Origin: Salinivirgaceae bacterium
GTDB taxonomy: Bacteria; Bacteroidota; Bacteroidia; Bacteroidales; SZUA-534
Length of the DNA stretch: 64,000 nt
Reading direction: 5' to 3'
Assembly: GCA_017527435.1 (NCBI GenBank)
Contig: JAFXQB010000001.1
Location: 4,696 to 68,695 of the forward strand
In this document: positions 1-64,000 of the stretch, piece after piece
Layout of the letters: every line of letters begins with the position of its first letter
Position numbering within the stretch: the first letter of the stretch is position 1
Made by a program: the position numbers and the translations under genes
The notes under the pieces: generated by a model
What the model saw: the letters and a program-made list of their open reading frames with translations, nothing else
Database searches by the model: none
Told to the model about the DNA's origin: nothing

Positions 1-3000
1 GTCAGCGGCAAATCTCCATTAGTGGCCAAATAGGCTATCTCACCATCTTTTTCGCATCCAGAGCCATCGCTAACCACAAGGCTGTAGGTGCCGGCCATCA
101 CATTATTCCATACTGCGTTGGCGCAGGTTTCGCCGGTGTTGCGGTTTGTCCACAGGAAGGTGTAAGGCGCGTGGCCACGCTGTGCCACAGCCTCGAGCCG
201 CCCGTTGGCATACTGGCGCATTGTGGGGTACTGACGTTTTATCGAAACCACAACACTGCTATCGGCAATTGATACCGGCACGTTAAAACGGCAATCGTTC
301 GTATCTTTGATATAAACGGTGTACGAACCAGCCGACACCGATTTGCTGAAAGCGGTTATGCCGCCTGCGGTTCTGAATGTTTCCTGTCCGAAGTCGTTCT
401 CTATTTTATAAGGTGCGGTACCGCCCGAAATATCAACTGCTATAACGCCATCGCTGCCGCAGTATGCCGCCCTCGACAGATTGTCGGCTTTCAAGGCCGG
501 CGGAGTGGTTACAAGCACGGTATCATAAACCATAACACCTGCCGAATCGATTAATGTCAGCACATAAAGGCCGCCACCCACTTGTATGGAGTCGGATGTC
601 AGGCTTGCCGCAACACTGTCGAACGGCTGCCGCATTGCCACGGTGTCGCCCGTGAGGTTACATGAGTAGCGGTACTTGCCCCAACCACCTTTGGCAATTA
701 TTTTTATCGAGCCCTCCGCTCCGTTGCACCAAGCCGGATGAGGGATGCCCTCAACCATCAGCGGACTGTCGGGCTGGCGCATGAAGCCGGTGATTACAGA
801 ATCGGTACATTCTTTATGGTCTTGAACATACAACTTGTGTGTTGTGTCGGGCATGAAGATGTCTTTGAATGTTTCATGGATATCCCACGCAGCATGTCCA
901 ACCATACTGTCGCTCACTATAGAATCAATATAGATATTAAACCGCCCTTTATTACCACCGGCAACCAACACTTCCACTGTGCCGCCCTTTTTGCCGTACT
1001 CGTGGATTATGGTGTCTTGATGGATGATAGACATTTGAAGCCGTTCTGGCTCCTTGACTTCGATCGGGTAATGTTTGCCGCTCTTTTCCCCAAAAGGCAA
1101 ATCCCGTTCGGCAACAGATGTTGTGCAGCCATTGACATCGGTAAGGGCAATCTTGTAATATCCTTTATACAGCGAATCTATCTCCCACAATGGCGGTATT
1201 CTTTTTTTGACGGTATCGGCGTAGTATTTCCATGTTCTGTCATTTGATGAGGAATCTGTTGGAATGGTTGCTACAAACGAATTGTTGATTGTGTCCTTGC
1301 GGTAAGGGACATAGACACCATCCTCATTGCATTTAAACAACTGATAATAAGTCGTGTAATATGATCCTTCCACCGAATCAATTATAATCTGACCATTTTT
1401 CTCGCCATAGCATATTACCGAATCAAAATGTGCTGCCATAACGTATGGGTTGTGGTATTGCCTAAGAGTATCGTCTTTTATAAGTACGCACTGCTTGCTA
1501 TCAAACACGCTTATACGGTATTTCCCGGGATACAGATTACCGAATATTTTCATATCCGTTTGTATCGTAGAATCCATTCTGGCGTTCCTTGGGGCGGTAG
1601 GCCAGAGTTGTTTTATTTCGCCATATTCATTTTTTGTGGTATCCCATTTATAATCAAGCCCGATTGTGTCGATACAATACTTGTACCCATTGCCATTAAC
1701 CGAACCTCCGCTGGCCTTTATCTGAATTTTGCCACTGGCCGTGAGCTCGCAAATTGGGTCGGTGGGAACAAACTGGGCGAACACTATTTCCGAAGGACGG
1801 GTTATTATTTTGCTGTCAATTTGCCGTGCATCACACGTGTGGCCATTTACTATATCATAAATCTTAATAGTATATTTACCTGGATTTGTGCTGTGATAAA
1901 TAGTGCTTTCGCGTGAGTTTATACTAAACACTTTATCTGAAAAATCGTTTTCGGAATTGTCACCACCTTCAAATGAAAGAATGTAATACAAAGACTCTGT
2001 TTCTTTTCCCGTTCTCCATTCGTCTGTAAATGGCTCAACTCCCATGAATCCTCCTTTAATATTTTTAATTTCTATATCTGCGTATGTACTATACGAACAC
2101 AAGAAATCTTTGTATGGAGATTCTGCTGACAACGAATCGATGCGGTATTTGTCTAAATTGGTTATCTCATAATCTTTTGAACGACTGAATAAAATATCGA
2201 AATGAGAACTCTTATAACTAACCTTATCAAGCATCAATGAAGTATTCGGGTTGTTTACATTGATCTCATCTGTTACCGCTTCTACCTCATCACATTTAAG
2301 AGTATATTCCGCCTTGCTATCTGCTTTTAATTCTTCATTGGCAATTTTGTAAAATACAACTGAATCATCTTTCTCCAAGGTATCAGAAGAAACTTGTTGG
2401 CTTGTGTCTATTCTAAAATTAGGATTTTCATTATTTGATTTTAGTTCTAATTTCAAAGTATCTTCATAGCAATATGGAATTGTATAAATTGTGTCATGAT
2501 GCAGAGTGTAATTATTTATAATATAATTTTTTGTCAACTCATCATAATTAATATTATAATTCCACACTTCCCATGATTTCCATTTATTGTCATTTGGAGT
2601 ATTAGTTTTGTACACAAGAATTATTTTGTATTCCCCGCACCTGTAGTTATCGTCACTCAAAATATAATAATTTGTATTGTTAGATACAGGCTTTGTAATT
2701 GTAGCAATACTATCCTTGTTTTTATTTATTTTAAAATAATAATCAGTAATCAATTTGTTTTTGTCTATGTCGCCAACTAGCGAATAATACAAAGTGTCAT
2801 TACTTTGCCTTATATCTATTTTACCAACTATAGCCGGGGCATTTATATAAAACTCTTTCGAAGTTGTGCAATAGCCGTTCAGTTGAGATGCAGTTACTGT
2901 ATATGCATTGGCTTTCAATTCAGACAAACTTAATGAGTTGCCTTTCTCACTTGTTTCTTCTCCACTTTCACTTTTATGATTCAGTGTCCACGTAACATCC

Positions 3001-6000
3001 TGTATGGCATTTCTTACAGATATTTCTGCAGAGCCTTTACCTTCAATTGTGGTGGCGTTTGTTATTTTCGCCTTATTAAAATCAAATAACTGTTTTTCTG
3101 AGTTAATAGTTATAGTATTCATTCTATACCTAATGGAACCATTAATTCTAGGCTGATATGTTGCATTATTCTCTAATCCAACGAAACAAACAGTATTATC
3201 TTTTCCATTGTAATATTTTTCGTCTACCCATTCATAACTCTTTTTACTTTCATTATACTTCCACAACTCAACTTTTTGGGTAGTTCTGCTATCAAATTGT
3301 ATAATAACAACACCACCTTTTTCCGAACAATATGTGACAGACAATACTTGTGGTACTTTTAGGTCATTAAAATCAGGTCCATAATTCAGGGGAATAAGAT
3401 TGATAGTATTTTCGCCTTCTCCCGTAGTGCATTTTTGCCCATATCTGTCTGTAAGTGGTTCCCCTTCTTTATTTGTAACAACAGTTGTAGGCCATGTCCT
3501 TTTAAAATAAAGCACTCCACTAGGATCTTTTAGATTTGTTATTGCAAAACTTACGGGATTATTAAAATTAAACAATCTTGAGATTTTGTCATCCCCATCC
3601 ACATACGATTTATCAACGTCATTCTTCTTAAAATACATTATCGTTCCCATATCACGATATTCAGCTTCGACTTTGTATTTATATGGGGAAGTCTCTTTGT
3701 CATCACCAGTGTTTGGGTAGCCTGTCACTGTTACTGTATTGTCGAAAAACTGGGCTTCAACAAAAACATCGAATGTTGATTGAATACCCAAAACATCTGT
3801 TAATCTATATTTTTCCAAACAGTTTGTGGTTATTCCTTCTAATTTGTATCCATCTTTGTTGTCATCATTATAGTATTTATTACTTATTTTGGATCTTAAC
3901 TCGTTTGTCCATCTTGTTTTTACAATTCCTGGTGGCAATGTATTATCATCGACCATATTTTGGCGGTATTTTATTCCCGCTGATGTTTCATATACTACAT
4001 AATCCACGCTATCACTTCCAGCATATTTTATACTGCTTGGCTTTGCTGAAATATTTATCGGCACCGACTTCCCGTTATAGTTAATGCTATGGCCATCGTA
4101 ATATGCACAATTCAAATATTTATCTATTATTCCGCATTGAAAACCTGGCATCGGCGTAACACTTGATCCAATCATATCTATTAGATAAATTTCCTGCCTA
4201 TCGTCAATAGGATTACATTTACCTTCAACAATAAGTTTGTTACCATTACCCGCCATAAACGAATAATATTTATCTATATCATCGGGGATATTAAAACTTA
4301 AATTTATTGGACCTGGGACCTCTTTGCCTTGTTTTAATAATTCATTTCGATAACCATCATTAATATATGAATTGAAATACAAAGTTCCACTACTTGCAGA
4401 TATAGTAATATCATTAGCTGTTAAGGAATATTTGGTTGATCCATCGTCGTCAACAGCTTTGTTCGTATTATGAAGCGATATTTCTGAACCGTATTTCTCA
4501 GGAAGGTTATCTATTACAACAACATAATACTGAGGAGAATTTCCTCCAGGGATGTAAGTTGCATTGGAGAATACGAATATATATGCAGTTATTGTGGTAC
4601 CGTTTTTTTCGATATGTGTAAAAACCTGATTACCAGTATCTATTTTCTTGCACGTAATTTTTTGTACATTTTCTGAACCAATATATCTTTCAATCGTTTT
4701 TTTGGCATTACTCAACCAATTTGATTCTTTTCCTAAACAATATATCCTGCTAATAATTGAGTCTTTCGTTAAATTTTTTAATGCAGCATTTACACCGCCT
4801 TCTCCAAAATCTATGGGACTCAATCCTATATTTTCCTTTGCACGAAACGTCGTATCAACTTTATTATTGACCAATCGTTCTATTTTGTATGGGACACGAA
4901 AGTTTGGATCGGTGAATTTCAAATTTACATATGGACTATCCCCTATATTTGATCCTACTGCTTGTACTCCGACTGTATCCGGTTGACTTATATCTTCTTC
5001 ATATACATTTTTCATTTTTGGCATACAAAAATAGGTTTTCGCGTCTATCAATGCTTTTTCCTTATCATTAACTTGTAATTGTAATTTAAATGGGAACCGC
5101 CAAGGCCAAAGTATCTCATAAACTTTGTTGTTTTTGGAGTCTTTGTCGGCGTAGGGGAGGAATGGGTTTATTACAATAGGGTTCATATACATATTGACAT
5201 ACACATCCCCTCCATCAGGAGTTAATTCCGCTGCGGCATATTTATATCCATTTTTTCCACCTTCATTTTTAGGCAGGTATAGTCTAATCGTATCATTACT
5301 TCCTTTATAAGTTTTTTTATAAGCCACGTAAGAATAATCGGGGAGACTATTTAGGAACTGGATTTTCAGTGTTTTATTTTGGGTTTCGCTCGTATATGTG
5401 CCAAATTTCGTTGTTTTTAAAATGCGGATACAAATGTCTGCTCCAAGTACATCTTTACTTAACGCACTTTTTACGTCAGAATAATAAATGCTTATTGTTC
5501 CATTCGGGCCTATCGACCCTCGATATGACAAGTTTTTCCAGTTTGAACCATTATCTATACTACATTGCAATATACACGTTGTTTTTTCATTTACATAGTA
5601 ATCATTAATGCTTAGTTCTATTGGTTTATCTGTTGGAACATAATATTTATCAGTCTCATTTTGTACATAATCTGTATTGTTATCTTTTATCCTGTATTCC
5701 ATATTGAGTTGCGGTGGCAAATCAACGTAAGTATATATGTCTAACCTGTACGACTCTGTATGACCGGTTAATTTATTGCATTTGTGAGAATCTGAAAATT
5801 TAATGCTTTCGTTTTGTCCTATTTTGTTTAAAATAATTTCTTTAGATGGGTAAGCATCGTAATTTTTGATTTCTGCTTCTACTTTAATTCTTTTACCAAC
5901 AATTCCGTTTCCATACCCCATAGATATAAATCCCATATATGACGAACTTTTCCTGTATACTACTACATTTTCACTAATATTCGTTACTTTTAATTCATTT

Positions 6001-6155
6001 AAATATGGATCATCTTCGCCTTTACAATGATTGGCACCATCAAAATCATATTGAATAATTATTGGGCATTTCGGCCATATAGTCTGAGCGAATAACTGTT
6101 GCACACATGCCAAAACACAACAAAACACGAATACAATTCTATATTTCATAGTCAT
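1..6155 (-). CDS. giant secreted SprB-repeat cell-surface protein, first >2050 codons (3' end lies beyond window position 1)
   Basis: Not in the supplied ORF track because it has no stop inside the window. The minus frame (plus-strand triplets starting at positions divisible by 3) has no TTA/CTA/TCA wherever I checked: 1-120, 290-480, 1860-2000, 2860-2940, 3000-3060, 4080-4140, 5040-5100. No minus-strand sub-ORF is listed for 1-6299. ATG at 6155 (or 6149) gives MTMKYRIVFVFCCVLACVQQLFA|QT, a Sec signal peptide. SprB-type repeats by manual translation: AYCGSDGVIAVDISGGTAPY (408-467), AGSYTVYIKDTNDC (291-332), AGTYSLVVSDGSGC (54-95), AYTVTASQLNGYC (about 2868-2906). Confidence 0.8.
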   Translation of the reverse strand, partial: MTMKYRIVFVFCCVLACVQQLFAQTIWPKCPIIIQYDFDGANHCKGEDDPYLNELKVTNISENVVVYRKSSSYMGFISMGYGNGIVGKRIKVEAEIKNYDAYPSKEIILNKIGQNESIKFSDSHKCNKLTGHTESYRLDIYTYVDLPPQLNMEYRIKDNNTDYVQNETDKYYVPTDKPIELSINDYYVNEKTTCILQCSIDNGSNWKNLSYRGSIGPNGTISIYYSDVKSALSKDVLGADICIRILKTTKFGTYTSETQNKTLKIQFLNSLPDYSYVAYKKTYKGSNDTIRLYLPKNEGGKNGYKYAAAELTPDGGDVYVNMYMNPIVINPFLPYADKDSKNNKVYEILWPWRFPFKLQLQVNDKEKALIDAKTYFCMPKMKNVYEEDISQPDTVGVQAVGSNIGDSPYVNLKFTDPNFRVPYKIERLVNNKVDTTFRAKENIGLSPIDFGEGGVNAALKNLTKDSIISRIYCLGKESNWLSNAKKTIERYIGSENVQKITCKKIDTGNQVFTHIEKNGTTITAYIFVFSNATYIPGGNSPQYYVVVIDNLPEKYGSEISLHNTNKAVDDDGSTKYSLTANDITISASSGTLYFNSYINDGYRNELLKQGKEVPGPINLSFNIPDDIDKYYSFMAGNGNKLIVEGKCNPIDDRQEIYLIDMIGSSVTPMPGFQCGIIDKYLNCAYYDGHSINYNGKSVPINISAKPSSIKYAGSDSVDYVVYETSAGIKYRQNMVDDNTLPPGIVKTRWTNELRSKISNKYYNDDNKDGYKLEGITTNCLEKYRLTDVLGIQSTFDVFVEAQFFDNTVTVTGYPNTGDDKETSPYKYKVEAEYRDMGTIMYFKKNDVDKSYVDGDDKISRLFNFNNPVSFAITNLKDPSGVLYFKRTWPTTVVTNKEGEPLTDRYGQKCTTGEGENTINLIPLNYGPDFNDLKVPQVLSVTYCSEKGGVVIIQFDSRTTQKVELWKYNESKKSYEWVDEKYYNGKDNTVCFVGLENNATYQPRINGSIRYRMNTITINSEKQLFDFNKAKITNATTIEGKGSAEISVRNAIQDVTWTLNHKSESGEETSEKGNSLSLSELKANAYTVTASQLNGYCTTSKEFYINAPAIVGKIDIRQSNDTLYYSLVGDIDKNKLITDYYFKINKNKDSIATITKPVSNNTNYYILSDDNYRCGEYKIILVYKTNTPNDNKWKSWEVWNYNINYDELTKNYIINNYTLHHDTIYTIPYCYEDTLKLELKSNNENPNFRIDTSQQVSSDTLEKDDSVVFYKIANEELKADSKAEYTLKCDEVEAVTDEINVNNPNTSLMLDKVSYKSSHFDILFSRSKDYEITNLDKYRIDSLSAESPYKDFLCSYSTYADIEIKNIKGGFMGVEPFTDEWRTGKETESLYYILSFEGGDNSENDFSDKVFSINSRESTIYHSTNPGKYTIKIYDIVNGHTCDARQIDSKIITRPSEIVFAQFVPTDPICELTASGKIQIKASGGSVNGNGYKYCIDTIGLDYKWDTTKNEYGEIKQLWPTAPRNARMDSTIQTDMKIFGNLYPGKYRISVFDSKQCVLIKDDTLRQYHNPYVMAAHFDSVICYGEKNGQIIIDSVEGSYYTTYYQLFKCNEDGVYVPYRKDTINNSFVATIPTDSSSNDRTWKYYADTVKKRIPPLWEIDSLYKGYYKIALTDVNGCTTSVAERDLPFGEKSGKHYPIEVKEPERLQMSIIHQDTIIHEYGKKGGTVEVLVAGGNKGRFNIYIDSIVSDSMVGHAAWDIHETFKDIFMPDTTHKLYVQDHKECTDSVITGFMRQPDSPLMVEGIPHPAWCNGAEGSIKIIAKGGWGKYRYSCNLTGDTVAMRQPFDSVAASLTSDSIQVGGGLYVLTLIDSAGVMVYDTVLVTTPPALKADNLSRAAYCGSDGVIAVDISGGTAPYKIENDFGQETFRTAGGITAFSKSVSAGSYTVYIKDTNDCRFNVPVSIADSSVVVSIKRQYPTMRQYANGRLEAVAQRGHAPYTFLWTNRNTGETCANAVWNNVMAGTYSLVVSDGSGCEKDGEIAYLATNGDLPL

Positions 6156-6299
6156 AAATTACTCATTTGTTATATTATATCACGTTCATTTCTTTTTCGT
6201 TTTCATAAACGCACATTCTCTCACCTTGCAGATTATTTCGAAGTCGCATATACTAGTTGGTATTTCCCTTAGTTGTTTGTTCATCTGGATTCTTCTGTA

Positions 6300-9200
6300 T
6301 TAATATTCAATATCAATTCGCATGGAGCTTGTAACCAAACTCTTACCTAATAATTTATACTTAATAATTATTGGGTAATTTCCTCTTGTTAATATGGGAA
6401 AGTGTTCAACTGAAAACAGCTTGTCAATACCTTGAGTTTTTGTATGGCTGCGAACATAATTAGCCACTTCGGTTTTTATGTCACTCATTTCTTGGTCAAT
6501 ATATATGGAAATATTATTATTGTATGCCCCTAAATGATATCGCGAATTGAAAATGCCTGTTTCCAGTTCACTATCTGTCAGTTTTCTTTGACCATCAAGG
6601 AATCCAATATTTGCTATACCAATACTTGCGGGAGGCTCTTTATTGCCAACGATTTTTTCAACATCGGGATTTTCGTATAAGAATGGTGCAATACTATCGG
6701 TATACCATCTTGTGTTAGCATAATCAGGAGTCAAAATCATCAGATTTTTACCTTCATTATAATAATCGTGTTCTCGATAATCAATAATCTCCGGTTTAGT
6801 AGTTTTATCCGTAATGTTTGCTATAAGTTTAAATACTGGTCCTGCAATTTGCCAGCCACTATATTCTTCAACCTCAAATCCCTTCTCTATCTTATCTTTA
6901 AATGTTGTATATGAACTAGTCCTAAAGTTTGCTGCGTAAATCACTGTGGTTTCAAGCATTTCAATGGTGCCTTCGGCTGAGCGTGTGGTTTTCTCCATAT
7001 CGGAACGTGTATCCTCAATTTTTGCGCTGGTAGCTTTAATGTTGACATCGGTTTTTGTTACAATTTTTTGTGGAACGTTGACAATGGCAAGTTTGTATAT
7101 CTGGTCGGGGGCAAACTTAAGGCCTGCAGTGCTAGCGTATACTTCAAACTGCACAGCAGGATCAGTTGAAAGACGCGGCGGTGCGTAACTGAAACTAGTT
7201 GTTTGCGGTGTACCACCAAATGGAGTCAGTTGTAGCACCTGGTCGTAGCCTTCAGGCTTTTGTTCTTCGAAAAGATAGCTGTAGTCGTACTCCACAAGAA
7301 GGTAAACCTCTGAGTACTCACTGCTGTAGAAGTTATACTGGCGGTCGGCGGGATAACTATAGAGCACATGGTCCGGTATTATGTAGTCTGGCCTATTGCC
7401 CGAAGTGAATTCAACAGTTTTCTCCTCAATGCAGTCTGTGCCATCCTCATTCTTAACGGTTTCCCATTGGCTACCATTGAGTTTTTTAAACGATACTTTG
7501 GCCGTTACCTTGTGTTTTTTCTGGCTCTCGAGCGGCCTCTTCAGTTTGTAGGTGAATGTACGGTTGTCCTCACTTGCCATCATTGTAGCTTCCACTACCT
7601 TATTACCTCCTCCTTCTATGTTGGTTATTGTAAACTCATCAATGTCAATGCGATACAAGCAACCATCGTCAAGATTCATTTTCTGGTTAGCAGGCACGTT
7701 AAGCACAAGCTGCGGAGCAATAAACACATTCACATCTGTGCTGCCACCATCGGGGGTGAGTTGAGCAATCACATTCTCGCCAAAGGGACTTCCGCCAACC
7801 ATCTGGCAGGTATCGCCTATCTGGAAATCGAATGTGAATTTGCCTTTAACCAATCCCTTCATCACATCAAAATTACCTCCAATCATACCGCTGAAATAGA
7901 ATGGTTTTGGGCCTGCACCTGTCAGGTATGAAATCAATTCACCGTTGAAGATATTGAAATCGCGCGATTTCTTAAAAAGATTCACTTTCATTCCAACACT
8001 GGCCTTGCCATAAGCCCACGCTTGAGCTTGCGCATACCACCCATTAATTCCCACAGGGTCGCTCGAGCCTTTGCAGTGCACATTTGGGCCATAATTCTTC
8101 AGCAGAAACTCTGTGCCCATACCAAAGTTCAGAGTGGCGTAGAATGGCTTCAACGTGGCATCGAAACCGAGCGTCAGGCTCGAACCCATGGCAATGCCTT
8201 TGCCCTGGGCAAGCAGTCCGGCATCAGGTCGATTCTTAAGCTTGCTTTTTTGTTCTGTCGACAGAATACTGCTGTTCAAGATTTCATCAGGCAATGCAGG
8301 AATTCCGGGAATACTGTCACCCATCATAAAATAACTGCTGGTTTTGGCTATGCCAAGCAACTCAACACCACACCTTGCATCGGGCGTACCAATGCGGGTG
8401 TACCATGTGTTGTCAGATACATAGATGTTGGCATAACCCATCATATCGTTGTCGCCCGTGCCTCGCAGAAAACCGCCCACATTCAGGTATGCCTTTAAAT
8501 CCGAGGTGAAGACACTGTGCTGAATATCGAACATCATACCCATCGAAGCGCGCAGCACTCCGTCGCCTTTGGGCTTGTCAAGCTGGCTCTTGTCGAATTT
8601 CACAACACCCTTCGAAGCACCTTCAATCTTATCCATGTTGCTCTTTATGCTCTGAGCCAGGCCTGCGCCCAAATCCTTGCATACAAAGGTTGCGTCGCCG
8701 CGCAGCTGTATGAAGTTAACACCCCAGTCTTTGTTGAATTGTATTTCGAGCCCCACATCGGCGGCCATCAGTTTGTCGCTGCCCGAGAAGCCGAATTTGG
8801 TACGCGCCATCAGACCGATAGCCACGTCCTTGTCGGGTACATAATTGATTCCTGAAAGCGATTTTCCAAAATCACCACCCAAGCTGTTTTTCTTTTGCTG
8901 CATCTTGTAATAAAGGCCTCCGCCCACACCGTAGAAATTCAGGAACGATACTTTTACGCCGTTGGCTGGCTCGGTTTCAAGAAAAGCGTCGGTCAGGAAG
9001 TAGCGGTACTCGTCTTTTTTGCCGAAGACACCCACTGCCGCAACCTGCAGTTTGCCTTTCAGCAGCTTCATCTGCATGTCGCCGCGGAATCCTTTGCCAT
9101 AGACAGCATCGCCGCTCTTAAATTCCACGCCACCCGCTATTGAGAAGGCGCTCTGCTCATAGTTGACATTAATCTTGCCAACTTCGGCACTGCGGAATTT

Positions 9201-10910
9201 CCATTTATGCGAATCGCCATAAAGCTTGAGCCCCGCCTTGCCGGTGAATTTTTCAGTAACGTGCACTTCGGCGTCAACAGCCAGTCCGGCGCTTTCGCCT
9301 TTCTCGTCTTCAAAACTTTCAATTCCGTTTATCGTGAGCTGGAATCCGGCCACTTTGGGGGTCGTTAGTTTACCTGTCAGCCCCACATGCTCCAAATGAA
9401 ATTTCGTAGGGCTGATGGTCATTCCTTCAAAATTGATGTCGGGCAGAGTCATGTTGTTGTTGTCCTTCTGGTTACCGATGGCAGCATTAACCGATATTAT
9501 TCCGTTCAGACTTAGTTCGGGTTTAACCTTCGAGCTGTCAATTTCAACGGTGATGCGCGAGTCGGGAGTCAGCTTCAACGATCCGCTCAGCATTGGGAAA
9601 TCGGCAGTGTCGGGCAGAACGGCCTCAACCATGTATTTGTTTGCCGATACGTTAAGTTCGGCTTTGTAGTCGAGTAGCGATTTCTGTCCCAACGGCGGAG
9701 CATTGAGCTTGCCGCCAAACCCAACTCCTGAAATCTGATTCTGCAGAATGCCTATCTCAAAATCCTCGATACTGATGTCCCACGAGTTAGGGTCGATTGT
9801 GCCCGTTGCCACCACATTCTGCGCTGCGGCGTTGCACGAGAAGCCCGCTCCATCGATTATGACATTTGAAAGTGTGAGCTTTTTGCGCTCTTTCTTTTTT
9901 GTTTTGTCGTCCGGCTTCTGCTGGCTGGCTTGTGTTTGAGCCTGTGTCTGCTGGCCGTTTTGTGATTGCGCAGCGGATGCGTTGTCGCCGCTTCCCGACA
10001 TAAACTCGGGCAGCGTAACCTCTGCCTGGGTTACAGCAACACCACGCCACATGTTGCGGTCGTCGTCGGTGCCACCACTGAAATAGTTCTCAGGGAACTG
10101 CACCATTGCCGATGTTGATGTGTAACTCTGGTCGAGAGTAGCGCCGTTCAGCTGGAATATGTAATCGTTAAGCCCTTTGACAATAAATTGCTTGTCGAAA
10201 CCGAATGATACCGTATAATCGTCAATATCAACAATATCTGCTGACAAATCGGCTCTCAAACGTCCCGATGGTTTGCCCGAGCCGTCGATGGTTTGAATGG
10301 AGTTGCTTTTCAGAGCAAAGGCTATCTTTGCTGATAGCTTCTCAAAACCGTCGCAGCCAAACTCTACAGCAGTACCCGCCTTGAATATAACAGAAGCTTC
10401 ATTTCCCATTTTCCGCTCACAGGGGGCAGTCAGTTCAAGTCTTCCCTTTGTGCCCACACCATTTTGTCCTTCCACAATGGCGTCGCCGTCGAAGGCGAGC
10501 TTCTGTCCGTTGTCATTCAGCGGAATTATACACGATGCTTTCAGGTGTGAACGGCCTTGGTCGTCACTCACAATCTCGCTAATGCAGATGAGATATTTGT
10601 CAGCATCACCAATACCGACAGGCAGGCTCAGCTCGCTTTTTGTGAACAAATCAGACAGCGATTTCACCGTATTGCCCATTGCCTTCACACTCTCATACAC
10701 ACTCATGGCGCCATCCAGACGGCGCTTCTGATCATCGTTGAGGTTCAATGAGTCGAGCAGTTTCGACACAGCATCTGTGGCTTCTTTGGTAATAAAAGCT
10801 TTCGCATCTTCTGATATATCATTCTGTGCAAAAGCTTGATTAGTGCCCACAGAAAAAAACGACATGAAACATGCCGCAATCAGCACATACAATCTTTTCC
10901 CGAAAAACAT
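6300..10910 (-). CDS. large (1536 aa) secreted/envelope protein of unknown function, directly upstream of the SprB-repeat giant
   Basis: Track ORF 6300..10937 begins at TTG. The first ATG at 10910 gives MFFGKRLYVLIAACFMSFFSVGTNQAFA|Q, a signal peptide. The body is Gly- and beta-strand-rich. Q/K-rich low-complexity linker SGSGDNASAAQSQNGQQTQAQTQASQQKPDDKTKKKERKK at nt 9879-9998. I can name no family motif. Confidence 0.75.
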   Translation of the reverse strand: MFFGKRLYVLIAACFMSFFSVGTNQAFAQNDISEDAKAFITKEATDAVSKLLDSLNLNDDQKRRLDGAMSVYESVKAMGNTVKSLSDLFTKSELSLPVGIGDADKYLICISEIVSDDQGRSHLKASCIIPLNDNGQKLAFDGDAIVEGQNGVGTKGRLELTAPCERKMGNEASVIFKAGTAVEFGCDGFEKLSAKIAFALKSNSIQTIDGSGKPSGRLRADLSADIVDIDDYTVSFGFDKQFIVKGLNDYIFQLNGATLDQSYTSTSAMVQFPENYFSGGTDDDRNMWRGVAVTQAEVTLPEFMSGSGDNASAAQSQNGQQTQAQTQASQQKPDDKTKKKERKKLTLSNVIIDGAGFSCNAAAQNVVATGTIDPNSWDISIEDFEIGILQNQISGVGFGGKLNAPPLGQKSLLDYKAELNVSANKYMVEAVLPDTADFPMLSGSLKLTPDSRITVEIDSSKVKPELSLNGIISVNAAIGNQKDNNNMTLPDINFEGMTISPTKFHLEHVGLTGKLTTPKVAGFQLTINGIESFEDEKGESAGLAVDAEVHVTEKFTGKAGLKLYGDSHKWKFRSAEVGKINVNYEQSAFSIAGGVEFKSGDAVYGKGFRGDMQMKLLKGKLQVAAVGVFGKKDEYRYFLTDAFLETEPANGVKVSFLNFYGVGGGLYYKMQQKKNSLGGDFGKSLSGINYVPDKDVAIGLMARTKFGFSGSDKLMAADVGLEIQFNKDWGVNFIQLRGDATFVCKDLGAGLAQSIKSNMDKIEGASKGVVKFDKSQLDKPKGDGVLRASMGMMFDIQHSVFTSDLKAYLNVGGFLRGTGDNDMMGYANIYVSDNTWYTRIGTPDARCGVELLGIAKTSSYFMMGDSIPGIPALPDEILNSSILSTEQKSKLKNRPDAGLLAQGKGIAMGSSLTLGFDATLKPFYATLNFGMGTEFLLKNYGPNVHCKGSSDPVGINGWYAQAQAWAYGKASVGMKVNLFKKSRDFNIFNGELISYLTGAGPKPFYFSGMIGGNFDVMKGLVKGKFTFDFQIGDTCQMVGGSPFGENVIAQLTPDGGSTDVNVFIAPQLVLNVPANQKMNLDDGCLYRIDIDEFTITNIEGGGNKVVEATMMASEDNRTFTYKLKRPLESQKKHKVTAKVSFKKLNGSQWETVKNEDGTDCIEEKTVEFTSGNRPDYIIPDHVLYSYPADRQYNFYSSEYSEVYLLVEYDYSYLFEEQKPEGYDQVLQLTPFGGTPQTTSFSYAPPRLSTDPAVQFEVYASTAGLKFAPDQIYKLAIVNVPQKIVTKTDVNIKATSAKIEDTRSDMEKTTRSAEGTIEMLETTVIYAANFRTSSYTTFKDKIEKGFEVEEYSGWQIAGPVFKLIANITDKTTKPEIIDYREHDYYNEGKNLMILTPDYANTRWYTDSIAPFLYENPDVEKIVGNKEPPASIGIANIGFLDGQRKLTDSELETGIFNSRYHLGAYNNNISIYIDQEMSDIKTEVANYVRSHTKTQGIDKLFSVEHFPILTRGNYPIIIKYKLLGKSLVTSSMRIDIEY

Positions 10911-11045
10911 TGTTATATATGTGTATGAATGGGGCAATCCCCATCGTTATTAATCAAACAAACTGCACTTTTGCCGCCTTGCTAAAAAGCCGATGAATCA
11001 TATACTTCGAATCGGCGCCATCTCCCCTGGAAATGCATGAATTTT

Positions 11046-11053
11046 CAAATGTA
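11046..11053 (-). promoter_or_regulatory. candidate Bacteroidota -7 box (TACATTTG on minus strand) for the giant locus
   Basis: Plus-strand CAAATGTA is the reverse complement of TACATTTG, matching TAnnTTTG. About 135 nt upstream of ATG 10910. Confidence 0.3.
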
Positions 11054-11352
11054 GTCAATTATATAATATCACCAACATTCCAAGCGTTTTTTTATGACAT
11101 GTCATGTGATTTTTTATGACAACACAACTGTTTTTTCGAAAGATTTGATACCAAAATTGATTACCGGGATTTTGACACAATCCACTTGCCCCTTCCCCCA
11201 CCCCATTCCGTAATTCACGTAAATAGCCGCGGCGGGTACACCTATAACAAATAAAAGTTAGTTTTGCGGAATTGTGAAATTGGCTGCGGTGGCACTTTGC
11301 TGGCTGGCCAATTTCAAAGGTTTTTGAACATATCAATTTGAATTACAATAAA

Positions 11353-12945
11353 ATGGACAAGCAGTTACTATTAGGTGCCGAAGCGGTTGCCGTGGGTGCA
11401 ATCGATGCGGGCATTTCTGGCGTCTACGCCTATCCTGGCACGCCGTCGACAGAAATAACAGAATTCATTCAGAAATCGAAGGACGCGCAGAGCCGCAAAA
11501 TCCGCTCGAAATGGGCGGCCAACGAGAAGACGGCCTACGAAGCCGCGCTCGGAATGTCGTTTGCGGGCAAGCGCAGCATTGTGTGTATGAAGCACGTGGG
11601 CCTGAACGTCTGCGCCGACCCGTTTATGAACTCGGCCATTACGGGCGTCAACGGCGGCCTGATTCTGGTGGTTGCCGACGACCCGTCGATGCACTCTTCG
11701 CAAGACGAGCAGGACTCGCGCGCCTACGGACGCTTTGCGATGCTGCCGCTGCTTGAGCCCGCAACCCAACAGGAAGCCTACGATGCCGTCCGCTTTGGAC
11801 TAGACCTGTCGGAAGCAGTGAAACTGCCTGTTGTTCTGCGTCTTACAACACGTATGTCGCACTCGCGCGCCGTTATTGAGCGCAAAGCGATGCGCGACCA
11901 AAACGCCTTCAACCCCGATGTGAACACGCGTCAGTGGATTCTGCTGCCTGCAATCGCCAAAAAGAACTACGCAGGACTGATTGACAAGCAGACGGCAATC
12001 GAGAAATCGTCGGCCGAGTCGCCGTTCAACAAGGTTGTCGAGGGCAAGGGCAAGAAGGCCGTTATCGCCTTCGGCATTGGCTACAACTACGTGATGGAAG
12101 TCTGCAAGACCAACAACCTTGAGTTGCCCGTTCTCAAGATTTCGCAATATCCGCTGCCCAAAGATATGGTGCAGTCGTTTATCGATAAATACGATGATAT
12201 TCTGATAGTTGAGGAAGGTTACCCGATTTACGAGGAACTGCTTCGCGGATTCTCTGACAACAAGAAATTCCGTGGCCGCCTTGACGGCGCTCTGCCGCGA
12301 ATGGGCGAACTCTCGCCCGACGCCGTGGCACCCGCGCTTGGCGTGAAACCAGTTGTGGGTCAGCCTGTTCCCGACATTATGGTGAACCGCCCGCCCGCAC
12401 TCTGCGTGGGCTGCAGCCACCGCGACCTGTACGAGGAACTGAACAGCGTGCTGTCGGCCTATCCTGGCAAGGCTGTGTTCGGCGACATTGGCTGCTACAC
12501 TCTCGGCGCTCTGCCCCCCTACTCGGCAATCAACTCGTGTGTGGATATGGGCGCGTCGATAACAATGGCCAAAGGTGCCGCCGAAGCGGGTCTGCACCCT
12601 GCTGTGGCCGTGATTGGCGACTCAACCTTCACCCATTCGGGAATGACGGGTCTGCTCGACTGCGTCAACGACAACGTGCAGGTAACTATCATTATTTCAG
12701 ACAATTCGACAACCGCAATGACAGGCGGTCAGGACTCGGCAGGAACCAACAAGATGGTGGATATCTGCAAGGGCCTGGGCGTTGAGCCTGAGCACATTGT
12801 AACGATTGTCCCCGTCAAACCGCGCCTTGAGCAGAATATCGAAATCATTAAGAAAGAGATTGATTACAAGGGCGTTTCGGTTATTCTTGCACAACGCGAG
12901 TGTATGCAGACGCTGGCACGGAAGAAGAAAGCGGCGAAGAAATAA
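11353..12945 (+). CDS. iorA: indolepyruvate:ferredoxin oxidoreductase, alpha subunit
   Basis: Track ORF starts at TTG 11338; first ATG is 11353 (MDKQLLLGAEAVAVGAIDAGISGVYAYPGTPSTEI). TPP-type motifs GDIGCYTLGA and GDSTFTHSG, Cys cluster CVGCSHRD, followed by iorB. Confidence 0.85.
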   Translation: MDKQLLLGAEAVAVGAIDAGISGVYAYPGTPSTEITEFIQKSKDAQSRKIRSKWAANEKTAYEAALGMSFAGKRSIVCMKHVGLNVCADPFMNSAITGVNGGLILVVADDPSMHSSQDEQDSRAYGRFAMLPLLEPATQQEAYDAVRFGLDLSEAVKLPVVLRLTTRMSHSRAVIERKAMRDQNAFNPDVNTRQWILLPAIAKKNYAGLIDKQTAIEKSSAESPFNKVVEGKGKKAVIAFGIGYNYVMEVCKTNNLELPVLKISQYPLPKDMVQSFIDKYDDILIVEEGYPIYEELLRGFSDNKKFRGRLDGALPRMGELSPDAVAPALGVKPVVGQPVPDIMVNRPPALCVGCSHRDLYEELNSVLSAYPGKAVFGDIGCYTLGALPPYSAINSCVDMGASITMAKGAAEAGLHPAVAVIGDSTFTHSGMTGLLDCVNDNVQVTIIISDNSTTAMTGGQDSAGTNKMVDICKGLGVEPEHIVTIVPVKPRLEQNIEIIKKEIDYKGVSVILAQRECMQTLARKKKAAKK

Positions 12946-13097
12946 GGAATGTGTAAAGAGTAAAGGTAAAAGAGTAAAGGCCAAAGAGTTACGAATTATG
13001 AATTACGAACTGATTTCACAAACGTTAATCATTACTCATTAAACATTACACTTTACTCAAAATCAATCAAAAATCGAAAATCAAAAATCGTAAGTAT
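12946..13097 (+). repeat. composite strand-asymmetric intergenic element (copy A) between iorA and iorB
   Basis: 12946-12980 has no C (35 nt, GTAAAG/AGTAAAGG words). The core carries CGAATTATGAATTACGA (12992-13008). 13025-13075 has no G (51 nt). Collinear exact blocks are shared with 38257-38424: a 17-mer, AATCATTAC and ACACTTTACTCAA. Confidence 0.7.
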
Positions 13098-13664
13098 ATG
13101 GAAAGAAACATAATAATTGCAGGCGTTGGCGGACAGGGAATTCTGACCATTGCCACAATTCTGGATATGGCTGCAATGCACGCTGGGCTGAACATTAAGC
13201 AGGCCGAGGTGCACGGAATGAGCCAACGCGGCGGCGAGGTGCAGACTCACCTGCGCATTGCCGACGGCCAAATCTTCTCTGACCTGATTCCAATGGGCCA
13301 AGCCGACCTGATTCTGTCGGTTGAGCCACTCGAGTCGCTTCGCTATCTGCCTTATCTGAAGAAAGATGGCGCAATTGTAACTTCCGACGAGCCGTTCAAA
13401 AACATTGGCAACTACCCCGATGAGCAGAAGGTGCTCGACACCGTCCGCAAATCGGCCGAGAACGTGGTGTTTGTTGATGCCACAAAGATTGCCAACGAGT
13501 TGGGCAACCCCAAATCGTACAACATTGTGATGCTGGGTGCCGCAGCGCGGTTCATTGGCATTAGCAACGCCGATTTTGAGTGGGCCATTGGCAACCTGTT
13601 CGGCTCAAAAGGCCAGGAAGTGGTTGATTTGAACATAAAAGCATTTTACGCAACTACTAAATAA
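13098..13664 (+). CDS. iorB: indolepyruvate:ferredoxin oxidoreductase, beta subunit
   Basis: MERNIIIAGVGGQGILT...HGMSQRGGEV, typical of the 2-oxoacid:ferredoxin oxidoreductase gamma-type/IorB subunit; 188 aa. Confidence 0.85.
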   Translation: MERNIIIAGVGGQGILTIATILDMAAMHAGLNIKQAEVHGMSQRGGEVQTHLRIADGQIFSDLIPMGQADLILSVEPLESLRYLPYLKKDGAIVTSDEPFKNIGNYPDEQKVLDTVRKSAENVVFVDATKIANELGNPKSYNIVMLGAAARFIGISNADFEWAIGNLFGSKGQEVVDLNIKAFYATTK

Positions 13665-13674
13665 TCAAATCGTT

Positions 13675-14979
13675 ATGGAATATTGGAACCAACGAATAGA
13701 GTGTATGGAACGCACCGAGATGCGTGCCCTGCAAACCGAACGCCTGAAACGTGTGGTTGACCGCGTCTATCACAACTGCCAGCCATACCGCGAGCGTATG
13801 CAGGCCGCAGGCGTCAAACCTTCTGACATTCAATCGATTGACGACATTTGCAAACTGCCGTTCACTTCGAAGAAAGACCTGCGCGACTACTATCCGTGGG
13901 GGCTGTTGAGTTCGCCGCTGTCGGACATTGTGAAGATTCACGCTTCGTCGGGAACCACGGGCAAGCCGATTGTGGTTGGCTACACCCGCAACGACATTGC
14001 CGACTGGGCCGAAGCGGGCGCCCGCTGCCTGACGGCTTACGGCCTTGGCAAAGACGATGTGATTCAGGTGTCGTACGGCTACGGACTGTTCACTGGCGGC
14101 CTTGGCGCTCACGATGCATCAATGAACATTGGCGCCGTCACCATCCCAACATCGGCGGGAAACACCGAGAAGCAGCTGCTGCTTATGCACGACCTTGGCA
14201 CAACCGCCCTGGCCTGCACACCATCGTACGCGCTCTATCTGTCGGAATCGCTTGAGAAATCGGGCATTCCGCGCAACGAGATAAAACTGAAAGTGGGCAT
14301 CTTCGGCGCCGAACCGTGGACCGAGGAAATGCGCAAAGAGATTGAATACCGCTTGGGAATCAAGGCATACGACATCTACGGCCTGACCGAGATTTCGGGC
14401 CCTGGCGTCGGATTTGAGTGCGAATGCCAGAACGGCACTCATTTGAGCGAGGATTTGTTCTATCCCGAAATCATCAATCCCGAAACGGGCGAGGTTCTGC
14501 CCGACGGACAAGAGGGCGAGTTGGTTTTCACCACGCTCAACAAAGAGGGAATGCCGCTCATCCGCTTCCGCACCCGCGATATTACCAGCATCACACACGA
14601 GCGCTGCGCCTGCGGCCGCACACTGGCCAAAATGTCGCGCATCCTTGCCCGCACCGACGATATGCTTATCATCCGCGGTGTGAACGTCTTCCCGTCGCAG
14701 GTCGAGGCTGTGCTCTGCACTCTGAAAGAGGTTGAGCCGCACTTCTTCATCACTGTGGACCGCGTCAACAACACCGACACATTCGACATCGACGTTGAAG
14801 TGAAAGAAGAGTTCTATTCTGATATGATGAGCGAGATGGAAAAACTGCGCAAGAAGATTGCTCACGCCATCCAAAGCGTTGTCGGCATCCAGCCGAACAT
14901 CCGCCCCGTGGCACCGAACACCATCGAGCGCAGCCAGGGCAAGGCTAAACGGGTTCTGGATAAGAGGAAGTTTAAGTAA
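13675..14979 (+). CDS. paaK: phenylacetate-CoA ligase
   Basis: 434 aa; adenylate-forming motifs HASSGTTGKPIVV and YGLTEISGPG; classic neighbour of iorAB. Confidence 0.85.
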   Translation: MEYWNQRIECMERTEMRALQTERLKRVVDRVYHNCQPYRERMQAAGVKPSDIQSIDDICKLPFTSKKDLRDYYPWGLLSSPLSDIVKIHASSGTTGKPIVVGYTRNDIADWAEAGARCLTAYGLGKDDVIQVSYGYGLFTGGLGAHDASMNIGAVTIPTSAGNTEKQLLLMHDLGTTALACTPSYALYLSESLEKSGIPRNEIKLKVGIFGAEPWTEEMRKEIEYRLGIKAYDIYGLTEISGPGVGFECECQNGTHLSEDLFYPEIINPETGEVLPDGQEGELVFTTLNKEGMPLIRFRTRDITSITHERCACGRTLAKMSRILARTDDMLIIRGVNVFPSQVEAVLCTLKEVEPHFFITVDRVNNTDTFDIDVEVKEEFYSDMMSEMEKLRKKIAHAIQSVVGIQPNIRPVAPNTIERSQGKAKRVLDKRKFK

Positions 14980-15023
14980 AAGTTTAGATGGTTAGAAGTT
15001 TAGAGTTTAGTTCTATAGCTATA
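14980..15023 (+). other. C-free, stop-codon-dense tail after paaK plus TATAGCTATA palindrome
   Basis: 14980-15012 contains no C (33 nt). TAG occurs in all three frames (14985, 14993, 15001, 15008). 10-nt palindrome at 15014-15023. Confidence 0.6.
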
Positions 15024-15026
15024 AAT

Positions 15027-15058
15027 GAAAAACGGCAGCCGAGTGGTTGCCGTTTTTG
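15027..15058. terminator. bidirectional intrinsic terminator between paaK and the SPFH gene
   Basis: A-run, then stem ACGGCA (15032-15037) / TGCCGT (15048-15053), then T-run. Confidence 0.6.
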
Positions 15059-15076
15059 TTGTAATCTGTTGTGAAT

Positions 15077-16078
15077 TTATTTCTTCGCCTTCTTCTCGGT
15101 TCCTTCAAAAAGCTCCTTCAGCGAGCCGAGCGAACTCAAGACACCTGTTGCTTCGTACGGCATAAAGACGGTCTTGCTGTCTTTGCTGCCGGCCAGTTGC
15201 TCAAAGGTTGAGATGTACTTCATTGCAATCAGGTATTGTGCCGGGTCGAAATGGGCGCTCTGGTCGATGGCTTCGCTTATCAGGCGGATGCTCTTGGCTT
15301 CGGCTTCGGCGACCTTGATTTTTGCTTCGGCTTCGGCTTCGGCACGCAGAATCTGAGCCTGCTTGCGGCCTTGCGCCTGATTGATTTCGGCATCGCGCAT
15401 ACCTTCAGCTTCCAAGATGGTGGCCTTTTTGTGACCTTCGGCTTCAAGGATGGTGGCACGGCGCTCACGCTCGGCACGCATCTGTTTCTCCATCGTCTGA
15501 CGGATTTCGACAGGCGGGTTAATATCTTGAAGTTCAACACGATTCACCTTCACACCCCACTTGTTTGTGGCTTCGTCGAGAATAAGGCGAAGTTTGGTGT
15601 TGATGGTGTCGCGCGATGTGAGCGTCTCGTCGAGTTCAAGCTCACCGATGACGTTACGCAGCGTGGTCTGGGTGAGTTTTTCAATCGCATCGGGCAGATT
15701 TTCAATTTCATATACGGCCTTCACGGGGTCCATAATCTGAAAATAGAGCAATGCGTTGATTTCCAAATTCACATTATCCTTGGTAATCACATTCTGGCGC
15801 GGGAAATCGTAAACCGTCTCACGGATATCGATGCGCGGACGGTCAACAAAACGCACGTACTTTGTGCCGTTGTATTCAGTCACATAGCGCCATTTCACCG
15901 GGCGCGGCTTGTCGATAATCGGCCAAATGATGTTGATGCCCGACGACAACTGCCGGTTAAATTTTCCCAAACGTTCAACGACCATCGTTTCCGACTGTTT
16001 GACGACCTTGAAGCCGGCCATCGCGAAAATCAGGACGAACAATGCTATTACAAATAGCAGAACCAATGTTGCACTCAT
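15077..16078 (-). CDS. SPFH/band-7 (stomatin-like) membrane protein
   Basis: N-terminal TM helix, SPFH core, Ala/Glu coiled coil (RAEAEAEAKIKVAEAEAK). Paired with NfeD 3 nt upstream. Confidence 0.85.
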   Translation of the reverse strand: MSATLVLLFVIALFVLIFAMAGFKVVKQSETMVVERLGKFNRQLSSGINIIWPIIDKPRPVKWRYVTEYNGTKYVRFVDRPRIDIRETVYDFPRQNVITKDNVNLEINALLYFQIMDPVKAVYEIENLPDAIEKLTQTTLRNVIGELELDETLTSRDTINTKLRLILDEATNKWGVKVNRVELQDINPPVEIRQTMEKQMRAERERRATILEAEGHKKATILEAEGMRDAEINQAQGRKQAQILRAEAEAEAKIKVAEAEAKSIRLISEAIDQSAHFDPAQYLIAMKYISTFEQLAGSKDSKTVFMPYEATGVLSSLGSLKELFEGTEKKAKK

Positions 16079-16081
16079 TTT

Positions 16082-16519
16082 TTAACTGTTTTTTGGTTTA
16101 ACATAAAGTATGATACTGTCGATTTTAACCACTTCGACGGGTGTTCCGGCGGCAATTTCAGAACCGTCGAGCGTGCGTGCCTGCCACACAACGCCGTCAA
16201 GGCTGATTGAACCCGAATCGCAGTCGATTTGCTCCTTTGCCTTTGTCACGCGGCCAATCATCGCGTCGGAATTGGTTGGCGCGCCTGTTTTGTCGAGCCA
16301 GCGCAGCACCACCGGCCTGATGGCGAACATTGTGACTGCCGTACCGCAAATGCCGATGAAGAGCAGCCAGGATGCCGAATCGGTGACTAACGAAGCTAGA
16401 CCGGCACAGAAGAACCCGATGCCGACCGAGCCCGCCACAAACGACGGTGTGAAAATCTCGATGATGAACATCAGCACCCCGATGATGAAAAGCAGGGTTG
16501 TCAAATTCATAAAATCCAT
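16082..16519 (-). CDS. NfeD-family membrane protein
   Basis: 145 aa; hydrophobic N-terminal half plus a soluble C-terminal beta domain; canonical NfeD-SPFH operon pair. Confidence 0.75.
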   Translation of the reverse strand: MDFMNLTTLLFIIGVLMFIIEIFTPSFVAGSVGIGFFCAGLASLVTDSASWLLFIGICGTAVTMFAIRPVVLRWLDKTGAPTNSDAMIGRVTKAKEQIDCDSGSISLDGVVWQARTLDGSEIAAGTPVEVVKIDSIILYVKPKNS

Positions 16520-16673
16520 AATAGTAGTTTTAAAAAATTGATATTTAACACGGTATCACCGCACTTGCGCCGGCGGCGAAACACTCAAACAAGGTAGTGA
16601 AAGTTTTGGCTCGCACCACAAACCGTTGAAAAAAAATGACCAACGCGCGAACATTGCCGGCACCACCTAATAC

Positions 16674-16708
16674 AAAAAAAGCCCGCGATTAGGTTCGCAG
16701 GCTTTTTT
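16674..16708 (-). terminator. intrinsic terminator downstream of the lipoprotein gene
   Basis: A7, then stem GCCCGCGA...TCGCAGGC (one mismatch), then T6. On the minus strand it reads as a hairpin followed by T7. Confidence 0.55.
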
Positions 16709-16726
16709 GTGGCTCCAAGAGCGGCT

Positions 16727-17971
16727 CTATACATACACCACTTTAGAAAGAGTGTATTTTATAAACAGATTTCCATTAACATATAACACGGAGTACGTCG
16801 GGAAAACAAAACCCTTGGTGCCTTCGGGTGCGGGACCGTGAACACCTTCGTCATAATAATTGTCGCTGTTGGCGGTAAAGATATCGTTGCTTTCATTGAA
16901 TTGCGAATAAACACCTTCGGTCTTAACCTTTTGAATGTATGCATCAGCATCTTCTTTCGAAACATTTTCGATAAGGACTTCTATCTCAACAACATCGTCA
17001 ACATCGCAAGGATAGAGCCATACATAGCCATCAGGTGTTTTGCCGCCTTCAAACTCACGGTCGACACGCATATACTGGATATTGCCGCTGCCTGTGTACG
17101 GAATCACATATTTAGCCTGCTCCATAGCCGCCGGGTAGCGGTCGCTGAGCCATTGGCAAGCATATTTGGTGTATTTCTGAACCATATCAGCCGGTGCGAC
17201 AATCGGACCCGCCTTCTGCAGCATCGTTGCAATTGCCTTGTACGTAGTTACAAAATCACCGGCTTCGGCAATCTTTGTGTAATCGTCAAACGATGAAAAC
17301 GGCATTGTAAATTCAGTTTTTACAAGGTCAATTGAAGTAAGAATACCTGATGAAGCATACTCACCCACTCGAACCGTTCCGACTGTATCCTGATAAGATG
17401 CTGTCAACCAGTTGCCATCGTTATCGTTGTAACAATCCATTGTGAACTCGTAGATTGACATTTGGCCATCCCAAGCCTTGAAGCCTGTCGGATAGAACGG
17501 CTTGACGCCCGGCGCCACTACATCGCTGAAATCAGCAGTATCGGGAACGATGAACACACTGCCATCGGTGCCTTTGGCAACAAGCTCTCTTTCTGAATTG
17601 ACATAGATGCCCGGCTCCGCACTCTCATATTTGTCACCTTTGAGCCATTTATCAATCTCCGACTGCAAATCATCGGCGGTACCATCCTGCAACTTCGAGC
17701 ATTCGTTGTAATCTTTTGCTGATGATTTTTCATACTCGATATCAAGTCCGGAAGCTTGCATCTGCGCAACATAAGCCTTGACACTCAATTCGTTATCCCA
17801 CATATAGCTTACATTCGATATTCCTTCCATAATATTAGTGGTAACCTTCCAGCAATAATTGCCGTCGGTGCCGGCTACCGGATTATCATCACTGCCGGAA
17901 TTGTCGTCATCACAAGCGACAAACATCACTACGCTTGCCGCACAAATCATTGATAATAAATACTTTTTCAT
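16727..17971 (-). CDS. lipoprotein of unknown function
   Basis: MKKYLLSMICAASVVMFVAC lipobox; acidic 414-aa body with no motif I recognise. Confidence 0.7.
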   Translation of the reverse strand: MKKYLLSMICAASVVMFVACDDDNSGSDDNPVAGTDGNYCWKVTTNIMEGISNVSYMWDNELSVKAYVAQMQASGLDIEYEKSSAKDYNECSKLQDGTADDLQSEIDKWLKGDKYESAEPGIYVNSERELVAKGTDGSVFIVPDTADFSDVVAPGVKPFYPTGFKAWDGQMSIYEFTMDCYNDNDGNWLTASYQDTVGTVRVGEYASSGILTSIDLVKTEFTMPFSSFDDYTKIAEAGDFVTTYKAIATMLQKAGPIVAPADMVQKYTKYACQWLSDRYPAAMEQAKYVIPYTGSGNIQYMRVDREFEGGKTPDGYVWLYPCDVDDVVEIEVLIENVSKEDADAYIQKVKTEGVYSQFNESNDIFTANSDNYYDEGVHGPAPEGTKGFVFPTYSVLYVNGNLFIKYTLSKVVYV

Positions 17972-18027
17972 AAACGTGCCATTTTAGTTAAACATTTGGT
18001 AAATTCTCTCATTATTAATTCAATACA

Positions 18028-18035
18028 CAAACATA
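18028..18035 (-). promoter_or_regulatory. candidate -7 box (TATGTTTG on minus strand)
   Basis: Plus-strand CAAACATA; 57 nt upstream of ATG 17971. Confidence 0.3.
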
Positions 18036-18072
18036 GCGTATTTTTTTGTTAAATATCACTGTCTGAAACTTT

Positions 18073-20019
18073 TTATTCCACCACCTTCAACTCCGTGCGG
18101 CGGTTCTGCTCGCGGCCCTCGGCGGTTGAATTATCGCCAATTGGAACCTGCTTGCCGTAGCCTTTGAACGACAACTGCGACTGACCAACGCCTTGCGAAA
18201 GCAGATAGTCGTAAACCGATTTGGCGCGTTTCTCCGAAAGTTGCTGATTATAAGCGTCATTGCCCACATTGTCGGTGTGGCCGCCAATCTCGAACTTCAC
18301 GCCCGCGCTGTTTTTGATGAAAACCGCCATCTGGTTCAACTCCACAAACGACTGTGGCATAAGTTCATACGAGTCGAATTTGAAGAAAATGTTGCGTAAA
18401 ATAGTATTCGAGCCGACAACGGGTTTGCTCAACTGAATATCAACTCGATAAGGTTTTGCAGCAGAGTAAATTCCTTCAAGATTGAAGTGCTGCGAGTTGA
18501 ACAGATAACCCGGACTGGTGGCAAGCATAGCATATTGGCGGCCAACGGGCAGACTGACAAGAAAATCGCCGCCACCAGCGCCCGTTGTTACTGACATCAC
18601 CGTGTCGCCCTGGGGCAGATTGAGCAATTGCACACGCGCGTTAAGCGGCAGGTTTGTTTGCGCATCTGTCACTAAACCACTAACATACGACACTGGTGTC
18701 GGCCGCACGGCTTCGGGCAGTTCAAAGGTGTAGATGTTTTTGGTGTCGCTATTGATGTTCGACGAGAAATAGGCCGTAACACCCTTATTATCAACCACAA
18801 GACCAATCTCGTCGCGGTGCGAGTTTATGGGATAGCCAAGATTGACGGGCTCTGTCCAATGGCCCGCACTGTCGAGCCGCGACATAAAAATATCTTTCTT
18901 GCCCAACCCTGGATGCCCGTCGGAACTGAAGTAAAGTGTCTGATTGTCAGGATGAATGAACGGACAAATATCGTCGCCTGGTGTGTTGATGGGCGCACCC
19001 AAATTCTTCGGCTTGCCCCAACGGCCGTTGGCGTCGAGTTCCGAAACCCAAATATCCATCTTGCCCAAACCGCCCGCGCGGTCCGACGCAAAGTAGAGAT
19101 AGCGGCCATCGGGTGAAAGGCACGGCTGCTTGTCGGCCGACTTGCCATTCACCACATTTCCTGCATTATAGGGCCTGCCCCACTGTCCGTAAACATTTTT
19201 CCTGGCAAAATAGATGTCGCACTTACCAAAGCCGTCGCGGCGGTTACAACCCGTGAAAACCAACGTGTTACCATCGGCCGAAATCTGTTGCGCGCCTTCG
19301 TTGCCAACGGTGTTGATTGGCGCCCCAATGGGCACTGCTGGCTGCCACCGACCATCGATGAAGCGCGTCACGTAGAAATCTTCCTGCATCAGAATCGAGC
19401 CATCGGGGAAAAATCGAGTGCTGTCGGGTAGCAACATTGTGAAAACCAATGTTTTGCCATCGAGCGAAAGCGACGGCCAATACTGCTCGTATGGCTGTTC
19501 CAAGTCGGCGCCGAGCGATTTCGGTTCAAACGGTACTGGGTTGTTTACTAAATCGATGGCAATCTGGCATTTAGCCATATATTGTTCGGCCAATTCCTTC
19601 GATTTGGCGTTTGCTTTCGGATTAGTCAAAAACACTGAATAATAATGCTTTGACTCGGTGTACTGGCCATTGTCGTAAAGAGCGTTGGCAAGATTGTAGT
19701 CGAGATAGGTGTCGAAGGTGGAATCGATGGCGCGAGCGGCGAGCAGAGCCTCAACAATGCACTCGCAGAAATCGCCGTAACTGCACATTTCGGCCTTCAG
19801 CAGATAGGCTTCAAGGAATCGCGGGTCAGCGTCGATGGCCTTGTTAATCTCGATTTCGGCATTGGCCAAATCGCGCTGATTCATAAACGATTTCGCGCGG
19901 AAATAGTACGATTTAGCCTTGCTCGACTTGGTGGTTGTCAGCGCCTCGTGCTGGGCATTGGCCGCCACGGCCGCAAAAAGCAGCGCGAAGGTTGCAAATA
20001 TTTTTAATAACTTATTCAT
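18073..20019 (-). CDS. TPR / TolB-like beta-propeller / OmpA-domain outer-membrane-associated protein
   Basis: Track start 20025 is TTG; ATG 20019 gives MNKLLKIFATFALLFAAVAANA|Q. Repeated PD40-like segments. C-terminal OmpA motif GHTDNVGNDAYNQQLSEKRAKSV...NRRTEL. Confidence 0.8.
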   Translation of the reverse strand: MNKLLKIFATFALLFAAVAANAQHEALTTTKSSKAKSYYFRAKSFMNQRDLANAEIEINKAIDADPRFLEAYLLKAEMCSYGDFCECIVEALLAARAIDSTFDTYLDYNLANALYDNGQYTESKHYYSVFLTNPKANAKSKELAEQYMAKCQIAIDLVNNPVPFEPKSLGADLEQPYEQYWPSLSLDGKTLVFTMLLPDSTRFFPDGSILMQEDFYVTRFIDGRWQPAVPIGAPINTVGNEGAQQISADGNTLVFTGCNRRDGFGKCDIYFARKNVYGQWGRPYNAGNVVNGKSADKQPCLSPDGRYLYFASDRAGGLGKMDIWVSELDANGRWGKPKNLGAPINTPGDDICPFIHPDNQTLYFSSDGHPGLGKKDIFMSRLDSAGHWTEPVNLGYPINSHRDEIGLVVDNKGVTAYFSSNINSDTKNIYTFELPEAVRPTPVSYVSGLVTDAQTNLPLNARVQLLNLPQGDTVMSVTTGAGGGDFLVSLPVGRQYAMLATSPGYLFNSQHFNLEGIYSAAKPYRVDIQLSKPVVGSNTILRNIFFKFDSYELMPQSFVELNQMAVFIKNSAGVKFEIGGHTDNVGNDAYNQQLSEKRAKSVYDYLLSQGVGQSQLSFKGYGKQVPIGDNSTAEGREQNRRTELKVVE

Positions 20020-20021
20020 AA

Positions 20022-21077
20022 TCAAATATAATCGCGACGGATTATCAAACCTTTTTCTTCAAGAACAGCGGTTACTTTCTGAATCAAATCAACCTTCTCT
20101 TTCAAAGGCAGGAACGCCGACTTGAAGCCGTTAATTATAAGGTATTTAAGTTCGCTCGGCGTGAATCCGAACTTCTCAATCACAAGCATATACTCGTCGG
20201 TGAGTGTTGTGTTGGAAATCAGGCGGTTATCGGTGTTGATGGTGACGCGGATTCCCAAATCGAAATAGAACTTAACTGGGTGTTTTTCAATGCTATCGAC
20301 GGCCTTGGTCTGCAAGTTCGACGTGACGCACATCTCTAGCGGAATGCGGTGGTCGTTCACATAGTTGAGCAGGTCGCCATCCTCGCGCAAGCGCGTGCCG
20401 TGGCCAATGCGGTTGGCGCTCACCATATGCAGCGCCTGGTGGATTGACTCGGGCCCGTAAGCCTCGCCCGCGTGCACCGTTGTGTTGATATTGTTATTGA
20501 TAATCAGGTCGAAAGCTTCTTTGTGGTCCTTGGCGGGAAAACCGTCTTCGGCGCCCGCCAAATCGTAGCCCACCACCCCGCGATTCTTGTAGGCCACCGC
20601 CAACTCGGCCAACAGCAGCGACGTTTCGGGCGTTGAGTGGCGCAGTCCGCAGACAATGATTCCGACCTTGATATTGAAATCGCGCTCGGCTTTGGCCTTG
20701 CCCTCGAGCACGGCATCAATAACCTCGGTTAGTTTCAAACCTTTGTTAATGTGCAAGATGGGCGAAAAGCGAATCTCGAGATACCAAATATTTTCCTCGG
20801 CGCAGTCTTCGGCCAACTCGTAAGTGGCGCGCACAAGCGAATCGTAAGTCTGTAGCACTGAACAAGTTATATCGAACGCTTTCAGATAGACTTCCAAACT
20901 CGGGCAGTCCATACCCACTTTGAGCATCGACTCGAGTTTCTTCGGGTCATCGGTTGGCAACTTAACGTTCTGTTCTTTAGCAAGTTCCAAAATTGTCGAC
21001 AAGCGCATCGAGCCATCCAAGTGGCAGTGCAACTCGGCCTTCGGCAGGCTCTTCACAAATTCGCGGGTAAGTTCCAT
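20022..21077 (-). CDS. add: adenosine deaminase
   Basis: KAELHCHLDGS and TVHAGEAYGP metal-binding motifs; 351 aa. Confidence 0.9.
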   Translation of the reverse strand: MELTREFVKSLPKAELHCHLDGSMRLSTILELAKEQNVKLPTDDPKKLESMLKVGMDCPSLEVYLKAFDITCSVLQTYDSLVRATYELAEDCAEENIWYLEIRFSPILHINKGLKLTEVIDAVLEGKAKAERDFNIKVGIIVCGLRHSTPETSLLLAELAVAYKNRGVVGYDLAGAEDGFPAKDHKEAFDLIINNNINTTVHAGEAYGPESIHQALHMVSANRIGHGTRLREDGDLLNYVNDHRIPLEMCVTSNLQTKAVDSIEKHPVKFYFDLGIRVTINTDNRLISNTTLTDEYMLVIEKFGFTPSELKYLIINGFKSAFLPLKEKVDLIQKVTAVLEEKGLIIRRDYI

Positions 21078-21128
21078 ATTTTTGATTTTTGATTATCGCA
21101 CAGAATACACAGATAACTCTGATTTACA

Positions 21129-21136
21129 CAAATTTA
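21129..21136 (-). promoter_or_regulatory. candidate -7 box (TAAATTTG on minus strand) for add
   Basis: Plus-strand CAAATTTA; 52 nt upstream of ATG 21077. Confidence 0.35.
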
Positions 21137-21203
21137 TTGTTTTATGACTTCAGACATCGGACAACAGACAACGGTCTTTTTTCCCATCATTTATTGCCCC
21201 GCG

Positions 21204-21242
21204 CCTAATTCTAACTCCTAATTCCTAACTTCTAAATAATAA
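21204..21242 (-). other. C-free tail (on the transcript strand) after the methyltransferase stop
   Basis: The plus strand at 21204-21242 has no G (39 nt; CTAA/TCCTAA words). It sits immediately 3' of the minus-strand stop at 21243-21245. Confidence 0.6.
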
Positions 21243-21947
21243 CTACGCTAAAATAGCAAAAATTGCTGGACGTTTGTGCAAATCGGGCTTATGTTTTGGC
21301 CATTCGGCGATGCGAAGGGTGAGCACGAACTCGGTTTCGAGCGTCAAATCGGCGGCGATGCACAGGCGCGTCTCGGGGTGCAGATTCTGCATAAAGTCCT
21401 CAAAGAGAGCCATATTGCGGTAGGGCGCCTCGATAAAAAGTTGCGTCTGGTGCTCGGTTTGCGAGCGTTTCTCGTAGTTGCGGATGGCACGGATACGTTC
21501 GGGCTGTTTGACAGGCAGATAGCCGTTGAATGCGAAATTCTGGCCGTTGAGCCCCGAAGCCATCATTGCAAGAATTATCGACGACGGCCCCGACATTGGC
21601 ACCACGCGAATGCCCTTTCGGTGAGCCATTGCCACCACTGCGTTTCCTGGGTCGGCAACGGCTGGCGCGCCCGCTTCCGACATCAGCCCCACGTGCTCGC
21701 CGCGCTCACAGGCGTCGAGATACTGCCCAATGGTTGTCAGGTCGGTATGCTCGTTAAGTTCCACAAAATCAGAGTCGTCTATCGGGAAACTGGGGTCGAT
21801 GGCGCGCAGAAAACGACGGGCCGTGCGCGTGTTCTCGACCACGAAATGGCGCAACTGGGCCGCCACGCCCAACACCTTGGCTGGAATGACATCGGCTGGC
21901 TGCTGCTCGCCTAACGTTGTGGGTATCAGGTAAAGATTGCCTTTCAT
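21243..21947 (-). CDS. SAM-dependent methyltransferase, tetrapyrrole-methylase fold (RsmI/YraL-like)
   Basis: Track start 21971 is TTG; ATG 21947 gives MKGNLYLIPTTLGE.... The profile is typical of the short TP-methylase family. Confidence 0.6.
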   Translation of the reverse strand: MKGNLYLIPTTLGEQQPADVIPAKVLGVAAQLRHFVVENTRTARRFLRAIDPSFPIDDSDFVELNEHTDLTTIGQYLDACERGEHVGLMSEAGAPAVADPGNAVVAMAHRKGIRVVPMSGPSSIILAMMASGLNGQNFAFNGYLPVKQPERIRAIRNYEKRSQTEHQTQLFIEAPYRNMALFEDFMQNLHPETRLCIAADLTLETEFVLTLRIAEWPKHKPDLHKRPAIFAILA

Positions 21948-22086
21948 TGTTGTTGATTTGCTTTCGGACAAAGTTAGAAAATTATTATAAGGGGCTGAAT
22001 GTTGATTTTTCTCGCACTGACGACACTGATTGAACGGATTTCACAGATTGATAGTTTTCGCGCAATAGTATGACAACGGCGAGCAT

Positions 22087-22659
22087 CTATATCTTGAAAT
22101 TATAGCCTTTAGGAAACTCAACTCCATCATCCTTCATTTTTATAAGAATCATATCTACTTCATCTTGCGTCTTTCTTTTGATTCCCCACTTTACCCATTG
22201 AATGTGTTCTTTGTATTTTTCGAAACTAATCCGTTTCTGATATATCTTTCTAACAATTAATGTGATAATTATGGCTATTGCACTAATAATTCGCAATATA
22301 TACATTATTCTATATGCTATTCTGTGTGTATTATAATCCATAGGATGATGACGTTCGAAACGGGGATAGTGAAACCAGTCTAAAACGCTTCCTGACCACA
22401 TTACATCCAAAATGCAAATCACGACACACAACCAAAAGCAAACTTTGTAAAAGTTAACCTTTCGTGTTCCATACGTGATGCTACTGAATGGCTGTTCACT
22501 AAAACCCAAATAAATGTGGCAACTATCAATAAATGAAATCATTTGCGAGTTCTCTGCTTTGTATTTTTTGAAATCGCCATATGACTTAATTGCCCTAATA
22601 TCTTTTTCATATTGCGATACTAATCGCGCAAATATCTCTCTATTATCAGTTTGTCTCAT
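22087..22659 (-). CDS. orphan membrane protein (two predicted TM helices), low-GC gene
   Basis: 190 aa. Hydrophobic stretches VCFWLCVVICILDVMW and ILRIISAIAIIITLIV. Visibly AT-rich relative to its neighbours. No motif recognised. Confidence 0.5.
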   Translation of the reverse strand: MRQTDNREIFARLVSQYEKDIRAIKSYGDFKKYKAENSQMISFIDSCHIYLGFSEQPFSSITYGTRKVNFYKVCFWLCVVICILDVMWSGSVLDWFHYPRFERHHPMDYNTHRIAYRIMYILRIISAIAIIITLIVRKIYQKRISFEKYKEHIQWVKWGIKRKTQDEVDMILIKMKDDGVEFPKGYNFKI

Positions 22660-22837
22660 ATGAACAAAATACTTGAGCGAAAGTTCTCTAAATCACTATT
22701 AAAAATTCGCAGCATAAATCCGCATTAAAAATAGAAAAGTTTTCAGAATTGCACCGCGTATTGCATTTTGAGAGTACAATGGCGCAATTATTTCAGCGGG
22801 AAAAGCCACTTTAATCACACCATTCAGCATCGGTAAA

Positions 22838-22929
22838 TTCATCACAAAAACACCAAATGAATTACCACAAAAACACCGAATGAATTACCACAAAAACACC
22901 GAATGAATTACCACAAAAACACCGAATAG
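22838..22929 (+). repeat. 23-bp tandem repeat, about 4 copies (ATTACCACAAAAACACCGAATGA)
   Basis: Exact copies at 22861-22883 and 22884-22906. Copy 22907-22929 differs in the last 2 nt. Degenerate copy at 22838-22860 (19/23). Confidence 0.9.
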
Positions 22930-22954
22930 AAATGGGATATTAAATTATTATTCA

Positions 22955-22962
22955 TATATTTG
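22955..22962 (+). promoter_or_regulatory. candidate -7 box TATATTTG for the ATPase gene
   Basis: Matches TAnnTTTG and is followed by C; 24 nt before ATG 22987. Confidence 0.45.
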
Positions 22963-22986
22963 CAGTCAAATTGTAAATGCAATATT

Positions 22987-24276
22987 ATGGAATACCTAGA
23001 GCGTATGGCCGACAGCCAAATACAGGAACGGTTGAACGCCTTTGGTGCAGTGCTGATTGAAGGTCCGAAATGGTGCGGAAAAACCACATCGGCCGAACAC
23101 ATCGCGGCAAGCGTCATCAAATTGCAAGACACCGAGATGAGAGCGCAGTACATTGCCACTGCCGCAACCAACCCCGCGCTTCTGCTACGGGGTGCCACGC
23201 CGCGCCTGATTGACGAATGGCAGGACATTCCCGCCTTGTGGGATGCCGTGCGCTCTACGGTTGACAGTCGCGGGCTGGAAGGCCAATTCATATTGACTGG
23301 GTCGAACACCGTAGACAAATCGCAGACGCTGCACTCTGGAAATGGACGCATATCGCAGATGGAAATGCTGCCGATGAGCCTGTGGGAATCGAAAGAATCG
23401 AATGGCGAAATCAGCCTGAAAGACCTTTTCGACAATCCGCAAATGAACATCGAAGCGGTTTCCGACGTTGATATTGACCAACTTATCTTCATAACCTGCC
23501 GTGGCGGCTGGCCCGCGTCACTGCGGCTGCGCGACGACAAATCGAAACTTATGGTGGCGAAAAACTATTTCCGCACCGCCTGCAAAGAAGATGTGAGCAG
23601 GGTTGACGGTGTCTCGCGCGACGAGAAACTGGCTCGGATGATTCTGCGTTCGTATGCCCGCAACATCTCAACCCTGGCAAAGAAAACGACCTTGCTGGCC
23701 GACGTTTCGGCTTCTGAAGAGATTGACTGCTCAATGGACACCTTCACTTCGTATGTCAAAGCATTCGAGAAACTGTTTATCATTCAGGACATTGGCGCGT
23801 GGTGCCCCGCCGTGCGCAGCAAAGATGCCATCCGCAATACGCCAAAGCGGTCTTTCTGCGACCCAAGCATCGCCGTGGCGGCCCTGCAAATGACGCCGAG
23901 TTCGTTCACCACGCAACTCAAAACGTTCGGGTTTATGTTCGAGCAGTTGTGCATTCGCGACCTGAAAGCCTACACTTCGGACATCGACACGCACGTTGGC
24001 TACTATCACGACCGCTACGGCCTTGAAGCCGATGTGGTTCTGCATCTTAACGACGGCCGTTACGCGCTCATTGAGTGCAAGTTGGGAAGTGGCGAGATTG
24101 AACTGGCCGCAAAGCATCTGCTGGAACTGAAACGACTGATTGCAGAACATAATAAAACCGAGAAACAGAACAAGATACGCGAGCCCGACCTGCTTCTGAT
24201 TCTGACAGGCGGAATGTACGGCTACCGCCGAGCCGACGGCGTGTATGTGGTTCCGCTTGCCTGCCTGAAGAACTGA
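22987..24276 (+). CDS. AAA+ ATPase of the COG1373 / AAA_14 + DUF4143 type
   Basis: ATG 22987 (MEYLERMADSQIQERL...). Walker A GPKWCGKTT. Architecture and length are typical of this family. Confidence 0.75.
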   Translation: MEYLERMADSQIQERLNAFGAVLIEGPKWCGKTTSAEHIAASVIKLQDTEMRAQYIATAATNPALLLRGATPRLIDEWQDIPALWDAVRSTVDSRGLEGQFILTGSNTVDKSQTLHSGNGRISQMEMLPMSLWESKESNGEISLKDLFDNPQMNIEAVSDVDIDQLIFITCRGGWPASLRLRDDKSKLMVAKNYFRTACKEDVSRVDGVSRDEKLARMILRSYARNISTLAKKTTLLADVSASEEIDCSMDTFTSYVKAFEKLFIIQDIGAWCPAVRSKDAIRNTPKRSFCDPSIAVAALQMTPSSFTTQLKTFGFMFEQLCIRDLKAYTSDIDTHVGYYHDRYGLEADVVLHLNDGRYALIECKLGSGEIELAAKHLLELKRLIAEHNKTEKQNKIREPDLLLILTGGMYGYRRADGVYVVPLACLKN

Positions 24277-24372
24277 TTTGCAACGGTTTTCGCTCGTGCG
24301 GGAAAAACTTTTTGCCGCCCGAGTCGCCGTTTGCAATATTGAAACTACATTAGCGCACAATTTCAGACTGAA

Positions 24373-25140
24373 ATGAAAGTAACTTTTTTAGGTACGGGGG
24401 CGTCGCACGGCATTCCGATTGTGGGATGCAAATGCTCTGTGTGTCAGTCGGTTAACCCGAAGGACAAGCGGCTGCGCAGTTCGGTTTACATTGAAACCGA
24501 AGGGCGCCATCTGCTCATCGACCCTGGGCCCGACCTGCGGCAAGCGGCTCTGCGCGAAGGCTTTACGCAGATTGACGCCGTGCTCATAACCCACGAGCAC
24601 AAAGACCACACCGCCGGCATCGACGACATCCGCACCTTTAACTATATAATGCGCCGCGCCATTCCGTTCTACGCTCAGCCGCGCGTCACCGACACCATCC
24701 GCCGCGAGTACGCCTACGCCTTCAGCGAGCCGCATTACCCTGGCGCACCGCAGATTGAACTTCACCCGATTGGCAACGAACCGTTTGATGTTCAGGGTAT
24801 TACGGTAACGCCGATAAACGTTCTGCACGGCACGCTGCCCACCACGGGCTTCCGCATCGGGCAGTTTGCCTACATCACCGACGCCAAAACCATCGCCGAC
24901 AGCGAGATGGCCAAACTGCAAGGTCTTGACACATTGGTTATCAACGCCTTGCGCATTGAGCAGCACCCCGCGCATTTGAGTCTTGGCGAAGCACTCGACA
25001 TTATCTGTCAACTGAAACCGCGTTGCGCCTATCTGACTCACTTGAGCCACAAAATACCCGTCTACGACGAACTGATTAAAATGCTGCCCGACAATGTTTT
25101 GCCGGCTTACGACGGACTGAAGATAAGGATTGAAGGATAG
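24373..25140 (+). CDS. MBL-fold metallo-hydrolase (PhnP-like phosphodiesterase family)
   Basis: HxHxDH motif THEHKDHTAG; N-terminal CxxC pair GCKCSVCQS. Confidence 0.75.
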   Translation: MKVTFLGTGASHGIPIVGCKCSVCQSVNPKDKRLRSSVYIETEGRHLLIDPGPDLRQAALREGFTQIDAVLITHEHKDHTAGIDDIRTFNYIMRRAIPFYAQPRVTDTIRREYAYAFSEPHYPGAPQIELHPIGNEPFDVQGITVTPINVLHGTLPTTGFRIGQFAYITDAKTIADSEMAKLQGLDTLVINALRIEQHPAHLSLGEALDIICQLKPRCAYLTHLSHKIPVYDELIKMLPDNVLPAYDGLKIRIEG

Positions 25141-25204
25141 AAGGATTGAATAACTGAAGGATTGAATGATTGAAGTCCCGATAGCTATCGGGATGAAGGA
25201 TTGA
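25125..25204 (+). repeat. AAGGATTGA reiteration flanking an 18-bp perfect palindrome
   Basis: Exact AAGGATTGA at 25125, 25141, 25157 and 25196. The first copy lies inside the last codons of the MBL gene. Palindrome TCCCGATAGCTATCGGGA at 25176-25193. The related word AAGGATTG recurs at 44206-44213. Confidence 0.8.
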
Positions 25205-25225
25205 AAACAATTTAAATACCGAATA

Positions 25226-25690
25226 ATGAACGACATAACCCTTAACGCTCACAACAAGGAAGAGTTTCCGCCGATGCACACCACCGAACACATTGTGAAC
25301 CGCGCAATGATTAACCTTTTCGGTTGTGGGCGGGCTTTTGAAGCGCACATCGAGCGCAAAAAGAGCAAACTCGACTATCGGCTCGACCACTGCCCCACTG
25401 ACAGCGAAGTGGCGGCACTCGAAGCGGAAGTCAACCGCGTGATTAACAGCCATCTGGCCGTTACAACCGAATTCATTACGCAAGCCGAAGCCAAATCGCG
25501 CTTCGACCTGAGCCGCCTGCCCGACGATGCGTCGGAAACAGTGCGTGTGGTGAAAGTCGGCAACTACGACGAGTGCCTTTGCATCGGGCTTCACGTGGGC
25601 AACACTGCGGAAATCGGCCGCTTCAAAATCATCAGCCACGACTGGGACGCTGACACAAAACGCTGGCGGCTGCGGTTCAAATTGGAATAG
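25226..25690 (+). CDS. free-standing AlaX-like tRNA editing domain (tRNA_SAD)
   Basis: 154 aa with HxxxH (HTTEH) and CxxxH (CIGLH) zinc motifs, as in alanyl/threonyl-tRNA editing domains. Confidence 0.55.
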   Translation: MNDITLNAHNKEEFPPMHTTEHIVNRAMINLFGCGRAFEAHIERKKSKLDYRLDHCPTDSEVAALEAEVNRVINSHLAVTTEFITQAEAKSRFDLSRLPDDASETVRVVKVGNYDECLCIGLHVGNTAEIGRFKIISHDWDADTKRWRLRFKLE

Positions 25691-25773
25691 GTTTGGTATG
25701 TTTTTTTTAACTACTTTCGCACCATTCCAAACGTCGGAATCAAATATTGCAAAGATCAATAACACAAATAATT

Positions 25774-28206
25774 ATGAAGAAAATCGATTTTAAGAAATTT
25801 GTGCCGTACCTTGCGGCAATCGTAATATTCATTGCATTGGCGACCGCCTACTGCTGGCCTGCTGTTGAAGGCAAAGTGCTGTCGCAAAGCGATGTAGTGA
25901 GCGGCCAGTGTATCGGCCATGAAGTTGGCGAATACGCAAAAACCACTGGCAACACATCGTACTGGACCAACTCGCTCTTTGGCGGAATGCCCACATTCCA
26001 AATCTCATTTCCGACAACTTCATCAAAGATAATCAACACATTACGAAAGGCGTACACACTCTTTCTTGGGTCAGTTTGGGCATGGTTTCTGACGTACCTT
26101 TTCGGTTTTTTCATACTGATGCGCGCCTTCGATGTGAGCAAATGGTTATCGATAATCGGTTCGATTGCAGTAACGTTATCCACTTATTTCCTGATAATTA
26201 TAGCAGCCGGTCACATCCATAAGGTATATGCCATCGGTTATATGGCTGCCGTGATAGCCGGTTTCGTCTTCATTTTCAAGAAACGATACCTGTTAGGAGC
26301 CTGTCTGACAATGGTTTTCACGGCATTCGGAATGATTCTGCACCCGCAGATGGCCTATTATTTCATGATGATGGTGGGTATATTTAGCGTAGCAGAAGTA
26401 TATATCCATCTGAAAGACAATAGAATAAGAGATTTAGTTATCGGTGTTGGCGTTTTCGCCGCATCGCTGGGCATCGGTCTCGGAACCGGCTACAGCAACA
26501 TCAAAACTAATTCCGAGTATATGAAAGAGACTATGCGCGGCGGACACTCTGAACTGAACACCGCTGAAGGCAAGGTTCAGAAAGGCCTTGATTTCGACTA
26601 TGCAACGAGCTGGAGCTACGGCGTTGGCGAAACAATGACGCTGCTGGTGCCAAACTTCAACGGCGGCTCTTCGCACTATAATGTCGGCACGAAATCAAAT
26701 CTTTACGACGAAATGGTGAAGCAGGGCGTGCCAAAAAGCAACGCGAAACAATTCTGCCAAAGCCTGCCGATGTACTGGGGCGACCAGCCCTTCACCGAAG
26801 GTCCTGTCTACGTTGGCGCCATCATCTGTTTCCTGTTCCTGCTTGGCCTGATAATCGTCAAAAGCCCATACAAATGGGCTCTGCTGGCCGCCACAGTCTT
26901 CTCAATACTGCTCTCGTGGGGACGCCATTTTGAAGGACTCACATCGCTGTTTTTCAACTATTTCCCAATGTACAACAAGTTCCGCGCGGTGTCGTCGATA
27001 TTGGTTGTGGCCGAAGTGGCGATGCCGATTCTCGGATTTATGGCAATTCAGCAGATTATCGATAAAAAGATTGACCGCAAGGGACTTACAAAGGCTTTGT
27101 GCATTTCGGGCGGCATAACCGGCGGCATCTGCCTGCTGCTGGCTCTGTTCGGCGGCTCAATGTTCAGTTTCACATCGGTCAACGATGAGCAGATTTTCCG
27201 TCAGTTGCCCGACTGGGTCAACAAGCTGATTGTGAGCGAACGCGCATCAATGCTGACATCGGACGCATTCCGCTCGCTGCTGTTCATCGCACTTGCGTTT
27301 GGTACGCTGTGGCTGTTTGTGGCCGGAAAAATCAAAGTTAAACCGATGCTAATTGCCATCGGCTGCCTGGTGCTCATCGACCTTTGGCCGGTGAACAAGC
27401 GTTATTTCAATAACGATAACTTTGTGAACGAGAAAGACAAGAAAGGCTACTTTGCAAAGACCGACTACGAAGAGCGGATTCTGCGCGACACTGCCCCCGA
27501 TTTCCGCGTCCTGAACCTGACAACCAACACGTTCAACGATGCCCGCACGTCGTACTACCTGAAATCGGTGGGCGGATATCACGCTGCCAAACTGCGCCGC
27601 TATCAGGATTTGATTGACGAGCACATCTCGCGCGGCAACATGACTGTGCTGAACATGCTGAACACCAAATATATAATTCAGCCAACCGAGCAGGGTGCGA
27701 CACCGATGCTCAACGCTGAAGCGTGGGGCAACTGTTGGTTTGCCGACTCACTGATTGTGGCCGAATCGCCACGCGAAGAGTGCGACGCGCTGAACAGCAT
27801 CAAATCACCATCGACAATAGTTACTGACGCTAAATTCGTAAATTTGGTAAGCGATTTCAACACCGCCCACGACACGGCGGCAAGCATCAGCCTGACAAGC
27901 TACGCGCCTGACGTTTTGGAATATACATCAAATTCAAATCAGGCTAAAACGGCCGTTTTCTCTGAAATCTACTACCCCTACGGCTGGAAAGCCTACATCG
28001 ACGGGCAGCCCGCCGAGATTTTCCGTGCCAATTATATTCTGCGCGCGCTGAACATCCCGGCAGGCGAACACCAGATACGCTTCGAGTTCCGCCCCGACAC
28101 TGTCTACAAAGGCGACAAAGTGGGCGTTGCCTGTCTGATTCTGATGCTGGCATTCGTGGCCGGAAGCATCGGCTGGGGCATACGAAAGAGCTTGAAGGTT
28201 GAATAA
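25774..28206 (+). CDS. YfhO-like large polytopic membrane protein (putative extracytoplasmic glycopolymer glycosyltransferase)
   Basis: ATG 25774 (MKKIDFKKFVPYLAAIVIF...WTNSLFGGMPTFQISF); many TM segments; about 810 aa. Confidence 0.6.
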   Translation: MKKIDFKKFVPYLAAIVIFIALATAYCWPAVEGKVLSQSDVVSGQCIGHEVGEYAKTTGNTSYWTNSLFGGMPTFQISFPTTSSKIINTLRKAYTLFLGSVWAWFLTYLFGFFILMRAFDVSKWLSIIGSIAVTLSTYFLIIIAAGHIHKVYAIGYMAAVIAGFVFIFKKRYLLGACLTMVFTAFGMILHPQMAYYFMMMVGIFSVAEVYIHLKDNRIRDLVIGVGVFAASLGIGLGTGYSNIKTNSEYMKETMRGGHSELNTAEGKVQKGLDFDYATSWSYGVGETMTLLVPNFNGGSSHYNVGTKSNLYDEMVKQGVPKSNAKQFCQSLPMYWGDQPFTEGPVYVGAIICFLFLLGLIIVKSPYKWALLAATVFSILLSWGRHFEGLTSLFFNYFPMYNKFRAVSSILVVAEVAMPILGFMAIQQIIDKKIDRKGLTKALCISGGITGGICLLLALFGGSMFSFTSVNDEQIFRQLPDWVNKLIVSERASMLTSDAFRSLLFIALAFGTLWLFVAGKIKVKPMLIAIGCLVLIDLWPVNKRYFNNDNFVNEKDKKGYFAKTDYEERILRDTAPDFRVLNLTTNTFNDARTSYYLKSVGGYHAAKLRRYQDLIDEHISRGNMTVLNMLNTKYIIQPTEQGATPMLNAEAWGNCWFADSLIVAESPREECDALNSIKSPSTIVTDAKFVNLVSDFNTAHDTAASISLTSYAPDVLEYTSNSNQAKTAVFSEIYYPYGWKAYIDGQPAEIFRANYILRALNIPAGEHQIRFEFRPDTVYKGDKVGVACLILMLAFVAGSIGWGIRKSLKVE

Positions 28207-28207
28207 C

Positions 28208-28241
28208 AAAAAAACACCCGCCATTTGCGGGTGTTTTTTGT
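28208..28241. terminator. bidirectional intrinsic terminator between convergent genes
   Basis: A-run, then ACACCCGC (28214-28221) / GCGGGTGT (28227-28234), then T6. Confidence 0.8.
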
Positions 28242-28259
28242 TTACTAATATACAATCAT

Positions 28260-29582
28260 TTACGCGAGTTCATTCAGTATAACATTCACAATTTTCTGCG
28301 ACGGCATCACACCATCCTTCGGGTAGAGATATTCATTGTAGAACTCGTCGCGTTCGGCTTGCATCGTGTCGTTGCCGGCAATCACAACATTTTTAATGTA
28401 ATCCTCAACATCCGACGGCTGATAGGCATGATAATGCAAATCGAAGCACTTCTGCCCGAATGTGTTCCAGTGGTTTGCGTCCTTATCCTTGACAATGAAC
28501 ATTGTGGGTTTCCTGGTGTAGAGATATTCGGCCGTGAACGACGCACAATCGTGAATCATGGCATCTGAAGTCAGGAAAAGGTCGGCATAGTAACCATCTT
28601 CAAGTTGGCCGTTGGGCAGGTCGCGCCAGCGCTGATAGTAGGCTTCGGTGCGTTCTACGCCCCAAATGTTTATGAGTTTGAATTTTAGCACAGGGTGCGG
28701 CTTGAAGGCGATTTGAATGTCGTCTTTGTACTTCTCGGCCAACTCGAACATAAAATCGCAGTAAGCGAAGAAGTTAGAGAAATTGAACAGATAATCGACC
28801 GTATGGTGCGGTGCCCAAATTATGCGTTTCTTGCGTACAGACTGCGGCTTCCAAACATCGGCAGGCTTGTAATCGGGCAGCATAAGCGGCTCCATCCCCA
28901 AACTACCCGATACAACAGTATTGGCTCCGCCGCAAGTCTGGTACTGCTGCGAGTAGCCGCGCTGATATTCCGTCTCAACGAAAAAACGCCAAAGCAAATT
29001 GTGGAACGGAAGGTTGTAGACAATCCTGAAAATGTCGATATTCATTACACCATAAGGCGCATAGCAGTTTAGTTTGCCTTTGAACCTATAAATGTGGTAC
29101 TGCGGAAGCGTATCTTTGTATGGTTTGGTATAGAAAATAATGTCGGGGTTGAGCGTTTTTTTGACATTAAGCCATTTATTTCGCTCATTGTCAAAAGTTT
29201 GAAAATATCGATAGCCTGATTTTCGGGCAAATTCTTCCGATTGTTTCATCACATTTCGCATCTCGCCCTTATCGTAATTCAAATGTACATTGAAAGGTGT
29301 GATAACTACCACAGGCTCAAACCGTTCGCTTTTTTCGAAAAGCCAGTAAAGGCGGTCGTACTTCCAAACCGAAGGACTCTGCAGGAAAAACGCCACAATG
29401 ATTTTCTGCTTGTTTTTCAAGGTTTTGACAAATGCGTTGCGCTTACGTTCGAACTTCTTTGCTTTCAACTTCAGGCAGAATGGGAAGGCGGCAATGAAAA
29501 AATCGCCGAAAGTGAGCGTTTTGTAAAGGTTATCCCAAAACGACACATCAAAAAAGCCTTTTATTCTTTTTGCGATATTCAT
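28260..29582 (-). CDS. TagB/TagF-like CDP-alditol-phosphate transferase
   Basis: C-terminal LTSDAMIHDCASFTAEYLYTRKPTMF resembles the TagF (L/I)TDYSS..FD....KP motif. RIIWAPHHT resembles YAPTWR. Its start overlaps the stop of the SDR gene. Confidence 0.55.
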   Translation of the reverse strand: MNIAKRIKGFFDVSFWDNLYKTLTFGDFFIAAFPFCLKLKAKKFERKRNAFVKTLKNKQKIIVAFFLQSPSVWKYDRLYWLFEKSERFEPVVVITPFNVHLNYDKGEMRNVMKQSEEFARKSGYRYFQTFDNERNKWLNVKKTLNPDIIFYTKPYKDTLPQYHIYRFKGKLNCYAPYGVMNIDIFRIVYNLPFHNLLWRFFVETEYQRGYSQQYQTCGGANTVVSGSLGMEPLMLPDYKPADVWKPQSVRKKRIIWAPHHTVDYLFNFSNFFAYCDFMFELAEKYKDDIQIAFKPHPVLKFKLINIWGVERTEAYYQRWRDLPNGQLEDGYYADLFLTSDAMIHDCASFTAEYLYTRKPTMFIVKDKDANHWNTFGQKCFDLHYHAYQPSDVEDYIKNVVIAGNDTMQAERDEFYNEYLYPKDGVMPSQKIVNVILNELA

Positions 29583-30622
29583 TGCTCACGACCTTCGTAT
29601 CTGATTTGCTCTTCGATTGTCGCCTGCAATTTCGATTTCATATCGCCCCGCACGCGCCAGCCCAGGCCTTCAAGTTTCCGGGTATCGAAAAGAGCCTTTG
29701 TTATAATTTGATTATCAATACTTTCCATATCGGCCTGAATCAGCACTTTTTTGCCGCCTATGGCTGCAACCATTTCGGCCAGTTGACGGATTGTAATGCA
29801 CGAGTCAGTGTCGGCTACATTGTACGGCTGCCCTTTTTCGCCTTTCAACAGAATGTAGAGCAAGGCTCTGACGCAATCAACCACATAGCACCACGAACGC
29901 AACTGAATGCCAGCGCTTTTCATCAAAATGTCATCGTTGTTTATGATATTGCGAATGAACTGGGCGTAAACGCGATTGTCCGCCTCGGTGTAGTGCGGGC
30001 CATAAACGTGGCAAGGCCGCGCAATGACAATGTCTGTGCCATATTCGGCGGCATATGAAGCACACAGTGTCTCTGCTGCCCTTTTCGACGACGGATAGCA
30101 GGCTCGCGGTTGTGCGCAATCGACATAGCCGCTGTCGGTCTCCGCAAACTGACGGCCAGTGTTCTCGCCATAAATCTCGCCGGTCGACACATATAACATC
30201 CGCTGCATATTGTGGGCAATGCCGTATTCAGCAAGATTGACCACCCCGTAGAGATTTGATTTCATCACTTCAACAGGTTTCTGAGCGAAGAAATTGGGGC
30301 TCGCATTGCTTGCGGCATCAATAATATAATGAAAATCGACAGTAGAGTCGATTGGCTCGGAAATGTCGCCTTTAAGAAATTTAAAACGTGGATTGGCGGC
30401 GTGTTTCTCGAACAGTTTCCATGCCCGTTCCTGGTTCCGCCCCATGGCGAAAACGTTGCAGCCGGCCTTTGTGTTTAGCAAAAGCGCATCAACCAGGCAT
30501 GAGCCGATAAGGCCTGTAGCACCAGCAACAAGAATGTTTTTGCCATTCAGTTTGTCCCATGGCAGGTCTTCCTCTAAAATATTCTCTAAATCGACCTGAT
30601 AGCCGTTCGTTACTTTATCCAT
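29579..30622 (-). CDS. extended SDR (NAD-dependent epimerase/dehydratase family), candidate ribulose-5-P reductase partner of the cytidylyltransferase
   Basis: Rossmann motif VAGATGLIGSCLV; catalytic YPSSK; 13-nt overlap with the upstream cytidylyltransferase gene. Confidence 0.6.
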   Translation of the reverse strand: MDKVTNGYQVDLENILEEDLPWDKLNGKNILVAGATGLIGSCLVDALLLNTKAGCNVFAMGRNQERAWKLFEKHAANPRFKFLKGDISEPIDSTVDFHYIIDAASNASPNFFAQKPVEVMKSNLYGVVNLAEYGIAHNMQRMLYVSTGEIYGENTGRQFAETDSGYVDCAQPRACYPSSKRAAETLCASYAAEYGTDIVIARPCHVYGPHYTEADNRVYAQFIRNIINNDDILMKSAGIQLRSWCYVVDCVRALLYILLKGEKGQPYNVADTDSCITIRQLAEMVAAIGGKKVLIQADMESIDNQIITKALFDTRKLEGLGWRVRGDMKSKLQATIEEQIRYEGREQ

Positions 30623-31320
30623 TTGCTGTTCTCGCTTTTTAGTAAAGCCTTGAAAATCTCAATGTCTTCGGGCGTGGTAAGTTTCACGTTTTTCTCGGCA
30701 CCTTCTGAGAAATAGACCTTTCGCCCCAACTCAACAAACAACGTACACGACGCAATGGAATTGGTAATTCCGCGCCTTTGCGCTTCGGCATGGGCATCGG
30801 CCAAATCCTTTAAATAGAAGGCCTGCGGTGTCTGAGTGCGCTTGAGCGAAGTGCGTGCAATCTGGTCGTCGGCCGATTTGCCGTCGGCGGTCAAGAGCAT
30901 TGCTTCGGCACAGGGAATCACCGTAATGGCGTTTCCGCATTGTTGGCAGACATGAATGCAGTTGGTGATAATTTCTGCCGTGACCATCGGGCGTATGGCA
31001 TCGTGAATCAGCACAATATCATCACCACTGTGGCGCGAAAGCAAATCGGCCACACCGTTATGTATCGATTCCTGCCCGTTGGCGCCACCCGCAACCACGT
31101 TTTCGAATTTGCTGATTCCGAATTGTTTGCAATAGGCTTTGAGTACATCGTGCCAACCATCGATACAAACTACCTCAATGGAGTCAATCAGCGGGTGTTG
31201 CTGGAAAGCCTCAAGCGTGTATACTATCACAGGTTTGTCGTACACGTTCAAAAACTGTTTGGGAATGTCCTGTCCCATTCTGACACCCGAGCCGCCGGCT
31301 ATAATGATTGCAATGTTCAT
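30610..31320 (-). CDS. IspD/TarI-family cytidylyltransferase (CDP-ribitol-type)
   Basis: IIIAGGSGVRMGQDIPKQFL, IHDAIRP and TQTPQAF motifs. Confidence 0.8.
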   Translation of the reverse strand: MNIAIIIAGGSGVRMGQDIPKQFLNVYDKPVIVYTLEAFQQHPLIDSIEVVCIDGWHDVLKAYCKQFGISKFENVVAGGANGQESIHNGVADLLSRHSGDDIVLIHDAIRPMVTAEIITNCIHVCQQCGNAITVIPCAEAMLLTADGKSADDQIARTSLKRTQTPQAFYLKDLADAHAEAQRRGITNSIASCTLFVELGRKVYFSEGAEKNVKLTTPEDIEIFKALLKSENSKWIK

Positions 31321-31377
31321 TTGACTGCTTTTTGACTTGACGAAGGTACAAAGAAAACAATCCTTTAGTGCATTTGT

Positions 31378-32229
31378 TTAGATATTTCGCACTTTGAAAT
31401 CCGAAATTTGATGAGTCTCTATTTTGTCTTCAGGCGGAATCTCCATATAATTTCCGTAGATACGTTTCAGATACGAATCAACATCGTGTGGTGCTTTAAA
31501 TTTCAAACCTTCGAATTCAATCTCGCCAAGTGGAAAAATATCTGATTTGTTCCGTATGCTGTAAAATGTAGTCCCGTAATTGTGCACGTAAGTATCTCTA
31601 TGAAAAATACTGCACCATCCACTAATAATGTCTTTTATAATCACAGAGAATGGATATGCAATTATGGACAATATGTGTTTAATCTTTCCATCGTAAATTG
31701 TATTCCAGACTCTGCGCAAGCATTTTCCGTACGTTTTTTCGATGAATTTTTTTGTTGCCAGGGTGCCGCATTCCATAAATAATATATCCAGCCATAGATT
31801 ATCGTCAACAATAATAGACGAACCTTTTAGTGGTCTTTTTACAGAAGCGTTATTGTCATATACACGGCTTATAATATGTTTAGCTTTCTTTTTTAAGCCA
31901 GGATATTCGTATTTTGATTCTAACCCCGCTTCTGAATATTTATAATTTGGGTTTAGACTCTCATGCATGGCTTTTCTCAGCTTATTACGGTCCTTTTTTA
32001 GCACGCACACATCAATGTCATCATCCCATGGTATAAATCCGCCATGACGAACAGCTCCGATCAGGTTTCCTGAATCTAACCAATAATCAATGCCGTGGTT
32101 CCGGCAGACTCTGTCGAATTCAACAAGAATGGACAATTCTCTGAGTTGGATCTGCCTCAGCAGCGACCCTTCGGGATTATATTTTGCCCTTAATTCTTTA
32201 TTGTTAATTGTCGGTATGGCTGCCATCAT
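31378..32229 (-). CDS. LicD-family phosphotransferase
   Basis: DYWLDSGNLIGAVRHGGFIPWDDDIDVCV signature; the gene is visibly AT-rich. Confidence 0.8.
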   Translation of the reverse strand: MMAAIPTINNKELRAKYNPEGSLLRQIQLRELSILVEFDRVCRNHGIDYWLDSGNLIGAVRHGGFIPWDDDIDVCVLKKDRNKLRKAMHESLNPNYKYSEAGLESKYEYPGLKKKAKHIISRVYDNNASVKRPLKGSSIIVDDNLWLDILFMECGTLATKKFIEKTYGKCLRRVWNTIYDGKIKHILSIIAYPFSVIIKDIISGWCSIFHRDTYVHNYGTTFYSIRNKSDIFPLGEIEFEGLKFKAPHDVDSYLKRIYGNYMEIPPEDKIETHQISDFKVRNI

Positions 32230-32354
32230 GAAAATGTTTCTATTATTCGTTTGTAATTCTTTTCATTCCCCACTCATAAACATTGATAACGGGGCTGCTA
32301 ATTTCATATTTTTCAGTCAGCTCTTTAATAAATCGTAGTCCGAAAGGAAAAACT

Positions 32355-32411
32355 TCAGTGAAATATCTGGTTTGGCTTCACCATCCCGGCCGCCAATATT
32401 ATTGCTTGCAT
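32355..32411 (-). pseudogene. possible remnant of a nucleotidyltransferase (LicC-like) N-terminus
   Basis: An 18-codon ORF, MQAIILAAGMVKPNQIFH*. Its first 10 residues mimic the M.AIILAAG.G start of sugar/choline-phosphate nucleotidyltransferases. It lies in a 289-nt gap inside an otherwise tight operon. Confidence 0.25.
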
Positions 32412-32518
32412 ATTAAAAAGGCAACTGCTTGTATTAATTCGACTTCATTGTGAAGCAAAAATACATTCAAGAGTATAAAAAACAAATTACGAATTCTAAA
32501 TCTTAGTTAAAATTGGAA

Positions 32519-33268
32519 TTACTTCAATTGCTTCGAAAACGGATACTTAAGCACAATGGCAAAATGCGCCAACAGCGTGCGCCACAAGCCGAAATGGCTT
32601 CGCATTATTCTGTAACGCTCAAACCATGACGCCTTGCGGTTCTTGGCCGATATGCCCGACTGCATGAATTTCGACAAGTAGCCGTCGATATAAACATTGC
32701 GACGCGACTGTTTCAGAACACCGCAAACCCAGTCATAGTCAGCCGAATAGCGGTACTGCAAATCATATTTTGGAGCTATGCTTTTCCTCACTATAATCGA
32801 TTGGTGGCAGACTACCAAACCATTCAGCAAACTATTGAGTTGCAAGCTTTTGGGTGCAATCTTGTGGCGCTCACCACACGGTGTGCCATTGGTGTCGATA
32901 ATGAGCGTCTGACCATAAACCACATCAACTGAATCTGTTACGGCATTGGCAACAATTTGCGTTGTGCCAACGTCAAATATCTCATCTCCGGCATTTATGA
33001 ACCAGACAAAATCGCCCGTGGCCATTTGCAGACCTTTGTTCATAGCATCGTACAATCCCCTGTCGGGCTCGCTTATCCATTTAAAATCAATACCTTTCGC
33101 ACGAATTTGTTCTTCAAAATCATTGATAACGCCAACTGTGCCGTCAGTCGATTTTCCATCAACAATAATATATTCAACGTTGGGATACGATTGTGCCACA
33201 ACACTTTGAATGGTTTTTGGCAAGAAACGCTCAGCGTTGAATGTTATAGTGATTATTGATAATTTCAT
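32519..33268 (-). CDS. family-2 glycosyltransferase
   Basis: LSIITITFNAERFLPKTIQSV...VDGKSTDGT N-terminal GT-A signature. Confidence 0.85.
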   Translation of the reverse strand: MKLSIITITFNAERFLPKTIQSVVAQSYPNVEYIIVDGKSTDGTVGVINDFEEQIRAKGIDFKWISEPDRGLYDAMNKGLQMATGDFVWFINAGDEIFDVGTTQIVANAVTDSVDVVYGQTLIIDTNGTPCGERHKIAPKSLQLNSLLNGLVVCHQSIIVRKSIAPKYDLQYRYSADYDWVCGVLKQSRRNVYIDGYLSKFMQSGISAKNRKASWFERYRIMRSHFGLWRTLLAHFAIVLKYPFSKQLK

Positions 33269-33277
33269 ATGGATTAA

Positions 33278-34816
33278 CTATTTATTAGCCAATAATTTGC
33301 CAATATGCAATTTCTCGTCAACAAACCGCAGTGTACTCTGCCGCTCATTTGGCGTAAGTCCTAAAAGAAACACTGACAAACCTGTCATCAAAACCGACGC
33401 GGCCACAACAGTGACAAATCTTATAAAACCATAGCTGATATTTGCTTCGAGCAGCATTGGGAATATTGTCGCCACAACGGTTACGGCCAGCACCGGCAGC
33501 ACTACACTCTTCAGATACATCCGTAACGACAGACCGACGCACTTGCGAACGAACAATAATCGCACTAAAACGGCTATGGCACAAATGATTATCGATACGT
33601 AAAAGACGGTTTCGGGTGGGAATCCCAGTTTCAGGAACAAATACGAAACCGGCAGAATCAGCAGAATGAATCCGCCGACAGCCAAATTATAGTTCCGAAT
33701 CTTGCCATAAGCCTGTATAGCAGCCGCCAGCGGGTTCGCCAACGATTCAACCACGGCGTTTATGACCACTAGCCGGGTAAACAATATCGTATAATCGGGC
33801 ACTTTTTTCAACCAGAGTCCAAGAAGGAACGGCGTTTCGAGCAACACTGGCAATGCAACTGCAAATATCAGATAATAAGTGAATTTCGAACTTTGACACA
33901 CTAGTTTGAGCATACCGCTTCGGTCGCCGGCCGAATATGACTTTATGAGTTGAGGACGCACCGCCCAGTAGAAATTGTCGGCAAACGTCTGTATGCTTTG
34001 AAAAACCTTGTAGGCAAGGCCCCGTGCGGCATTGACAGCCGGGCCGAAAAATATGTTAATCAGAATATTCAGTCCGTGACTTTTGCAAATGCCTGATATT
34101 GAGCCTACCATATTCCATCCGGCAAAACCGAGTATCTCACAAAACCGTTCGCGGTTCCAATAAAACATCAGTTTGCATTCGGGATAAAAAACTCGGCAAT
34201 AAATAATATAAAATGCTGAAATCGCAGCATTTACAGCAGCCATAAGTATCGCATACAATATCAGTCTGTCGCCGCCGTAATGTGCTATCAGAATGGCTAT
34301 CCCCAAACCGCCAACAACATCAATAACAGTCAGATAGGCGAACACTTTCATCTTTTCCTTGGCTATCACCATACCCATATAGGGTGTCCGGATTATGGTG
34401 AACACAAACGACAGAATGCTCAAATGGAACACCCAGCGCGCCGCATCCATACGGCTTGCCACTTTCATCTTGCTCTGCAGCAGCCAAATACCCGATACTT
34501 CGGTTGCCAACGCCAGCACCACAATTATTATCGCAAAAACCAGCACACAAAGGCTGAACGTGCGCCGCAACTCATCGAAATTGCCACGCCCGATCTCGTA
34601 AGAGTAGAACCGCTGGCACGATGTTGACATTGTGCTGCTTAAGAACGAGAACATCATCACAATTGCGCCCACAGCATTGTAAACGCCAAAATCGACCTCG
34701 CCCAGCGCATCGAGCACAACACGCGACGTGTAGAGCCCGACAATCATCACCACGCCAATGCGCAAATAGAGCAGCATGGTGTTTTTCGCTATCCGTTTCT
34801 GGTCGATTGCTGACAT
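33278..34816 (-). CDS. polysaccharide flippase (Wzx / MATE-like)
   Basis: Multi-TM protein. I prefer ATG 34816 (MSAIDQKRIAKNTMLLYLRIG) because a -7 box lies inside the longer track ORF (to 34879). Confidence 0.75.
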   Translation of the reverse strand: MSAIDQKRIAKNTMLLYLRIGVVMIVGLYTSRVVLDALGEVDFGVYNAVGAIVMMFSFLSSTMSTSCQRFYSYEIGRGNFDELRRTFSLCVLVFAIIIVVLALATEVSGIWLLQSKMKVASRMDAARWVFHLSILSFVFTIIRTPYMGMVIAKEKMKVFAYLTVIDVVGGLGIAILIAHYGGDRLILYAILMAAVNAAISAFYIIYCRVFYPECKLMFYWNRERFCEILGFAGWNMVGSISGICKSHGLNILINIFFGPAVNAARGLAYKVFQSIQTFADNFYWAVRPQLIKSYSAGDRSGMLKLVCQSSKFTYYLIFAVALPVLLETPFLLGLWLKKVPDYTILFTRLVVINAVVESLANPLAAAIQAYGKIRNYNLAVGGFILLILPVSYLFLKLGFPPETVFYVSIIICAIAVLVRLLFVRKCVGLSLRMYLKSVVLPVLAVTVVATIFPMLLEANISYGFIRFVTVVAASVLMTGLSVFLLGLTPNERQSTLRFVDEKLHIGKLLANK

Positions 34817-34830
34817 AGTGTTGTTTGTTG

Positions 34831-34838
34831 CAAATGTA
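34831..34838 (-). promoter_or_regulatory. candidate -7 box (TACATTTG on minus strand) for the glycopolymer operon
   Basis: Plus-strand CAAATGTA; 14 nt upstream of ATG 34816. Confidence 0.45.
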
Positions 34839-34919
34839 GCTTTTTTGCGTTCATACAGTATCATCCTTTCCAAATACAAACGCTAACGCAAGACCATTTG
34901 TTATAAATAGTTCCCCTAA

Positions 34920-34950
34920 ACAAAAACTTCAACCATAAAGGCTGAAGTTT
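34920..34950 (-). terminator. intrinsic terminator downstream of dcp
   Basis: Stem AACTTCAACC (34925-34934) / GGCTGAAGTT (34940-34949) with one mismatch. On the minus strand it is followed by TTTTTGTTT. Confidence 0.55.
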
Positions 34951-35006
34951 TGCTATTGTACAGATGACAAATCATCGAACGCACTGTTTATAAATCTACA
35001 ATTTAA

Positions 35007-37109
35007 TCATTGCACAAAACCTTTTCTCCTCAACAGATTCTTCGGGTCGGGTTGGCGGCCACGGAAGTTGATGTAGAGCGTCATCGGGTCATCGGTGAAG
35101 CCGCGCTCAAGAATGTTGTGGCGCAAGCTGGTGGCCACTTCGCGGTTGAAGATGTCGCCAGTCTCCTTAAAGGCAGCAAACACATCGGCATCCAGAACCG
35201 CAGCCCATGTATAACTGTAATAACCTGCTTCATAGCCAGTTGTAAAAATGTGGCTGAAGTTGGTGCTTCGGTAGCGGACGATTATTTGCGGAATCATACC
35301 CATGCGCTCCATCGAAGCCTTCTCAAATGCTTCTACATCAATCGAATCGGTGGTTGTTATCAGATGATAGTCCATATCAAGGATGGTGGCTGACAGCAGT
35401 TCGGTCATCACAAAACCTTGATTGAACGTTTTGGCGCGTTGCAAGCTTGCAATAAGTGAGTCGGGAATTGTTTCTCCCGTCAGATAATGCTTTGCGTATG
35501 AGCGCATTACTTCGGGTTCGTAGCACCAGTTTTCCATCAGTTGCGAAGGCATCTCAACAAAATCGCGCGGCACGCTTGTGCCCGACAAACTTGGGTAGGT
35601 GCACTTCGACAGAAATCCGTGCAGTGCATGGCCAAACTCATGGAAAAGAGTCTCCACCTCGTCCATCGTCAGCAGCGAAGGCTTGTCGGCCGTAGGTTTG
35701 GTGAAGTTGCAGACATTGCAAATCACAGGCCGATGGTCAACACCATCCTTCACATACTGCTCGTTGATGTTGTTCATCCACGCACCACCGCGTTTTCCTG
35801 CACGAGGGAAGTAGTCGCCGTAGAAAATGCCCAGCAGTGAGCCATCGGCATCCACAACCTTAAACACCTCAACGTCGGGATTATAAACAGGCATCTCCGA
35901 CAGCTTTTCGAATTTCAGTCCATAGAGTTTCGTGGCCAAATCGAATACGCCCTGGCGCACGTTCTCAAGTTTGAAATATGGCTTCAGCGCTTCTTCGTCG
36001 AGATTGTATTTCTCGCGGCGCAGTTTTTCGGCGTAGAACCACCAGTCCCACGGTTCTAGTTTCTCGCCGCGGCCTTCGGCATCCATAAGTTTTTGAAGTT
36101 CAGCGGCTTCCTTTTTGGCCTGCGCCAACGATGGTTCCCAAACTGATGGAAGGAAATCCATCACATTTTTTGAGTTTTTGGCCATCGATGTTTCGAGAAT
36201 CATATCGGCAGGATTGTCGAATCCGAACATTTTTGCCTTCTCAACGCGTAGTCTAACCGTTTGATTGATAACCGATTTATTATCGTTTGCGTTGTTATTG
36301 TTGCCGCGCATTGTGTAAGCGATTAGCAGTTCGCGACGCAGTTCACGATTCGTACAATATTGAAGTACAGGAATAAAACTTGATTTCTGCGTTGTGAAAA
36401 GCCATTTGCCAGGTTGTCCTGCGGCAGCGGCTTCTTCGGCGGCGGCATTCTTCACATCCTGCGGCAGACCGTCCAAATCCTGTTCATTATCAATCCATTT
36501 CTGATAAGCATTGGTCTCGGCCAGCACGTTGCCGCCAAACTTGATGTCGAGCAGGCCCAACTCCTTGTTAATCTCGCGCAGACGGGCTTTTTGGTCATCG
36601 TTAAGGTTTGCGCCACTGCGGACGAAACTCTGATATTTCTTTTCTAGCAACCGCATCTGCTCTTGATTGAGATTGAGCGAATCACGCATATCATAAACTG
36701 CCTTGATTCGTTTGAAGAGTGCGGCGTTCAGGCAAATATTGTCGGAATGGTCGGAAAGCAAAGGCGTCACCTTTTCTGCAATAGCGTCCATATCTTTGTC
36801 AGTATCAGCCGAATAGAGATTAAAGAAGACATCCGAAACGCGTTCGAGCATTTCGCCCGAATACTCAAGTGCTTCAATAGTATTGGCAAATGTCGGTGGT
36901 TCGGGGTTGTTTGCAATTGCTTCAATTTCAAGCGAATCCTGCCGCATTCCTTCAATAAAGGCTGGCATATAATGCTCGGTTTTAATCTTATCGAACGGTG
37001 GCACTCCGTATGGCGTGTCAAACTCTGCGAAGAATGGATTTTGTGTGTCGGCGCACGAGACGGTTAATAACGACATAAGACTGAAAATTAAATATTTGCG
37101 TTTCATCAT
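35007..37109 (-). CDS. dcp: M3-family peptidyl-dipeptidase
   Basis: HEFGHALHG zinc motif; lipoprotein-type signal MMKRKYLIFSLMSLLTVSC; 700 aa. Confidence 0.85.
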   Translation of the reverse strand: MMKRKYLIFSLMSLLTVSCADTQNPFFAEFDTPYGVPPFDKIKTEHYMPAFIEGMRQDSLEIEAIANNPEPPTFANTIEALEYSGEMLERVSDVFFNLYSADTDKDMDAIAEKVTPLLSDHSDNICLNAALFKRIKAVYDMRDSLNLNQEQMRLLEKKYQSFVRSGANLNDDQKARLREINKELGLLDIKFGGNVLAETNAYQKWIDNEQDLDGLPQDVKNAAAEEAAAAGQPGKWLFTTQKSSFIPVLQYCTNRELRRELLIAYTMRGNNNNANDNKSVINQTVRLRVEKAKMFGFDNPADMILETSMAKNSKNVMDFLPSVWEPSLAQAKKEAAELQKLMDAEGRGEKLEPWDWWFYAEKLRREKYNLDEEALKPYFKLENVRQGVFDLATKLYGLKFEKLSEMPVYNPDVEVFKVVDADGSLLGIFYGDYFPRAGKRGGAWMNNINEQYVKDGVDHRPVICNVCNFTKPTADKPSLLTMDEVETLFHEFGHALHGFLSKCTYPSLSGTSVPRDFVEMPSQLMENWCYEPEVMRSYAKHYLTGETIPDSLIASLQRAKTFNQGFVMTELLSATILDMDYHLITTTDSIDVEAFEKASMERMGMIPQIIVRYRSTNFSHIFTTGYEAGYYSYTWAAVLDADVFAAFKETGDIFNREVATSLRHNILERGFTDDPMTLYINFRGRQPDPKNLLRRKGFVQ

Positions 37110-37182
37110 TGTTACATATTATGATTTCGAAAGGTATGCTTTTTTGTTTTACATCATTATTTCAGTCGAAACAACCTTTTAT

Positions 37183-37190
37183 TACATTTG
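37183..37190 (+). promoter_or_regulatory. candidate -7 box TACATTTG
   Basis: Followed by C; 19 nt before ATG 37210. Confidence 0.45.
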
Positions 37191-37209
37191 CGCACAAAAT
37201 ATCACCCAT

Positions 37210-38256
37210 ATGATTGATTATAGCGAAGTAACACTGAATCAAATTGTTGTGCACAATATCGGCAGCCGCTCCGAAGAACAGGGCGTGCAATTGTCGAAAG
37301 CACCGACGCAAATCTTCGACGAGACTGCCGAAGACATTCTGAAGACATATTTTCTGTCGCATTTCAAGACCGAATACTTCTACCAGTTTGTGGATAACGA
37401 AGATTTACAGCAAAATGCGGTTTACGACTGCATCAGCAAGGTGTTCGACGACAATGCCCAGTTCTACCAGCAATCAACCAACATCGCCTGGCATCTGTAC
37501 GAAAAATCGAACCACCCGAACATCAAAACGGGCGAATTTTATATGGTGTATTTCAGCGGAATACAAATTGACGGTGTAGCAGTTGACGCCATCGGAATCT
37601 TCAAATCGGAAAACAAGGACACATATATAAAGGTGTGCCAGCAAGGCGACAGTTACGGTGTTGAATACGAAAATGGCATCAATATCAAGAAGTTGGACAA
37701 AGGATGCTTGATTCTGAACAACGAGCGCGAGACTGGCTACCAGGTGGCCATTGTCGACAGCACCAACCGCGGCGACGAGGCAATGTACTGGCGCGAGAGT
37801 TTCCTGAACGTGATGCCGCGCGAAAATGAATACTACCAGACCAACCAACTGTTCGACATCTGCAAGAATTTCAGCCACGATATGCTCACATCGCAAAACA
37901 AGGTTGACAAGGCCGACCAGGTGACGTTTATGAAGCGCGCAGAGCAGTTCTTCAACACGAACGACTTTTTCGATAGCGAGCAGTTTAAGAATGATGTCAT
38001 TGGCAACGAGCAGGTTAGCGCCGCATTCGAAGACTACAAGCGCAAGTTCGAGAACCAGAAGATGCTCTCGCCGATTGACCAGTTCGAGATTTCGGGCGAG
38101 GCCGTCAAACGTGGTAAGAAATATTTCCGCAGCGTGATTAAACTCGACAAGAATTTCCACATCTACGTGCACGCCAATCCCGACTACATCGAGAAAGGAT
38201 TTGACGAGCACAAAGGTTTGAAATTCTACAAGTTATTCTTTAGTAATGAGGAATAA
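37210..38256 (+). CDS. nucleoid-associated protein (NdpA/YejK-like)
   Basis: ATG 37210 (MIDYSEVTLNQIVVHNIGSRSEEQG...). The track ORF from 37015 overlaps dcp and the promoter. Confidence 0.55.
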   Translation: MIDYSEVTLNQIVVHNIGSRSEEQGVQLSKAPTQIFDETAEDILKTYFLSHFKTEYFYQFVDNEDLQQNAVYDCISKVFDDNAQFYQQSTNIAWHLYEKSNHPNIKTGEFYMVYFSGIQIDGVAVDAIGIFKSENKDTYIKVCQQGDSYGVEYENGINIKKLDKGCLILNNERETGYQVAIVDSTNRGDEAMYWRESFLNVMPRENEYYQTNQLFDICKNFSHDMLTSQNKVDKADQVTFMKRAEQFFNTNDFFDSEQFKNDVIGNEQVSAAFEDYKRKFENQKMLSPIDQFEISGEAVKRGKKYFRSVIKLDKNFHIYVHANPDYIEKGFDEHKGLKFYKLFFSNEE

Positions 38257-38424
38257 ATAATGGTATTGGGTGTTAGGTGTTTGGTATTAGTGGATTTAGA
38301 ATTTCGAATTATGAATTACGAGTTACGAACAAGAATCATTACACCTTAAACTTTACACTTTACTCAACCTTTTAAACTCTAAACTTCCAAACTTAATACT
38401 TCTAAAACTTAAAACTCATAAATT
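38257..38424 (+). repeat. composite strand-asymmetric intergenic element (copy B)
   Basis: 38257-38304 has no C (48 nt). Core CGAATTATGAATTACGA at 38305-38321. 38334-38426 has no G (93 nt). TAAACTCTAAACTTC (38373-38387) is the exact reverse complement of 14995-15009. Confidence 0.7.
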
Positions 38425-38712
38425 ATGGCAAGCAAAAGACAACTTAAAGGCGACATCACTTTCATTGTCAAAGAAATGGTTAGCGAATGTATTGCATACA
38501 CAATGATGGTTCCGAACGTTGACATCAAGGCCACCGAGGACCTGATAAACGACATTCTGGATTATTACGGCAAGGCTCTGGCCGACATCAACGCTGCTCG
38601 CAAGGTCGCAGCAGGCGAGCGCGGCGACAACCTGAAAGCCATCCGCAACGACGCCCGTCAGAAGGTGACAGAATTCGTTGGACGCATGGCAAAACTCAGC
38701 GAAAGCAAATAA
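38425..38712 (+). CDS. small hypothetical protein (95 aa)
   Basis: Clean ORF starting at ATG, with composition like its neighbours. No motif recognised. Confidence 0.4.
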
Positions 38713-38747
38713 AAAAGAAAACTATTGGCAAAACGGAACACAAATAG

Positions 38748-38755
38748 TACCTTTG
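38748..38755 (+). promoter_or_regulatory. candidate -7 box TACCTTTG for thrS
   Basis: Followed by C; 27 nt before ATG 38783. Confidence 0.4.
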
Positions 38756-38782
38756 CCGACCATTTTTAGTGGACGTATTATT

Positions 38783-40723
<1,941 letters not shown>

Positions 40724-40738
40724 TTATAGGAGAACCAT

Positions 40739-41290
40739 ATAATAGAAAACAAACCACAAGGGAAGTCCGGGTCAGATGACAAGGCTGCCAATAGGATTAA
40801 TGAGGAAATCAGAGTGCCGAAAGTCCGTTTAGTGGGCGAAAACGTGGAGCAAGGTATCTACAGCATTCGCGACGCTTTGAGAATTGCCGAAGAACAGGGT
40901 TTAGATTTGGTTGAGATTTCGCCAAACGCCGACCCACCGGTATGCAAGGTGATTGACTACAGCAAATTCCTTTATGCTTTGAAAAAGAAGCAGAAGGAGA
41001 TGAAAGCCAACGCTTCGAAGGTTGTAATCAAGGTTATCCGCTTCGGACCGCAAACCGATGAGCACGACTTCAACTTCAAGAAGAACCACGCAATCAAGTT
41101 CCTTGAAGAGGGTGCAAAAGTGAAGGTTTACGTGTTCTTCAAAGGCCGCTCAATCCTGTTCAAAGACCAAGGCGAATTGGTTCTGCTGCGTTTGGCCAAC
41201 GAACTTGAGGAATACGGCAAAGTTGAGCAGTTGCCGACTCTTGAGGGTAAAAGAATGATAATGACTATTGTACCGAAAAAGAAAAAATAA
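40739..41290 (+). CDS. infC: translation initiation factor IF-3, probable non-AUG (AUA) start
   Basis: The track starts at GTG 40814, which would remove the conserved NRINEEIR segment. The frame is open from 40730, and the only start-like codons before the GTG are ATA (40739, 40742), ATT (40796) and ATC (40808). Confidence 0.8.
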
Positions 41291-41309
41291 ATTTAAATTT
41301 TGTACAGTT

Positions 41310-41507
41310 ATGCCTAAAATGAAAACCAATTCCGGCGCTAAGAAAAGATTCGTGCTTACAGGCACCGGAAAAATCAAAAGAAAACACGCTTACAAAAGCC
41401 ACATCCTGACCAAGAAAGGGACAAAGCAGAAGCGTAACCTGACTTATTTCACAACCGTTGACAAGGCTGATGTTAAGAACATCAAACTTTGCCTGGCAAT
41501 GAGATAA
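41310..41507 (+). CDS. rpmI: ribosomal protein L35
   Basis: [14 protein letters not shown]...; 65 aa from ATG 41310. Confidence 0.9.
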
Positions 41508-41610
41508 GCCGAAAAAGAAATCTATTTTTTAATTGTTTAACCGCGAATGTATTAGCTGTCGAAGTTTCCTAAAGGAGAGGAACGCTAACCATTCCTAAAA
41601 TCGTAAAATT

Positions 41611-41955
41611 ATGCCGCGTTCAGTAAATCACGTAGCTTCAAGAGCAAGAAGGAAGAAAATTTTAAAACAAACCAAAGGTAATTTCCTTGGCCGCGCCAAT
41701 GTGTGGACCGTTGCCAAAAACACCTTTGAAAAAGGCCAACAATACGCCTATCGCGACCGCCGCAACAAGAAACGCTCATTCCGCGCTTTGTGGATTCAGC
41801 GTATCAATGCCGGCGCCCGCCAATTTGGGTTGTCATACTCAGAACTTATTGGCAAACTGGCGAAAGCAAATGTTGAAATCAACCGCAAAGTCCTTGCCGA
41901 CCTTGCAATGAACCAACCAAAGGCTTTCGAAGCCGTTGTTAATTCGGTAAAATAA
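41611..41955 (+). CDS. rplT: ribosomal protein L20
   Basis: [19 protein letters not shown]...YRDRRNKKR. Confidence 0.95.
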
Positions 41956-41987
41956 ATCAAGATTTTCGATTGAGGTACAATAGATTA

Positions 41988-42017
41988 AGCCGTTCCTACT
42001 TGGGACGGCTTTTTTTG
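41988..42017 (+). terminator. intrinsic terminator after rplT
   Basis: AGCCGTTCC...GGGACGGCT stem followed by T7. Confidence 0.8.
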
Positions 42018-42144
42018 TGACTATATTTTGACGAAAACATGATAAAAGTGTTGTGACACGGCAATAGTTTTTTTCGTCATTCGTTTGATTCTTATCGAAA
42101 TTCGACAAACATTTGCACAAAATTTAAATTCAAAACATAGACTG

Positions 42145-42873
42145 ATGAAATTAGCGATTATCGGATACGGACGGATGGGCCACGAGATTGAGGCCATTGC
42201 CGTGAAAAGAGGGCACGAAGTTGTGCTGACCATCGACAAGGACAATATGCAAGACCTTGAAAGCGAGAAGTTTAAAACAGTTGATGTGGCCATTGAATTC
42301 ACATTCCCCGAATCGGCTGTTGGCGACTATCTGAAGTGCTTCAAGGCGGGTGTGCCTGTGGTTACAGGCACCACGGGCTGGCTCGACCAACGCCCGATGG
42401 TTGAGGACGAGTGCCGCAAGCAGAACGGCGGTTTCCTTTACGCTTCGAACTTCAGTCTAGGCGTGAACCTGTTCTTTGAACTGAACCGTAAACTTGCCGA
42501 AATGATGAGCAGTTTCCCCGATTATTCAGTGAGAATGAATGAGATACACCATATTCACAAATTGGATGCACCGAGCGGCACGGCCATCACCTTGGGCGAG
42601 GACATTGTGAAAATCAATCCGCGATTAGACAAGTGGGTAAAAACCGCTGATTGTCAGCCGAATGAGTTGCCGATAACATCGGAACGCATTGGCGAGGTGC
42701 CTGGCACTCACGAAGTTTTCTACCGCTCTGAGGCCGACGAGATTACCATCCGCCACGAAGCCTTCAACCGCAAGGGTTTCGCGCTTGGCGCTGTTGTGGC
42801 CGCCGAGTTTATGGCTGGCAAACGGGGCATCTACAGTATGAAAGATGTATTTGACTCAATATTAAAACATTAA
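42145..42873 (+). CDS. dapB: 4-hydroxy-tetrahydrodipicolinate reductase
   Basis: ATG 42145 gives MKLAIIGYGRMGHEI; EIHHIHKLDAPSGTA motif. Confidence 0.9.
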   Translation: MKLAIIGYGRMGHEIEAIAVKRGHEVVLTIDKDNMQDLESEKFKTVDVAIEFTFPESAVGDYLKCFKAGVPVVTGTTGWLDQRPMVEDECRKQNGGFLYASNFSLGVNLFFELNRKLAEMMSSFPDYSVRMNEIHHIHKLDAPSGTAITLGEDIVKINPRLDKWVKTADCQPNELPITSERIGEVPGTHEVFYRSEADEITIRHEAFNRKGFALGAVVAAEFMAGKRGIYSMKDVFDSILKH

Positions 42874-42876
42874 GCA

Positions 42877-44202
42877 ATGGAAAAGCCGTCAAAGAAAGAC
42901 ATTATCAAATTCAGCATCGCAATCGTAATCTACATTTTGTGGATTATCTGGAACGGCAGTCTGTGGTGGCTGCTGGGCATTCCTGTGATTTTCGACATCT
43001 ACATCACCAAAAAAGTTCATTGGGCTTTTTGGAAGAAAAAAGGCGTTGAGAAGCAGACAAAAACCGTGGAATGGATTGATGCTGTGATATTTGCGGTGGT
43101 TGTGGCGTCACTCATCCGCACGTTCTTGTTCGAGGCGTACACAATCCCCACTTCGTCGATGGAAAAATCGCTGCTTGTGGGCGACTATCTGTTTGTAAAT
43201 AAGTTCACTTACGGCCCGCGCAAGCCGATTACACCAATTTCAGTACCATTCGTGCATCACACGATGCCGTTCACTGCCACAACACGTTCATATTCTGATG
43301 TTTGGCAGCGAAAATACACGCGTATGGCTGGCTTCCGCAAGATTAAGAACAACGATGTGGTGGTGTTCAACTTCCCCGAAGGCGACACGGTTTGCCTTGA
43401 AAATCAGGCACCTAGTTACCACCAACTGGTGCGCGACTACGGCCGCGACAGAATCTGGCAGTACTACACCATCGGTTACCGCCCCGTTGACAAGCGCGAA
43501 AACTACATCAAACGCTGCGTGGCCATTCCTGGTGACTCGCTGAAAATTGTTGACGGACAACTGTTTATCAACGGAAAGCCGCAAGAAGAAATCGGCATCA
43601 AGCAGTATCGTTACGACATCATAACCGATGGTACATCGTTCAGTCCCAAGGCATTACAACGATTAGGCATATCGATGGAAGACATTAGCCGCAGCCAAAT
43701 TGCAGCAGGACACTATCAGATTCCATTGACACCCGAGATGGTTGAAAGTCTGCGTAACTTCCGCTTTATCAGAGAGATAAAACGCGTCAATGCAGGCGAC
43801 CGCTACGACGGCAGCAATTTCCCGCACGACGCGCGCTATCGCTGGAACGAAGACAACTTTGGCCCGCTGTGGGTTCCGCAGAAGGGCGCAACCATCGACT
43901 TGACAATTGACAATCTTCCTTTGTATCAGCGCATTATACGCATCTACGAAGGCAACGACCTGCAAGTCAAGGACAGCACCATATATATAAATGGGCAGCC
44001 CGCCGACAAGTACACCTTTGCAATGGACTATTATTGGATGATGGGCGACAACCGCCACAACTCGCTCGACTCGCGTTTCTGGGGCTTTGTGCCTGAAGAC
44101 CACATAGTTGGCAAGGCTTCGATGATTTGGTTCTCGTCGGACAAGGACCAATCGTTCCCGAAAAACATCCGCTGGCGCAGGTTGTTCAAATTCATTCATT
44201 GA
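42877..44202 (+). CDS. lepB: signal peptidase I
   Basis: Catalytic SSMEKSL box and GDNRHNSLDSRFWGFV box. Confidence 0.9.
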   Translation: MEKPSKKDIIKFSIAIVIYILWIIWNGSLWWLLGIPVIFDIYITKKVHWAFWKKKGVEKQTKTVEWIDAVIFAVVVASLIRTFLFEAYTIPTSSMEKSLLVGDYLFVNKFTYGPRKPITPISVPFVHHTMPFTATTRSYSDVWQRKYTRMAGFRKIKNNDVVVFNFPEGDTVCLENQAPSYHQLVRDYGRDRIWQYYTIGYRPVDKRENYIKRCVAIPGDSLKIVDGQLFINGKPQEEIGIKQYRYDIITDGTSFSPKALQRLGISMEDISRSQIAAGHYQIPLTPEMVESLRNFRFIREIKRVNAGDRYDGSNFPHDARYRWNEDNFGPLWVPQKGATIDLTIDNLPLYQRIIRIYEGNDLQVKDSTIYINGQPADKYTFAMDYYWMMGDNRHNSLDSRFWGFVPEDHIVGKASMIWFSSDKDQSFPKNIRWRRLFKFIH

Positions 44203-44255
44203 TTGAAGGATTGTAGTAATTGTGTTTCAAAGTTCGATTCACCGATTCACCGATT
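44203..44255 (+). other. C-free tail after lepB plus CGATTCAC tandem
   Basis: 44203-44227 has no C (25 nt, contains AAGGATTG). 8-nt unit CGATTCAC repeated about 2.6 times at 44235-44255. Confidence 0.6.
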
Positions 44256-44290
44256 AAACATAAAAAAGGTCTATCGCCAACAATAGAATA

Positions 44291-47218
44291 ATGATTTTCA
44301 AACACTTATCGGTTGCAGTCGGGTTACTGACTTGTTTGGCCGCCTATGGCAATAGCCACAATTCGGGAAAGGTGGAATACACCGCCGAGCAAGAGCAATG
44401 GGCTGATTCTGTGCTAAATACGCTCAACACGCGGCAGAAAATAGCGCAACTGATAATGATGGCTGTCTATTCGAACAAAACCGAAAGTTACAATCAGCAG
44501 ACCGTTGAACTATTTGAACAACAGCAAATTGGCGGCATAATATTTATGCAGGGCGGTCCAGTGCGTCAAGCAATGTTGTGCAACCGCATTCAGGCCGTGC
44601 TGAACGTTCCCGCAATGGTGGCCATCGATGCTGAATACGGGCTTGGAATGCGGCTCGACAGCACCATCTACTACCCGCGCGCAATGGCTTTGGGCGCCAT
44701 CGGAAGCACCGAGCCCATCTACGATTTTGGCGCAGAAGTGGCGCGGCAGTGCCGACGCCTGGGTGTGAACATCAACTTTGCACCCGTGCTCGACATCAAC
44801 GTCGAACCCAAGAACCCGATTATCAGCAGCCGTTCATTCGGTGAAAGCAAGTTGCACGTAACTAATTGTGCATCAGCATACGCACGCGGAATGCAAGACA
44901 ACGGCGTGCTGGCCGTGGGCAAGCATTTTCCCGGCCACGGCGACACCCACACCGACTCGCACCTTGCACTGCCACTTGTTGACCACAGCCGTAGACGACT
45001 GAATGACATTGAGTTATATCCGTTCCGCAAAACCGCCGACCTGATGGGCGGAATGCTGGTGGCACACCTTGCTGTACCCGCTTTGGAACCCGACACACTG
45101 CTTCCGTCAACATTGTCGAAACGTATTGTTGATTCACTGCTAATCAAAGAGTTAGGTTACAAAGGATTGATTTTTACCGATGCCCTGAATATGCGCGGCG
45201 TGGCAAATGCCTTTGAGCCTGGCGAGTTGGAAGTCCGCGCGTTTATGGCAGGAAACGACATTCTGCTCTTCCCGAAAAACGCTGAACTGGCAATCAGCAG
45301 CATTGAGCAAGCCATTGCCGACAGCCTGATAAGCCTTGACGAACTAAACCGCCGCTGCCGCAAAGTGTTGATAACCAAAGCGTGGATGGGGTTGAACCAC
45401 TATCAGCCCATCGACACCACGAACCTTTACGCCGACTTGCACTCGGCAGACGCTGTCGCGATGCAGAACCGGCTCACCGGCCAATCGCTGACACTGATAA
45501 AAAACAAGGGCAAACTACCCATTAACAATCTGTCGGACAACAAAATACTATCAATAACACTCGGTGGAACGCCCGATAACAAATTTCAGCAGCAACTGCT
45601 TTGCTACGCCGCCGCCGACACTCTGAACCTGACCACCTACCCCACCGATTCGGTGATTAGCGTGGTTTTTGATTTGGCAAAAGGCTACAACACGGTCATT
45701 ATCACAACAATAGGCACCAATGAATTGCAGTCGAAAAACTTCGGGGTGATTCCCGAATCTATAAAACTGATTGACACTCTTGCGCTCAACAACAATGCCG
45801 TTTTTGTGCATTTAGGCAATCCGTATGCTCTTGCAAAACTGCATAATATCAGCAACTTGCAAGCGATACTTGTGGCTTATCGCGCAAACGACGAGTCACA
45901 GGAACTGGCCGCACAAGCCGTATTTGGCGGACGGACTATTAAAGGGCGCATCCCCGTATCGGCTTGCGGAAACATTCTTGAAGGCGCCGGCTCGGACATC
46001 GACCACACAACACGACTCGCCTACTCAAGCGCAACTTGTACCGGGCTGAATCCTGAGCCGCTCAACAAGATTGATTCCATTGTCAATAAATGCATTGCCG
46101 ACAAGGTGATGCCCGGTTGCCAAATTGCGTTCAGCTATAAGGGGCAAATTGTCTATAACAAGGCCTTCGGCTACCACACCTACGACAGCTTGCAACCCGT
46201 GCAACTGTCTGATATTTACGATATTGCATCGGTTACAAAAGTGGCGGCCACCACCACTGCGCTGATGATGCTCTACGAGCAAAAACGCTTCAAACTGAAC
46301 GATAAGCTGTCGACTTACGTGCCGGTGATAGCCAAAAGCAACAAGAAAGACCTGAAAATCAATCATATTCTTACTCACCAAGCCGGACTGAAAAACTGGG
46401 TTCCGTTCTACCAAAACACATTCACGCCCGACGGCTCGCTGCGACCGGATTTGTATTCACAGACAAAAACCAACAAATTCAGCATTCAAATATCTGATAG
46501 TCTGTATCTTAATTCAAAATACACAGACACCATTTATTCCGAAATCGCCAAATCGCCGCTCGGCGACAAAAAATATCTCTACAGTGACCTTGGGTTCTAT
46601 CTTTTCCCGCTGATGATTGAAAAACTGACGGGAATGAAAATCGATGAATATTGCAACGAAAAGATTTTCAAACCATTAGGAATGAGCAACACAGGATATA
46701 GGCCGCTTGAGCGATTCGATACGGTGCGAATTGTGCCGTCGGAAATTGACAGCAACTGGCGCAACGACACCATCTGCGGTTTTGTGAACGACCAAGGCGC
46801 GGCTATGCTGGGCGGCGTTTCGGGGCACGCGGGCTTGTTCTCGAACGCCAACGACCTTGCCAAACTGTGCCAACTGTGGCTCAACGGCGGAACTTACGGC
46901 GATGTGAAACTGTTCAACCCGGGCACCGTCAAAACCTTCACAACGGCGCCATTCAGCGGCAACCGCCGAGCGCTGGGTTTCGACAAGCCGCTCGTGAAAT
47001 TCAACACCAACGGCCCAACCTGCGAAAAAGCTTCGCAAAAAAGTTTCGGACACAGCGGATTCACAGGCGCATACATCTGGATTGACCCTGAATATGAGTG
47101 TTTTATGGTTTTCCTGACAAACCGCATCTACCCCACATCGAAAGACAACAAACTGGCGAAACTCAACATCCGCACACAGATTCAAGAACTTTTCTATCAG
47201 GCGATTATAAAAGATTGA
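44291..47218 (+). CDS. fusion protein: GH3 beta-N-acetylhexosaminidase-like domain + class C beta-lactamase-family serine hydrolase
   Basis: KHFPGHGDTHTDSH (GH3 NagZ-like) in the N-terminal half; SxxK motif ASVTKV in the C-terminal half; signal peptide. Confidence 0.8.
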   Translation: MIFKHLSVAVGLLTCLAAYGNSHNSGKVEYTAEQEQWADSVLNTLNTRQKIAQLIMMAVYSNKTESYNQQTVELFEQQQIGGIIFMQGGPVRQAMLCNRIQAVLNVPAMVAIDAEYGLGMRLDSTIYYPRAMALGAIGSTEPIYDFGAEVARQCRRLGVNINFAPVLDINVEPKNPIISSRSFGESKLHVTNCASAYARGMQDNGVLAVGKHFPGHGDTHTDSHLALPLVDHSRRRLNDIELYPFRKTADLMGGMLVAHLAVPALEPDTLLPSTLSKRIVDSLLIKELGYKGLIFTDALNMRGVANAFEPGELEVRAFMAGNDILLFPKNAELAISSIEQAIADSLISLDELNRRCRKVLITKAWMGLNHYQPIDTTNLYADLHSADAVAMQNRLTGQSLTLIKNKGKLPINNLSDNKILSITLGGTPDNKFQQQLLCYAAADTLNLTTYPTDSVISVVFDLAKGYNTVIITTIGTNELQSKNFGVIPESIKLIDTLALNNNAVFVHLGNPYALAKLHNISNLQAILVAYRANDESQELAAQAVFGGRTIKGRIPVSACGNILEGAGSDIDHTTRLAYSSATCTGLNPEPLNKIDSIVNKCIADKVMPGCQIAFSYKGQIVYNKAFGYHTYDSLQPVQLSDIYDIASVTKVAATTTALMMLYEQKRFKLNDKLSTYVPVIAKSNKKDLKINHILTHQAGLKNWVPFYQNTFTPDGSLRPDLYSQTKTNKFSIQISDSLYLNSKYTDTIYSEIAKSPLGDKKYLYSDLGFYLFPLMIEKLTGMKIDEYCNEKIFKPLGMSNTGYRPLERFDTVRIVPSEIDSNWRNDTICGFVNDQGAAMLGGVSGHAGLFSNANDLAKLCQLWLNGGTYGDVKLFNPGTVKTFTTAPFSGNRRALGFDKPLVKFNTNGPTCEKASQKSFGHSGFTGAYIWIDPEYECFMVFLTNRIYPTSKDNKLAKLNIRTQIQELFYQAIIKD

Positions 47219-47455
47219 TGATTCCCAACCTTTTCAAATCCGTGCAAACGGTTGAATCCACCACTCATCAATCTAAAATTCAACACAATAAATTCACCTG
47301 ACAGCATCAGAAGAACGACCGCAGTGTCAATAAAAATCAAGGCTGAAAGGCGGTTTGGCACAGAATATGTGACTAAAAATAGGTTGCAGAATGGACAACC
47401 AACGTCCCATTCTCGCTTAAGAACTTGTATATCAAGAAAATCTAACATAAACAAA

Positions 47456-49015
47456 ATGACGAATAAAGACAAAATTGGAGGGCTGATTAAGAAAAGAGCC
47501 GAGGCCAAAGTTGGAGGCGGTGTTGCGCGAATCGACAAGCAACACGAAAAAGGCAAACTCACAGCCCGCGAACGCATCAACATGCTGCTAGACGAAGGCA
47601 GTTTTGAAGAGTTCGATATGTTTGTGAGCCACCGCTGCACAAACTTTGGAATGGACAAACAGAAATTTATGGGCGACGGCGTTGTAACTGGCCACGGAAC
47701 CATCGACGGACGTGTGGTTTACATTTACGCTCAAGACTTTACGGTGTTCGGCGGCTCGCTGTCGGAAACCATGTCGCAGAAGATTTGCAAGGTGATGGAT
47801 ATGGCCATGAAGGTTGGCGCACCCGTCATCGGCATCAACGACTCGGGCGGCGCGCGTATTCAAGAAGGCGTGAACTCGCTCACTGGCTTCGCCAACATTT
47901 TCGAGCGCAATATTCTTGCTTCGGGTGTAATTCCCCAAATATCAGCAATATACGGTCCGTGCGCAGGCGGCGCGGTTTACTCACCCGCCATCACCGACTT
48001 TGTTTTTATGAATCAGGACACAAGTTATATGTTCCTGACTGGCCCGAAGGTTGTGAAAACCGTTACGGGCGAGGTTGTTAACGAAGAACAACTTGGTGGC
48101 GCTCAAGTACATACATCGAAATCGGGCGTTGCCCACTTTGTTTCGGAGAATGAGGAAGAAGGCTTGATGGCAATCCGTCGTCTGCTCTCGTTCCTGCCGC
48201 AGAACAACCTTGAGGAGGCGCCGCTGCTTGAGTGCAACGACCCAATCAACCGCCTTGAGGACTCACTCAACGAGATTATCCCCGACAACCCGAACACGCC
48301 GTACGATATGAAAGACGTTATTCTGGCCATTATCGACAACGGCGATTTCATGGAAGTTCAGGAGAATTTTGCAAAGAACATAATTGTAGGTTTCGCACGC
48401 TTCAACGGCGCATCGGTGGGCATTGTGGCCAACCAACCGTCGTTCATGGCGGGTGTGCTCGACAGCAACGCTGCCCGCAAGGCCGCCCGTTTCATCCGCT
48501 TCTGCGATGCCTTCAACATTCCGATTGTAACACTTGTTGACGTGCCCGGATTCCTTCCTGGAACAGGTCAGGAATACAACGCCATCATATCGCACGGCGC
48601 CAAACTGCTCTACGCTTACGGCGAGGCCACAGTGCCAAAAATCACCGTCATCCTGCGCAAGGCTTACGGCGGCGCCTACATTGTGATGGGCTCAAAGGGT
48701 CTTCGCGGCGACATCAACTACGCATGGCCGTCGGCTGAGATTGCCGTGATGGGTGCCAAAGGTGCGGTTGAGATTCTGGAAGGCAAGAATATCAGCAAGA
48801 TAGAAGACGCCGACGAGAAAGCCGCCTACATCAAGCAGGCCGAAGACGAGTACACAGACAAGTTCTCGAACCCGTATGTGGCCGCTCAAATGGGCTACCT
48901 TGACGACGTGATTGAGCCACGCAACACCCGCTTCCGTGTGATTCGCGCACTGCAAGTGCTCGCCACAAAGAAAGATTCTGTTCCCGCAAAGAAACATTCA
49001 AACATTCCATTGTAA
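47456..49015 (+). CDS. mmdA: methylmalonyl-CoA decarboxylase alpha subunit (acyl-CoA carboxyltransferase)
   Basis: ATG 47456 ([22 protein letters not shown]...). Carboxyltransferase family profile. Followed by the gamma, biotin-carrier and beta subunits. Confidence 0.85.
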
Positions 49016-49888
49016 ATGAAGCCGATACGAATATTAACACTAATTATTGCTCTGTCGGCCTGCGTTGCGGCATCCGCCCAAAACGCGTCAGATTTGCGGA
49101 TAAACGAAGTGATGGTTTTCAACGACTCGAGCGTGGTGGACGACTACGGAAACCATGTGGGATGGATTGAGATTTTCAACACATCGTACAACACCGTCAA
49201 CCTGAGCGGGCTGTTCCTGACCGACGATATGGGCAATCCGACAAAGAGCCGCATCGCCAAAAGTCCCGATGCGACAATCGCACCGCGCAGTTACTTTATA
49301 TTGTATGCCACAGGCGACAAATCGGTTGGCGTGCACCATCTGACCTTCAACCTGAAAAACAGCCGAATGATTGCGCTGTTCGACGGCAACGGCCGCACCA
49401 TAATCGACAGCGTTGCGCTTCCCGCAATGACAGCCGACATGTCGCTGAGCCGCGAAACAGACGGCGGCGAAGTGTGGACAACCAAGAATCTGCCCACACC
49501 GAACTCGAGCAACTGGTTCGAACCGTTTGCGGGCGAAGTTGACCAATTCAAGTCGCTCGACCCGTTCGGCGCAGGCATGGCAATGATTGCCATGACCATT
49601 GTACTTGGTTCATTGGCAACACTTTACTGCTGTTTTAAGATTGTCGGCCGAATAGCCACACGCAAGAAAAAAGACAAGCCGTTTGTGGCCAAAAACGCCG
49701 AAACGGGCGAAGAAGCATCAAATGAAGTGAACGCAGCAATCGCTTTGGCACTATTCTTGCTTAGCAAACAAGAGCACGACGATGAGTACACCGTTCTGAC
49801 GATGCACAAAGTGTCGAGAAACTACTCGCCGTGGAGTTCAAAAATATATGGTCTGCGCAAGCGTCCTGGCGGTTTATCGTCATTCTAA
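49016..49888 (+). CDS. lamin-tail-domain + OadG-like membrane subunit of the decarboxylase
   Basis: LRINEVMVFND...GWIEIFNTSYNTVNLSGLFLTDD (LTD pattern). C-terminal TM segment AGMAMIAMTIVLGSLATLYCCF (OadG-like). Its ATG directly abuts the mmdA stop. Confidence 0.6.
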   Translation: MKPIRILTLIIALSACVAASAQNASDLRINEVMVFNDSSVVDDYGNHVGWIEIFNTSYNTVNLSGLFLTDDMGNPTKSRIAKSPDATIAPRSYFILYATGDKSVGVHHLTFNLKNSRMIALFDGNGRTIIDSVALPAMTADMSLSRETDGGEVWTTKNLPTPNSSNWFEPFAGEVDQFKSLDPFGAGMAMIAMTIVLGSLATLYCCFKIVGRIATRKKKDKPFVAKNAETGEEASNEVNAAIALALFLLSKQEHDDEYTVLTMHKVSRNYSPWSSKIYGLRKRPGGLSSF

Positions 49889-49911
49889 AAACGAAAAAAA
49901 ACTTTTGGGAT

Positions 49912-50355
49912 ATGGAAAAGTTCAATTTTATAATCAACGGTAACAACTACGATACCGAAGTCCTTGAAATCATTGACAATAAGGCGCAAATACAAGTCAA
50001 CGGCGTCATCTACAATGTTGAAATCGACAACTCGAAACAAAAAATAGCAAACACACCGCGCGCAAATGTGGCACGGCCTGTAGTCAAATCATCATCGAGT
50101 GAGACTCAAACCATTGTGAAACAAACGCGTACAGCCGTCAGCGATAACGCCGTGACAGCCCCGCTGCCTGGTGTGATTCTGGACGTGAAAGTGAACGTTG
50201 GCGACACCGTGACCGCTGGTCAACACCTGCTCACGCTTGAAGCGATGAAGATGGAAAACAACATCGACTCGCCGAAAGACGGCGTGGTTAAGAGCATCGC
50301 CAAACACAAAGGCGACTCGGTGATGGAAGGCGACGCATTGATTGTCATTGAATAG
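49912..50355 (+). CDS. biotin carrier subunit of the decarboxylase
   Basis: ATG 49912; biotinyl-lysine motif EAMKMEN. Confidence 0.8.
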   Translation: MEKFNFIINGNNYDTEVLEIIDNKAQIQVNGVIYNVEIDNSKQKIANTPRANVARPVVKSSSSETQTIVKQTRTAVSDNAVTAPLPGVILDVKVNVGDTVTAGQHLLTLEAMKMENNIDSPKDGVVKSIAKHKGDSVMEGDALIVIE

Positions 50356-50397
50356 CAATAGGATTAATCCATTGATTTACAAATAGAAAATCCACTA

Positions 50398-51555
50398 ATG
50401 GAACACGGATTCATATCATTTGTGCTCGAACATATAGCACAATTCTTCTCATACACAGCCTTCGCCAACATGACCATCGGCCACCTTGTGATGATTGCCG
50501 TTGGTTTGGTTTTCATCTATTTAGCCATTGCGAAGGAATTTGAACCGATGCTGCTGCTGCCAATCGGTTTCGGCATCATCATTGGCAACATTGCCTTCGC
50601 GCCTGGTCTTAAAATCGGCATCTACGAGAGCGGCAGTGTGCTTAACTACTTGCATTTCGGCGTTTTACAAGGCGTTTACCCGCCACTGATATTTTTGGGT
50701 ATTGGTGCGATGACCGACTTTTCGGCGCTCATCTCGAACCCGAAACTGGTTCTGGTGGGCGGTGCCGCTCAGCTAGGTATTTTCGGCGCTTACGCGATTG
50801 CCCTGGCGCTGGGATTCACATCGCCCGAAGCAGGTGCAATCGGCATCATTGGCGGTGCCGACGGCCCGACAGCCATCTTCCTTTCGTCGAAACTGGCCCC
50901 CGACCTTATGGGCGCCATTGCAATATCGGCCTACTCGTATATGGCGCTTGTGCCGGTGATTCAGCCGCCGATTATGAAACTGCTGACAACAGAGAAAGAG
51001 CGCACCATTAAAATGAAACCGCCTCGCGCCGTTTCAAAAACCGAGCGCATTATGTTCCCGATTATCGGTCTGCTGCTCACCTGCCTTCTGGTTCCGTCGG
51101 GTCTGCCGCTGCTGGGTATGCTTTTCTTCGGCAACCTGCTGAAAGAGAGCACGGTAACCAAACGCCTGGCCGACACCGCACGCGGTCCGCTCATCGACAT
51201 TGTGACAATCCTTATCGGCCTGACCGTGGGCGCTTCAACGCAAGCAACCACCTTCCTGACAGCCAAATCGATAGGCATCTTCGCACTGGGCGCAATATCG
51301 TTTGTGATTGCAACCTGCGGCGGTGTGCTGTTCGTGAAGTTCTTCAACCTGTTCCTGAAGGAAGGCAACAAAATCAACCCGCTCATTGGCAACGCTGGTG
51401 TTTCAGCTGTGCCCGACAGCGCGCGCGTTTCGGAAGTTGTTGGCCTTGAGTTCGATAAGAGCAACCACCTGCTGATGCACGCAATGGGCTGCAACGTGGC
51501 TGGCGTCATCGGTAGCGCCATTGCCGCTGGTATCTTGTTGAGTTTCTTGAGTTGA
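50398..51555 (+). CDS. mmdB: Na+-translocating decarboxylase beta subunit
   Basis: 385-aa polytopic protein of the OadB/MmdB type; operon context. Confidence 0.85.
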   Translation: MEHGFISFVLEHIAQFFSYTAFANMTIGHLVMIAVGLVFIYLAIAKEFEPMLLLPIGFGIIIGNIAFAPGLKIGIYESGSVLNYLHFGVLQGVYPPLIFLGIGAMTDFSALISNPKLVLVGGAAQLGIFGAYAIALALGFTSPEAGAIGIIGGADGPTAIFLSSKLAPDLMGAIAISAYSYMALVPVIQPPIMKLLTTEKERTIKMKPPRAVSKTERIMFPIIGLLLTCLLVPSGLPLLGMLFFGNLLKESTVTKRLADTARGPLIDIVTILIGLTVGASTQATTFLTAKSIGIFALGAISFVIATCGGVLFVKFFNLFLKEGNKINPLIGNAGVSAVPDSARVSEVVGLEFDKSNHLLMHAMGCNVAGVIGSAIAAGILLSFLS

Positions 51556-53561
51556 TGCGAAACTATCTGACTAACATAAAGTTATTTGCAAAAAGGATAC
51601 TTCTGATATTCGTCTTTATGACTGCCACAAGGCTGCTGTTCTATGCAATGAATAGCAGCCATTTTTGTTTGTCATTCAGCGAGTTAACCTTACATTTGTT
51701 CTACGGTCTGCATTTCGATATGGTGTCGATTGCGCTGGCCAATATGTTGTTTGTGCTGATGAGCGTTGTTCCGGTGAGCCGGATTTTAGACAATAGCATT
51801 TATCAGAAAATACTGAAAATCATCTTTTTAATCACAAACATTGCAATTCTTGCGTGCAATTTTGTGGATTGCAAATTCTATGAGTGGGAAGAGAAACGGC
51901 TCACGGCCGACATTTTCACACCCGAATGGATGGGCGATGATTTTCTGACGCTGCTGCCACGATTCTTCACCGACTATTGGCCACTGTTTCTGCTATTTGC
52001 GGCCACGGTGGCGCTGTTTGTCTGGCTTTATCCCAATCACAAGTCCGTTGAAAGGCAACGCTGCACTCCGCTTGAATATGCAGCACAAAGTATTGTGGCT
52101 CTGCTAATTATAGCAATTACTGCAATAGCGTCACGCGGAAGTTTTGGCGAGAAACCGCTGCGCATTATGGCGGCTGCCAAATACACCACGCCCGAGCGGA
52201 TGCCGCTGATTCTGAACTCATCGTTCACTATCTTCAAAACATTGGGCAACAGCTCGTTATCACAATACAACTACTTCACCGAAGATGAACTAGAGCAGAT
52301 TTACACACCACTTCACGCACCTGTCAGCACTGCCGTTGGCAAGGGCAAGAATGTGGTTATCATTATTTTAGAGAGTTTCGGCCGCGAATACAGCGCACTG
52401 CTCAACAACTCGAAAACCGGCTACACGCCTTGCCTTGACTCGCTGATGCGCCAAGGTCTTTACTGCACAAACGCGTACGCCAACGGCAAACGCTCAATTG
52501 AAGCAATGCCGTCGGTGATGGCGTCGCTGCCGGCACTGCTCGACAAGGCGTTCATCACATCGACATACGCATCGAACCAAATTGACGGCATCGCAACCCT
52601 GCTTGGGCGGCAGGGCTACACATCGGCCTTCTTCCACGGCGGCGCGAACGGCACAATGAGCTTCGACAGTTTTACGAGCCTTGCCGGATTCGAGCGCTAC
52701 TACGGCTTTAACGAGTATCCCGACAAGGGCGATTCCGACAACTATTGGGGCATTTTCGACGAACCGTTTGAGCAGTTTATGGTCAATGAGTTATCGACTT
52801 TCAAGCAGCCGTTTGTGGCCGGGCTGTTCACTTTGAGCTCGCACCACCCCTACACCATTCCCGAGCAGCACAAAGGCCGTTTTCCGAAAGGGCATTTGAT
52901 TAATTTAGAGAGCATTGGCTATGCCGATTACGCTCTGGGGCGATTCTTTGAGTCGGCTGCGAAAACCGACTGGTACAACAACACGCTTTTTGTGCTGACG
53001 GCCGACCACACGGCGCAGTCGGAATCGGAATTCTACCAATCGACAGTGGGACATTATGCTGTGCCACTGATATTTATCTGCCCGTCTGACAGCGCGATGC
53101 ACGGCATCTACACCCGCACCGCGCAGCAAATCGACATTATGCCCACCATTCTCGACTATGTGGGCTGCGACGAGCCTTATGTGGCCTTCGGCAACAGCCT
53201 GTTCGACAGCGCCGCACCACGTGTTTCGGTGAGCTATCTGAACGGACTTTATCAGATTATCGACGACGAACGGTGCGTGATTTTCGATGGCGATGAGTTC
53301 ACAACATCGATGGAAATCAGAAAGTTACATCAGAACGACGGCATCGACCGCTACGCCAACGGATACCAATTTGTTTCCATCAGCGAAAGCCTGAAACGAT
53401 ACAAATCCGAAGCAGACAAACTGCTGCGCAATCGCAATACGTATCTGTCTAAAAACAAGACAGATGAGCAAAACCTGCAACTTTTGAAAGGCATCATTCA
53501 GCAGTACAACACACGGATGCAAAACAATGAGTTGTCGGCAAAACGAAATAAAATTCGTTAA
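51555..53561 (+). CDS. LTA-synthase-family (sulfatase-fold) phosphoglycerol/phosphoethanolamine transferase
   Basis: N-terminal TM bundle plus sulfatase domain (VVIIILESFGREYS). Its ATG shares one nt with the mmdB stop (TGATG). Confidence 0.75.
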   Translation: MRNYLTNIKLFAKRILLIFVFMTATRLLFYAMNSSHFCLSFSELTLHLFYGLHFDMVSIALANMLFVLMSVVPVSRILDNSIYQKILKIIFLITNIAILACNFVDCKFYEWEEKRLTADIFTPEWMGDDFLTLLPRFFTDYWPLFLLFAATVALFVWLYPNHKSVERQRCTPLEYAAQSIVALLIIAITAIASRGSFGEKPLRIMAAAKYTTPERMPLILNSSFTIFKTLGNSSLSQYNYFTEDELEQIYTPLHAPVSTAVGKGKNVVIIILESFGREYSALLNNSKTGYTPCLDSLMRQGLYCTNAYANGKRSIEAMPSVMASLPALLDKAFITSTYASNQIDGIATLLGRQGYTSAFFHGGANGTMSFDSFTSLAGFERYYGFNEYPDKGDSDNYWGIFDEPFEQFMVNELSTFKQPFVAGLFTLSSHHPYTIPEQHKGRFPKGHLINLESIGYADYALGRFFESAAKTDWYNNTLFVLTADHTAQSESEFYQSTVGHYAVPLIFICPSDSAMHGIYTRTAQQIDIMPTILDYVGCDEPYVAFGNSLFDSAAPRVSVSYLNGLYQIIDDERCVIFDGDEFTTSMEIRKLHQNDGIDRYANGYQFVSISESLKRYKSEADKLLRNRNTYLSKNKTDEQNLQLLKGIIQQYNTRMQNNELSAKRNKIR

Positions 53562-53574
53562 TTTGCAGAAAAAA

Positions 53575-54552
53575 ATGGCCGAAGAAATTCTTTTCATAGT
53601 AAACCCCATTTCGGGAACCGGAAAGCAGAAAAAGCTGAACAAAAATCTTGAAAAGACATTGAATTACAGCCTTTTCAACCCAACAATCGTGTACACACAA
53701 CACGCCGGCCACGCCACCGAAATGAGCCGCGAAGCCATTGGGCGCTACAAATACGTGATTGCCGTGGGCGGCGACGGAACGGTGAACGAAGTGGTGAAAG
53801 GTCTGACGGGCAGCGAAACCACAATGGGTATCATTCCCGTGGGCTCGGGCAACGGACTGGCGCGGCACCTGAACATTCCGATGGATATGGACGAAGCCAT
53901 AAAAGTCATCAATAAGCAGCTTACGAAACGAATTGATACTGTGAAGATTAACAATGAGCTGTCGGTCAACGTGTCGGGCGTTGGGTTCGATGCGCACGTG
54001 GCTCACAAATTCGCGAAAAACGGCAAGCGCGGCTCGATTCCGTATGTGAAAATCGCCGCAACCGAGTTTCAGCACTATAAAACGCAGGCTTACAAGATTG
54101 TGGCCGACGGAAAACCGATGTTCCGCAACGCTTTTATGATTAGCCTTGCCAACTCGGCGCAGTTCGGCAACAACGCGCTTATCTCGCCCGAAGCAAAGAT
54201 TGACGACGGCCTGGTTGACATCTGCATCCTGTCGGAATTTCCGAAAGTTGAAGCACCGGCTATAGGCGCGCGGCTCTTCAACCGCACAATGCACAAATCG
54301 AAATTCATTGAGATTATCAGGGCCCGCAAAGTGGAAATCGACACCAACCACCCGATTATCGCTCATATCGATGGTGAGCCGCGGATTTTCAACGATATGC
54401 TGAACATCGAAGTGCAGCCGGCATCGCTCTGCATCATCTATAACGACGAGATTCAGAAACCGATAATTACGGCTATCGAGAAAGATTTCGTGAAGCTGTT
54501 CGGCAAGGCCACCGGCGGCATTTTCAGTAAGAAAAAGAGTATCAGCGAATAA
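53575..54552 (+). CDS. diacylglycerol-kinase-family lipid kinase (YegS-like)
   Basis: ATG 53575; VIAVGGDGTVNEV and GSGNGLARHL motifs. Confidence 0.8.
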   Translation: MAEEILFIVNPISGTGKQKKLNKNLEKTLNYSLFNPTIVYTQHAGHATEMSREAIGRYKYVIAVGGDGTVNEVVKGLTGSETTMGIIPVGSGNGLARHLNIPMDMDEAIKVINKQLTKRIDTVKINNELSVNVSGVGFDAHVAHKFAKNGKRGSIPYVKIAATEFQHYKTQAYKIVADGKPMFRNAFMISLANSAQFGNNALISPEAKIDDGLVDICILSEFPKVEAPAIGARLFNRTMHKSKFIEIIRARKVEIDTNHPIIAHIDGEPRIFNDMLNIEVQPASLCIIYNDEIQKPIITAIEKDFVKLFGKATGGIFSKKKSISE

Positions 54553-55139
54553 TGAAAAACGTGATTTTTGATTTGGGCGGTGTTGTTTTTTCGCGCGACA
54601 AACGGTTGTGTTCCAACGATTTGCTTGCATTTTGGAAAATCATTCACGCCACCCCGACCCCGCATTTCTGGCTTGAGTTCGACCGTGGCACGCTCACGTG
54701 GGAAGAGATGGTTCTGACTATGACTGAAGTGATGCAAATGCCTTATAATCACTGCGATGAGATTCTGCACGAAGCCATTGCGCAAACACGGCCCGTGGCA
54801 GCCACAAGCGAACTGATTGGACAACTGAAAAAGGCTGGTTACAAGCTGTTTGTGCTGTCGAATATGTCGTTCGAGTTTATTGCCGACTTCCGCAAATACC
54901 CAATTCTCAAAGAGTTCGACGGTGAAGTGATTTCGTGCTACTACAATCTGATTAAACCCGAACGCGCCATCTACGAATTGATTTCCAACAAGTTCGGACT
55001 CATCCCCGCCGAAACGCTCTTCATCGACGACAAACCCGTGAACACCGCTGCGGCCGCCGAATTCGGGTTCCATACATTCGACTTCGACCGCGAGAATCCT
55101 GAAAAAGCGTGCGATGAGTTGCGGAAGATGCTGATTTAG
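54552..55139 (+). CDS. HAD-family hydrolase
   Basis: Motif I VIFDLGGVVF; its ATG overlaps the previous stop (TAATG). Confidence 0.7.
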   Translation: MKNVIFDLGGVVFSRDKRLCSNDLLAFWKIIHATPTPHFWLEFDRGTLTWEEMVLTMTEVMQMPYNHCDEILHEAIAQTRPVAATSELIGQLKKAGYKLFVLSNMSFEFIADFRKYPILKEFDGEVISCYYNLIKPERAIYELISNKFGLIPAETLFIDDKPVNTAAAAEFGFHTFDFDRENPEKACDELRKMLI

Positions 55140-55253
55140 CGCGAATTATGCATAAACAAAGCACTATTTCCCGATAATCGGTTTCAGCAGATTTAGTCAT
55201 ATTTCGATTCAAATTCCATCCAACTTTTCCCTTTCATCTTTTGCCATAGAAAC

Positions 55254-55261
55254 TATATTTG
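55254..55261 (+). promoter_or_regulatory. candidate -7 box TATATTTG
   Basis: Followed by C; 24 nt before ATG 55286. Confidence 0.45.
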
Positions 55262-55285
55262 CATCCGTTAACAAAAACGCGAGAA

Positions 55286-55858
55286 ATGGCAAAACAGACC
55301 TGGCGACCTGGAACAATGATTTATCCGCTACCTGCGGTGTTGGTGAGTTGCGGACGGCCCGATGGCGAGCGCAACGTTTTCACCGCTTCGTGGACGGGCA
55401 CCATCTGTTCCGACCCGCCGATGTGCTACGTGTCAATCCGCAAAAGCCGCCACTCGTACAATATTATTAAAGAAACGGGTGAATTTGTAATCAATCTGAC
55501 TAACAGCGAGTTGGCGAAAGCCACCGACTGGTGCGGCGTGAAATCGGGACGCGAAGTGGACAAGTTTGAAGCGATGGGGTTGACGCCAATCAAAGCTACT
55601 CAAGTTGCCGCCCCGATGATAGACGAATCGCCCGTCAATATTGAGTGCAAAGTGGTTGAGATTAAGGAACTTGGCTCGCACGATATGTTCATCGCCAACG
55701 TTGTAGCCGTGAACGCCGACGAGAAATATATGAATCCCAAAACGGGCGCATTTGACCTTGGCGCGGCCGATATGATTGCCTATATGCACGGCCAATACTA
55801 CAAGTTGGGCAAACGGATTGGCAAATTCGGGTGGACGGTTGAGAAGAAACGCAAATAA
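55286..55858 (+). CDS. flavin reductase-like domain protein
   Basis: ATG 55286 (MAKQTWRPGTMIYPLPAVLVSCG...NVFTASW...). Confidence 0.75.
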   Translation: MAKQTWRPGTMIYPLPAVLVSCGRPDGERNVFTASWTGTICSDPPMCYVSIRKSRHSYNIIKETGEFVINLTNSELAKATDWCGVKSGREVDKFEAMGLTPIKATQVAAPMIDESPVNIECKVVEIKELGSHDMFIANVVAVNADEKYMNPKTGAFDLGAADMIAYMHGQYYKLGKRIGKFGWTVEKKRK

Positions 55859-55900
55859 GATTTGGTTAACAGTTGAAATTCAGCGTTTTTCGGTAGAAAT

Positions 55901-57712
55901 ATGATTGGCAGCATAAAATCGATTTTCAAACTTCGCATCAAGATTCCGTTTATTGAGCGGCTTCACATCTGGCGCGGCATACATCTGACTGAAAATCAGT
56001 TTATTCTGATTTTAAGTTTTGTTGTCGGCCTGTTGAGCGGACTGGCTGCCGTGATTCTGAAAAACACCATCCACCTGACATATCAGTTTGTGCTTAAGGC
56101 AATTAACTCGGGATTCGGAAGTTACATCTACCTTGCGTTGCCTGCCGTGGGTATTCTGCTCACCACGCTCTGGATAAAATTCCACGTAAAAGACAACATC
56201 TCGCACGGAATCACACGCGTATTATTCTGTATATCACGCAAAAACGGCATCATCAAGGCGCACAACACCTACACAGGCATTGTGGGCAGTTCGCTCACCA
56301 TCGGGTTTGGTGGTTCGGTTGGTGCCGAAGCACCGATAGTGCTCACTGGCGCGGCCATCGGCAGCAATCTGGCGCGGCTTTTCAAACTTAATTATAAGCA
56401 AGTTATACTGATGATTGGCTGCGGCGCCGCGGGTGCTGTGGCTGGCATTTTCAAGGCCCCGATTGCGGGGTTGGTCTTCACTCTGGAAGTGCTGATGCTC
56501 GATATGACAATGGCTTCGCTGGCGCCGCTCTTGATTTCGGCCGTCACAGCCACGCTGATGTCGTACTTTTTCCTTGGCAGCGAAGCCACGCTCTGCACCC
56601 TTCCGCAACCGCCCACCTTCGAACTGCACAATATTCCACTCTATCTGATACTTGGCGTGGCCGCTGGACTCATCGGCTGGTACTTCACGGCAACATCGAT
56701 GCGGATGGAAAAATGGTTCAGCAAGATACTGAACCCGTGGAAGAAAATCGCCATCGGCGGTGTGATTCTGGGGCTGCTCATCTGGCTTTTTCCGCCGCTC
56801 TTCGGCGAAGGTTATGATGCTCTGCGCGAGATACTTACGGGTGATGGCCTGCGCATTCTCGACCACTCAATGTTCGGTCAGTTTGGCGACGGCGTCTGGG
56901 TGGTTGTTGCATACTGCGCTCTAATGCTGATTTTCAAAGTGATAGCCACATCGGCAACCACAGGCGCGGGCGGCATTGGCGGTGTGTTCGCACCATCGCT
57001 CTTTATGGGCGGCGTGCTCGGCTATATGATGGCGCATCTGCTTAACTGTCTGGATTTTATCAGCGTAAGCGAAGTGAATTTCGCCCTTGTCGGGATGGCC
57101 GCTTTTATGTCGGCACTGATGCACGCGCCGCTCACAGGCATCTTCCTGATTGCCGAAATCACGGGCGGATACAATCTGTTTGTTCCGCTGATGGTGGCGT
57201 CGGTAAGTGCTTATGTCACAATCTATTACTTTGAACCGCACAGCATCTACACCAAACGTCTCGCGCAAAGCGGCGACCTGATAACCCACAACAAAGACCG
57301 CGCCGCCCTGACGCTGATGCGTCTTGAAAAGGAAGTTGAGCACGACCTGACCGAAGTGGGTCCCGACCAAACTCTGCGCGACCTTGTGAACGCCATCTCG
57401 CACTCGCGCCGCAACATTTTCCCCGTGGTCGATGAAGAAGGCAAACTGATGGGAATCGTCCTGCTCGACGACATCCGCAAGATAATGTTCAACACCGAGA
57501 TGTACGACAACACCTATATTTATGAGTTGATGGTGATGCCGCCCGACACCGTGAAAACCACCGACACAATGGATGTGGTGATGGAAAAATTCGAAAAATC
57601 AGGCGCCTGGAACCTGCCCGTCATCAAAAACGGATTGTATATGGGATATATCTCAAAATCAAAAATTTATACCGCATACCGCAAGGTGCTGCTGAATTTT
57701 GCGGAAGAATAG
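55901..57712 (+). CDS. ClC-family chloride channel/antiporter with C-terminal CBS pair
   Basis: GSVGAEAPIV (gating Glu region), GGVFAPSLFMG, CBS-like tail. Confidence 0.85.
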   Translation: MIGSIKSIFKLRIKIPFIERLHIWRGIHLTENQFILILSFVVGLLSGLAAVILKNTIHLTYQFVLKAINSGFGSYIYLALPAVGILLTTLWIKFHVKDNISHGITRVLFCISRKNGIIKAHNTYTGIVGSSLTIGFGGSVGAEAPIVLTGAAIGSNLARLFKLNYKQVILMIGCGAAGAVAGIFKAPIAGLVFTLEVLMLDMTMASLAPLLISAVTATLMSYFFLGSEATLCTLPQPPTFELHNIPLYLILGVAAGLIGWYFTATSMRMEKWFSKILNPWKKIAIGGVILGLLIWLFPPLFGEGYDALREILTGDGLRILDHSMFGQFGDGVWVVVAYCALMLIFKVIATSATTGAGGIGGVFAPSLFMGGVLGYMMAHLLNCLDFISVSEVNFALVGMAAFMSALMHAPLTGIFLIAEITGGYNLFVPLMVASVSAYVTIYYFEPHSIYTKRLAQSGDLITHNKDRAALTLMRLEKEVEHDLTEVGPDQTLRDLVNAISHSRRNIFPVVDEEGKLMGIVLLDDIRKIMFNTEMYDNTYIYELMVMPPDTVKTTDTMDVVMEKFEKSGAWNLPVIKNGLYMGYISKSKIYTAYRKVLLNFAEE

Positions 57713-57787
57713 TGGCGGCCAAATAAATCTACATGTAAAAGTTCCTAACCCCACTCATCTATTTTTATCGCCGATCCGAAAAACGTT

Positions 57788-57841
57788 GTTGCATAAACTA
57801 TTTGAAAGTTTGCAATAAATCAATCAGTTAGTTTATGCAAC
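57788..57841 (+). promoter_or_regulatory. 13-bp perfect inverted repeat in the nhaD leader
   Basis: GTTGCATAAACTA (57788-57800) and TAGTTTATGCAAC (57829-57841), separated by a 28-nt spacer. Confidence 0.5.
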
Positions 57842-57953
57842 CAATCGGTTTTATCAATCGATATTATAGAAAAATACCATAATCATTATAGGATTAATGG
57901 TTCTTGAACCACTAATTTTGCGCCCGAAAAATTGGGGATAAAAGCACATTGAT

Positions 57954-59351
57954 ATGTTTGCAGTTATGATTTTGGTGTTCGTGCTTGGCTACCTTGCCAT
58001 TGCAATGGAACACCCGTTCAGAATTGACAAAGCAGCACCGGCACTTTTTATTGGAGCCGCTTTGTGGGCAATTTACGCACTGGGCGCCGACAGCATTCTG
58101 TCGCTCGGCCACAGTGCCGCGTGGGCAAAGTACTCGCAAAATCTCGCCGACGGACTCACCGACGAAAACATTCATTCGTTTTTCAACTACGAACTTATTC
58201 ACCATCTGGGGGATACGGCCGAAATCCTGTTCTTCCTGCTTGGCGCGATGACCATTGTCGAAACCGTTGACCGCCACCGCGGATTCAAGGTCATCACCGA
58301 CAAAATCAAAACCACCAACAAGGTCAAACTGCTGTGGATTTTGAGCATTCTGACGTTCTTCATGAGTGCCATTCTCGACAACCTGACAACCACCATTGTA
58401 ATGGTTGCCCTACTTCGCAAACTTGTTGCCGACCAAAAAACGCGCTGGTTCTACGCTAGTATGATTGTGATTGCTGCAAACGCAGGTGGTGCATGGTCGC
58501 CCATCGGTGACGTCACAACCATTATGCTTTGGATTGGCGGACAGGTTACAACCGAAAAAATCATCTTCGAAGTATTCCTTCCATCGCTCATCTGCCTGTG
58601 CATCCCGCTGACAATCTTGAGCTTCACGTTCAAGGGCGAAATTGCGCGCCCCACCGACGAATCGATGGACAAGGATGATTGGGGCACATCGCCACGCACA
58701 CAAAAGGCGATGCTTGTACTTGGTGTTGGCGGTCTGTTGTTTGTACCTGTGTTTAAAACAGTTACACATCTTCCGCCATACCTTGGAATGCTGTTGAGCC
58801 TTTCAATTGTGTGGGCCATCACCGAGATTATTCACAAGAATCACGCCCCGGGCATAAAAAACAAATTGCGTCCGACATACATTCTGACACATATCGACAC
58901 GCCCACCATTCTGTTCTTCCTGGGCATTTTGCTGGCCGTTTCGGCATTACAGTCGGCAGGCCATCTTTCGCTTCTGTCGAATGCGCTTGACGGCTGTTTC
59001 AAAGATGCGACAGGCGGTGTTTTCATTATCGATGTCATCATTGGCGTGTTGTCGTCGGTGGTTGATAACGTGCCACTTGTGGCTGGCGCGATGGGTATGT
59101 ACCCCGTTGAAGCCGCCGATGCCGTGGGCTACGCAGCCAATTTTGTGCAGAACGGCCCATTCTGGGAATTCCTGGCCTACACCGCCGGAACGGGTGGTAG
59201 CATGCTCATTATCGGTTCGGCCGCAGGTGTTGCTGCAATGGGCTTGGAGAAAATCGACTTCATCTGGTACTTGAAAAACGTGTCATGGCTCGCTCTCATC
59301 GGCTATGCCGCCGGCGCAGCATTCTTTGTCACGATGTGTGTGATTAGCTGA
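57954..59351 (+). CDS. NhaD-type Na+/H+ antiporter (ArsB/NhaD superfamily)
   Basis: 465-aa polytopic protein with an N-terminus typical of NhaD (MEHPFRIDKAAPALFIGAALW). Confidence 0.75.
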   Translation: MFAVMILVFVLGYLAIAMEHPFRIDKAAPALFIGAALWAIYALGADSILSLGHSAAWAKYSQNLADGLTDENIHSFFNYELIHHLGDTAEILFFLLGAMTIVETVDRHRGFKVITDKIKTTNKVKLLWILSILTFFMSAILDNLTTTIVMVALLRKLVADQKTRWFYASMIVIAANAGGAWSPIGDVTTIMLWIGGQVTTEKIIFEVFLPSLICLCIPLTILSFTFKGEIARPTDESMDKDDWGTSPRTQKAMLVLGVGGLLFVPVFKTVTHLPPYLGMLLSLSIVWAITEIIHKNHAPGIKNKLRPTYILTHIDTPTILFFLGILLAVSALQSAGHLSLLSNALDGCFKDATGGVFIIDVIIGVLSSVVDNVPLVAGAMGMYPVEAADAVGYAANFVQNGPFWEFLAYTAGTGGSMLIIGSAAGVAAMGLEKIDFIWYLKNVSWLALIGYAAGAAFFVTMCVIS

Positions 59352-59390
59352 TGCTTATAAAAGTTTAGGGTTATATAATAAGTGAGAAAG

Positions 59391-59424
59391 CAGGACTCGA
59401 CCGAAAAGTTGGGTCCTGTTTTTG
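59391..59424 (+). terminator. intrinsic terminator after nhaD
   Basis: CAGGACTCGAC...GTTGGGTCCTG stem followed by TTTTTGTTT. Confidence 0.7.
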
Positions 59425-59506
59425 TTTATGGCAAACCGATCAAACGAATAAAGTTGGATTATTGACTATTTCTCATTTTAGCAATTAAACAATCATTTCA
59501 ACTTGC

Positions 59507-59518
59507 TCAACCGATTAA
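59507..59518 (+). repeat. 12-bp direct repeat TCAACCGATTAA (left copy)
   Basis: Exact match to 60507-60518. Confidence 0.9.
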
Positions 59519-59549
59519 GATATGTATCTTTCGGGAAAGAATAACAGCA

Positions 59550-60506
59550 ATGGCAACAGACACTGTATCAAGCAAAACCACATCGCGCATTGATGAACTG
59601 GACTACTTGAAATGCATAATGATAATCCTGATGATTAGTTTTCATCTGGTCTACATCGAAGAGTTGCACCCATACGCGAAACAGGTTGTTTACACGTTTC
59701 ATATGCCTGTTTTTATGCTGATTTCGGGCTATTTGATGAAGATTGACAAAGCGGCCAAAGCTTTTTTTCGTACAATACTCTGGCTTGCAGTGCCTTACAT
59801 TGTTATGGAAAGCGGCTACACAGTGATGGCGTCGATGCTGCCAATTCGTGAGCATATCGACAATCTCACACTTGGCGTATTTCTTAACAAATTGCTAATC
59901 AATCCACTTGGACCATACTGGTATCTTCATTCGCTGATTCTGTGCGGAATCACCTATTACGGATTGTTCCACATATCCAAAATTCAAAATCTCACAAGAT
60001 TCATATTATTGGGAATCAGTTACTTTCTATATTCAAAAATAGGTATTGTATCAATGCCGCTGGCATTCTATTTCCTTGCTGGCACTATAATCCGGCAAAG
60101 CTCGTTCGAGTTTCTTCAGATTTTCAGACCGTCGTTTCTTTCTTTGCCGGCAATAATCCTGCTAATCATCAATCCCGACAACCTGCACGCCGGCTCAATT
60201 GGCGGCGTCTTGATTGTTTATCTCACTGTCAGTCTTTGTCTTGCCGTCTATCCATACCTAAAAAACAAACTACGCAGCGGGATGCTGTTCATTGGGCGGA
60301 ACACCTTGCCGATTTTCCTTTTCTCGCCCATCTTCACCATCATCTGCAAGCAACTTATTCCCGCACTTTCATTCGACCCAACCGGGATGTTGTTTCTTCT
60401 CGCATCGGTGCTGATATGCGTAAGCGGAAGCGTTGCCATCAGCTGGTTAATCGATTTTTGCAGACTGTCACCATTTTTTATCGGACGGGCAAAAATCATC
60501 AGTTAA
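59550..60506 (+). CDS. membrane acyltransferase (acyltransferase_3 family)
   Basis: LDYLKCIMIILMISFHL...FHMPVFMLISGYL; multi-TM; visibly AT-rich. Confidence 0.75.
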   Translation: MATDTVSSKTTSRIDELDYLKCIMIILMISFHLVYIEELHPYAKQVVYTFHMPVFMLISGYLMKIDKAAKAFFRTILWLAVPYIVMESGYTVMASMLPIREHIDNLTLGVFLNKLLINPLGPYWYLHSLILCGITYYGLFHISKIQNLTRFILLGISYFLYSKIGIVSMPLAFYFLAGTIIRQSSFEFLQIFRPSFLSLPAIILLIINPDNLHAGSIGGVLIVYLTVSLCLAVYPYLKNKLRSGMLFIGRNTLPIFLFSPIFTIICKQLIPALSFDPTGMLFLLASVLICVSGSVAISWLIDFCRLSPFFIGRAKIIS

Positions 60507-60518
60507 TCAACCGATTAA
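60507..60518 (+). repeat. 12-bp direct repeat TCAACCGATTAA (right copy)
   Basis: Starts on the nucleotide after the acyltransferase stop codon. Confidence 0.9.
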
Positions 60519-60567
60519 CCTGCAGCTTATGCTTTCGCCCGATTTTCGTTATTACCAATTTTTAAAC

Positions 60568-60575
60568 TACATTTG
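60568..60575 (+). promoter_or_regulatory. candidate -7 box TACATTTG for folE
   Basis: Followed by C; 17 nt before ATG 60593. Confidence 0.45.
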
Positions 60576-60592
60576 CAGTTCAACTTTCCGCA

Positions 60593-61258
60593 ATGAGTGA
60601 CGATCGCTTCATTCATCGGATTTTTTTGAAAGATATGAATATAGACGAAATCGACGACTTCAGTTACCGACGCAAAAATGAGTACAATGCCGAGCAAACA
60701 TCGGCACTGACCGACCTTTACCGTCAGGTTCTCATCAACATTGGCGAAAATCCTGAACGCGAAGGGCTGAAAAAATCGCCCGAACGCATTGCCAAGGCCG
60801 TGCAGTTCCTGACGCAGGGCTACTATCAGGACCCGAAAGCCATTCTCGAAAGCGCGATGTTCAAAGAGCAATACTCGCAGATGGTGATTGTCAAGGACAT
60901 AGAAGTGTTCTCGTTCTGCGAGCACCATATGCTGCCGTTCTTCGGGAAGGCGCACGTGGCCTACATTCCGAACGGCTACATTACCGGCTTGAGCAAGATT
61001 GCGCGTGTGGTTGACGCCTACTCGCGGCGGCTTCAGGTGCAGGAACGGCTCACAAACCAAATCAAAGACTGCATTCAGCAGACGCTTCACCCGCTTGGCG
61101 TGGCGGTGGTGATTGAAGCGCAACATATGTGTATGATGATGCGCGGCGTTGAGAAACAGGAATCGTGCACCACCACATCGGCTTTCACCGGATTGTTTAT
61201 GAAAAGCAACGCCACCCGCGCCGAATTCATAAATCTTTTAGGCAAGAAACTTCATTGA
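60593..61258 (+). CDS. folE: GTP cyclohydrolase I
   Basis: [17 protein letters not shown] and GLSKIARVV motifs. Confidence 0.9.
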
Positions 61259-61299
61259 TTTTGGCACAAGAATTGTGTTTCGATGTTTCGAGATTATAA

Positions 61300-61336
61300 G
61301 TAGAGACGCGGCGCGCCACGTCTCTACGGTTTGTTT
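61300..61336 (+). terminator. intrinsic terminator after folE
   Basis: GTAGAGACG (61300-61308) / CGTCTCTAC (61319-61327), followed by GGTTTGTTT. Confidence 0.65.
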
Positions 61337-61382
61337 GGAATCTCAATTTGAAACTTCGAAATTTTAAACATATTACATTGAA

Positions 61383-62276
61383 ATGAAAGCATTTGTATTC
61401 CCCGGACAGGGGTCGCAATTTGTGGGTATGGGCAAGGACCTGTACGACAATTCGGCTTTGGCCAAAGAACTTTTCGACCGCGCAAACAAGATTCTCGGCT
61501 TCGACATTACAAGCCTGATGTTCAGCGGCACCGACGACGATTTGAAACAAACAAAAGTAACGCAACCCGCCGTTTTCCTGCACTCGGTGATTATGGCTAA
61601 AGTGCTGGGCGACAAGTTCAAACCCGATATGACCGCAGGCCATTCACTTGGCGAATTTTCAGCTTTGGTGGCTGCCGGCGCTCTGTCGTTCGACGATGGT
61701 CTGACCTTGGTTTCGAAACGTGCGCAGGCAATGCAGAAGGCTTGCGAGCTGAATCCATCGACAATGGCGGCAATCATTGGTATGGAAGATGCTGTTATTG
61801 AGCAAGTTTGCTCTGAAATCGACGGCATTGTTCCGGCCAACTACAACTGCCCCGGACAATTGGTTATTTCGGGCACCAACGAAGGTATCGACAAGGCCAT
61901 TGCCCGATTCACCGAAATGGGCGCCAAACGTGCGCTGAAATTGTCGGTGAGCGGCGGTTTCCACTCGCCAATGATGGAACCGGCCCGCGCCGAACTCGAG
62001 AAAGCTATCAACGAAGTGTCGTTCTCGAAACCTGTTTGCCCTGTTTACCAAAACGTAACAGCAAGTCCTGTGACCGACCCGGCTGAAATAAAGAAAAACC
62101 TTGTGGCCCAACTCACATCGCCGGTACGTTGGACACAGACAATTCAGAATATGATTGCCAATGGTCTGACAGAGATTGTCGAAGTTGGTCCGGGTGCTGT
62201 TCTTCAGGGACTTATGCGCAAAATCAACCGCGAGATTCCGGCCACTGCAGCACAAAGTTTGATTGAACAGGCATAA
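61383..62276 (+). CDS. fabD: malonyl-CoA:ACP transacylase
   Basis: FVFPGQGSQFVGMG and GHSLGEFSALV motifs. Confidence 0.95.
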   Translation: MKAFVFPGQGSQFVGMGKDLYDNSALAKELFDRANKILGFDITSLMFSGTDDDLKQTKVTQPAVFLHSVIMAKVLGDKFKPDMTAGHSLGEFSALVAAGALSFDDGLTLVSKRAQAMQKACELNPSTMAAIIGMEDAVIEQVCSEIDGIVPANYNCPGQLVISGTNEGIDKAIARFTEMGAKRALKLSVSGGFHSPMMEPARAELEKAINEVSFSKPVCPVYQNVTASPVTDPAEIKKNLVAQLTSPVRWTQTIQNMIANGLTEIVEVGPGAVLQGLMRKINREIPATAAQSLIEQA

Positions 62277-62302
62277 AACAACTGTAAATAAACACATTAG
62301 AT

Positions 62303-62342
62303 AGCGAAGCCCTTGGTAGCAACCGGGGGCTTTGCTGTTTTA
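62303..62342 (+). terminator. intrinsic terminator after fabD
   Basis: AGCGAAGCCC (62303-62312) pairs with GGGCTTTGCT (62327-62336), followed by a T-rich run. Confidence 0.6.
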
Positions 62343-62391
62343 TACGGTAGAACTATTTTCCGGAATTTTCGCACAATCAAGAACAATTGTC

Positions 62392-62399
62392 TATTTTTG
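62392..62399 (+). promoter_or_regulatory. candidate -7 box TATTTTTG for the Lrp-family gene
   Basis: Followed by C; 30 nt before ATG 62430. Confidence 0.4.
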
Positions 62400-62429
62400 C
62401 ATCCATAAAGAAGATAAATTCTGACAATT

Positions 62430-62894
62430 ATGGCATACACATTAGACGAAACCGATTTGCAGATTCTCAAAACACTGCAAAAGAACGCAAAACTCACCAC
62501 CAAGGAACTAGCCGACGCCGTGCACCTGACGCCAACACCGGTGTTCGAACGGCAGAAACGGCTTGAGCGGCAGGGGTACATCAAAAAATATGTGGCCATT
62601 CTCGACCCCGACAAACTCAACCAAAGCCTGCTAGTGTACTGCAAGGTGAAAATGGCGCAGATAAACAACGCCATTGCCACCGCCTTTGCGCGGCAGATTA
62701 TGCGTATGCCCGAAGTGACAGAATGTTACAACACATCGGGCTCGTACGACTATCTGCTCAAGGTGCGCGCCACCGATATGAAACAGTATCAGGAATTTGT
62801 GCTCAACAAGTTGGGCGTTATCGAGAACGTGGCGTCGGTTGAGAGCACATTTGTGATGGGCGAAATCAAGCAGGAATACGCGCTGCAACTTTAG
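62430..62894 (+). CDS. Lrp/AsnC-family transcriptional regulator
   Basis: N-terminal HTH (LTTKELADAVHLTPTPVFERQKRLERQGYI) plus a RAM-like C-terminal domain. Confidence 0.85.
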   Translation: MAYTLDETDLQILKTLQKNAKLTTKELADAVHLTPTPVFERQKRLERQGYIKKYVAILDPDKLNQSLLVYCKVKMAQINNAIATAFARQIMRMPEVTECYNTSGSYDYLLKVRATDMKQYQEFVLNKLGVIENVASVESTFVMGEIKQEYALQL

Positions 62895-62952
62895 GCTGCA
62901 TTGGACTCAAGCGGATTCTGAAAATAGGGCAACAGAAGTGCGTCAATGAGTG

Positions 62953-63018
62953 CAGGCAGAAATCACTTTCTGCGCACAAAAAAAAACGGATTCCTACGAT
63001 TCGGGAAATCCGCTTTTC
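62953..63018. terminator. two hairpins between the convergent lrp-family and cysE genes
   Basis: GCAGAAA/TTTCTGC (62956-62973). Then A9, then CGGATTCC...GGAAATCCG (62987-63012), then a T-run. The layout is bidirectional. Confidence 0.6.
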
Positions 63019-63046
63019 AATGAAAAAGAAATCTTTTAGGTTACTC

Positions 63047-63940
63047 TTATACTCCAGCACCGTCAGAAAACGATTCGGAAACGGCGCGCTGCTGAACAAT
63101 CTTCGAGTGGGGTTTGACACTCTCTGTGAGCCAAATGTTGCCGCCGACAATGGTGTCGTGGCCAATGGTAATGCGTCCCAGAATCGAAGAATTTGAATAA
63201 ATGGTAACATTGTCCTCAATAATCGGGTGGCGCGGGGTGTTCACAGGTTGACCGCTATCGTTGTAGGTGAATTTCTTCGCACCAAGCGTAACACCCTGAT
63301 ATAGAGTTACGTGATTCCCAATAATACAAGTCTCGCCTATCACCACACCTGTTCCGTGGTCGATTGAGAAATACTCACCGATTTCGGCGCCAGGGTGAAT
63401 GTCGATACCCGTTGCCGAGTGGGCCATTTCGGTTATGATACGCGGCAGAACGGGCACTTTGAGTTTCAGCAGTGAGTGAGCCACGCGGTAGTGAACCATA
63501 GCCTGCATTATGGGGTAGCAGAAGATTATCTCGCTGTAAGCCGTCACTGCGGGGTCCGATTTGAACATCGCCTCAATGTCGGTGTAGAGCATCCGTTTGA
63601 TTTCGGGCAGATTGTTGACAAACTGAAGCGCTATCTGCTCAACTTCATCGTCCGATTTTCCTCCGTTGAAACAACTGAAACTCAACGAAATCTGTTCTTC
63701 GATTTCTTCAATCAGTTTTTCCATATTGATACCGACATGGTAAAAACGGCTCTCGCGGCTGCCAACGCCCGAACCGAAGAATCCAGGGAAAAATATCTGT
63801 TTCAGCAATTCGATTATATGCCGTACGGAATCGATTGAAGGCAATTGGTCTCCCTCTGTACGCATCTTCTTCTCTTCGTCTGATATGTTTGACAGCAATA
63901 CAACATTACGCGATAATACTTCTTTTCTATTCATTGCCAA
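63047..63940 (-). CDS. cysE: serine O-acetyltransferase (long Bacteroidota form)
   Basis: Hexapeptide-repeat core IDIHPGAEIGEYFSIDHGTGVVIGETCIIGNHVTLYQGVTLG. Confidence 0.85.
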   Translation of the reverse strand: MAMNRKEVLSRNVVLLSNISDEEKKMRTEGDQLPSIDSVRHIIELLKQIFFPGFFGSGVGSRESRFYHVGINMEKLIEEIEEQISLSFSCFNGGKSDDEVEQIALQFVNNLPEIKRMLYTDIEAMFKSDPAVTAYSEIIFCYPIMQAMVHYRVAHSLLKLKVPVLPRIITEMAHSATGIDIHPGAEIGEYFSIDHGTGVVIGETCIIGNHVTLYQGVTLGAKKFTYNDSGQPVNTPRHPIIEDNVTIYSNSSILGRITIGHDTIVGGNIWLTESVKPHSKIVQQRAVSESFSDGAGV

Positions 63941-64000
63941 TAATTTAATGTTGGGTTTGAAACTACGGCGACTTTGTCAAATTTCATATTCAATTTGAAA

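Follow-up and report, generated by a model that had tools for sequence, protein, structure and literature searches.

Why should iorA and iorB, the genes for the two subunits of one enzyme, be separated by 152 nt of DNA that lacks C on one side and G on the other? We addressed this question in 64,000 nt from a Salinivirgaceae bacterium (GCA_017527435.1, contig JAFXQB010000001.1, positions 4,696-68,695, forward strand), referred to here as the window. The gap spans positions 12946-13097 on the plus strand, between the iorA stop codon TAA (12943-12945) and the iorB ATG at 13098. A preliminary description had reported 35 nt without C after the iorA stop, 51 nt without G ahead of iorB and, between these stretches, a core reading CGAATTATGAATTACGA. 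We confirmed all three (12946-12980, 13025-13075 and 12992-13008, respectively). In full, the C-free run is 45 nt long and begins at 12936, within iorA. The gene names given there (iorA, iorB, paaK, TP_methylase, MBL, NA37/ndpA-like, and S26/lepB) were all supported by Pfam.

Heptad architecture of the spacer

The entire spacer proved to be one degenerate array of about 22 heptads, with a 7-nt register held from stop to start. Autocorrelation of the spacer (E1) gave z scores of 8.2 at lag 7 and 6.6 at lag 14, and 59% of its positions match the base 7 nt upstream. TRF reported head-to-tail units of period 7, in at least three copies, at 12953-12979, 12989-13009, 13025-13059, and 13065-13089. 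Along the array the units shift gradually, from G-containing and C-free, through GARTTAY with both bases, to C-containing and G-free (Table 1). The words of the G-free arm are inverted relatives of those of the left arm, and the final 35 nt of the iorB leader contain three G residues. Mini-ORFs in the spacer (ATGTGTAAAGAGTAA; ATGAATTAC...TAA) were taken as noncoding; they are disrupted in the expanded array of a related metagenome-assembled genome (MAG), L109. The preliminary description, made from the sequence alone, had overlooked the 7-nt periodicity, a second copy of the element (E2), and extreme variability from strain to strain.

Table 1. Positions of the spacer components and of the other skewed arrays in the window
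Feature	Position	Strand	Description
C-free arm	12936..12980	+	last iorA codons and TAA, then GTGTAAA GAGTAAA GGTAAAA GAGTAAA GG
C-free arm periods	12953-12979 (period 7); 12955-12989 (period 14)	+	TRF
Mixed G+C core	12981..13024	+	heptads GAGTTAC GAATTAT GAATTAC GAA at 12986-13009
G-free arm	13025..13075	+	heptads TTACTCA TTAAACA TTACACT TTACTCA AAATCAA
iorB leader	13062..13097	+	(AAAATCR)n heptads, A-rich, directly before the iorB ATG
E2, second copy	38257..38424	+	from after the ndpA-like stop (38256) up to the orf95 ATG (38425)
paaK array	14957..15012	+	C-free (AAGTTTAG)n, overlaps the paaK stop 14977-14979
TP_methylase 3' array	21204..21242	-	heptads (AATTAGG / GAGTTAG)n, sense strand C-free, lag-7 z = 5.9
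MBL array	25118..25205	+	(AAGGATTG)n octamers over the MBL stop 25138-25140, lag-8 z = 4.9
lepB 3' array	44203..44255	+	25 nt C-free after the stop (TTGAAGGATTGTAG...), then (CGATTCAC)2.6
3' end of gene 57954-59351	59355..59390	+	36 nt C-free after the stop, then a terminator-like hairpin

Strain variation and related arrays

Ten contigs encoding a 100% identical IorB carried spacers of 142 to 238 nt, which fell into at least four unrelated types. In these contigs the iorB DNA was 98 to 100% identical and the final 600 nt of iorA 92 to 100% identical. Type A spacer alleles measured 145, 152, or 159 nt, i.e., they differed in steps of 7 or 14 nt. Strains L202, L208, and L210 have one additional heptad in the core, and L208 also lacks a 14-nt block of the left (C-free) arm, with no matching loss from the right arm. 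In L109 the core array has grown to at least 20 units. The other alleles are wholesale replacements by other heptads, GTAG-headed GC hairpins, or a tiny palindrome. GTAG plus a palindrome was found in spacer alleles B, C, and D, and a GTAG-headed palindrome is present elsewhere in the window (61300-61327). The type C alleles (L204 and L206), otherwise unrelated, carry the same iorB leader heptads, (AAAATCR)n. All three features of a heptameric SSR or VNTR for which we tested were found in the spacer: tandem 7-nt units, copy number steps of unit size, and the gene-end polarity of Rehm et al. 2015 described below.

The iorA-iorB gap is at most 27 nt in 54 of 66 distant relatives (IorB 52 to 62% identical), and 25 of these 54 have an ATGA overlap; heptads are also abundant in several of the long gaps. 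These short gaps imply that the spacer is a derived insertion.

We consider it somewhat probable that degenerate heptanucleotide tandem repeats make up the spacer as a hypervariable mosaic, a long simple-sequence repeat (SSR) or VNTR inserted into an originally tight or overlapping junction. The array would grow and shrink by slipped-strand mispairing and be exchanged by recombination, and it would have no sequence-specific job for iorAB. iorB would be translated independently but cotranscribed with iorA, because the spacer has no promoter-like or terminator-like site: no intrinsic terminator (GC-rich hairpin plus U run) was found in 12946-13097, and a sigma-70 promoter scan of the spacer, which does not model Bacteroidetes promoters, returned no site. 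A two-subunit enzyme operon in a gut or rumen Bacteroidales member tolerates 142 to 238 nt of interchangeable repeat DNA between its cistrons. Such tolerance implies that translation of iorB does not depend on coupling to iorA. A role of this particular element in regulating aromatic amino acid metabolism is improbable.

The second copy, E2, comprises a C-free stretch of 48 nt (38257-38304, GGTGTTA heptads), a core (38305-38321), and a G-free stretch of 91 nt (38334-38424). It has the exact 17-mer CGAATTATGAATTACGA in common with the iorA-iorB spacer and shows 91% identity to it over a 34-nt block of the G-free arm. Its autocorrelation z scores are 8.9 at lag 7 and 5.7 at lag 14. E2 is nearly invariant among seven strains, with a length of 168 or 175 nt (strain L213 has one more AACTTAA unit), and its right arm is kept in another species, although identity in the flanking gene has dropped to 89% there. 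The conservation of E2 is greater than would be expected of pure junk.

Other skewed arrays adjoin genes throughout the window (Table 1), and their repeat units differ between sites of the one genome. The paaK array is followed by CTATAGCTATAA and then by an intrinsic-terminator-like hairpin (approximately 15033-15056). Its strain variants are altered in sequence and have lost 7 nt, yet they are always C-free; that they never gain a C points to a real constraint. The TP_methylase gene (21243-21971, minus strand) is directly adjoined at its stop by its array. The MBL octamer array is broken by an 18-nt perfect palindrome, TCCCGATAGCTATCGGGA (25176-25193). Insertions of this palindrome were also seen in L205 and L109, and the MBL array allele of L219 lacks it.

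The preliminary description had pointed to C-free sequence after six stop codons, and this pattern was recovered at each of the named genes, with gene 57954-59351 as a seventh. Within the first 35 nt after the stop, at most one C was found on the sense strand at 6 of the 32 gene ends in the window (iorA, paaK, methylase, MBL, ndpA-like, and gene 57954-59351). The background in 35-nt intergenic windows is 3.2% (P = 4.6e-4). The lepB 3' end has two C residues in this interval, and none of the 32 gene ends has one G or fewer. The number of runs was another matter. A count of runs of at least 25 nt, the test proposed in the preliminary description, gave no significant excess over shuffled versions of the AT-rich spacers in the window with dinucleotide content preserved (C-free, 7 versus 4.65; G-free, 12 versus 9.0). 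We therefore replaced the bare run count with tests of anchoring and orientation. Six of the seven C-free runs begin 0 to 3 nt from a gene boundary. It is the anchoring at gene boundaries, the orientation, and the periodicity that are above chance, not the number of runs.

Polarity at gene ends

Among the closest known repeats are the G-rich heptamers described by Rehm et al. 2015 (PMC4692102), GGGAATC in Xanthomonas and GGGGAYT in Nostoc PCC 7120. These lie within 0 to 50 bp of genes, on the coding strand where they follow a stop and on the noncoding strand where they precede a start, and they may overlap stop codons. Inverted pairs occur, one array sits within an operon between pecE and pecF, length and sequence vary widely among close relatives, and no function was found (PMC4692102). 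The spacer has in common with them its intergenic tandem 7-nt units, gene-end polarity, location at a subunit gene junction, and variability between relatives. Unlike them, its units are degenerate and graded and have no G tracts, and its host is a gut or rumen Bacteroidales member. There is no GGG tract in 12946-13097, where a G-quadruplex would take at least four tracts of three or more G residues. Since the units cannot form G-quadruplexes, the published quadruplex rationale is inapplicable here. We conclude that the spacer belongs to the already described intergenic heptamer repeats of cyanobacteria, Xanthomonas, and some Bacteroidetes and is not a conserved RNA hairpin.

Two further systems are related. 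TAACTGA heptamers occur a few nucleotides upstream of starts in Beggiatoaceae, Cyanobacteria, and a few Bacteroidetes (MacGregor 2015, PMC4679880). There the arrays replace the Shine-Dalgarno (SD) sequence, a reverse-orientation set follows a stop, strains differ by 7-nt indels, and other heptamers co-occur in Bacteroidetes (PMC4679880). That system has one conserved unit with one G and one C, whereas the spacer has many units sorted by G versus C and no TAACTGA. The other comprises the heptanucleotide STRR repeats found in heterocystous cyanobacteria (Mazel et al. 1990), together with long SSRs (Mrazek et al. 2007), both as cited in PMC4692102. They are likewise short tandem heptamers concentrated in noncoding DNA, with different units. 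The STRR1 unit CCCCAGT was recovered in our Nostocales loci L014 and L025. We know of no gene-end polarity described for STRR repeats or long SSRs.

We then compared skewed period-7/8 arrays at approximately 200 loci from many phyla. L001 to L120 were chosen for the presence of the heptad motif, and gene ends in the comparison loci were defined by an ORF heuristic rather than by annotation. Of the matches to the 17-mer, 97 of 120 are arrays detectable by TRF; approximately 70 matches are expected by chance in 596 Gb, so the bare match count is uninformative. Arrays adjoining a stop were G rich on the coding strand in 24 cases and C rich in 5, while those adjoining a start were C rich in 23 and G rich in 6 (Fisher P = 4e-6 for the contrast). 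All seven skewed arrays in the window conform to the polarity of Rehm et al. 2015. By hand count, the polarity held in 39 versus 4 arrays within 30 nt of a gene and in 8 versus 7 beyond, and its loss beyond about 30 nt ties it to coding boundaries. As a control, the balanced GAATTAY 17-mer showed no polarity in its orientation relative to genes (50 versus 42). Amplification of a background skew was rejected as the cause, as spacers without arrays are not skewed in G versus C, either downstream of stops or upstream of starts. Heptamer gene-end polarity is hereby extended to units without quadruplex potential and to many phyla, which removes the only rationale so far offered for it. The strand asymmetry of the iorA-iorB spacer would then be an instance of the polarity that skewed heptad arrays generally show at gene ends, with a reach of no more than about 30 nt from a gene.

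On the start side, selection is the likely cause. The preliminary description had offered four roles for the spacer, of which a G-free leader for SD-less initiation is the best supported, given the avoidance of start triplets. None of ATG, GTG, and TTG occurs in the 60 nt before iorB or orf95, versus a mean of 2.8 in the window. In arrays adjoining starts, the coding strand carries 0.46 start triplets on average, where inversion would give 2.05 (P = 1e-5), and the avoidance persists in arrays balanced in G and C (20 versus 8). A G-free repeat cannot carry AUG, GUG, or UUG decoys or SD-like motifs and could form only weak A-U pairs; it may thus serve as an open landing pad that leads the SD-blind ribosomes of Bacteroidota to the first AUG. 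This agrees with Bacteroidetes translation biology, where initiation regions are AUG depleted and unstructured and a model of "30S binding ... and lateral diffusion" has been proposed (PMC6847099). By these sequence features, the region upstream of iorB would count among the SD-independent regions of Bacteroidetes (PMC6847099). Such regions are A rich, weakly structured, and AUG depleted (Baez et al. 2019, PMC6847099; Jha et al. 2021, PMC7797042), as is the G-free arm, but the published feature is about 20 to 30 nt of unique sequence, whereas here it consists of 51 to 91 nt of tandem repeats. Repeat orientation is in this way linked to SD-independent start selection, a link that can be tested.

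On the stop side, the polarity is as strong, although stop codons do not explain it. The C-free stretches had been proposed to act as stop codon pads in all three frames. Only two of the three frames are closed within 40 nt after iorA, and over 90 stop-adjacent arrays the number of frames closed averaged 1.84 in the coding orientation versus 1.73 when inverted, with 31 arrays favoring the coding orientation and 32 the inverted one.

One rule could cover both gene ends if the arrays acted as a filter for Rho. RNA leaving a gene would be C-free and have no rut site, so that operon transcription continues, while RNA entering a gene would be G-free with spaced YC, so that Rho removes antisense and untranslated sense transcripts. 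As this explanation predicts, the strand that reads into the gene has less G than C in most arrays (64 versus 17 at stops, 47 versus 11 at starts), and TC dinucleotides average 3.3 to 3.5 on it versus 1.0 to 1.2 on the other strand. To our knowledge, cyanobacteria lack Rho. The arrays of cyanobacteria in our small sample conform poorly by hand count (4 versus 5), in line with a role for Rho, but with one exception the violators sit 46 to 289 nt from genes. Also against it, 89 Nostoc PCC 7120 repeats show the same polarity (Rehm et al., PMC4692102), and in the operon RNA, read in sense, the G-free arm would itself act as a rut site ahead of iorB. In composition, the G-free sense arm of 51 nt, and the left arm read antisense (35 to 45 nt G-free, 34% C), which the preliminary description had proposed as a Rho utilization-type sequence, compare with a rut norm of approximately 70 to 80 nt of C-rich, G-poor, unstructured RNA. 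We regard the Rho filter as unlikely.

Equally unlikely, in our estimation, is that skewed heptad arrays have one chirality at every gene boundary across many phyla, with the outward-read strand C-free, as the mark of an unrecognized conserved process. Were this true, the process might be, for example, a dedicated repeat-generating activity or a mechanism at the RNA level that passes ribosomes or polymerases from one cistron to the next, and iorA-iorB would be one instance. A chirality of this kind would hold without G-quadruplex potential and without stop codon enrichment. A literature search for the string GAATTACGAATTAC gave no match.

The arrays and their polarity might also be a mutational by-product, arising at the DNA level when an inverted duplication or a template switch is followed by slippage, while neither RNA nor translation is under selection. 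Bacterial SSRs include more heptamers than expected, an excess that has been ascribed to polymerase slippage (Mrazek 2007, as cited in PMC4692102). The polarity is equal at stops and starts, so a single chirality covers both, and the E1 arms are inverted. However, the polarity is gone beyond about 30 nt, and start triplets are avoided even in G/C-balanced arrays. We know of no DNA process with such a chirality. A by-product of this sort is quite improbable.

RNA structure and remaining explanations

The complementary words in the two arms had been taken to mean that the RNA could form a long imperfect hairpin. The complementarity was borne out: the best 28-nt inverted match between the E1 arms (12950-12977 and 13032-13059) is 22/28, whereas 300 arm-wise shuffles averaged 15.4 and never exceeded 20 (P < 0.003). 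The hairpin was not, as the spacer of the window folds no better than shuffles (z = -0.43 and -0.58). Type A alleles as a set gave z scores of -0.43, -0.58, +0.61, and -0.69, and E2 gave +1.05 and +0.37. The long RNA hairpin was dropped on the basis of these scores and of the uncompensated indels. A hairpin or cruciform may nevertheless have had a part in the origin or role of the significantly inverted E1 arms.

It is in this light that a REP- or BIME-like RNA element must be weighed, in which the arms pair in the mRNA and the hairpin shields the iorA portion from 3' exonucleases or directs processing, setting the IorA:IorB ratio. Besides the inverted E1 arms, other genomes have many stop-to-start gaps with inverted pairs of the form (GAATTAC)n...(GTAATTC)n, such as Polaribacter L001 (apparent accB-accC, from the flanking translation), L009, L082, and L084. 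Three spacer alleles with GTAG-headed GC hairpins (L204, L206, and L209) fold with z scores of -3.2 to -4.4 and resemble the REPs of PMC3733652. GTAG-tagged REPs can provide a stop codon (Di Nocera et al. 2013, PMC3733652), and REP/BIME elements, GTAG palindromes, and REPINs (PMC3116915) form strain-variable intergenic mosaics at 3' ends or in operons, as here. The spacer allele of the window differs in having no GTAG tag and no stable palindrome: neither a GTAG/CGTC tag with a palindrome nor a stable palindrome of 20 to 40 nt was found in 12946-13097. Moreover, the E2 arms are not complementary (18/28, P = 0.28), the one-arm indel of L208 is uncompensated, there is no covariation, and Rfam 15 yielded no match, whether at the gathering score over the window or at E ≤ 1 within 12800-13250. 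MITE features were likewise absent from the spacer, which has no terminal inverted repeats or target duplication, and the other alleles are replacements rather than empty sites. From the REP/MITE-like element proposed in the preliminary description, the mosaic of repeated intergenic modules, the second copy, and the GTAG hairpin alleles at this site hold up; excess structure, terminal repeats, and compensating arm changes do not. A pairing element that sets the subunit ratio has a low probability.

Small dispersed repeats (SDRs) are reportedly embedded in Nostoc heptamer arrays, a description said to be that of Elhai and colleagues in 2008 in Genome Research. The palindrome within the MBL octamer array is similar in this respect; it is not in the iorA-iorB allele of the window, and phylum and sequence differ.

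The heptads could instead be multivalent sites for a protein (bS1, a cold shock or RRM protein, or a regulator) that controls the neighboring gene. S1, Csp, or CsrA has been proposed for the TAACTGA repeats by MacGregor (PMC4679880), and a Nostoc preprint ties heptamers to recF/recO regulation. The heptads GAATTAC, GAATTAG, and GAATTAT recur across many phyla, and the paaK variants remain C-free. Yet strains with identical flanking proteins bear entirely different heptads at the same site, and the units also differ between sites of one genome, which makes a specific binder unlikely. We give this explanation little weight.

Least probable is a contingency locus, with reversible tuning of IorB translation, and hence of aromatic keto acid metabolism, by spacer slippage within populations: alleles do differ in 7-nt steps within one species and variable units lie in the iorB leader, but the arrays flank diverse housekeeping genes (the thrS operon, lepB, and a methylase), a conclusion drawn by Rehm et al. 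as well (PMC4692102), and degenerate units reduce slippage rates.

Such arrays have practical consequences. They can supply stop codons and protein C termini and are strain markers. They also break assemblies, and the L109 contig terminates inside its heptad array.

A heptad mosaic between iorA and iorB

The spacer between iorA and iorB (E1) runs from a C-free stretch through the CGAATTATGAATTACGA core to a G-free stretch, and our coordinates agree with the preliminary description. What that description missed is the 7-nt periodicity of the whole spacer. E1 is periodic throughout (autocorrelation z = 8.2 at lag 7 and 6.6 at lag 14), TRF reported four period-7 arrays, and with the sequence set in rows of seven, 59% of positions carry the base found 7 nt upstream. 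There are roughly 22 units, graded from G-only (GTAAAGA, GTAAAGG) through units holding both G and C (GTTACGA, ATTACGA) to C-only (CATTACT, CTTTACT, AATCAAA).

Features of the iorA|iorB spacer and of other loci in the window
Feature	Position	Remarks
Low-GC block	1-10937	37-46% GC vs about 50-55% in neighbouring genes
iorA	11338-12945	TPP/POR domains; TAA stop 12943-12945
C-free stretch (E1)	12946-12980	directly after iorA stop
Core 17-mer CGAATTATGAATTACGA	12992-13008	
G-free stretch (E1)	13025-13075	
iorB	13098 (start)	POR domain; paaK next downstream
AAGTTTAG array		after paaK
AATTAGG array		after methylase
CACAAAAACACCGAATGAATTAC array	22843-22927	23-nt unit, x3.7, 98% identity; divergent intergenic region, just upstream of AAA_14/DUF4143 gene start at 22960
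End of MBL gene	25118-25140	last codons and stop supplied by repeat array
AAGGATTG array		after MBL gene
TCCCGATAGCTATCGGGA	25176-25193	18-nt perfect palindrome inside the (AAGGATTG)n array; TGAAG either side
E2	38257-38424	fills gap from ndpA-like gene to 95-codon ORF upstream of thrS
95-codon ORF (orf95)	38425-38712	conserved; directly upstream of thrS-infC-rpmI-rplT
GTAG-headed palindrome	61300-61327	

E2, a second copy of the array, is built likewise from 48 C-free nt, the identical 17-mer, and 91 G-free nt, in that order, and shares a 34-nt block with E1 at 91% identity. The remaining C-poor trailers in the window are also period-7 or period-8 arrays.

A long hairpin had been proposed for E1. 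Its arms are indeed inverted relatives (the best inverted match is 22/28, whereas 300 arm-wise shuffles reach 20 at most), but the RNA fold is not more stable than those of dinucleotide shuffles (z = -0.43 and -0.58). In E2, complementarity of the arms was not significant (p = 0.28) and the fold z values were +1.05 and +0.37. Fold scores at shuffle level and an Rfam search that gave no match speak against a conserved structured RNA. A scan of E1 found no promoter-like or terminator-like site.

Polarity of arrays at gene boundaries

At 6 of the 32 gene ends in the window, at most one C occurs in the sense strand over the 35 nt that follow the stop (P = 4.6e-4 against a 3.2% background in 35-nt intergenic windows), while correspondingly G-poor trailers occur at 0 of 32. 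The C-poor trailers noted in the preliminary description are real; lepB, one of its six C-free ends, has two C. The comparison of run counts with shuffles that it proposed was not significant for runs of at least 25 nt (C-free, 7 versus 4.65±1.8; G-free, 12 versus 9.0±2.5), because the spacers are AT-rich. The nonrandom feature of the C-free runs is their position: 6 of 7 begin 0 to 3 nt from a gene boundary. Many plus-strand G-free runs fall in two very large minus-strand ORFs (>2051 and 1545 aa) of the low-GC block; these reflect coding composition, not repeats.

We examined arrays of period 7 or 8 that were clearly skewed toward G or C, in about 200 loci partly selected for a heptad motif; the gene ends of these loci come from heuristic ORF calls. 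The coding strand was G-rich in 24 and C-rich in 5 arrays adjoining a stop, and C-rich in 23 and G-rich in 6 adjoining a start (Fisher p = 4e-6, or 7e-5 once the arrays of the window itself are left out). Adding arrays that the ORF caller had absorbed into ORFs left the result unchanged (29:8 and 32:11). By hand count, arrays within 30 nt of a gene conformed 39:4, and those further away 8:7. Over all 151 arrays that lay no more than 30 nt from a gene end, G was scarcer than C on the inward-reading strand in 64 arrays at stops (versus 17) and in 47 at starts (versus 11). The G/C-balanced 17-mer had no orientation preference (50 versus 42). Array-free spacers had no background G-C skew, so the repeats do not amplify a general bias, and this explanation was ruled out.

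For G-rich heptamers, this gene-end polarity was described before, by Rehm et al. Their GGGAATC and GGGGAYT repeats lie on the coding strand 0 to 50 bp after stops and on the noncoding strand before starts; inverted pairs occur, one array separates pecE from pecF, and lengths vary strongly among relatives. The authors identified no function and discussed G-quadruplexes (PMC4692102). The window's units, in contrast, cannot form quadruplexes, and the polarity rule is therefore independent of G4 potential. MacGregor reported TAACTGA heptamers immediately ahead of start codons in Beggiatoaceae, Cyanobacteria, and Bacteroidetes; strains differed there by indels of 7 nt (PMC4679880).

Candidate roles of the two halves

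Arrays adjoining starts avoid start triplets: the coding strand carries 0.46, and inversion would raise this to 2.05 (p = 1e-5). The trend is kept in G/C-balanced arrays (20 versus 8), and the 60 nt before iorB or before orf95 contain no start triplet. This avoidance agrees with the suggestion of a G-free leader for SD-less initiation, and it matches the Bacteroidetes initiation regions of Baez et al., which are AUG depleted and low in structure; those authors proposed that 30S binds an unstructured region and then diffuses laterally to the start (PMC6847099). Judged from sequence, the G-free half could plausibly be a decoy-free, open leader from which iorB would be translated independently.

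The avoidance of C in the stop-proximal half is one point of wider interest. The array strand reading into the gene may be of the Rho-utilization type, an idea consistent with TC dinucleotides being three times as frequent on that strand. It is an awkward fit with the Nostoc data of Rehm et al., since cyanobacteria are not known to have Rho. Stop pads in all three frames fail: one frame is still open 40 nt after iorA, and 90 arrays adjoining stops close no more frames as they stand than they would if inverted.

Origin, spread, and strain variation

Among 66 metagenomic loci with IorB 52 to 62% identical, the iorA-iorB gap is at most 27 nt in 54, and 25 have an ATGA overlap. This argues that the junction was once coupled and that the spacer is a derived insertion specific to the lineage. 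Heptads are also abundant in several of the rare long gaps (L125, L157, L160, L174).

Ten contigs encode IorB identical in every residue and match the window at 98 to 100% over iorB DNA and 92 to 100% over the last 600 nt of iorA. Their spacers, which are phylogenetically nonindependent, measure 142, 145, 149, 152, 159, 159, 205, 229, 238, and 238 nt and form at least four unalignable types. Alleles of the window's type (type A) vary by one extra GARTTAC unit (+7) and by a deletion of TAAAAGAGTAAAGG (-14) confined to the left arm. The remaining types have a common layout: a TAG stop runs straight into (TTAGGAA)n, GC palindromes headed by GTAG (GTAGGGACGCGATTAATCGCGTCC and GTAGGGACGTGGCGTGCCGCGTCC, with fold z between -3.2 and -4.4) are present, and the heptads leading up to the ATG are poor in G, either (AAAATCR)n or (ATTCACC)n. 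The iorA stop itself is TAA, TAG, or TGA, depending on the allele. E2 has a +7 variant, and the paaK array has a -7 variant and several substitutions, none introducing a C. In L109, a MAG labelled Salinivirgaceae (Bacteroidales), the E2 right arm is kept and the GAATTAY core has grown to at least 20 units, the contig stopping within the array. The E1 element is best read as a slippage-prone, recombining heptad-repeat mosaic, neither a conserved structured RNA nor specific to iorAB.

The 17-mer was found in at least 120 species-level genomes, a count that says little by itself because chance would yield about 70 matches in 596 Gb (our own arithmetic). The matches listed include Bacteroidota, Cyanobacteria, Chloroflexota, Planctomycetota, Fibrobacterota, CPR lineages, and ANME-1 archaea, and 97 of these 120 lie in TRF-detectable (AATTACG)n arrays. 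A frequent layout between codirectional genes is stop-(GAATTAC)n-loop-(GTAATTC)n-start. Across L001-L120, at least 97 species-level genomes of more than 15 phyla, ANME-1/Methanophagales archaea included, carry (GAATTAY)n arrays, which often form inverted pairs between stop and start and have GAATTAG, GAATTAA, and GAGTTAC units intermixed. The (GAATTAY)n string gave no match in the searchable literature.

Several smaller observations concern the loci around these arrays. Orf95, which had no Pfam match, is identical in at least seven contigs and 89% identical in nucleotides in L109, where it also flanks E2. The MBL gene has Anti-Pycsar_Apyc1 among its Pfam matches; its protein has 254 residues in allele L219, which carries a different array, versus 255. 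The palindrome TCCCGATAGCTATCGGGA is absent from L219 and is also inserted in the iorA|iorB spacer of one strain (L205, about 9908-9925) and in E2 of L109 (about 6778-6795); it resembles a tiny mobile element targeting repeat arrays. GTAG-headed GC palindromes (GTAGAGACGCGGCGCGCCACGTCTCTAC, and GTAGGGACGCG..CGCGTCC) occur here in a Bacteroidales, in the window and in the spacers of L201, L204, L206, and L209; the tagged REPs surveyed in 2013 (PMC3733652) included, for Bacteroidetes, the CGTC type only. The region upstream of iorA is a hotspot for gene-content change among the strains with identical IorB (L201-L210): a Cas9-Cas1 locus in L204, an integrase/relaxase/MobC element in L202, SOD and GH43 in L201, L205, and L207, and giant proteins in L203 (SprB-like), L206, L208, and the window.

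Follow-up and report, generated by a model that had tools for sequence, protein, structure and literature searches.

Gene content and organization of the locus

The window analyzed here is a 64-kb stretch of DNA from Salinivirgaceae bacterium, a rumen Bacteroidales genome, in which we examined which genes are present, the folds and motifs of their products and how far gene order is conserved or varies. It contains a minus-strand operon, in the order wzx, GT2 gene, licD, cytidylyltransferase gene, SDR gene and tagF-like gene, and a convergent yfhO-like gene on the plus strand (Table 1). An ORF scan combined with Pfam and NCBIfam profile annotation located all seven genes and their common terminator where the first-pass annotation of this DNA had placed them. 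The terminator, which serves both yfhO and the operon, has the sequence AAAAAACACCCGC-CATTT-GCGGGTGTTTTTT and forms a perfect 13-bp stem with A and T runs flanking it on both sides. Neighbouring genes overlap at two junctions, by 13 nt between those for the cytidylyltransferase and the SDR and by 4 nt between the SDR and tagF-like genes. With the ATG at 25774 as its start, the yfhO product has 810 aa; a TTG at 25747 opens the longest ORF. Similarly, the longest wzx ORF reaches 34879, and the ATG at 34816 gives a protein of 512 aa with at least 12 hydrophobic segments; this start is the one used by gene callers on identical contigs. A TACATTTG motif is found approximately 15 nt 5' of the wzx start. 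The next gene upstream encodes the peptidase Dcp (35007-37109).

Table 1. Features of the operon and the convergent yfhO-like gene (window coordinates).
Feature	Coordinates	Strand	Evidence
YfhO-like	25774..28206	+	PF09586, 34.5 bits (cut-off 28.5)
Bidirectional intrinsic terminator	28209..28239		13-pair stem
TagF-like, 440 aa	28260..29582	-	PF04464, 26.9 bits (cut-off 22.1)
Extended SDR, 347 aa	29579..30622	-	PF01370, E 4e-48
IspD/TarI-type cytidylyltransferase, 236 aa	30610..31320	-	PF01128, E 5e-40
LicD-family phosphotransferase, 283 aa	31378..32229	-	PF04991, E 4e-32
Deletion scar, 289 bp	32230..32518	-	blastx remnants of second donor cassette
Soluble GT2, 249 aa	32519..33268	-	PF00535, E 1e-26
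Wzx/MOP-type (MATE-like) flippase, 512 aa	33278..34816	-	weak PF01554 MatE match
Bacteroidetes-type -7 promoter-like motif TACATTTG	34831..34838	-	pattern match only

Independent metagenome contigs carry these proteins in this order. Co-occurrence of YfhO with the operon in other genomes, raised by the first-pass annotation as a check, was also observed: a YfhO-like gene lies near a TagF-like gene in 45 of 79 loci, in co-directional, convergent or upstream arrangements. Because the gene order recurs on independent contigs and the TagF-like/YfhO-like neighbourhood recurs in other genomes, the arrangement is beyond chance. The ORFs scanned in the 64-kb window, like the precomputed Pfam hits in the 21 kb around the operon, yielded no UpxY/UpxZ, Wzy, Wzz/Wza, ABC exporter or initiating phosphoglycosyltransferase. 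This bears out the earlier view, which set the locus apart from standard Bacteroides capsule loci.

The cytidylyltransferase and SDR probably supply a CDP-alditol

In Bcs1-type enzymes, IspD is joined to a classical adh_short reductase, and reduction comes ahead of cytidylyl transfer. The window resembles Bcs1/Acs1 and TarI/TarJ in combining an IspD-fold cytidylyltransferase with a reductase, but that reductase is an extended SDR (PF01370) of the nucleotide-sugar type, neither a classical SDR of the adh_short type nor an MDR. This implies that reduction follows, rather than precedes, cytidylyl transfer, and equivalence to Bcs1 or TarIJ was rejected. The cytidylyltransferase fell below every NCBIfam cut-off for TarI and IspD, including those for IspD (173 vs 181) and for ribitol-5-P cytidylyltransferase (160 vs 166). 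Its match to the fructose-6-P enzyme HS5.18 (120 bits, 34% identity) was slightly better than that to every TarI or IspD structure, the best of which reached approximately 107 bits. Thus, the analogy to Bcs1 and CDP-ribitol synthesis drawn in the first-pass annotation fails, and ribitol is unsupported as the activated alcohol.

CDP-arabinitol is the product of Abp1/Abp2, a pair of the CDP-ketose reductase route. Adjacent PF01128 and PF01370 proteins, as found in the window, constitute a biochemically proven CDP-ketose reductase route to CDP-glucitol or CDP-mannitol, with HS5.18/HS5.17 of C. jejuni producing CDP-6-D-glucitol and Mnp1/Mnp2 of S. pneumoniae producing CDP-mannitol (PMC10918830). 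In contrast to those systems, the window pair belongs to a Bacteroidales Wzx locus rather than a capsule locus. This architecture points to the outcome that the earlier annotation had named as contrary to its own proposal, namely a different CDP-activated alcohol.

The SDR carries GATGLIG at residues 34-40 and YPSSK at 176-180. Its PDB matches included UXS1 (119 bits) and 8v4g/8v4h (109 bits, alignment starting at residue 23), the latter identified by sequence as chains of the CDP-6-fructose reductase HS5.17. Like HS5.17, it has an N-terminal extension ahead of the Rossmann motif, and an alignment read by hand indicated that E140, R164, Y167, K171, R208 and R233 of HS5.17, including the YxxxK residues, are kept. 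Conservation of these six catalytic or CDP-binding residues favors a predicted role as a CDP-ketose reductase. Against such a role, the SDR is equally similar to UDP-glucuronate decarboxylase and to HS5.17, to which it is only 27% identical. In addition, several ligand contacts of HS5.17 are changed: by the same alignment M139, T195, Q196 and D212 correspond to G148, C204, H205 and Q221, so that Q196 and M139, which contact the polyol, and D212, which contacts cytosine, are all replaced. We propose that the cytidylyltransferase is a ketose-phosphate cytidylyltransferase and the SDR an NAD(P)H-dependent CDP-ketose reductase, the likely product of the pair being a CDP-alditol.

A divergent TagF-like protein coupled to donor synthesis

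The TagF-like protein belongs to a large Bacteroidales family of more than 3,000 clusters. Its TagF assignment rests on a weak, partial Pfam match, in which PF04464 covers only residues 251-436 in the C-terminal half. The AF2 model (pLDDT 84.7) has a GT-B fold and resembles Bcs3 (8a0m, TMq 0.55) and TarL (8va1, TMq 0.48); hhalign against a canonical TagF set gave a probability of 82-85%, and in a profile search with the family no match turned up in the PDB. Three C-domain motifs of TagF/TarL, Bcs3 and Cps3D have counterparts here (TagF-like/TagF: WAPHHT/YAPTWR, KPH296P/RMH584Y and IHDCAS/ITDYSS), and here, as in those systems, the gene is linked to genes for CDP-polyol synthesis. The first-pass annotation had made the assignment depend on conserved catalytic histidines, and only one of the two was recovered. 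H296, equivalent to TagF H584, is invariant in the family. In the N-terminal domain, where the alignment to TagF is ambiguous in register, no histidine is conserved in more than 59% of 83 family members, and hence the H444 base (WHG motif) is absent; the family has instead invariant Y177, D147 and E203 and the WAPHH motif. The protein also differs from TagF/TarL, Bcs3 and Cps3D in being a single 440-aa domain served by Wzx rather than an ABC transporter. We propose that it is a divergent CDP-alditol:glycan alditol-phosphotransferase of the TagF/TagB superfamily, for which one or a few additions are more likely than polymerization.

An alternative is that the protein is a glycosyltransferase for a CMP- or other nucleotide-activated sugar, and that LicD alone uses the CDP-alditol. 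Tanf_01245/BFO_1060 of Tannerella forsythia is such a TagB-like enzyme, a pseudaminic/legionaminic acid transferase for which HP and E-D-G type motifs were described (PMC5420450). The window protein has motifs of this kind (HP at 296-297, E-D-G at 328-330), matches the BFO_1060 family model NF046086 weakly (21 bits) and lacks the H444 base, and in one related locus (L094) the donor cassette is followed by licD instead of a tagF-like gene. However, no genes for CMP-nonulosonate or Kdo synthesis lie in or near the locus, and the SDR and tagF-like genes overlap, consistent with translational coupling. Moreover, in at least 43 of 67 relatives the tagF-like gene comes directly after a CDP-alcohol-type nucleotidyltransferase cassette (within 3.5 kb upstream, same strand), often without licD. 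These observations make the sugar transferase reading quite unlikely. The cassettes are of at least five interchangeable types, including TagD-like genes and true Bcs1-like fusions, the latter at the donor position in L088, L014, L016 and others.

Variable genes and a deletion scar upstream of licD

In three close relatives (L007, L008 and L042), wzx, yfhO and the genes for the 249-aa GT2 and the TagF-like protein are kept, and the intervening genes are swapped. The GT2, whose best NCBIfam match was WcaE (1e-27), has homologues of 48-64% identity near the TagF-like/YfhO-like pair in most of loci L012-L045 and counts among the core genes conserved across these loci. LicD is highly variable among close relatives, being 45-63% identical or absent while the TagF-like protein is 85-87% identical. 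The window LicD shares PF04991 with the LicD/FKRP/fukutin phosphotransferases, and its DDD at residues 69-71 aligns with the DxD region of FKRP (6kaj, E 2e-7).

Rather than a plain spacer, the 289-bp gap before licD is a deletion scar, left by a second cassette for donor synthesis. A blastx search of the gap matched an octopine-DH-like gene over its last ~45 codons (E 1.5e-8, 44-50% identity). Ahead of these lie 13-15 codons that correspond to the N-terminus of an NTP-transferase/aminotransferase fusion (MQAIILAAGM...). The latter match, 80-85% identical with E about 1, is not significant alone, but the gene order agrees: in 11-12 relatives both genes stand complete immediately before the tagF-like gene, and in L094 they precede licD. 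The presumed cognate donor cassette upstream of the window licD has been lost in this strain. A pattern match also placed a TAnnTTTG promoter-like motif inside the gap, at 32463.

YfhO and the fate of the glycan

The YfhO assignment rests on a weak, partial Pfam match, PF09586 being confined to the C-terminal ~85 residues. Hydropathy indicated approximately 13 TM segments followed by one more at the end, and the AF2 model (pLDDT 76) combines a helical bundle at the N-terminus with a beta domain at the C-terminus and ends in a helix. The best Foldseek matches were the GT-C enzymes PglB, STT3, AftD and Emb (E 1e-4 to 1e-2, with weak TM of 0.3-0.4). D40, after TM1, is invariant, also in the paralogous type of L086 and L088. 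The protein thus shares with the Firmicute YfhO/GtlB/PgfM proteins of three-component extracytoplasmic glycosylation PF09586, many TM helices, a C-terminal extracytoplasmic domain, the Asp after TM1 and polyol-phosphate genes in its neighbourhood. Unlike them, it is partnered by Wzx, and its Pfam match is limited to the C-terminus. The GtrB-like membrane GT2 and GtrA-like flippase that accompany Firmicute YfhO are absent from the window, where the GT2 lacks a TM segment and is therefore not GtrB-like. The suggestion that YfhO acts as in Firmicute teichoic acid glycosylation is not upheld.

The same absences weigh against the full pathway proposed at first, in which CDP-ribitol from the TarI-like enzyme and SDR is used by the TagF-like protein to prime or polymerize poly(ribitol phosphate), which YfhO then glycosylates outside the membrane. 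The idea gains from relatives in which IspD+adh_short fusions or TagD-like genes often precede the tagF-like gene, from the co-occurrence of YfhO-like genes with the TagF-like family and from GtrB-sized GT2 proteins (320-328 aa) in some related loci, and CDP-ribitol could arise through a CDP-ribulose intermediate. In the window, however, the reductase is not of the TarJ or Bcs1 type, the transferase falls under the ribitol-5-P cut-off and the H444 base is missing. Furthermore, no TagGH/KpsMT-type ABC exporter was found there, and export by Wzx is suited to short units. A teichoic-acid-like polymer is improbable, and the ribitol pathway as a whole very doubtful.

Homologues of the window YfhO are numerous in Bacteroidales (54-58% identity), but the adjacency of this type to a tagF-like gene is confined to the family of the window itself and could, taken alone, be inherited rather than functional. 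In most other lineages, the YfhO beside the tagF-like gene is a paralogue of ~40% identity that often has no PF09586 match. Together with the opposite strand of yfhO, its position behind a strong terminator and a middle region that differs among close relatives as in serotype loci, the confinement to one family could be taken to mean that the operon is no more than an ordinary variable locus for a surface polysaccharide, O-antigen or LOS unit, with WaaL ligation or Wzy polymerization encoded elsewhere and yfhO a conserved neighbour of unrelated role. In contrast to this explanation, all six sampled window-type orthologues from other families lie in small variable glycan clusters of glycosyltransferase, methyltransferase or sugar-nucleotide genes without Wzy (Wzx in five of the six), many lineages have the paralogous gene in one operon with the tagF-like gene, and Wzy, Wzz, WaaL and UpxY were not seen in any sampled locus. 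We consider such an ordinary locus with an unrelated YfhO unlikely. A 2026 preprint proposed YfhO as an O-oligosaccharyltransferase and the missing protein-glycosylating enzyme of Bacteroidota (bioRxiv 10.64898/2026.07.27.740950).

A model for a Wzx-dependent, alditol phosphate-bearing glycan

We favor, with a probability of roughly 0.55, a Wzx-dependent locus for a short undecaprenyl-linked oligosaccharide that carries alditol phosphate and is handed on by YfhO, rather than a teichoic acid polymer. The substrates, reaction order, acceptor and role of YfhO are all predicted. The IspD-fold enzyme would convert a ketose phosphate to a CDP-ketose, which the overlapping SDR would turn into a CDP-alditol (pentitol or hexitol) by NAD(P)H-dependent reduction. 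The TagF-like GT-B enzyme would then transfer alditol phosphate onto one of the sugars in the lipid-linked glycan, releasing CMP; assembly of the glycan itself would fall to the soluble GT2 together with enzymes whose genes lie elsewhere. LicD would be a second phosphotransferase, its own donor cassette lost by the deletion that left the scar at 32230-32518. Wzx would flip the completed unit, and YfhO, as a GT-C-type enzyme at the periplasmic face, would transfer it to the final acceptor. Against this model, no initiating transferase was found nearby. The locus is most likely a variation on known chemistry and not a Gram-positive-style teichoic acid pathway; the broader notion of a CDP-alcohol-dependent phospho-alcohol glycan toolkit in a Gram-negative organism is supported.

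The operon may be the protein O-glycan locus of this lineage. It resembles the general protein O-glycosylation (LFG) loci of Bacteroidota in having wzx first, a variable middle, conserved transferases at the edges and no Wzy or UpxY, but differs in lacking the metG anchor. Glycosylation in P. gingivalis proceeds without YfhO, in contrast to the role predicted here, but its O-glycan carries glycerol phosphate, a precedent for polyol phosphate on a Bacteroidota O-glycan (PMC8729774).

Organization of the locus

Every gene that the first-pass annotation had listed for this region was present (see the table). The flanks are housekeeping genes, with dcp, a nucleoid protein gene and thrS on one side and genes for an AlaX-like editing protein and an MBL-fold hydrolase on the other. 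Several metagenome contigs carried identical proteins in unchanged order, and the nearest genomes were rumen Bacteroidales MAGs with the NCBI label Salinivirgaceae, in which the TagF-like protein was 86-87% identical. The hydrolase gene lies two genes upstream of yfhO; its product matches Anti-Pycsar_Apyc1 (PF23023) in the precomputed Pfam data and the housekeeping model PRK02113 in NCBIfam (295 bits, below the cut-off of 386), and is probably an ordinary MBL hydrolase.

Among the window ORFs scanned, none was found for UpxY/Z, Wzy, Wzz/Wza, Wzc, an ABC exporter or an initiating phosphoglycosyltransferase. The precomputed Pfam matches around the operon were equally negative for each of these, and an Rfam scan of the window returned 0 matches. 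The absence of UpxY/UpxZ, Wzy and Wza/Wzc from the scanned ORFs agrees with the initial view that this is not a standard Bacteroides capsule (CPS) locus.

Features of the glycan locus and of other parts of the window, with profile matches
Feature	Coordinates	Strand	Remarks
Giant ORF, at least 2,051 aa	1-6155	-	starts at 6155, continues past window start; signal peptide MTMKYRIVFVFCCVLACVQQLFAQT
1,545-aa ORF	6300-10937	-	no Pfam match
MBL-fold hydrolase	24373-25140	+	
YfhO-family protein	25774-28206	+	PF09586, 34.5 bits (cut-off 28.5); match covers C-terminal ~85 residues (703-787) only
Bidirectional terminator, perfect	28209-28239		between convergent yfhO and operon
TagF-like protein	28260-29582	-	PF04464, 26.9 bits (cut-off 22.1); C-terminal half only
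Extended SDR	29579-30622	-	PF01370, E 4e-48
IspD/TarI-fold cytidylyltransferase	30610-31320	-	PF01128
licD	31378-32229	-	
GT2-licD gap, 289 bp	32230-32518		
GT2, 249 aa	32519-33268	-	
wzx (Wzx/MOP-type flippase)	33278-34816	-	
Sulfatase-superfamily membrane protein, 669 aa	51552-53561	+	
YegS/DgkB-type lipid kinase	53527-54552	+	overlaps the sulfatase-superfamily gene

The transferase-reductase pair probably makes a CDP-alditol via a CDP-ketose

In the Bcs1 and TarIJ systems, ribulose 5-phosphate is reduced first, either by a classical adh_short SDR in the C-domain of Bcs1 or by the MDR enzyme TarJ, and cytidylylation follows. In contrast, the window reductase is an extended, nucleotide-sugar-type SDR (PF01370) whose adh_short match falls below its cut-off, so the equivalence to Bcs1/Acs1 proposed in the first-pass annotation fails. 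Neighboring PF01128 and PF01370 genes indicate another route, in which the ketose phosphate is cytidylylated and the resulting CDP-ketose is then reduced (PMC10918830). This route was demonstrated for HS5.18/HS5.17 of C. jejuni (CDP-6-D-glucitol) and Mnp1/Mnp2 of S. pneumoniae (CDP-mannitol), and was predicted for approximately 400 such gene pairs (PMC10918830). The window carries just such an adjacent pair, the two genes overlapping by 13 nt; Abp1/Abp2 is another pair assigned to this route. The SDR gene in turn shares 4 nt with the gene for the TagF-like protein, which would fit translational coupling.

The cytidylyltransferase was 34% identical to HS5.18 (120 bits), and the best TarI and IspD structures scored approximately 107 bits. 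Its NCBIfam scores were below the cut-offs for both the ribitol-5-phosphate family (NF001183, 159.8 versus 166) and IspD (TIGR00453, 173.3 versus 181.3). A housekeeping IspD of the MEP pathway was rejected on the basis of this score and of the overlap with an SDR gene within a glycan operon. The SDR aligned to the HS5.17 chains 8v4g/8v4h, which were recognized by sequence, with 109 bits, and was equally close to UDP-glucuronate decarboxylase (UXS1). The HS5.17 alignment begins at residue 23, before the Rossmann motif, where HS5.17 carries an unusual N-terminal helix. When residues were mapped by hand, E140, R164, Y167, K171, R208 and R233 of HS5.17 were retained as E149, R173, Y176, K180, R217 and R242, while M139 was replaced by G148, T195/Q196 by C204/H205 and D212 by Q221, and T98/S100 were not conserved.

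Based on the gene architecture and these comparisons, our best reading is that the pair would produce a CDP-alditol via a CDP-ketose, with pentitols and hexitols, ribitol included, being indistinguishable by sequence. The specific choice of ribitol made earlier was not borne out, given a cytidylyltransferase under the NF001183 cut-off and a reductase that is not of the TarJ or Bcs1 type.

A large TagF-like family lacks the canonical catalytic histidine

The TagF-like protein belongs to a family of 3,058 clusters (90% identity, E up to 1e-5), nearly all from Bacteroidales and typically 55-60% identical. AF2 modeled it with a GT-B fold (pLDDT 84.7). A Foldseek search with this model returned UDP-GlcNAc 2-epimerases at the top and also matched Bcs3 (TMq 0.55) and TarL (0.48); since these generic GT-B epimerases ranked highest, the search confirmed only the GT-B fold and not TagF membership. 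Searching the PDB with a profile of the family yielded no match, even with E values of up to 1 allowed.

For comparison with canonical TagF, we used a set consisting of S. epidermidis TagF, of which H444N/H584A mutants are also on record, and four canonical proteins encoded in the loci that we fetched. When the family was aligned with this set, profile against profile (hhalign), the probability was 82-85%; against one canonical TagF-like sequence, hhalign gave a meaningless alignment with a probability of 1%. The C-domain motifs paired convincingly, WAPHHT with YAPTWR, KPH296P with RMH584Y and IHDCAS with ITDYSS, and H296, the equivalent of the pyrophosphate-binding His584, was found in 83/83 members. 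The N-domain register was unstable, and the W-H444-G motif of TagF was placed opposite F-[F/Y]151-T in the global alignment, F-D131-N in the local alignment and P-Y177-G by strand order. None of the three registers offered a histidine equivalent to the catalytic base His444 of WHG. Because the global and local registers disagree, our verdict on His444 draws on the lack of any conserved N-domain histidine (none in residues 1-250 exceeded 59%) and not on one alignment. Within the N-domain, conservation of polar residues is seen at K74, D147, Y155, Y174, Y177 (100%) and E203.

Thus, of the catalytic histidines to which the first-pass annotation had tied its TagF assignment, the His584 equivalent is kept whereas the His444 equivalent that canonical TagF carries in its N-domain is absent. 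The protein is not a canonical TagF, and represents a divergent branch of the superfamily.

Putative activated-alcohol cassettes are interchangeable between lineages

We fetched and annotated the surroundings of TagF-like gene relatives at 79 loci, 67 of which had enough upstream sequence for a cassette count. In at least 43 of the 67, a same-strand cytidylyl- or nucleotidyltransferase cassette lay no more than 3.5 kb upstream of the TagF-like gene, usually abutting or overlapping it. IspD and adh_short occurred as a Bcs1-like fusion in 9 loci (L088 is among the relatives with genuine fusions) and as split genes in 9 others. A TagD-like gene stood alone in 7 loci and was fused to a GFO/IDH/MocA oxidoreductase or Asn-synthase-like domain in 9, and IspD with an extended SDR was found in 4 loci plus the window. 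The remaining type, an NTP-transferase/aminotransferase fusion with an octopine-dehydrogenase-like gene, was counted in 4 loci and detected in 11-12 by blastx. Such a pattern is as expected for a transferase that would use a CDP-activated alcohol donor, with the alcohol being swapped between lineages. What is new is a very large Bacteroidales family that is without the canonical catalytic histidine and is still tightly coupled to at least five interchangeable activated-alcohol cassettes.

The last cassette type combines an NTP-transferase/class I-II aminotransferase fusion of approximately 600-632 aa with an octopine/nopaline-dehydrogenase-like protein of approximately 330 aa (L025:7108-9995, L094:1-1529 and 10-11 other loci). 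It lies directly upstream of the TagF-like gene, and in L094 upstream of licD. This cassette may make an uncharacterized nucleotide-activated amino-alcohol or opine-like head group.

In the loci of three close relatives (L007, L008 and L042), Wzx, the 249-aa GT2, the TagF-like protein (85-87% identical) and YfhO (81-86%) are all kept. The genes in between vary, with the SDR 34-87% identical and LicD either 45-63% identical or absent. The locus is therefore a hypervariable region of cassettes, with conserved genes as its frame. The cargo in L042 (2592-7336) comprises a pyruvyl transferase, an FrhB-like protein, an aminotransferase and a TagD-GFO fusion, and that in L008 (1145-7410) comprises TagD, an Asn-synthase-like protein, a canonical PF04464 enzyme and an acyltransferase. 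These two loci come from the same family and occupy one chromosomal site, and the difference in their cargo is serotype-like variation.

The gap between the GT2 and licD genes of the window appears to be a deletion scar. It encodes the last ~45 codons of an octopine-dehydrogenase-like gene (blastx E 1.5e-8). The preceding stretch holds 13-15 N-terminal codons (MQAIILAAGM...) of an NTP-transferase/aminotransferase fusion, 80-85% identical at an E of ~1, which is not significant alone; the gene order agrees. In L094, the same cassette is intact and is followed by licD. We infer an ancestral locus with two donor cassettes, each with its own transferase after it, from which the window strain deleted the one serving LicD, which would leave LicD without an obvious local donor.

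YfhO and its association with the TagF-like family

The YfhO protein has approximately 13 TM segments by hydropathy, and its AF2 model has a pLDDT of 76. The top Foldseek matches of this model were PglB, STT3, AftD and Emb, at an E of 1e-4 to 1e-2 and TM scores of 0.3-0.4. Together, hydropathy, model and matches fit a GT-C enzyme, weakly so in structural terms. A PDB profile search with the YfhO alignment gave only noise. Residue D40 follows the first TM helix and is invariant in both YfhO paralogue groups.

The window-type group has many homologues of 54-58% identity across Bacteroidales, all recognized by PF09586 among the matches listed. All six of the neighborhoods that we sampled were small variable clusters (GT2/GT4, methyltransferases, rml genes or LicD), with Wzx in five and Wzy in none. 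This placement of window-YfhO orthologues inside small variable glycan clusters is a new observation. The second group, named here for locus L086, consists of proteins of ~801 aa that are ~40% identical to the window YfhO and often or usually have no PF09586 match; surveys relying on the Pfam threshold would overlook it. In Paludibacteraceae-like MAGs, its genes are operonic with those for the TagF-like protein, a GT4 and a 244-aa GT2. Sites of this type include L086:11340-13745, L088:11341-13746 and most of the loci L012-L045.

The link to YfhO that had been noted for the window recurs elsewhere: a YfhO-like gene was present in 45 of the 79 TagF-like loci, in co-directional, convergent and upstream arrangements. 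As YfhO is expected once or twice per genome, this is far above chance, and repeated coupling of the TagF-like family to YfhO-type GT-C enzymes has the standing of a new finding. Adjacency of a window-type YfhO to a TagF-like gene was confined to the family of the window itself, and here common descent, as opposed to selection, could account for it.

The three-component scheme of Firmicute YfhO requires a GtrB-like membrane GT2 and a GtrA-like flippase. Both partners are missing from the window, where YfhO is instead accompanied by a Wzx/MOP-type flippase and a soluble GT2. A GtrB-like role for the 249-aa GT2 was ruled out, as it has no TM segment.

A proposed pathway and its bearing on protein O-glycosylation

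In the pathway that we propose, the cytidylyltransferase and SDR would supply a CDP-alditol, the TagF-like enzyme would add alditol phosphate, Wzx would flip the finished unit and YfhO would act at the periplasmic face; we infer all of the substrates and the acceptor. Export by Wzx, the lack of an ABC transporter, Wzy and Wzz, and the single soluble GT2 argue for a short lipid-linked oligosaccharide over the teichoic-acid-like polymer that was first suggested. What stands of that suggestion is a phospho-alcohol glycan toolkit linked to YfhO. The chemistry is not new, as Gram-negative polyol-phosphate glycans are already known from the Hib capsule, C. jejuni HS:5 and the P. gingivalis O-glycan.

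To our knowledge, no identity has been established in more than 15 years for the oligosaccharyltransferase and ligase of Bacteroidota O-glycosylation. A 2025 review lists the O-oligosaccharyltransferase (OTase), the outer-glycan ligase and the core flippase as unidentified (PMC12871550). Bacteroidota YfhO was recently proposed to be the missing OTase of general protein O-glycosylation, based on HHpred similarity to PMT, phylum-wide conservation and essentiality (bioRxiv 10.64898/2026.07.27.740950, July 2026). The loci for this system (LFG) begin with wzx, vary in the middle and end with conserved transferases, and the O-glycans carry phosphate and sugar-alcohol substituents (PMC12871550). The P. 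gingivalis O-glycan bears glycerol phosphate, the adding enzyme being unknown (PMC8729774).

By comparison with L007, L008 and L042, the window locus shows the LFG-type layout, with wzx first, a variable middle, conserved transferases at the end and no Wzy. It differs from LFG loci, which have metG as an anchor, in that no metG is adjacent and thrS is 3.8 kb away. It is possible, with a probability that we put at roughly 0.3, that the locus makes a species-specific glycan with alditol phosphate and that the adjacent YfhO is the missing periplasmic OTase or outer-glycan ligase. Against an OTase role, P. gingivalis itself glycosylates proteins and has no YfhO. The window locus and the six sampled YfhO neighborhoods fit the O-glycosylation picture circumstantially; to that extent, genomic context lends independent support to the nomination of YfhO in the preprint and points to concrete loci. 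If this tentative assignment were true, the TagF-like family and its swappable cassettes would be the machinery that equips Bacteroidota O-glycans with variable phospho-alcohol head groups, a type of substituent for which P. gingivalis provides the chemical evidence.

Other features of the window

The DNA of the giant ORF at the left end has 33% G+C, versus ~48% elsewhere. Tandem-repeat and phage searches of this low-GC end were empty, the region being the giant ORF itself; the next gene is the 1,545-aa ORF.

The 669-aa sulfatase-superfamily membrane protein has as its best NCBIfam matches, both weak, LtaS (92 bits versus a cut-off of 970) and phosphoglycerol transferase I (OpgB). With the overlapping lipid kinase gene, it recalls LtaS with DAG recycling. 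In locus L093 of another genome, a DAG-kinase gene adjoins the YfhO orthologue.

Follow-up and report, generated by a model that had tools for sequence, protein, structure and literature searches.

Heptanucleotide arrays form a low-copy mosaic between co-oriented genes of a Salinivirgaceae bacterium

Among the long simple repeats of bacteria, those with heptanucleotide units are over-represented, and a purely mutational cause for the excess has been proposed (PMC4679880, citing Mrazek 2007; PMC4692102). In many bacteria they are the most over-represented of the longer simple repeats. Arrays of TAACTGA lie immediately ahead of start codons in Beggiatoaceae, Cyanobacteria and Bacteroidetes, where a translational role and binding by S1, Csp or CsrA have been proposed for them (MacGregor 2015, PMC4679880). 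In Elizabethkingia, spacers composed of several heptamers are duplicated at two loci and contigs end within the arrays (PMC4679880), arrays of GGGAATC/GGGGAYT occur in Xanthomonas and Nostoc (PMC4692102), and a preprint on Nostoc infers a heptamer-binding partner (10.1101/2022.06.06.494920). The functions put forward for this class are speculative.

The spacer described here lies in a stretch of 64,000 nt from a Salinivirgaceae (Bacteroidales) genome, of a kind known from animal-gut metagenomes; the whole stretch is termed the window. The spacer can be assigned to the known class of intergenic heptanucleotide repeats and does not represent a new type of element. It shares with these repeats (the long simple repeats of Mrazek, the cyanobacterial STRR and the TAACTGA arrays) the 7-nt unit, the intergenic location and indels of 7 nt between strains, as well as arrays that abut start and stop codons, the presence of several heptamers in one spacer and contigs that break inside them. 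Near-identical multi-heptamer spacers at more than one locus, as in Elizabethkingia, and a proposed translational role are further points in common. Noticeable differences are that the arrays in the window are short (3-5 units), decayed and chained in a fixed polarity from G-rich to G-free, that a conserved core of 34 nt recurs at several junctions, and that the units are different ones (GGTGTTA, GAATTAY, TTACACY and AAACTTN). No description of Salinivirgaceae as a host of such heptamer repeats was found in the literature open to search.

The BIME/REP sequences of enterobacteria are mosaics of short modules, located in operons or after genes and reordered between loci. Their REP units, imperfect palindromes, fold into stem-loops and number in the hundreds. 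The spacers of the window resemble them in being mosaics of short motif modules, recombined between loci and placed between the genes of operons, and differ from them in the lack of a palindromic unit or predicted structure, in the 7-nt period and in the low copy number seen in 64 kb and in metagenome contigs.

Anatomy of the two spacers

Two copies of the module are present in the window, termed copy A and copy B. Copy B is the whole untranslated spacer of 168 nt (38257..38424, + strand) that separates the stop codon of an NA37/ndpA-like gene from the start codon (ATG) of an open reading frame of 95 amino acids (ORF95), and it fills the gap between these two genes in which the initial annotation had placed it. 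The upstream gene (37210..38256, + strand, 348 amino acids) encodes a nucleoid-associated NdpA-like protein, the assignment resting on the Pfam NA37 family on same-species contigs, GCA_045118715.1 being among these contigs. ORF95 (38425..38712, + strand) is a conserved hypothetical gene defined by homologues and synteny, with 42 homologues in close relatives only, none of which (0/42) carries a Pfam domain; it always follows NA37. Copy A (12946..13097, + strand) is the whole spacer from the stop codon of iorA to the ATG of iorB, whose product is 99% identical to a protein from a Salinivirgaceae metagenome-assembled genome. Both copies span the distance from stop codon to start codon and are thus intergenic and next to gene boundaries.

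Copy B had been reported as 48 nt without C followed by 93 nt without G, and both the coordinates and the composition are confirmed. The C-free run is 66 nt long (38239-38304), 48 nt of which are in the spacer (from 38257), the others forming the last part of the upstream gene. The G-free run of 93 nt (38334-38426) exceeds all others of the window, and its last two bases are the AT of the start codon at 38425. When the window is shuffled 200 times by single nucleotides, the longest G-free run has a mean of 39 nt and a maximum of 57 nt, in agreement with the earlier statement that a run of this length is improbable by chance, and the longest C-free run has a maximum of 51 nt. The G-free stretch in copy A is 51 nt only.

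The C-free and G-free runs are present because C-free and G-free heptamer units are tandemly repeated. Tandem Repeats Finder (TRF) resolves four successive period-7 arrays in each of copies A and B, and the lag-7 autocorrelation of the two copies is 0.58-0.59 compared with an expected 0.30 (z ~8), and the signal recurs at lags 14 and 21. The 7-nt period of the whole spacer had been overlooked in the initial annotation.

In copy B, array 1 (38269..38290, + strand) is formed by 3.1 units of GGTGTTA, is C-free and G/T-rich with TAG stop triplets, and lies inside the C-free run. Array 2 (38299..38329, + strand) consists of 4.4 units of GAATTAY, is common to copy A and holds the 17-nt block at 38305-38321. 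Array 3 corresponds to the conserved G-free core of 34 nt, AATCATTACACCTTAAACTTTACACTTTACTCAA (38334..38367, + strand), which is made of approximately four decayed TTACACY heptamers (TRF 38339-38363) and is the most conserved block in an alignment of seven core-bearing sequences. Array 4 (38369..38422, + strand; 38369-38416 in TRF) has approximately five units of CTTCTAAA/AAACTTA, or AAACTTN, is G-free and A/C/T-rich, and reaches the ATG inside the G-free run. The four arrays of copy A, all on the + strand, have the units GTAAAGA (12953-12979), TTACGAA (12989-13009), TTACTCA (13025-13059) and AATCAAA (13065-13089), and its conserved core, AATCATTACTCATTAAACATTACACTTTACTCAA (13027..13060, + strand), is defined by both the pairwise and the multiple alignment. 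The arrays of the window have 3-5 units each with 68-88% matches in TRF, and long perfect arrays are found only in relatives (L116 and L141; relatives and other loci are denoted by L numbers).

The correspondence between copies A and B is located in their central part. The 17-nt exact block CGAATTATGAATTACGA is present at 12992-13008 and 38305-38321 (a search that allows up to 3 mismatches would give 0.3 matches by chance), TTACACTTTACTCAA occurs at 13046-13060 and 38353-38367, and AATCATTAC lies between them in both copies, so that the three collinear blocks reported earlier are all found, in the same order. The best local alignment of the two regions, as the initial annotation had called for, extends from 12985 to 13060 in copy A and from 38298 to 38367 in copy B with 61 of 70 aligned bases identical (87%), and its score of 74 is well above those of shuffled sequences, which reach at most 35 when single nucleotides are permuted and 51 when 7-nt blocks are permuted (500 shuffles each). 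The homology is confined to these central 70-76 nt, which comprise arrays 2 and 3; the units of the outer arrays 1 and 4 differ between the copies and are not homologous. The description of the spacer as a genuine dispersed repeat therefore holds for the center, where homology continues beyond the exact words, and does not hold for the C-free run or for most of the G-free run.

Gene context, relatives and the wider repeat class

At every locus seen the module is oriented in the sense of its flanking genes, and its polarity is constant: units rich in G and poor in C lie behind the upstream stop codon, and units rich in A and C and free of G lead up to the downstream ATG. The upstream regions of the window in general are mildly G-depleted (G 0.15 versus C 0.17), and a strong general rule demanding G-free leaders is therefore not evident. 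Promoters of Bacteroidetes have a -7 motif, TAnnTTTG, together with TTTG at -33. The -7 motif occurs in 14 of the 33 other upstream regions of the window, including that of the NA37 gene, where it is placed 19 nt before the start codon, and that of the downstream thrS, which has a motif of its own. It is absent from copies A and B, and their G-free parts are by composition unable to contain it. Neither a sigma-70 promoter nor an intrinsic terminator (a G+C-rich hairpin with a T run behind it) was found, the latter in a search of 37000-39000, and a promoter or terminator role was rejected on these two negative searches. With no promoter motif and no terminator, copies A and B are most simply read as untranslated spacers inside polycistronic mRNA, the flanking genes being co-oriented and probably co-transcribed.

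Orthologues of copy B within the species are identical except for one single-nucleotide polymorphism and one 7-nt unit, the extra unit being a TAAAACT in array 4 of L003, L140 and L145. At the same NA37-ORF95 junction the core is kept in L133-135 and is present as a variant in L130 and L144, array 1 is replaced by (TTAGGCA)n in L141 (approximately 9 units) and also in L128-L130, and the GAATTAY array of L116 has grown to at least 20 units, with the contig ending inside the array. L128 and L129 lack the core and retain the layout of G-rich heptamers followed by C-rich heptamers, the third codon positions of their flanking genes differing by only ~14-17% from those of the window. In L136-138 the NA37-ORF95 spacer is 20 nt long. 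The iorA-iorB junction is equally variable: L142 and L143 differ from copy A in heptamer copy number and have extra GAATTAY units, L329 has 117 nt of different arrays without the core in spite of an iorB that is 95% identical, L335 has 95 nt of unrelated repeats, and the spacer is reduced to 36 nt in L331 and 23 nt in L333. These alignments show that the arrays gain and lose whole 7-nt units and that even close lineages have replaced or lost them. Both operon junctions thus carry this mosaic, another mosaic or a plain spacer of 20-36 nt, a natural experiment on whether such arrays affect the translation of downstream cistrons in bacteria whose initiation does not rely on Shine-Dalgarno pairing. 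Heptamer arrays also break assemblies, as in L116, and a scan for base composition can mistake them for "elements".

A scan of metagenome contigs with a core pattern of 27 specified bases yields seven stretches, which represent three junctions: the orthologues of A, the orthologues of B and a third in L139 after a gene ending in ...KIVKN. A profile of the core, a search proposed in the initial annotation, recovers both window copies and the orthologues at E values of 1e-12 to 1e-19 and reveals in L139 a short fourth copy right behind another stop codon. The annotation had held that the absence of any alignment beyond short words in other copies would speak against a family; the module is found at further junctions, and a family therefore exists. 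It is low-copy, with two copies in 64 kb and seven metagenome stretches at three junctions. The term "element" used earlier is justified to the extent that there is such a family, and is inappropriate in that its members are without defined ends and are mosaics of decayed heptanucleotide arrays that gain and lose 7-nt units.

The divergence of the module is lower than that of its flanking third codon positions. Compared with copy B, the module differs by 0.6% in L140 and L145 (5-7% at ORF95 third positions), by 6.9% in L133 (39-42% at flanking third codon positions) and by 15% in L130 (22-40%). Compared with copy A, it differs by 0-2.6% in L142 and L143 (5-8% at flanking third codon positions). 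The divergence of the core looks like purifying selection on this comparison. Low divergence as proof of such selection was rejected: the signal is real and is confounded by recombination blocks, seen in L001 where the third positions of NA37 are 12% different and those of ORF95 and thrS 0-0.2%, and by promoter-bearing spacers that are conserved to the same degree as the module. The module is missing or replaced in close lineages, and recent spread is therefore as likely as strong constraint.

The 17-mer CGAATTATGAATTACGA is equivalent to two and a half GAATTAY units and is not restricted to this family. A scan of one genome per species finds at least 120 stretches, and the matches listed span Bacteroidota, Cyanobacteria, Chloroflexota, Fibrobacter, Planctomycetota, candidate-phyla bacteria and ANME archaea, with L116 as the one relative among them. 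Most of the matches listed sit in a longer (GAATTAY)n array, and among them the arrays are intergenic in 93 of the 103 that could be scored. An inverted (RTAATTC)n partner that could form a hairpin is located downstream in 19/120 of the matches listed, as in L008 where the inverted arms abut the stop and start codons; the window copies have no such partner. Among the matches listed, arrays that read GAATTAC in the mRNA sense tend to be located next to the upstream stop codon (median 9 nt) and those that read GTAATTC next to the downstream start codon (median 14.5 nt). A cross-phylum rule pairing GAATTAC with stop codons and GTAATTC with start codons was not accepted, the association being a trend only (Fisher p = 0.07).

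Exact 21-mers in IMG/VR number 47 stretches for (GAATTAC)3, 17 for (TTAGGCA)3 and 107 for (TAACTGA)3, compared with 6, 4 and 2 stretches for three composition-matched control 21-mers. Arrays of these units are therefore 3-50 times commoner than the controls, indicating that a preferred heptamer vocabulary exists. Stop codons within the units were considered as the reason for the preference and discarded, as a control unit containing TAA is still rare.

Origin and possible roles of the mosaic

It is near-certain that the spacer between the co-oriented genes is a mosaic assembled from degenerate tandem arrays of heptanucleotides, dispersed and low in copy number. How the mosaic arose and whether it contributes to gene expression are matters of graded probability. 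The preferred explanation, to which we give an even chance, is a heptamer mosaic built by slippage that serves, or is tolerated, as a structure-poor intercistronic spacer, with a weaker suggestion of function in which the G-free tail is a possible leader. The 7-nt polymorphisms suggest that the arrays would grow and shrink by replication slippage, and whole modules may have been copied between junctions by recombination and not by transposition. On the polycistronic mRNA the module would form a structure-poor spacer. Its G-free stretch is expected to be open because only A-U pairs are possible within it, and the 50-90 nt before the ATG could give the ribosome an open region to land on, rich in A, C and U and free of a Shine-Dalgarno sequence, which would fit initiation of the Bacteroidetes type. 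Repeats in a single sense avoid self-pairing trivially, and the structure-poor character need therefore not be selected. The leader idea leaves the role of the G-rich 5' arrays unaccounted for.

The tail resembles A/U- or CA-rich translation enhancers and the leaders of Bacteroidetes in that the stretch leading to the ATG lacks G, is rich in A and is predicted to be unstructured, and it differs from typical Bacteroidetes leaders in its much greater length of 50-90 nt. Leaders that act independently of a Shine-Dalgarno sequence have reportedly been described in Flavobacterium johnsoniae by Baez et al. in 2019. The "epsilon" translation enhancer of T7 gene 10 is UUAACUUUA, and the core contains UUAAACUUUA, which we take to be one base longer than that motif and regard as a lead only.

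The mosaic may alternatively be a neutral by-product, generated by slippage wherever non-coding DNA tolerates arrays, with the shared core as a recent duplicate. This is a serious possibility, though less likely than not. The element is absent or wholly replaced in close relatives, which indicates that it is not essential and perhaps neutral, the copy number of its units changes fast, the family is low-copy, and heptamers are over-represented in many bacteria with the purely mutational cause proposed in the literature (PMC4679880, citing Mrazek 2007; PMC4692102). It fits less well with the constant polarity and sense orientation at every independent locus seen, with a core that in L133 and L130 has diverged far less than the third codon positions on either side, and with the excess of particular heptamers over composition-matched controls in IMG/VR. 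The polarity, the sense-only orientation and the low core divergence are the reasons for reading heptamer arrays at gene boundaries as a cis-acting intercistronic RNA signal, written in a preferred cross-phylum vocabulary and read by a conserved single-strand-binding factor or the ribosome, of which the Salinivirgaceae core would be a member that spread between operon junctions; this broader proposal is doubtful at present. In another reading the repeats are multiple binding sites for a protein that acts in trans and recognizes single-stranded nucleic acid (S1, a cold-shock protein or an RRM-type RNA-binding protein of Bacteroidetes), the 34-nt core being the specific site. The core is conserved, orientation-specific and predicted to be unstructured, the heptamer vocabulary is preferred across taxa, and binding of S1/Csp/CsrA has been proposed for TAACTGA (PMC4679880) and a partner inferred in Nostoc (10.1101/2022.06.06.494920), but no candidate protein was found, the outer arrays have different units at each locus and the element is dispensable, all of which make such an array unlikely. 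Another possible role is a loading (rut) site, where Rho would use the G-free RNA to stop transcription ahead of ORF95 or iorB whenever the downstream start codon is idle. A rut site is at least 70-80 nt of C-rich, G-poor and unstructured RNA, and copy B offers 93 nt with 0 G, 24% C and no stable structure, with C well above G over >78 nt and a location that is probably untranslated RNA inside an operon. A terminator between iorA and iorB, the two subunits of one enzyme, would however be odd, the G-free stretch of copy A is too limited a match at 51 nt, and the 7-nt spacing is unlike that of Rho, which has a spacing of ~12 nt per subunit, so that a rut function is improbable.

Explanations that depend on base pairing or on mobility find less support still. 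In a translational-coupling switch, the G/U-rich arrays right behind the upstream stop codon would form weak pairs with the A/C-rich ones ahead of the ATG, and a terminating ribosome would melt the pairing and open the start codon. The minimum free energy (MFE) fold of copy B does pair spacer positions 11-61 with ~104-162, and the inverted partners of the (GAATTAY)n arrays described above, with the arms of L008 at stop and start codons, illustrate how such a switch could be arranged. The MFE values of A and B are, however, no better than those of dinucleotide shuffles, and there is no gain over half-shuffles in which the G-rich and C-rich halves are kept apart (z +1.0, -0.9, +0.6, +1.1, +2.2, +0.2). 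RNAalifold predicts 0 pairs for the seven core-bearing spacers and thus no consensus structure, the last 39 nt before the ATG are unpaired in the predicted fold of copy A, and the (TTAGGCA)n of relatives contains C and therefore cannot pair with a G-free tail. A conserved hairpin between the C-free and G-free halves was set aside on the half-shuffles and RNAalifold, and the switch is very improbable. Least probable of all is a mobile element of a non-autonomous type (a MITE, a REP/REPIN or one dependent on IS200), or else a folded RNA in the form of a small RNA or riboswitch, for which the dispersal to three to four junctions and the recurrence of the palindrome CCCGATAGCTATCGGG inside arrays in three genomes could be cited. 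No inverted repeat was found within copy A or spanning copy B, terminal inverted repeats are absent, no target-site duplication is visible by eye at either copy, and the ends grade into locus-specific arrays, on which grounds a mobile element with inverted ends was rejected; the low copy number also stands against mobility. Rfam 15 gives 0 matches in the window at the gathering threshold and, at E<=10, nothing in copies A and B but unrelated matches at chance level. A structured RNA was rejected on Rfam, the single-sequence folds, the half-shuffles and RNAalifold, all of which are negative, and the promoter motif that a small RNA gene might show is likewise missing. A phage or plasmid origin was also dismissed, with no phage match and one weak plasmid match of 52 nt.

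Other heptamer arrays of the window

Heptamer arrays are present at three further places in the window. A C-free (AAGTTTAG)n array (14980..15012, + strand, TRF) is located right after a stop codon and is followed by a terminator-like hairpin. The spacer between two minus-strand genes at 21078..21242 (- strand, TRF) has (TTAGGAA/TTAGGAG)n behind the stop codon and (AAAATCA)n ahead of the ATG, along with a (TGTCTGN)n stretch, and one TAnnTTTG motif lies inside it. A C-free (AAGGATTG)n array (25125..25215, + strand, TRF) is broken by the 16-nt palindrome CCCGATAGCTATCGGG at 25177-25192. Small dispersed repeats nested in the intergenic repeats of cyanobacteria were reportedly described by Elhai et al. 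in 2008, and the palindrome is similar to these, by description only, in lying inside heptamer arrays at different loci and genomes; the likeness concerns the inserted palindrome alone and not the spacer repeats. The same palindrome is also found inside the 3' arrays of L116 and L139, giving a total of three genomes.

Recombination around the heptamer spacer

The divergence of the genes on either side of the heptamer spacer (38257-38424), which lies between the NA37/NdpA-like gene and ORF95, was compared at third codon positions over window 37210-40723 with contigs L001, L003-L005, L140 and L145. In the same-species contigs the NA37 gene and the peptidase upstream of it differ at 12-16% of these positions, whereas the figure for ORF95 and thrS is 0-4%, a step in divergence which places a recombination breakpoint at or near the spacer. 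A 12-nt inverted repeat with 92% complementarity (38217-38228 and 38297-38308) has one arm in the final stretch of NA37 coding sequence and the other at the start of the GAATTAY array. This pairing is not conserved in L133, a relative carrying the same junction, or in the metagenome contig L139 and is probably due to chance.

Heptamer vocabulary and embedded modules

Certain heptamers are strongly favored over others in the arrays of IMG/VR stretches (L146-L328), with (GAATTAC)3 present in 47 stretches, (TTAGGCA)3 in 17 and (TAACTGA)3 in 107, compared with 6, 4 and 2 stretches for composition-matched control heptamers. Among the matches listed, (GAATTAY)n arrays at gene boundaries come from numerous phyla of bacteria and from some of archaea (genome contigs L008-L127).

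The (TGTCTGN)n stretch, containing ...GTTGTCTGTTGTCCGATGTCTGAAGTC..., is repeated in spacers next to different genes in different genomes (window 21150-21180, minus strand; L139 1795-1825; and 1158-1181 of L329, the iorA-iorB junction of a relative) and is a further shared module of the heptamer-mosaic vocabulary. The perfect 16-nt palindrome CCCGATAGCTATCGGG is found at three loci in three genomes (window 25177-25192, 6779-6794 of the relative's contig L116 and L139 2809-2824), each time embedded in heptamer arrays, and is preceded by ACAGCGAAGC in L116 and L139. The palindrome may represent a very small dispersed insertion.

Other repeats and the low-G+C block

The divergent intergenic region 22660-22986 contains a near-perfect tandem repeat of the 23-nt unit CACAAAAACACCGAATGAATTAC (22843-22927; 3.7 copies, 98% matches) positioned upstream of a TAnnTTTG motif, the Bacteroidetes -7 promoter motif.

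The G+C content falls to 32-34% in window about 1900-7000 compared with 45-52% elsewhere, and this block holds many of the other G-free runs of the window. Only five ORFs of at least 60 amino acids overlap 1917-6300, all on the plus strand and the longest of 133 amino acids. A minus-strand ORF of 1545 amino acids (6300-10937) has its 3' end within the block. Possible origins of the block are a large polymorphic protein locus, of which it would form a variable C-terminal or cassette region, and foreign DNA.
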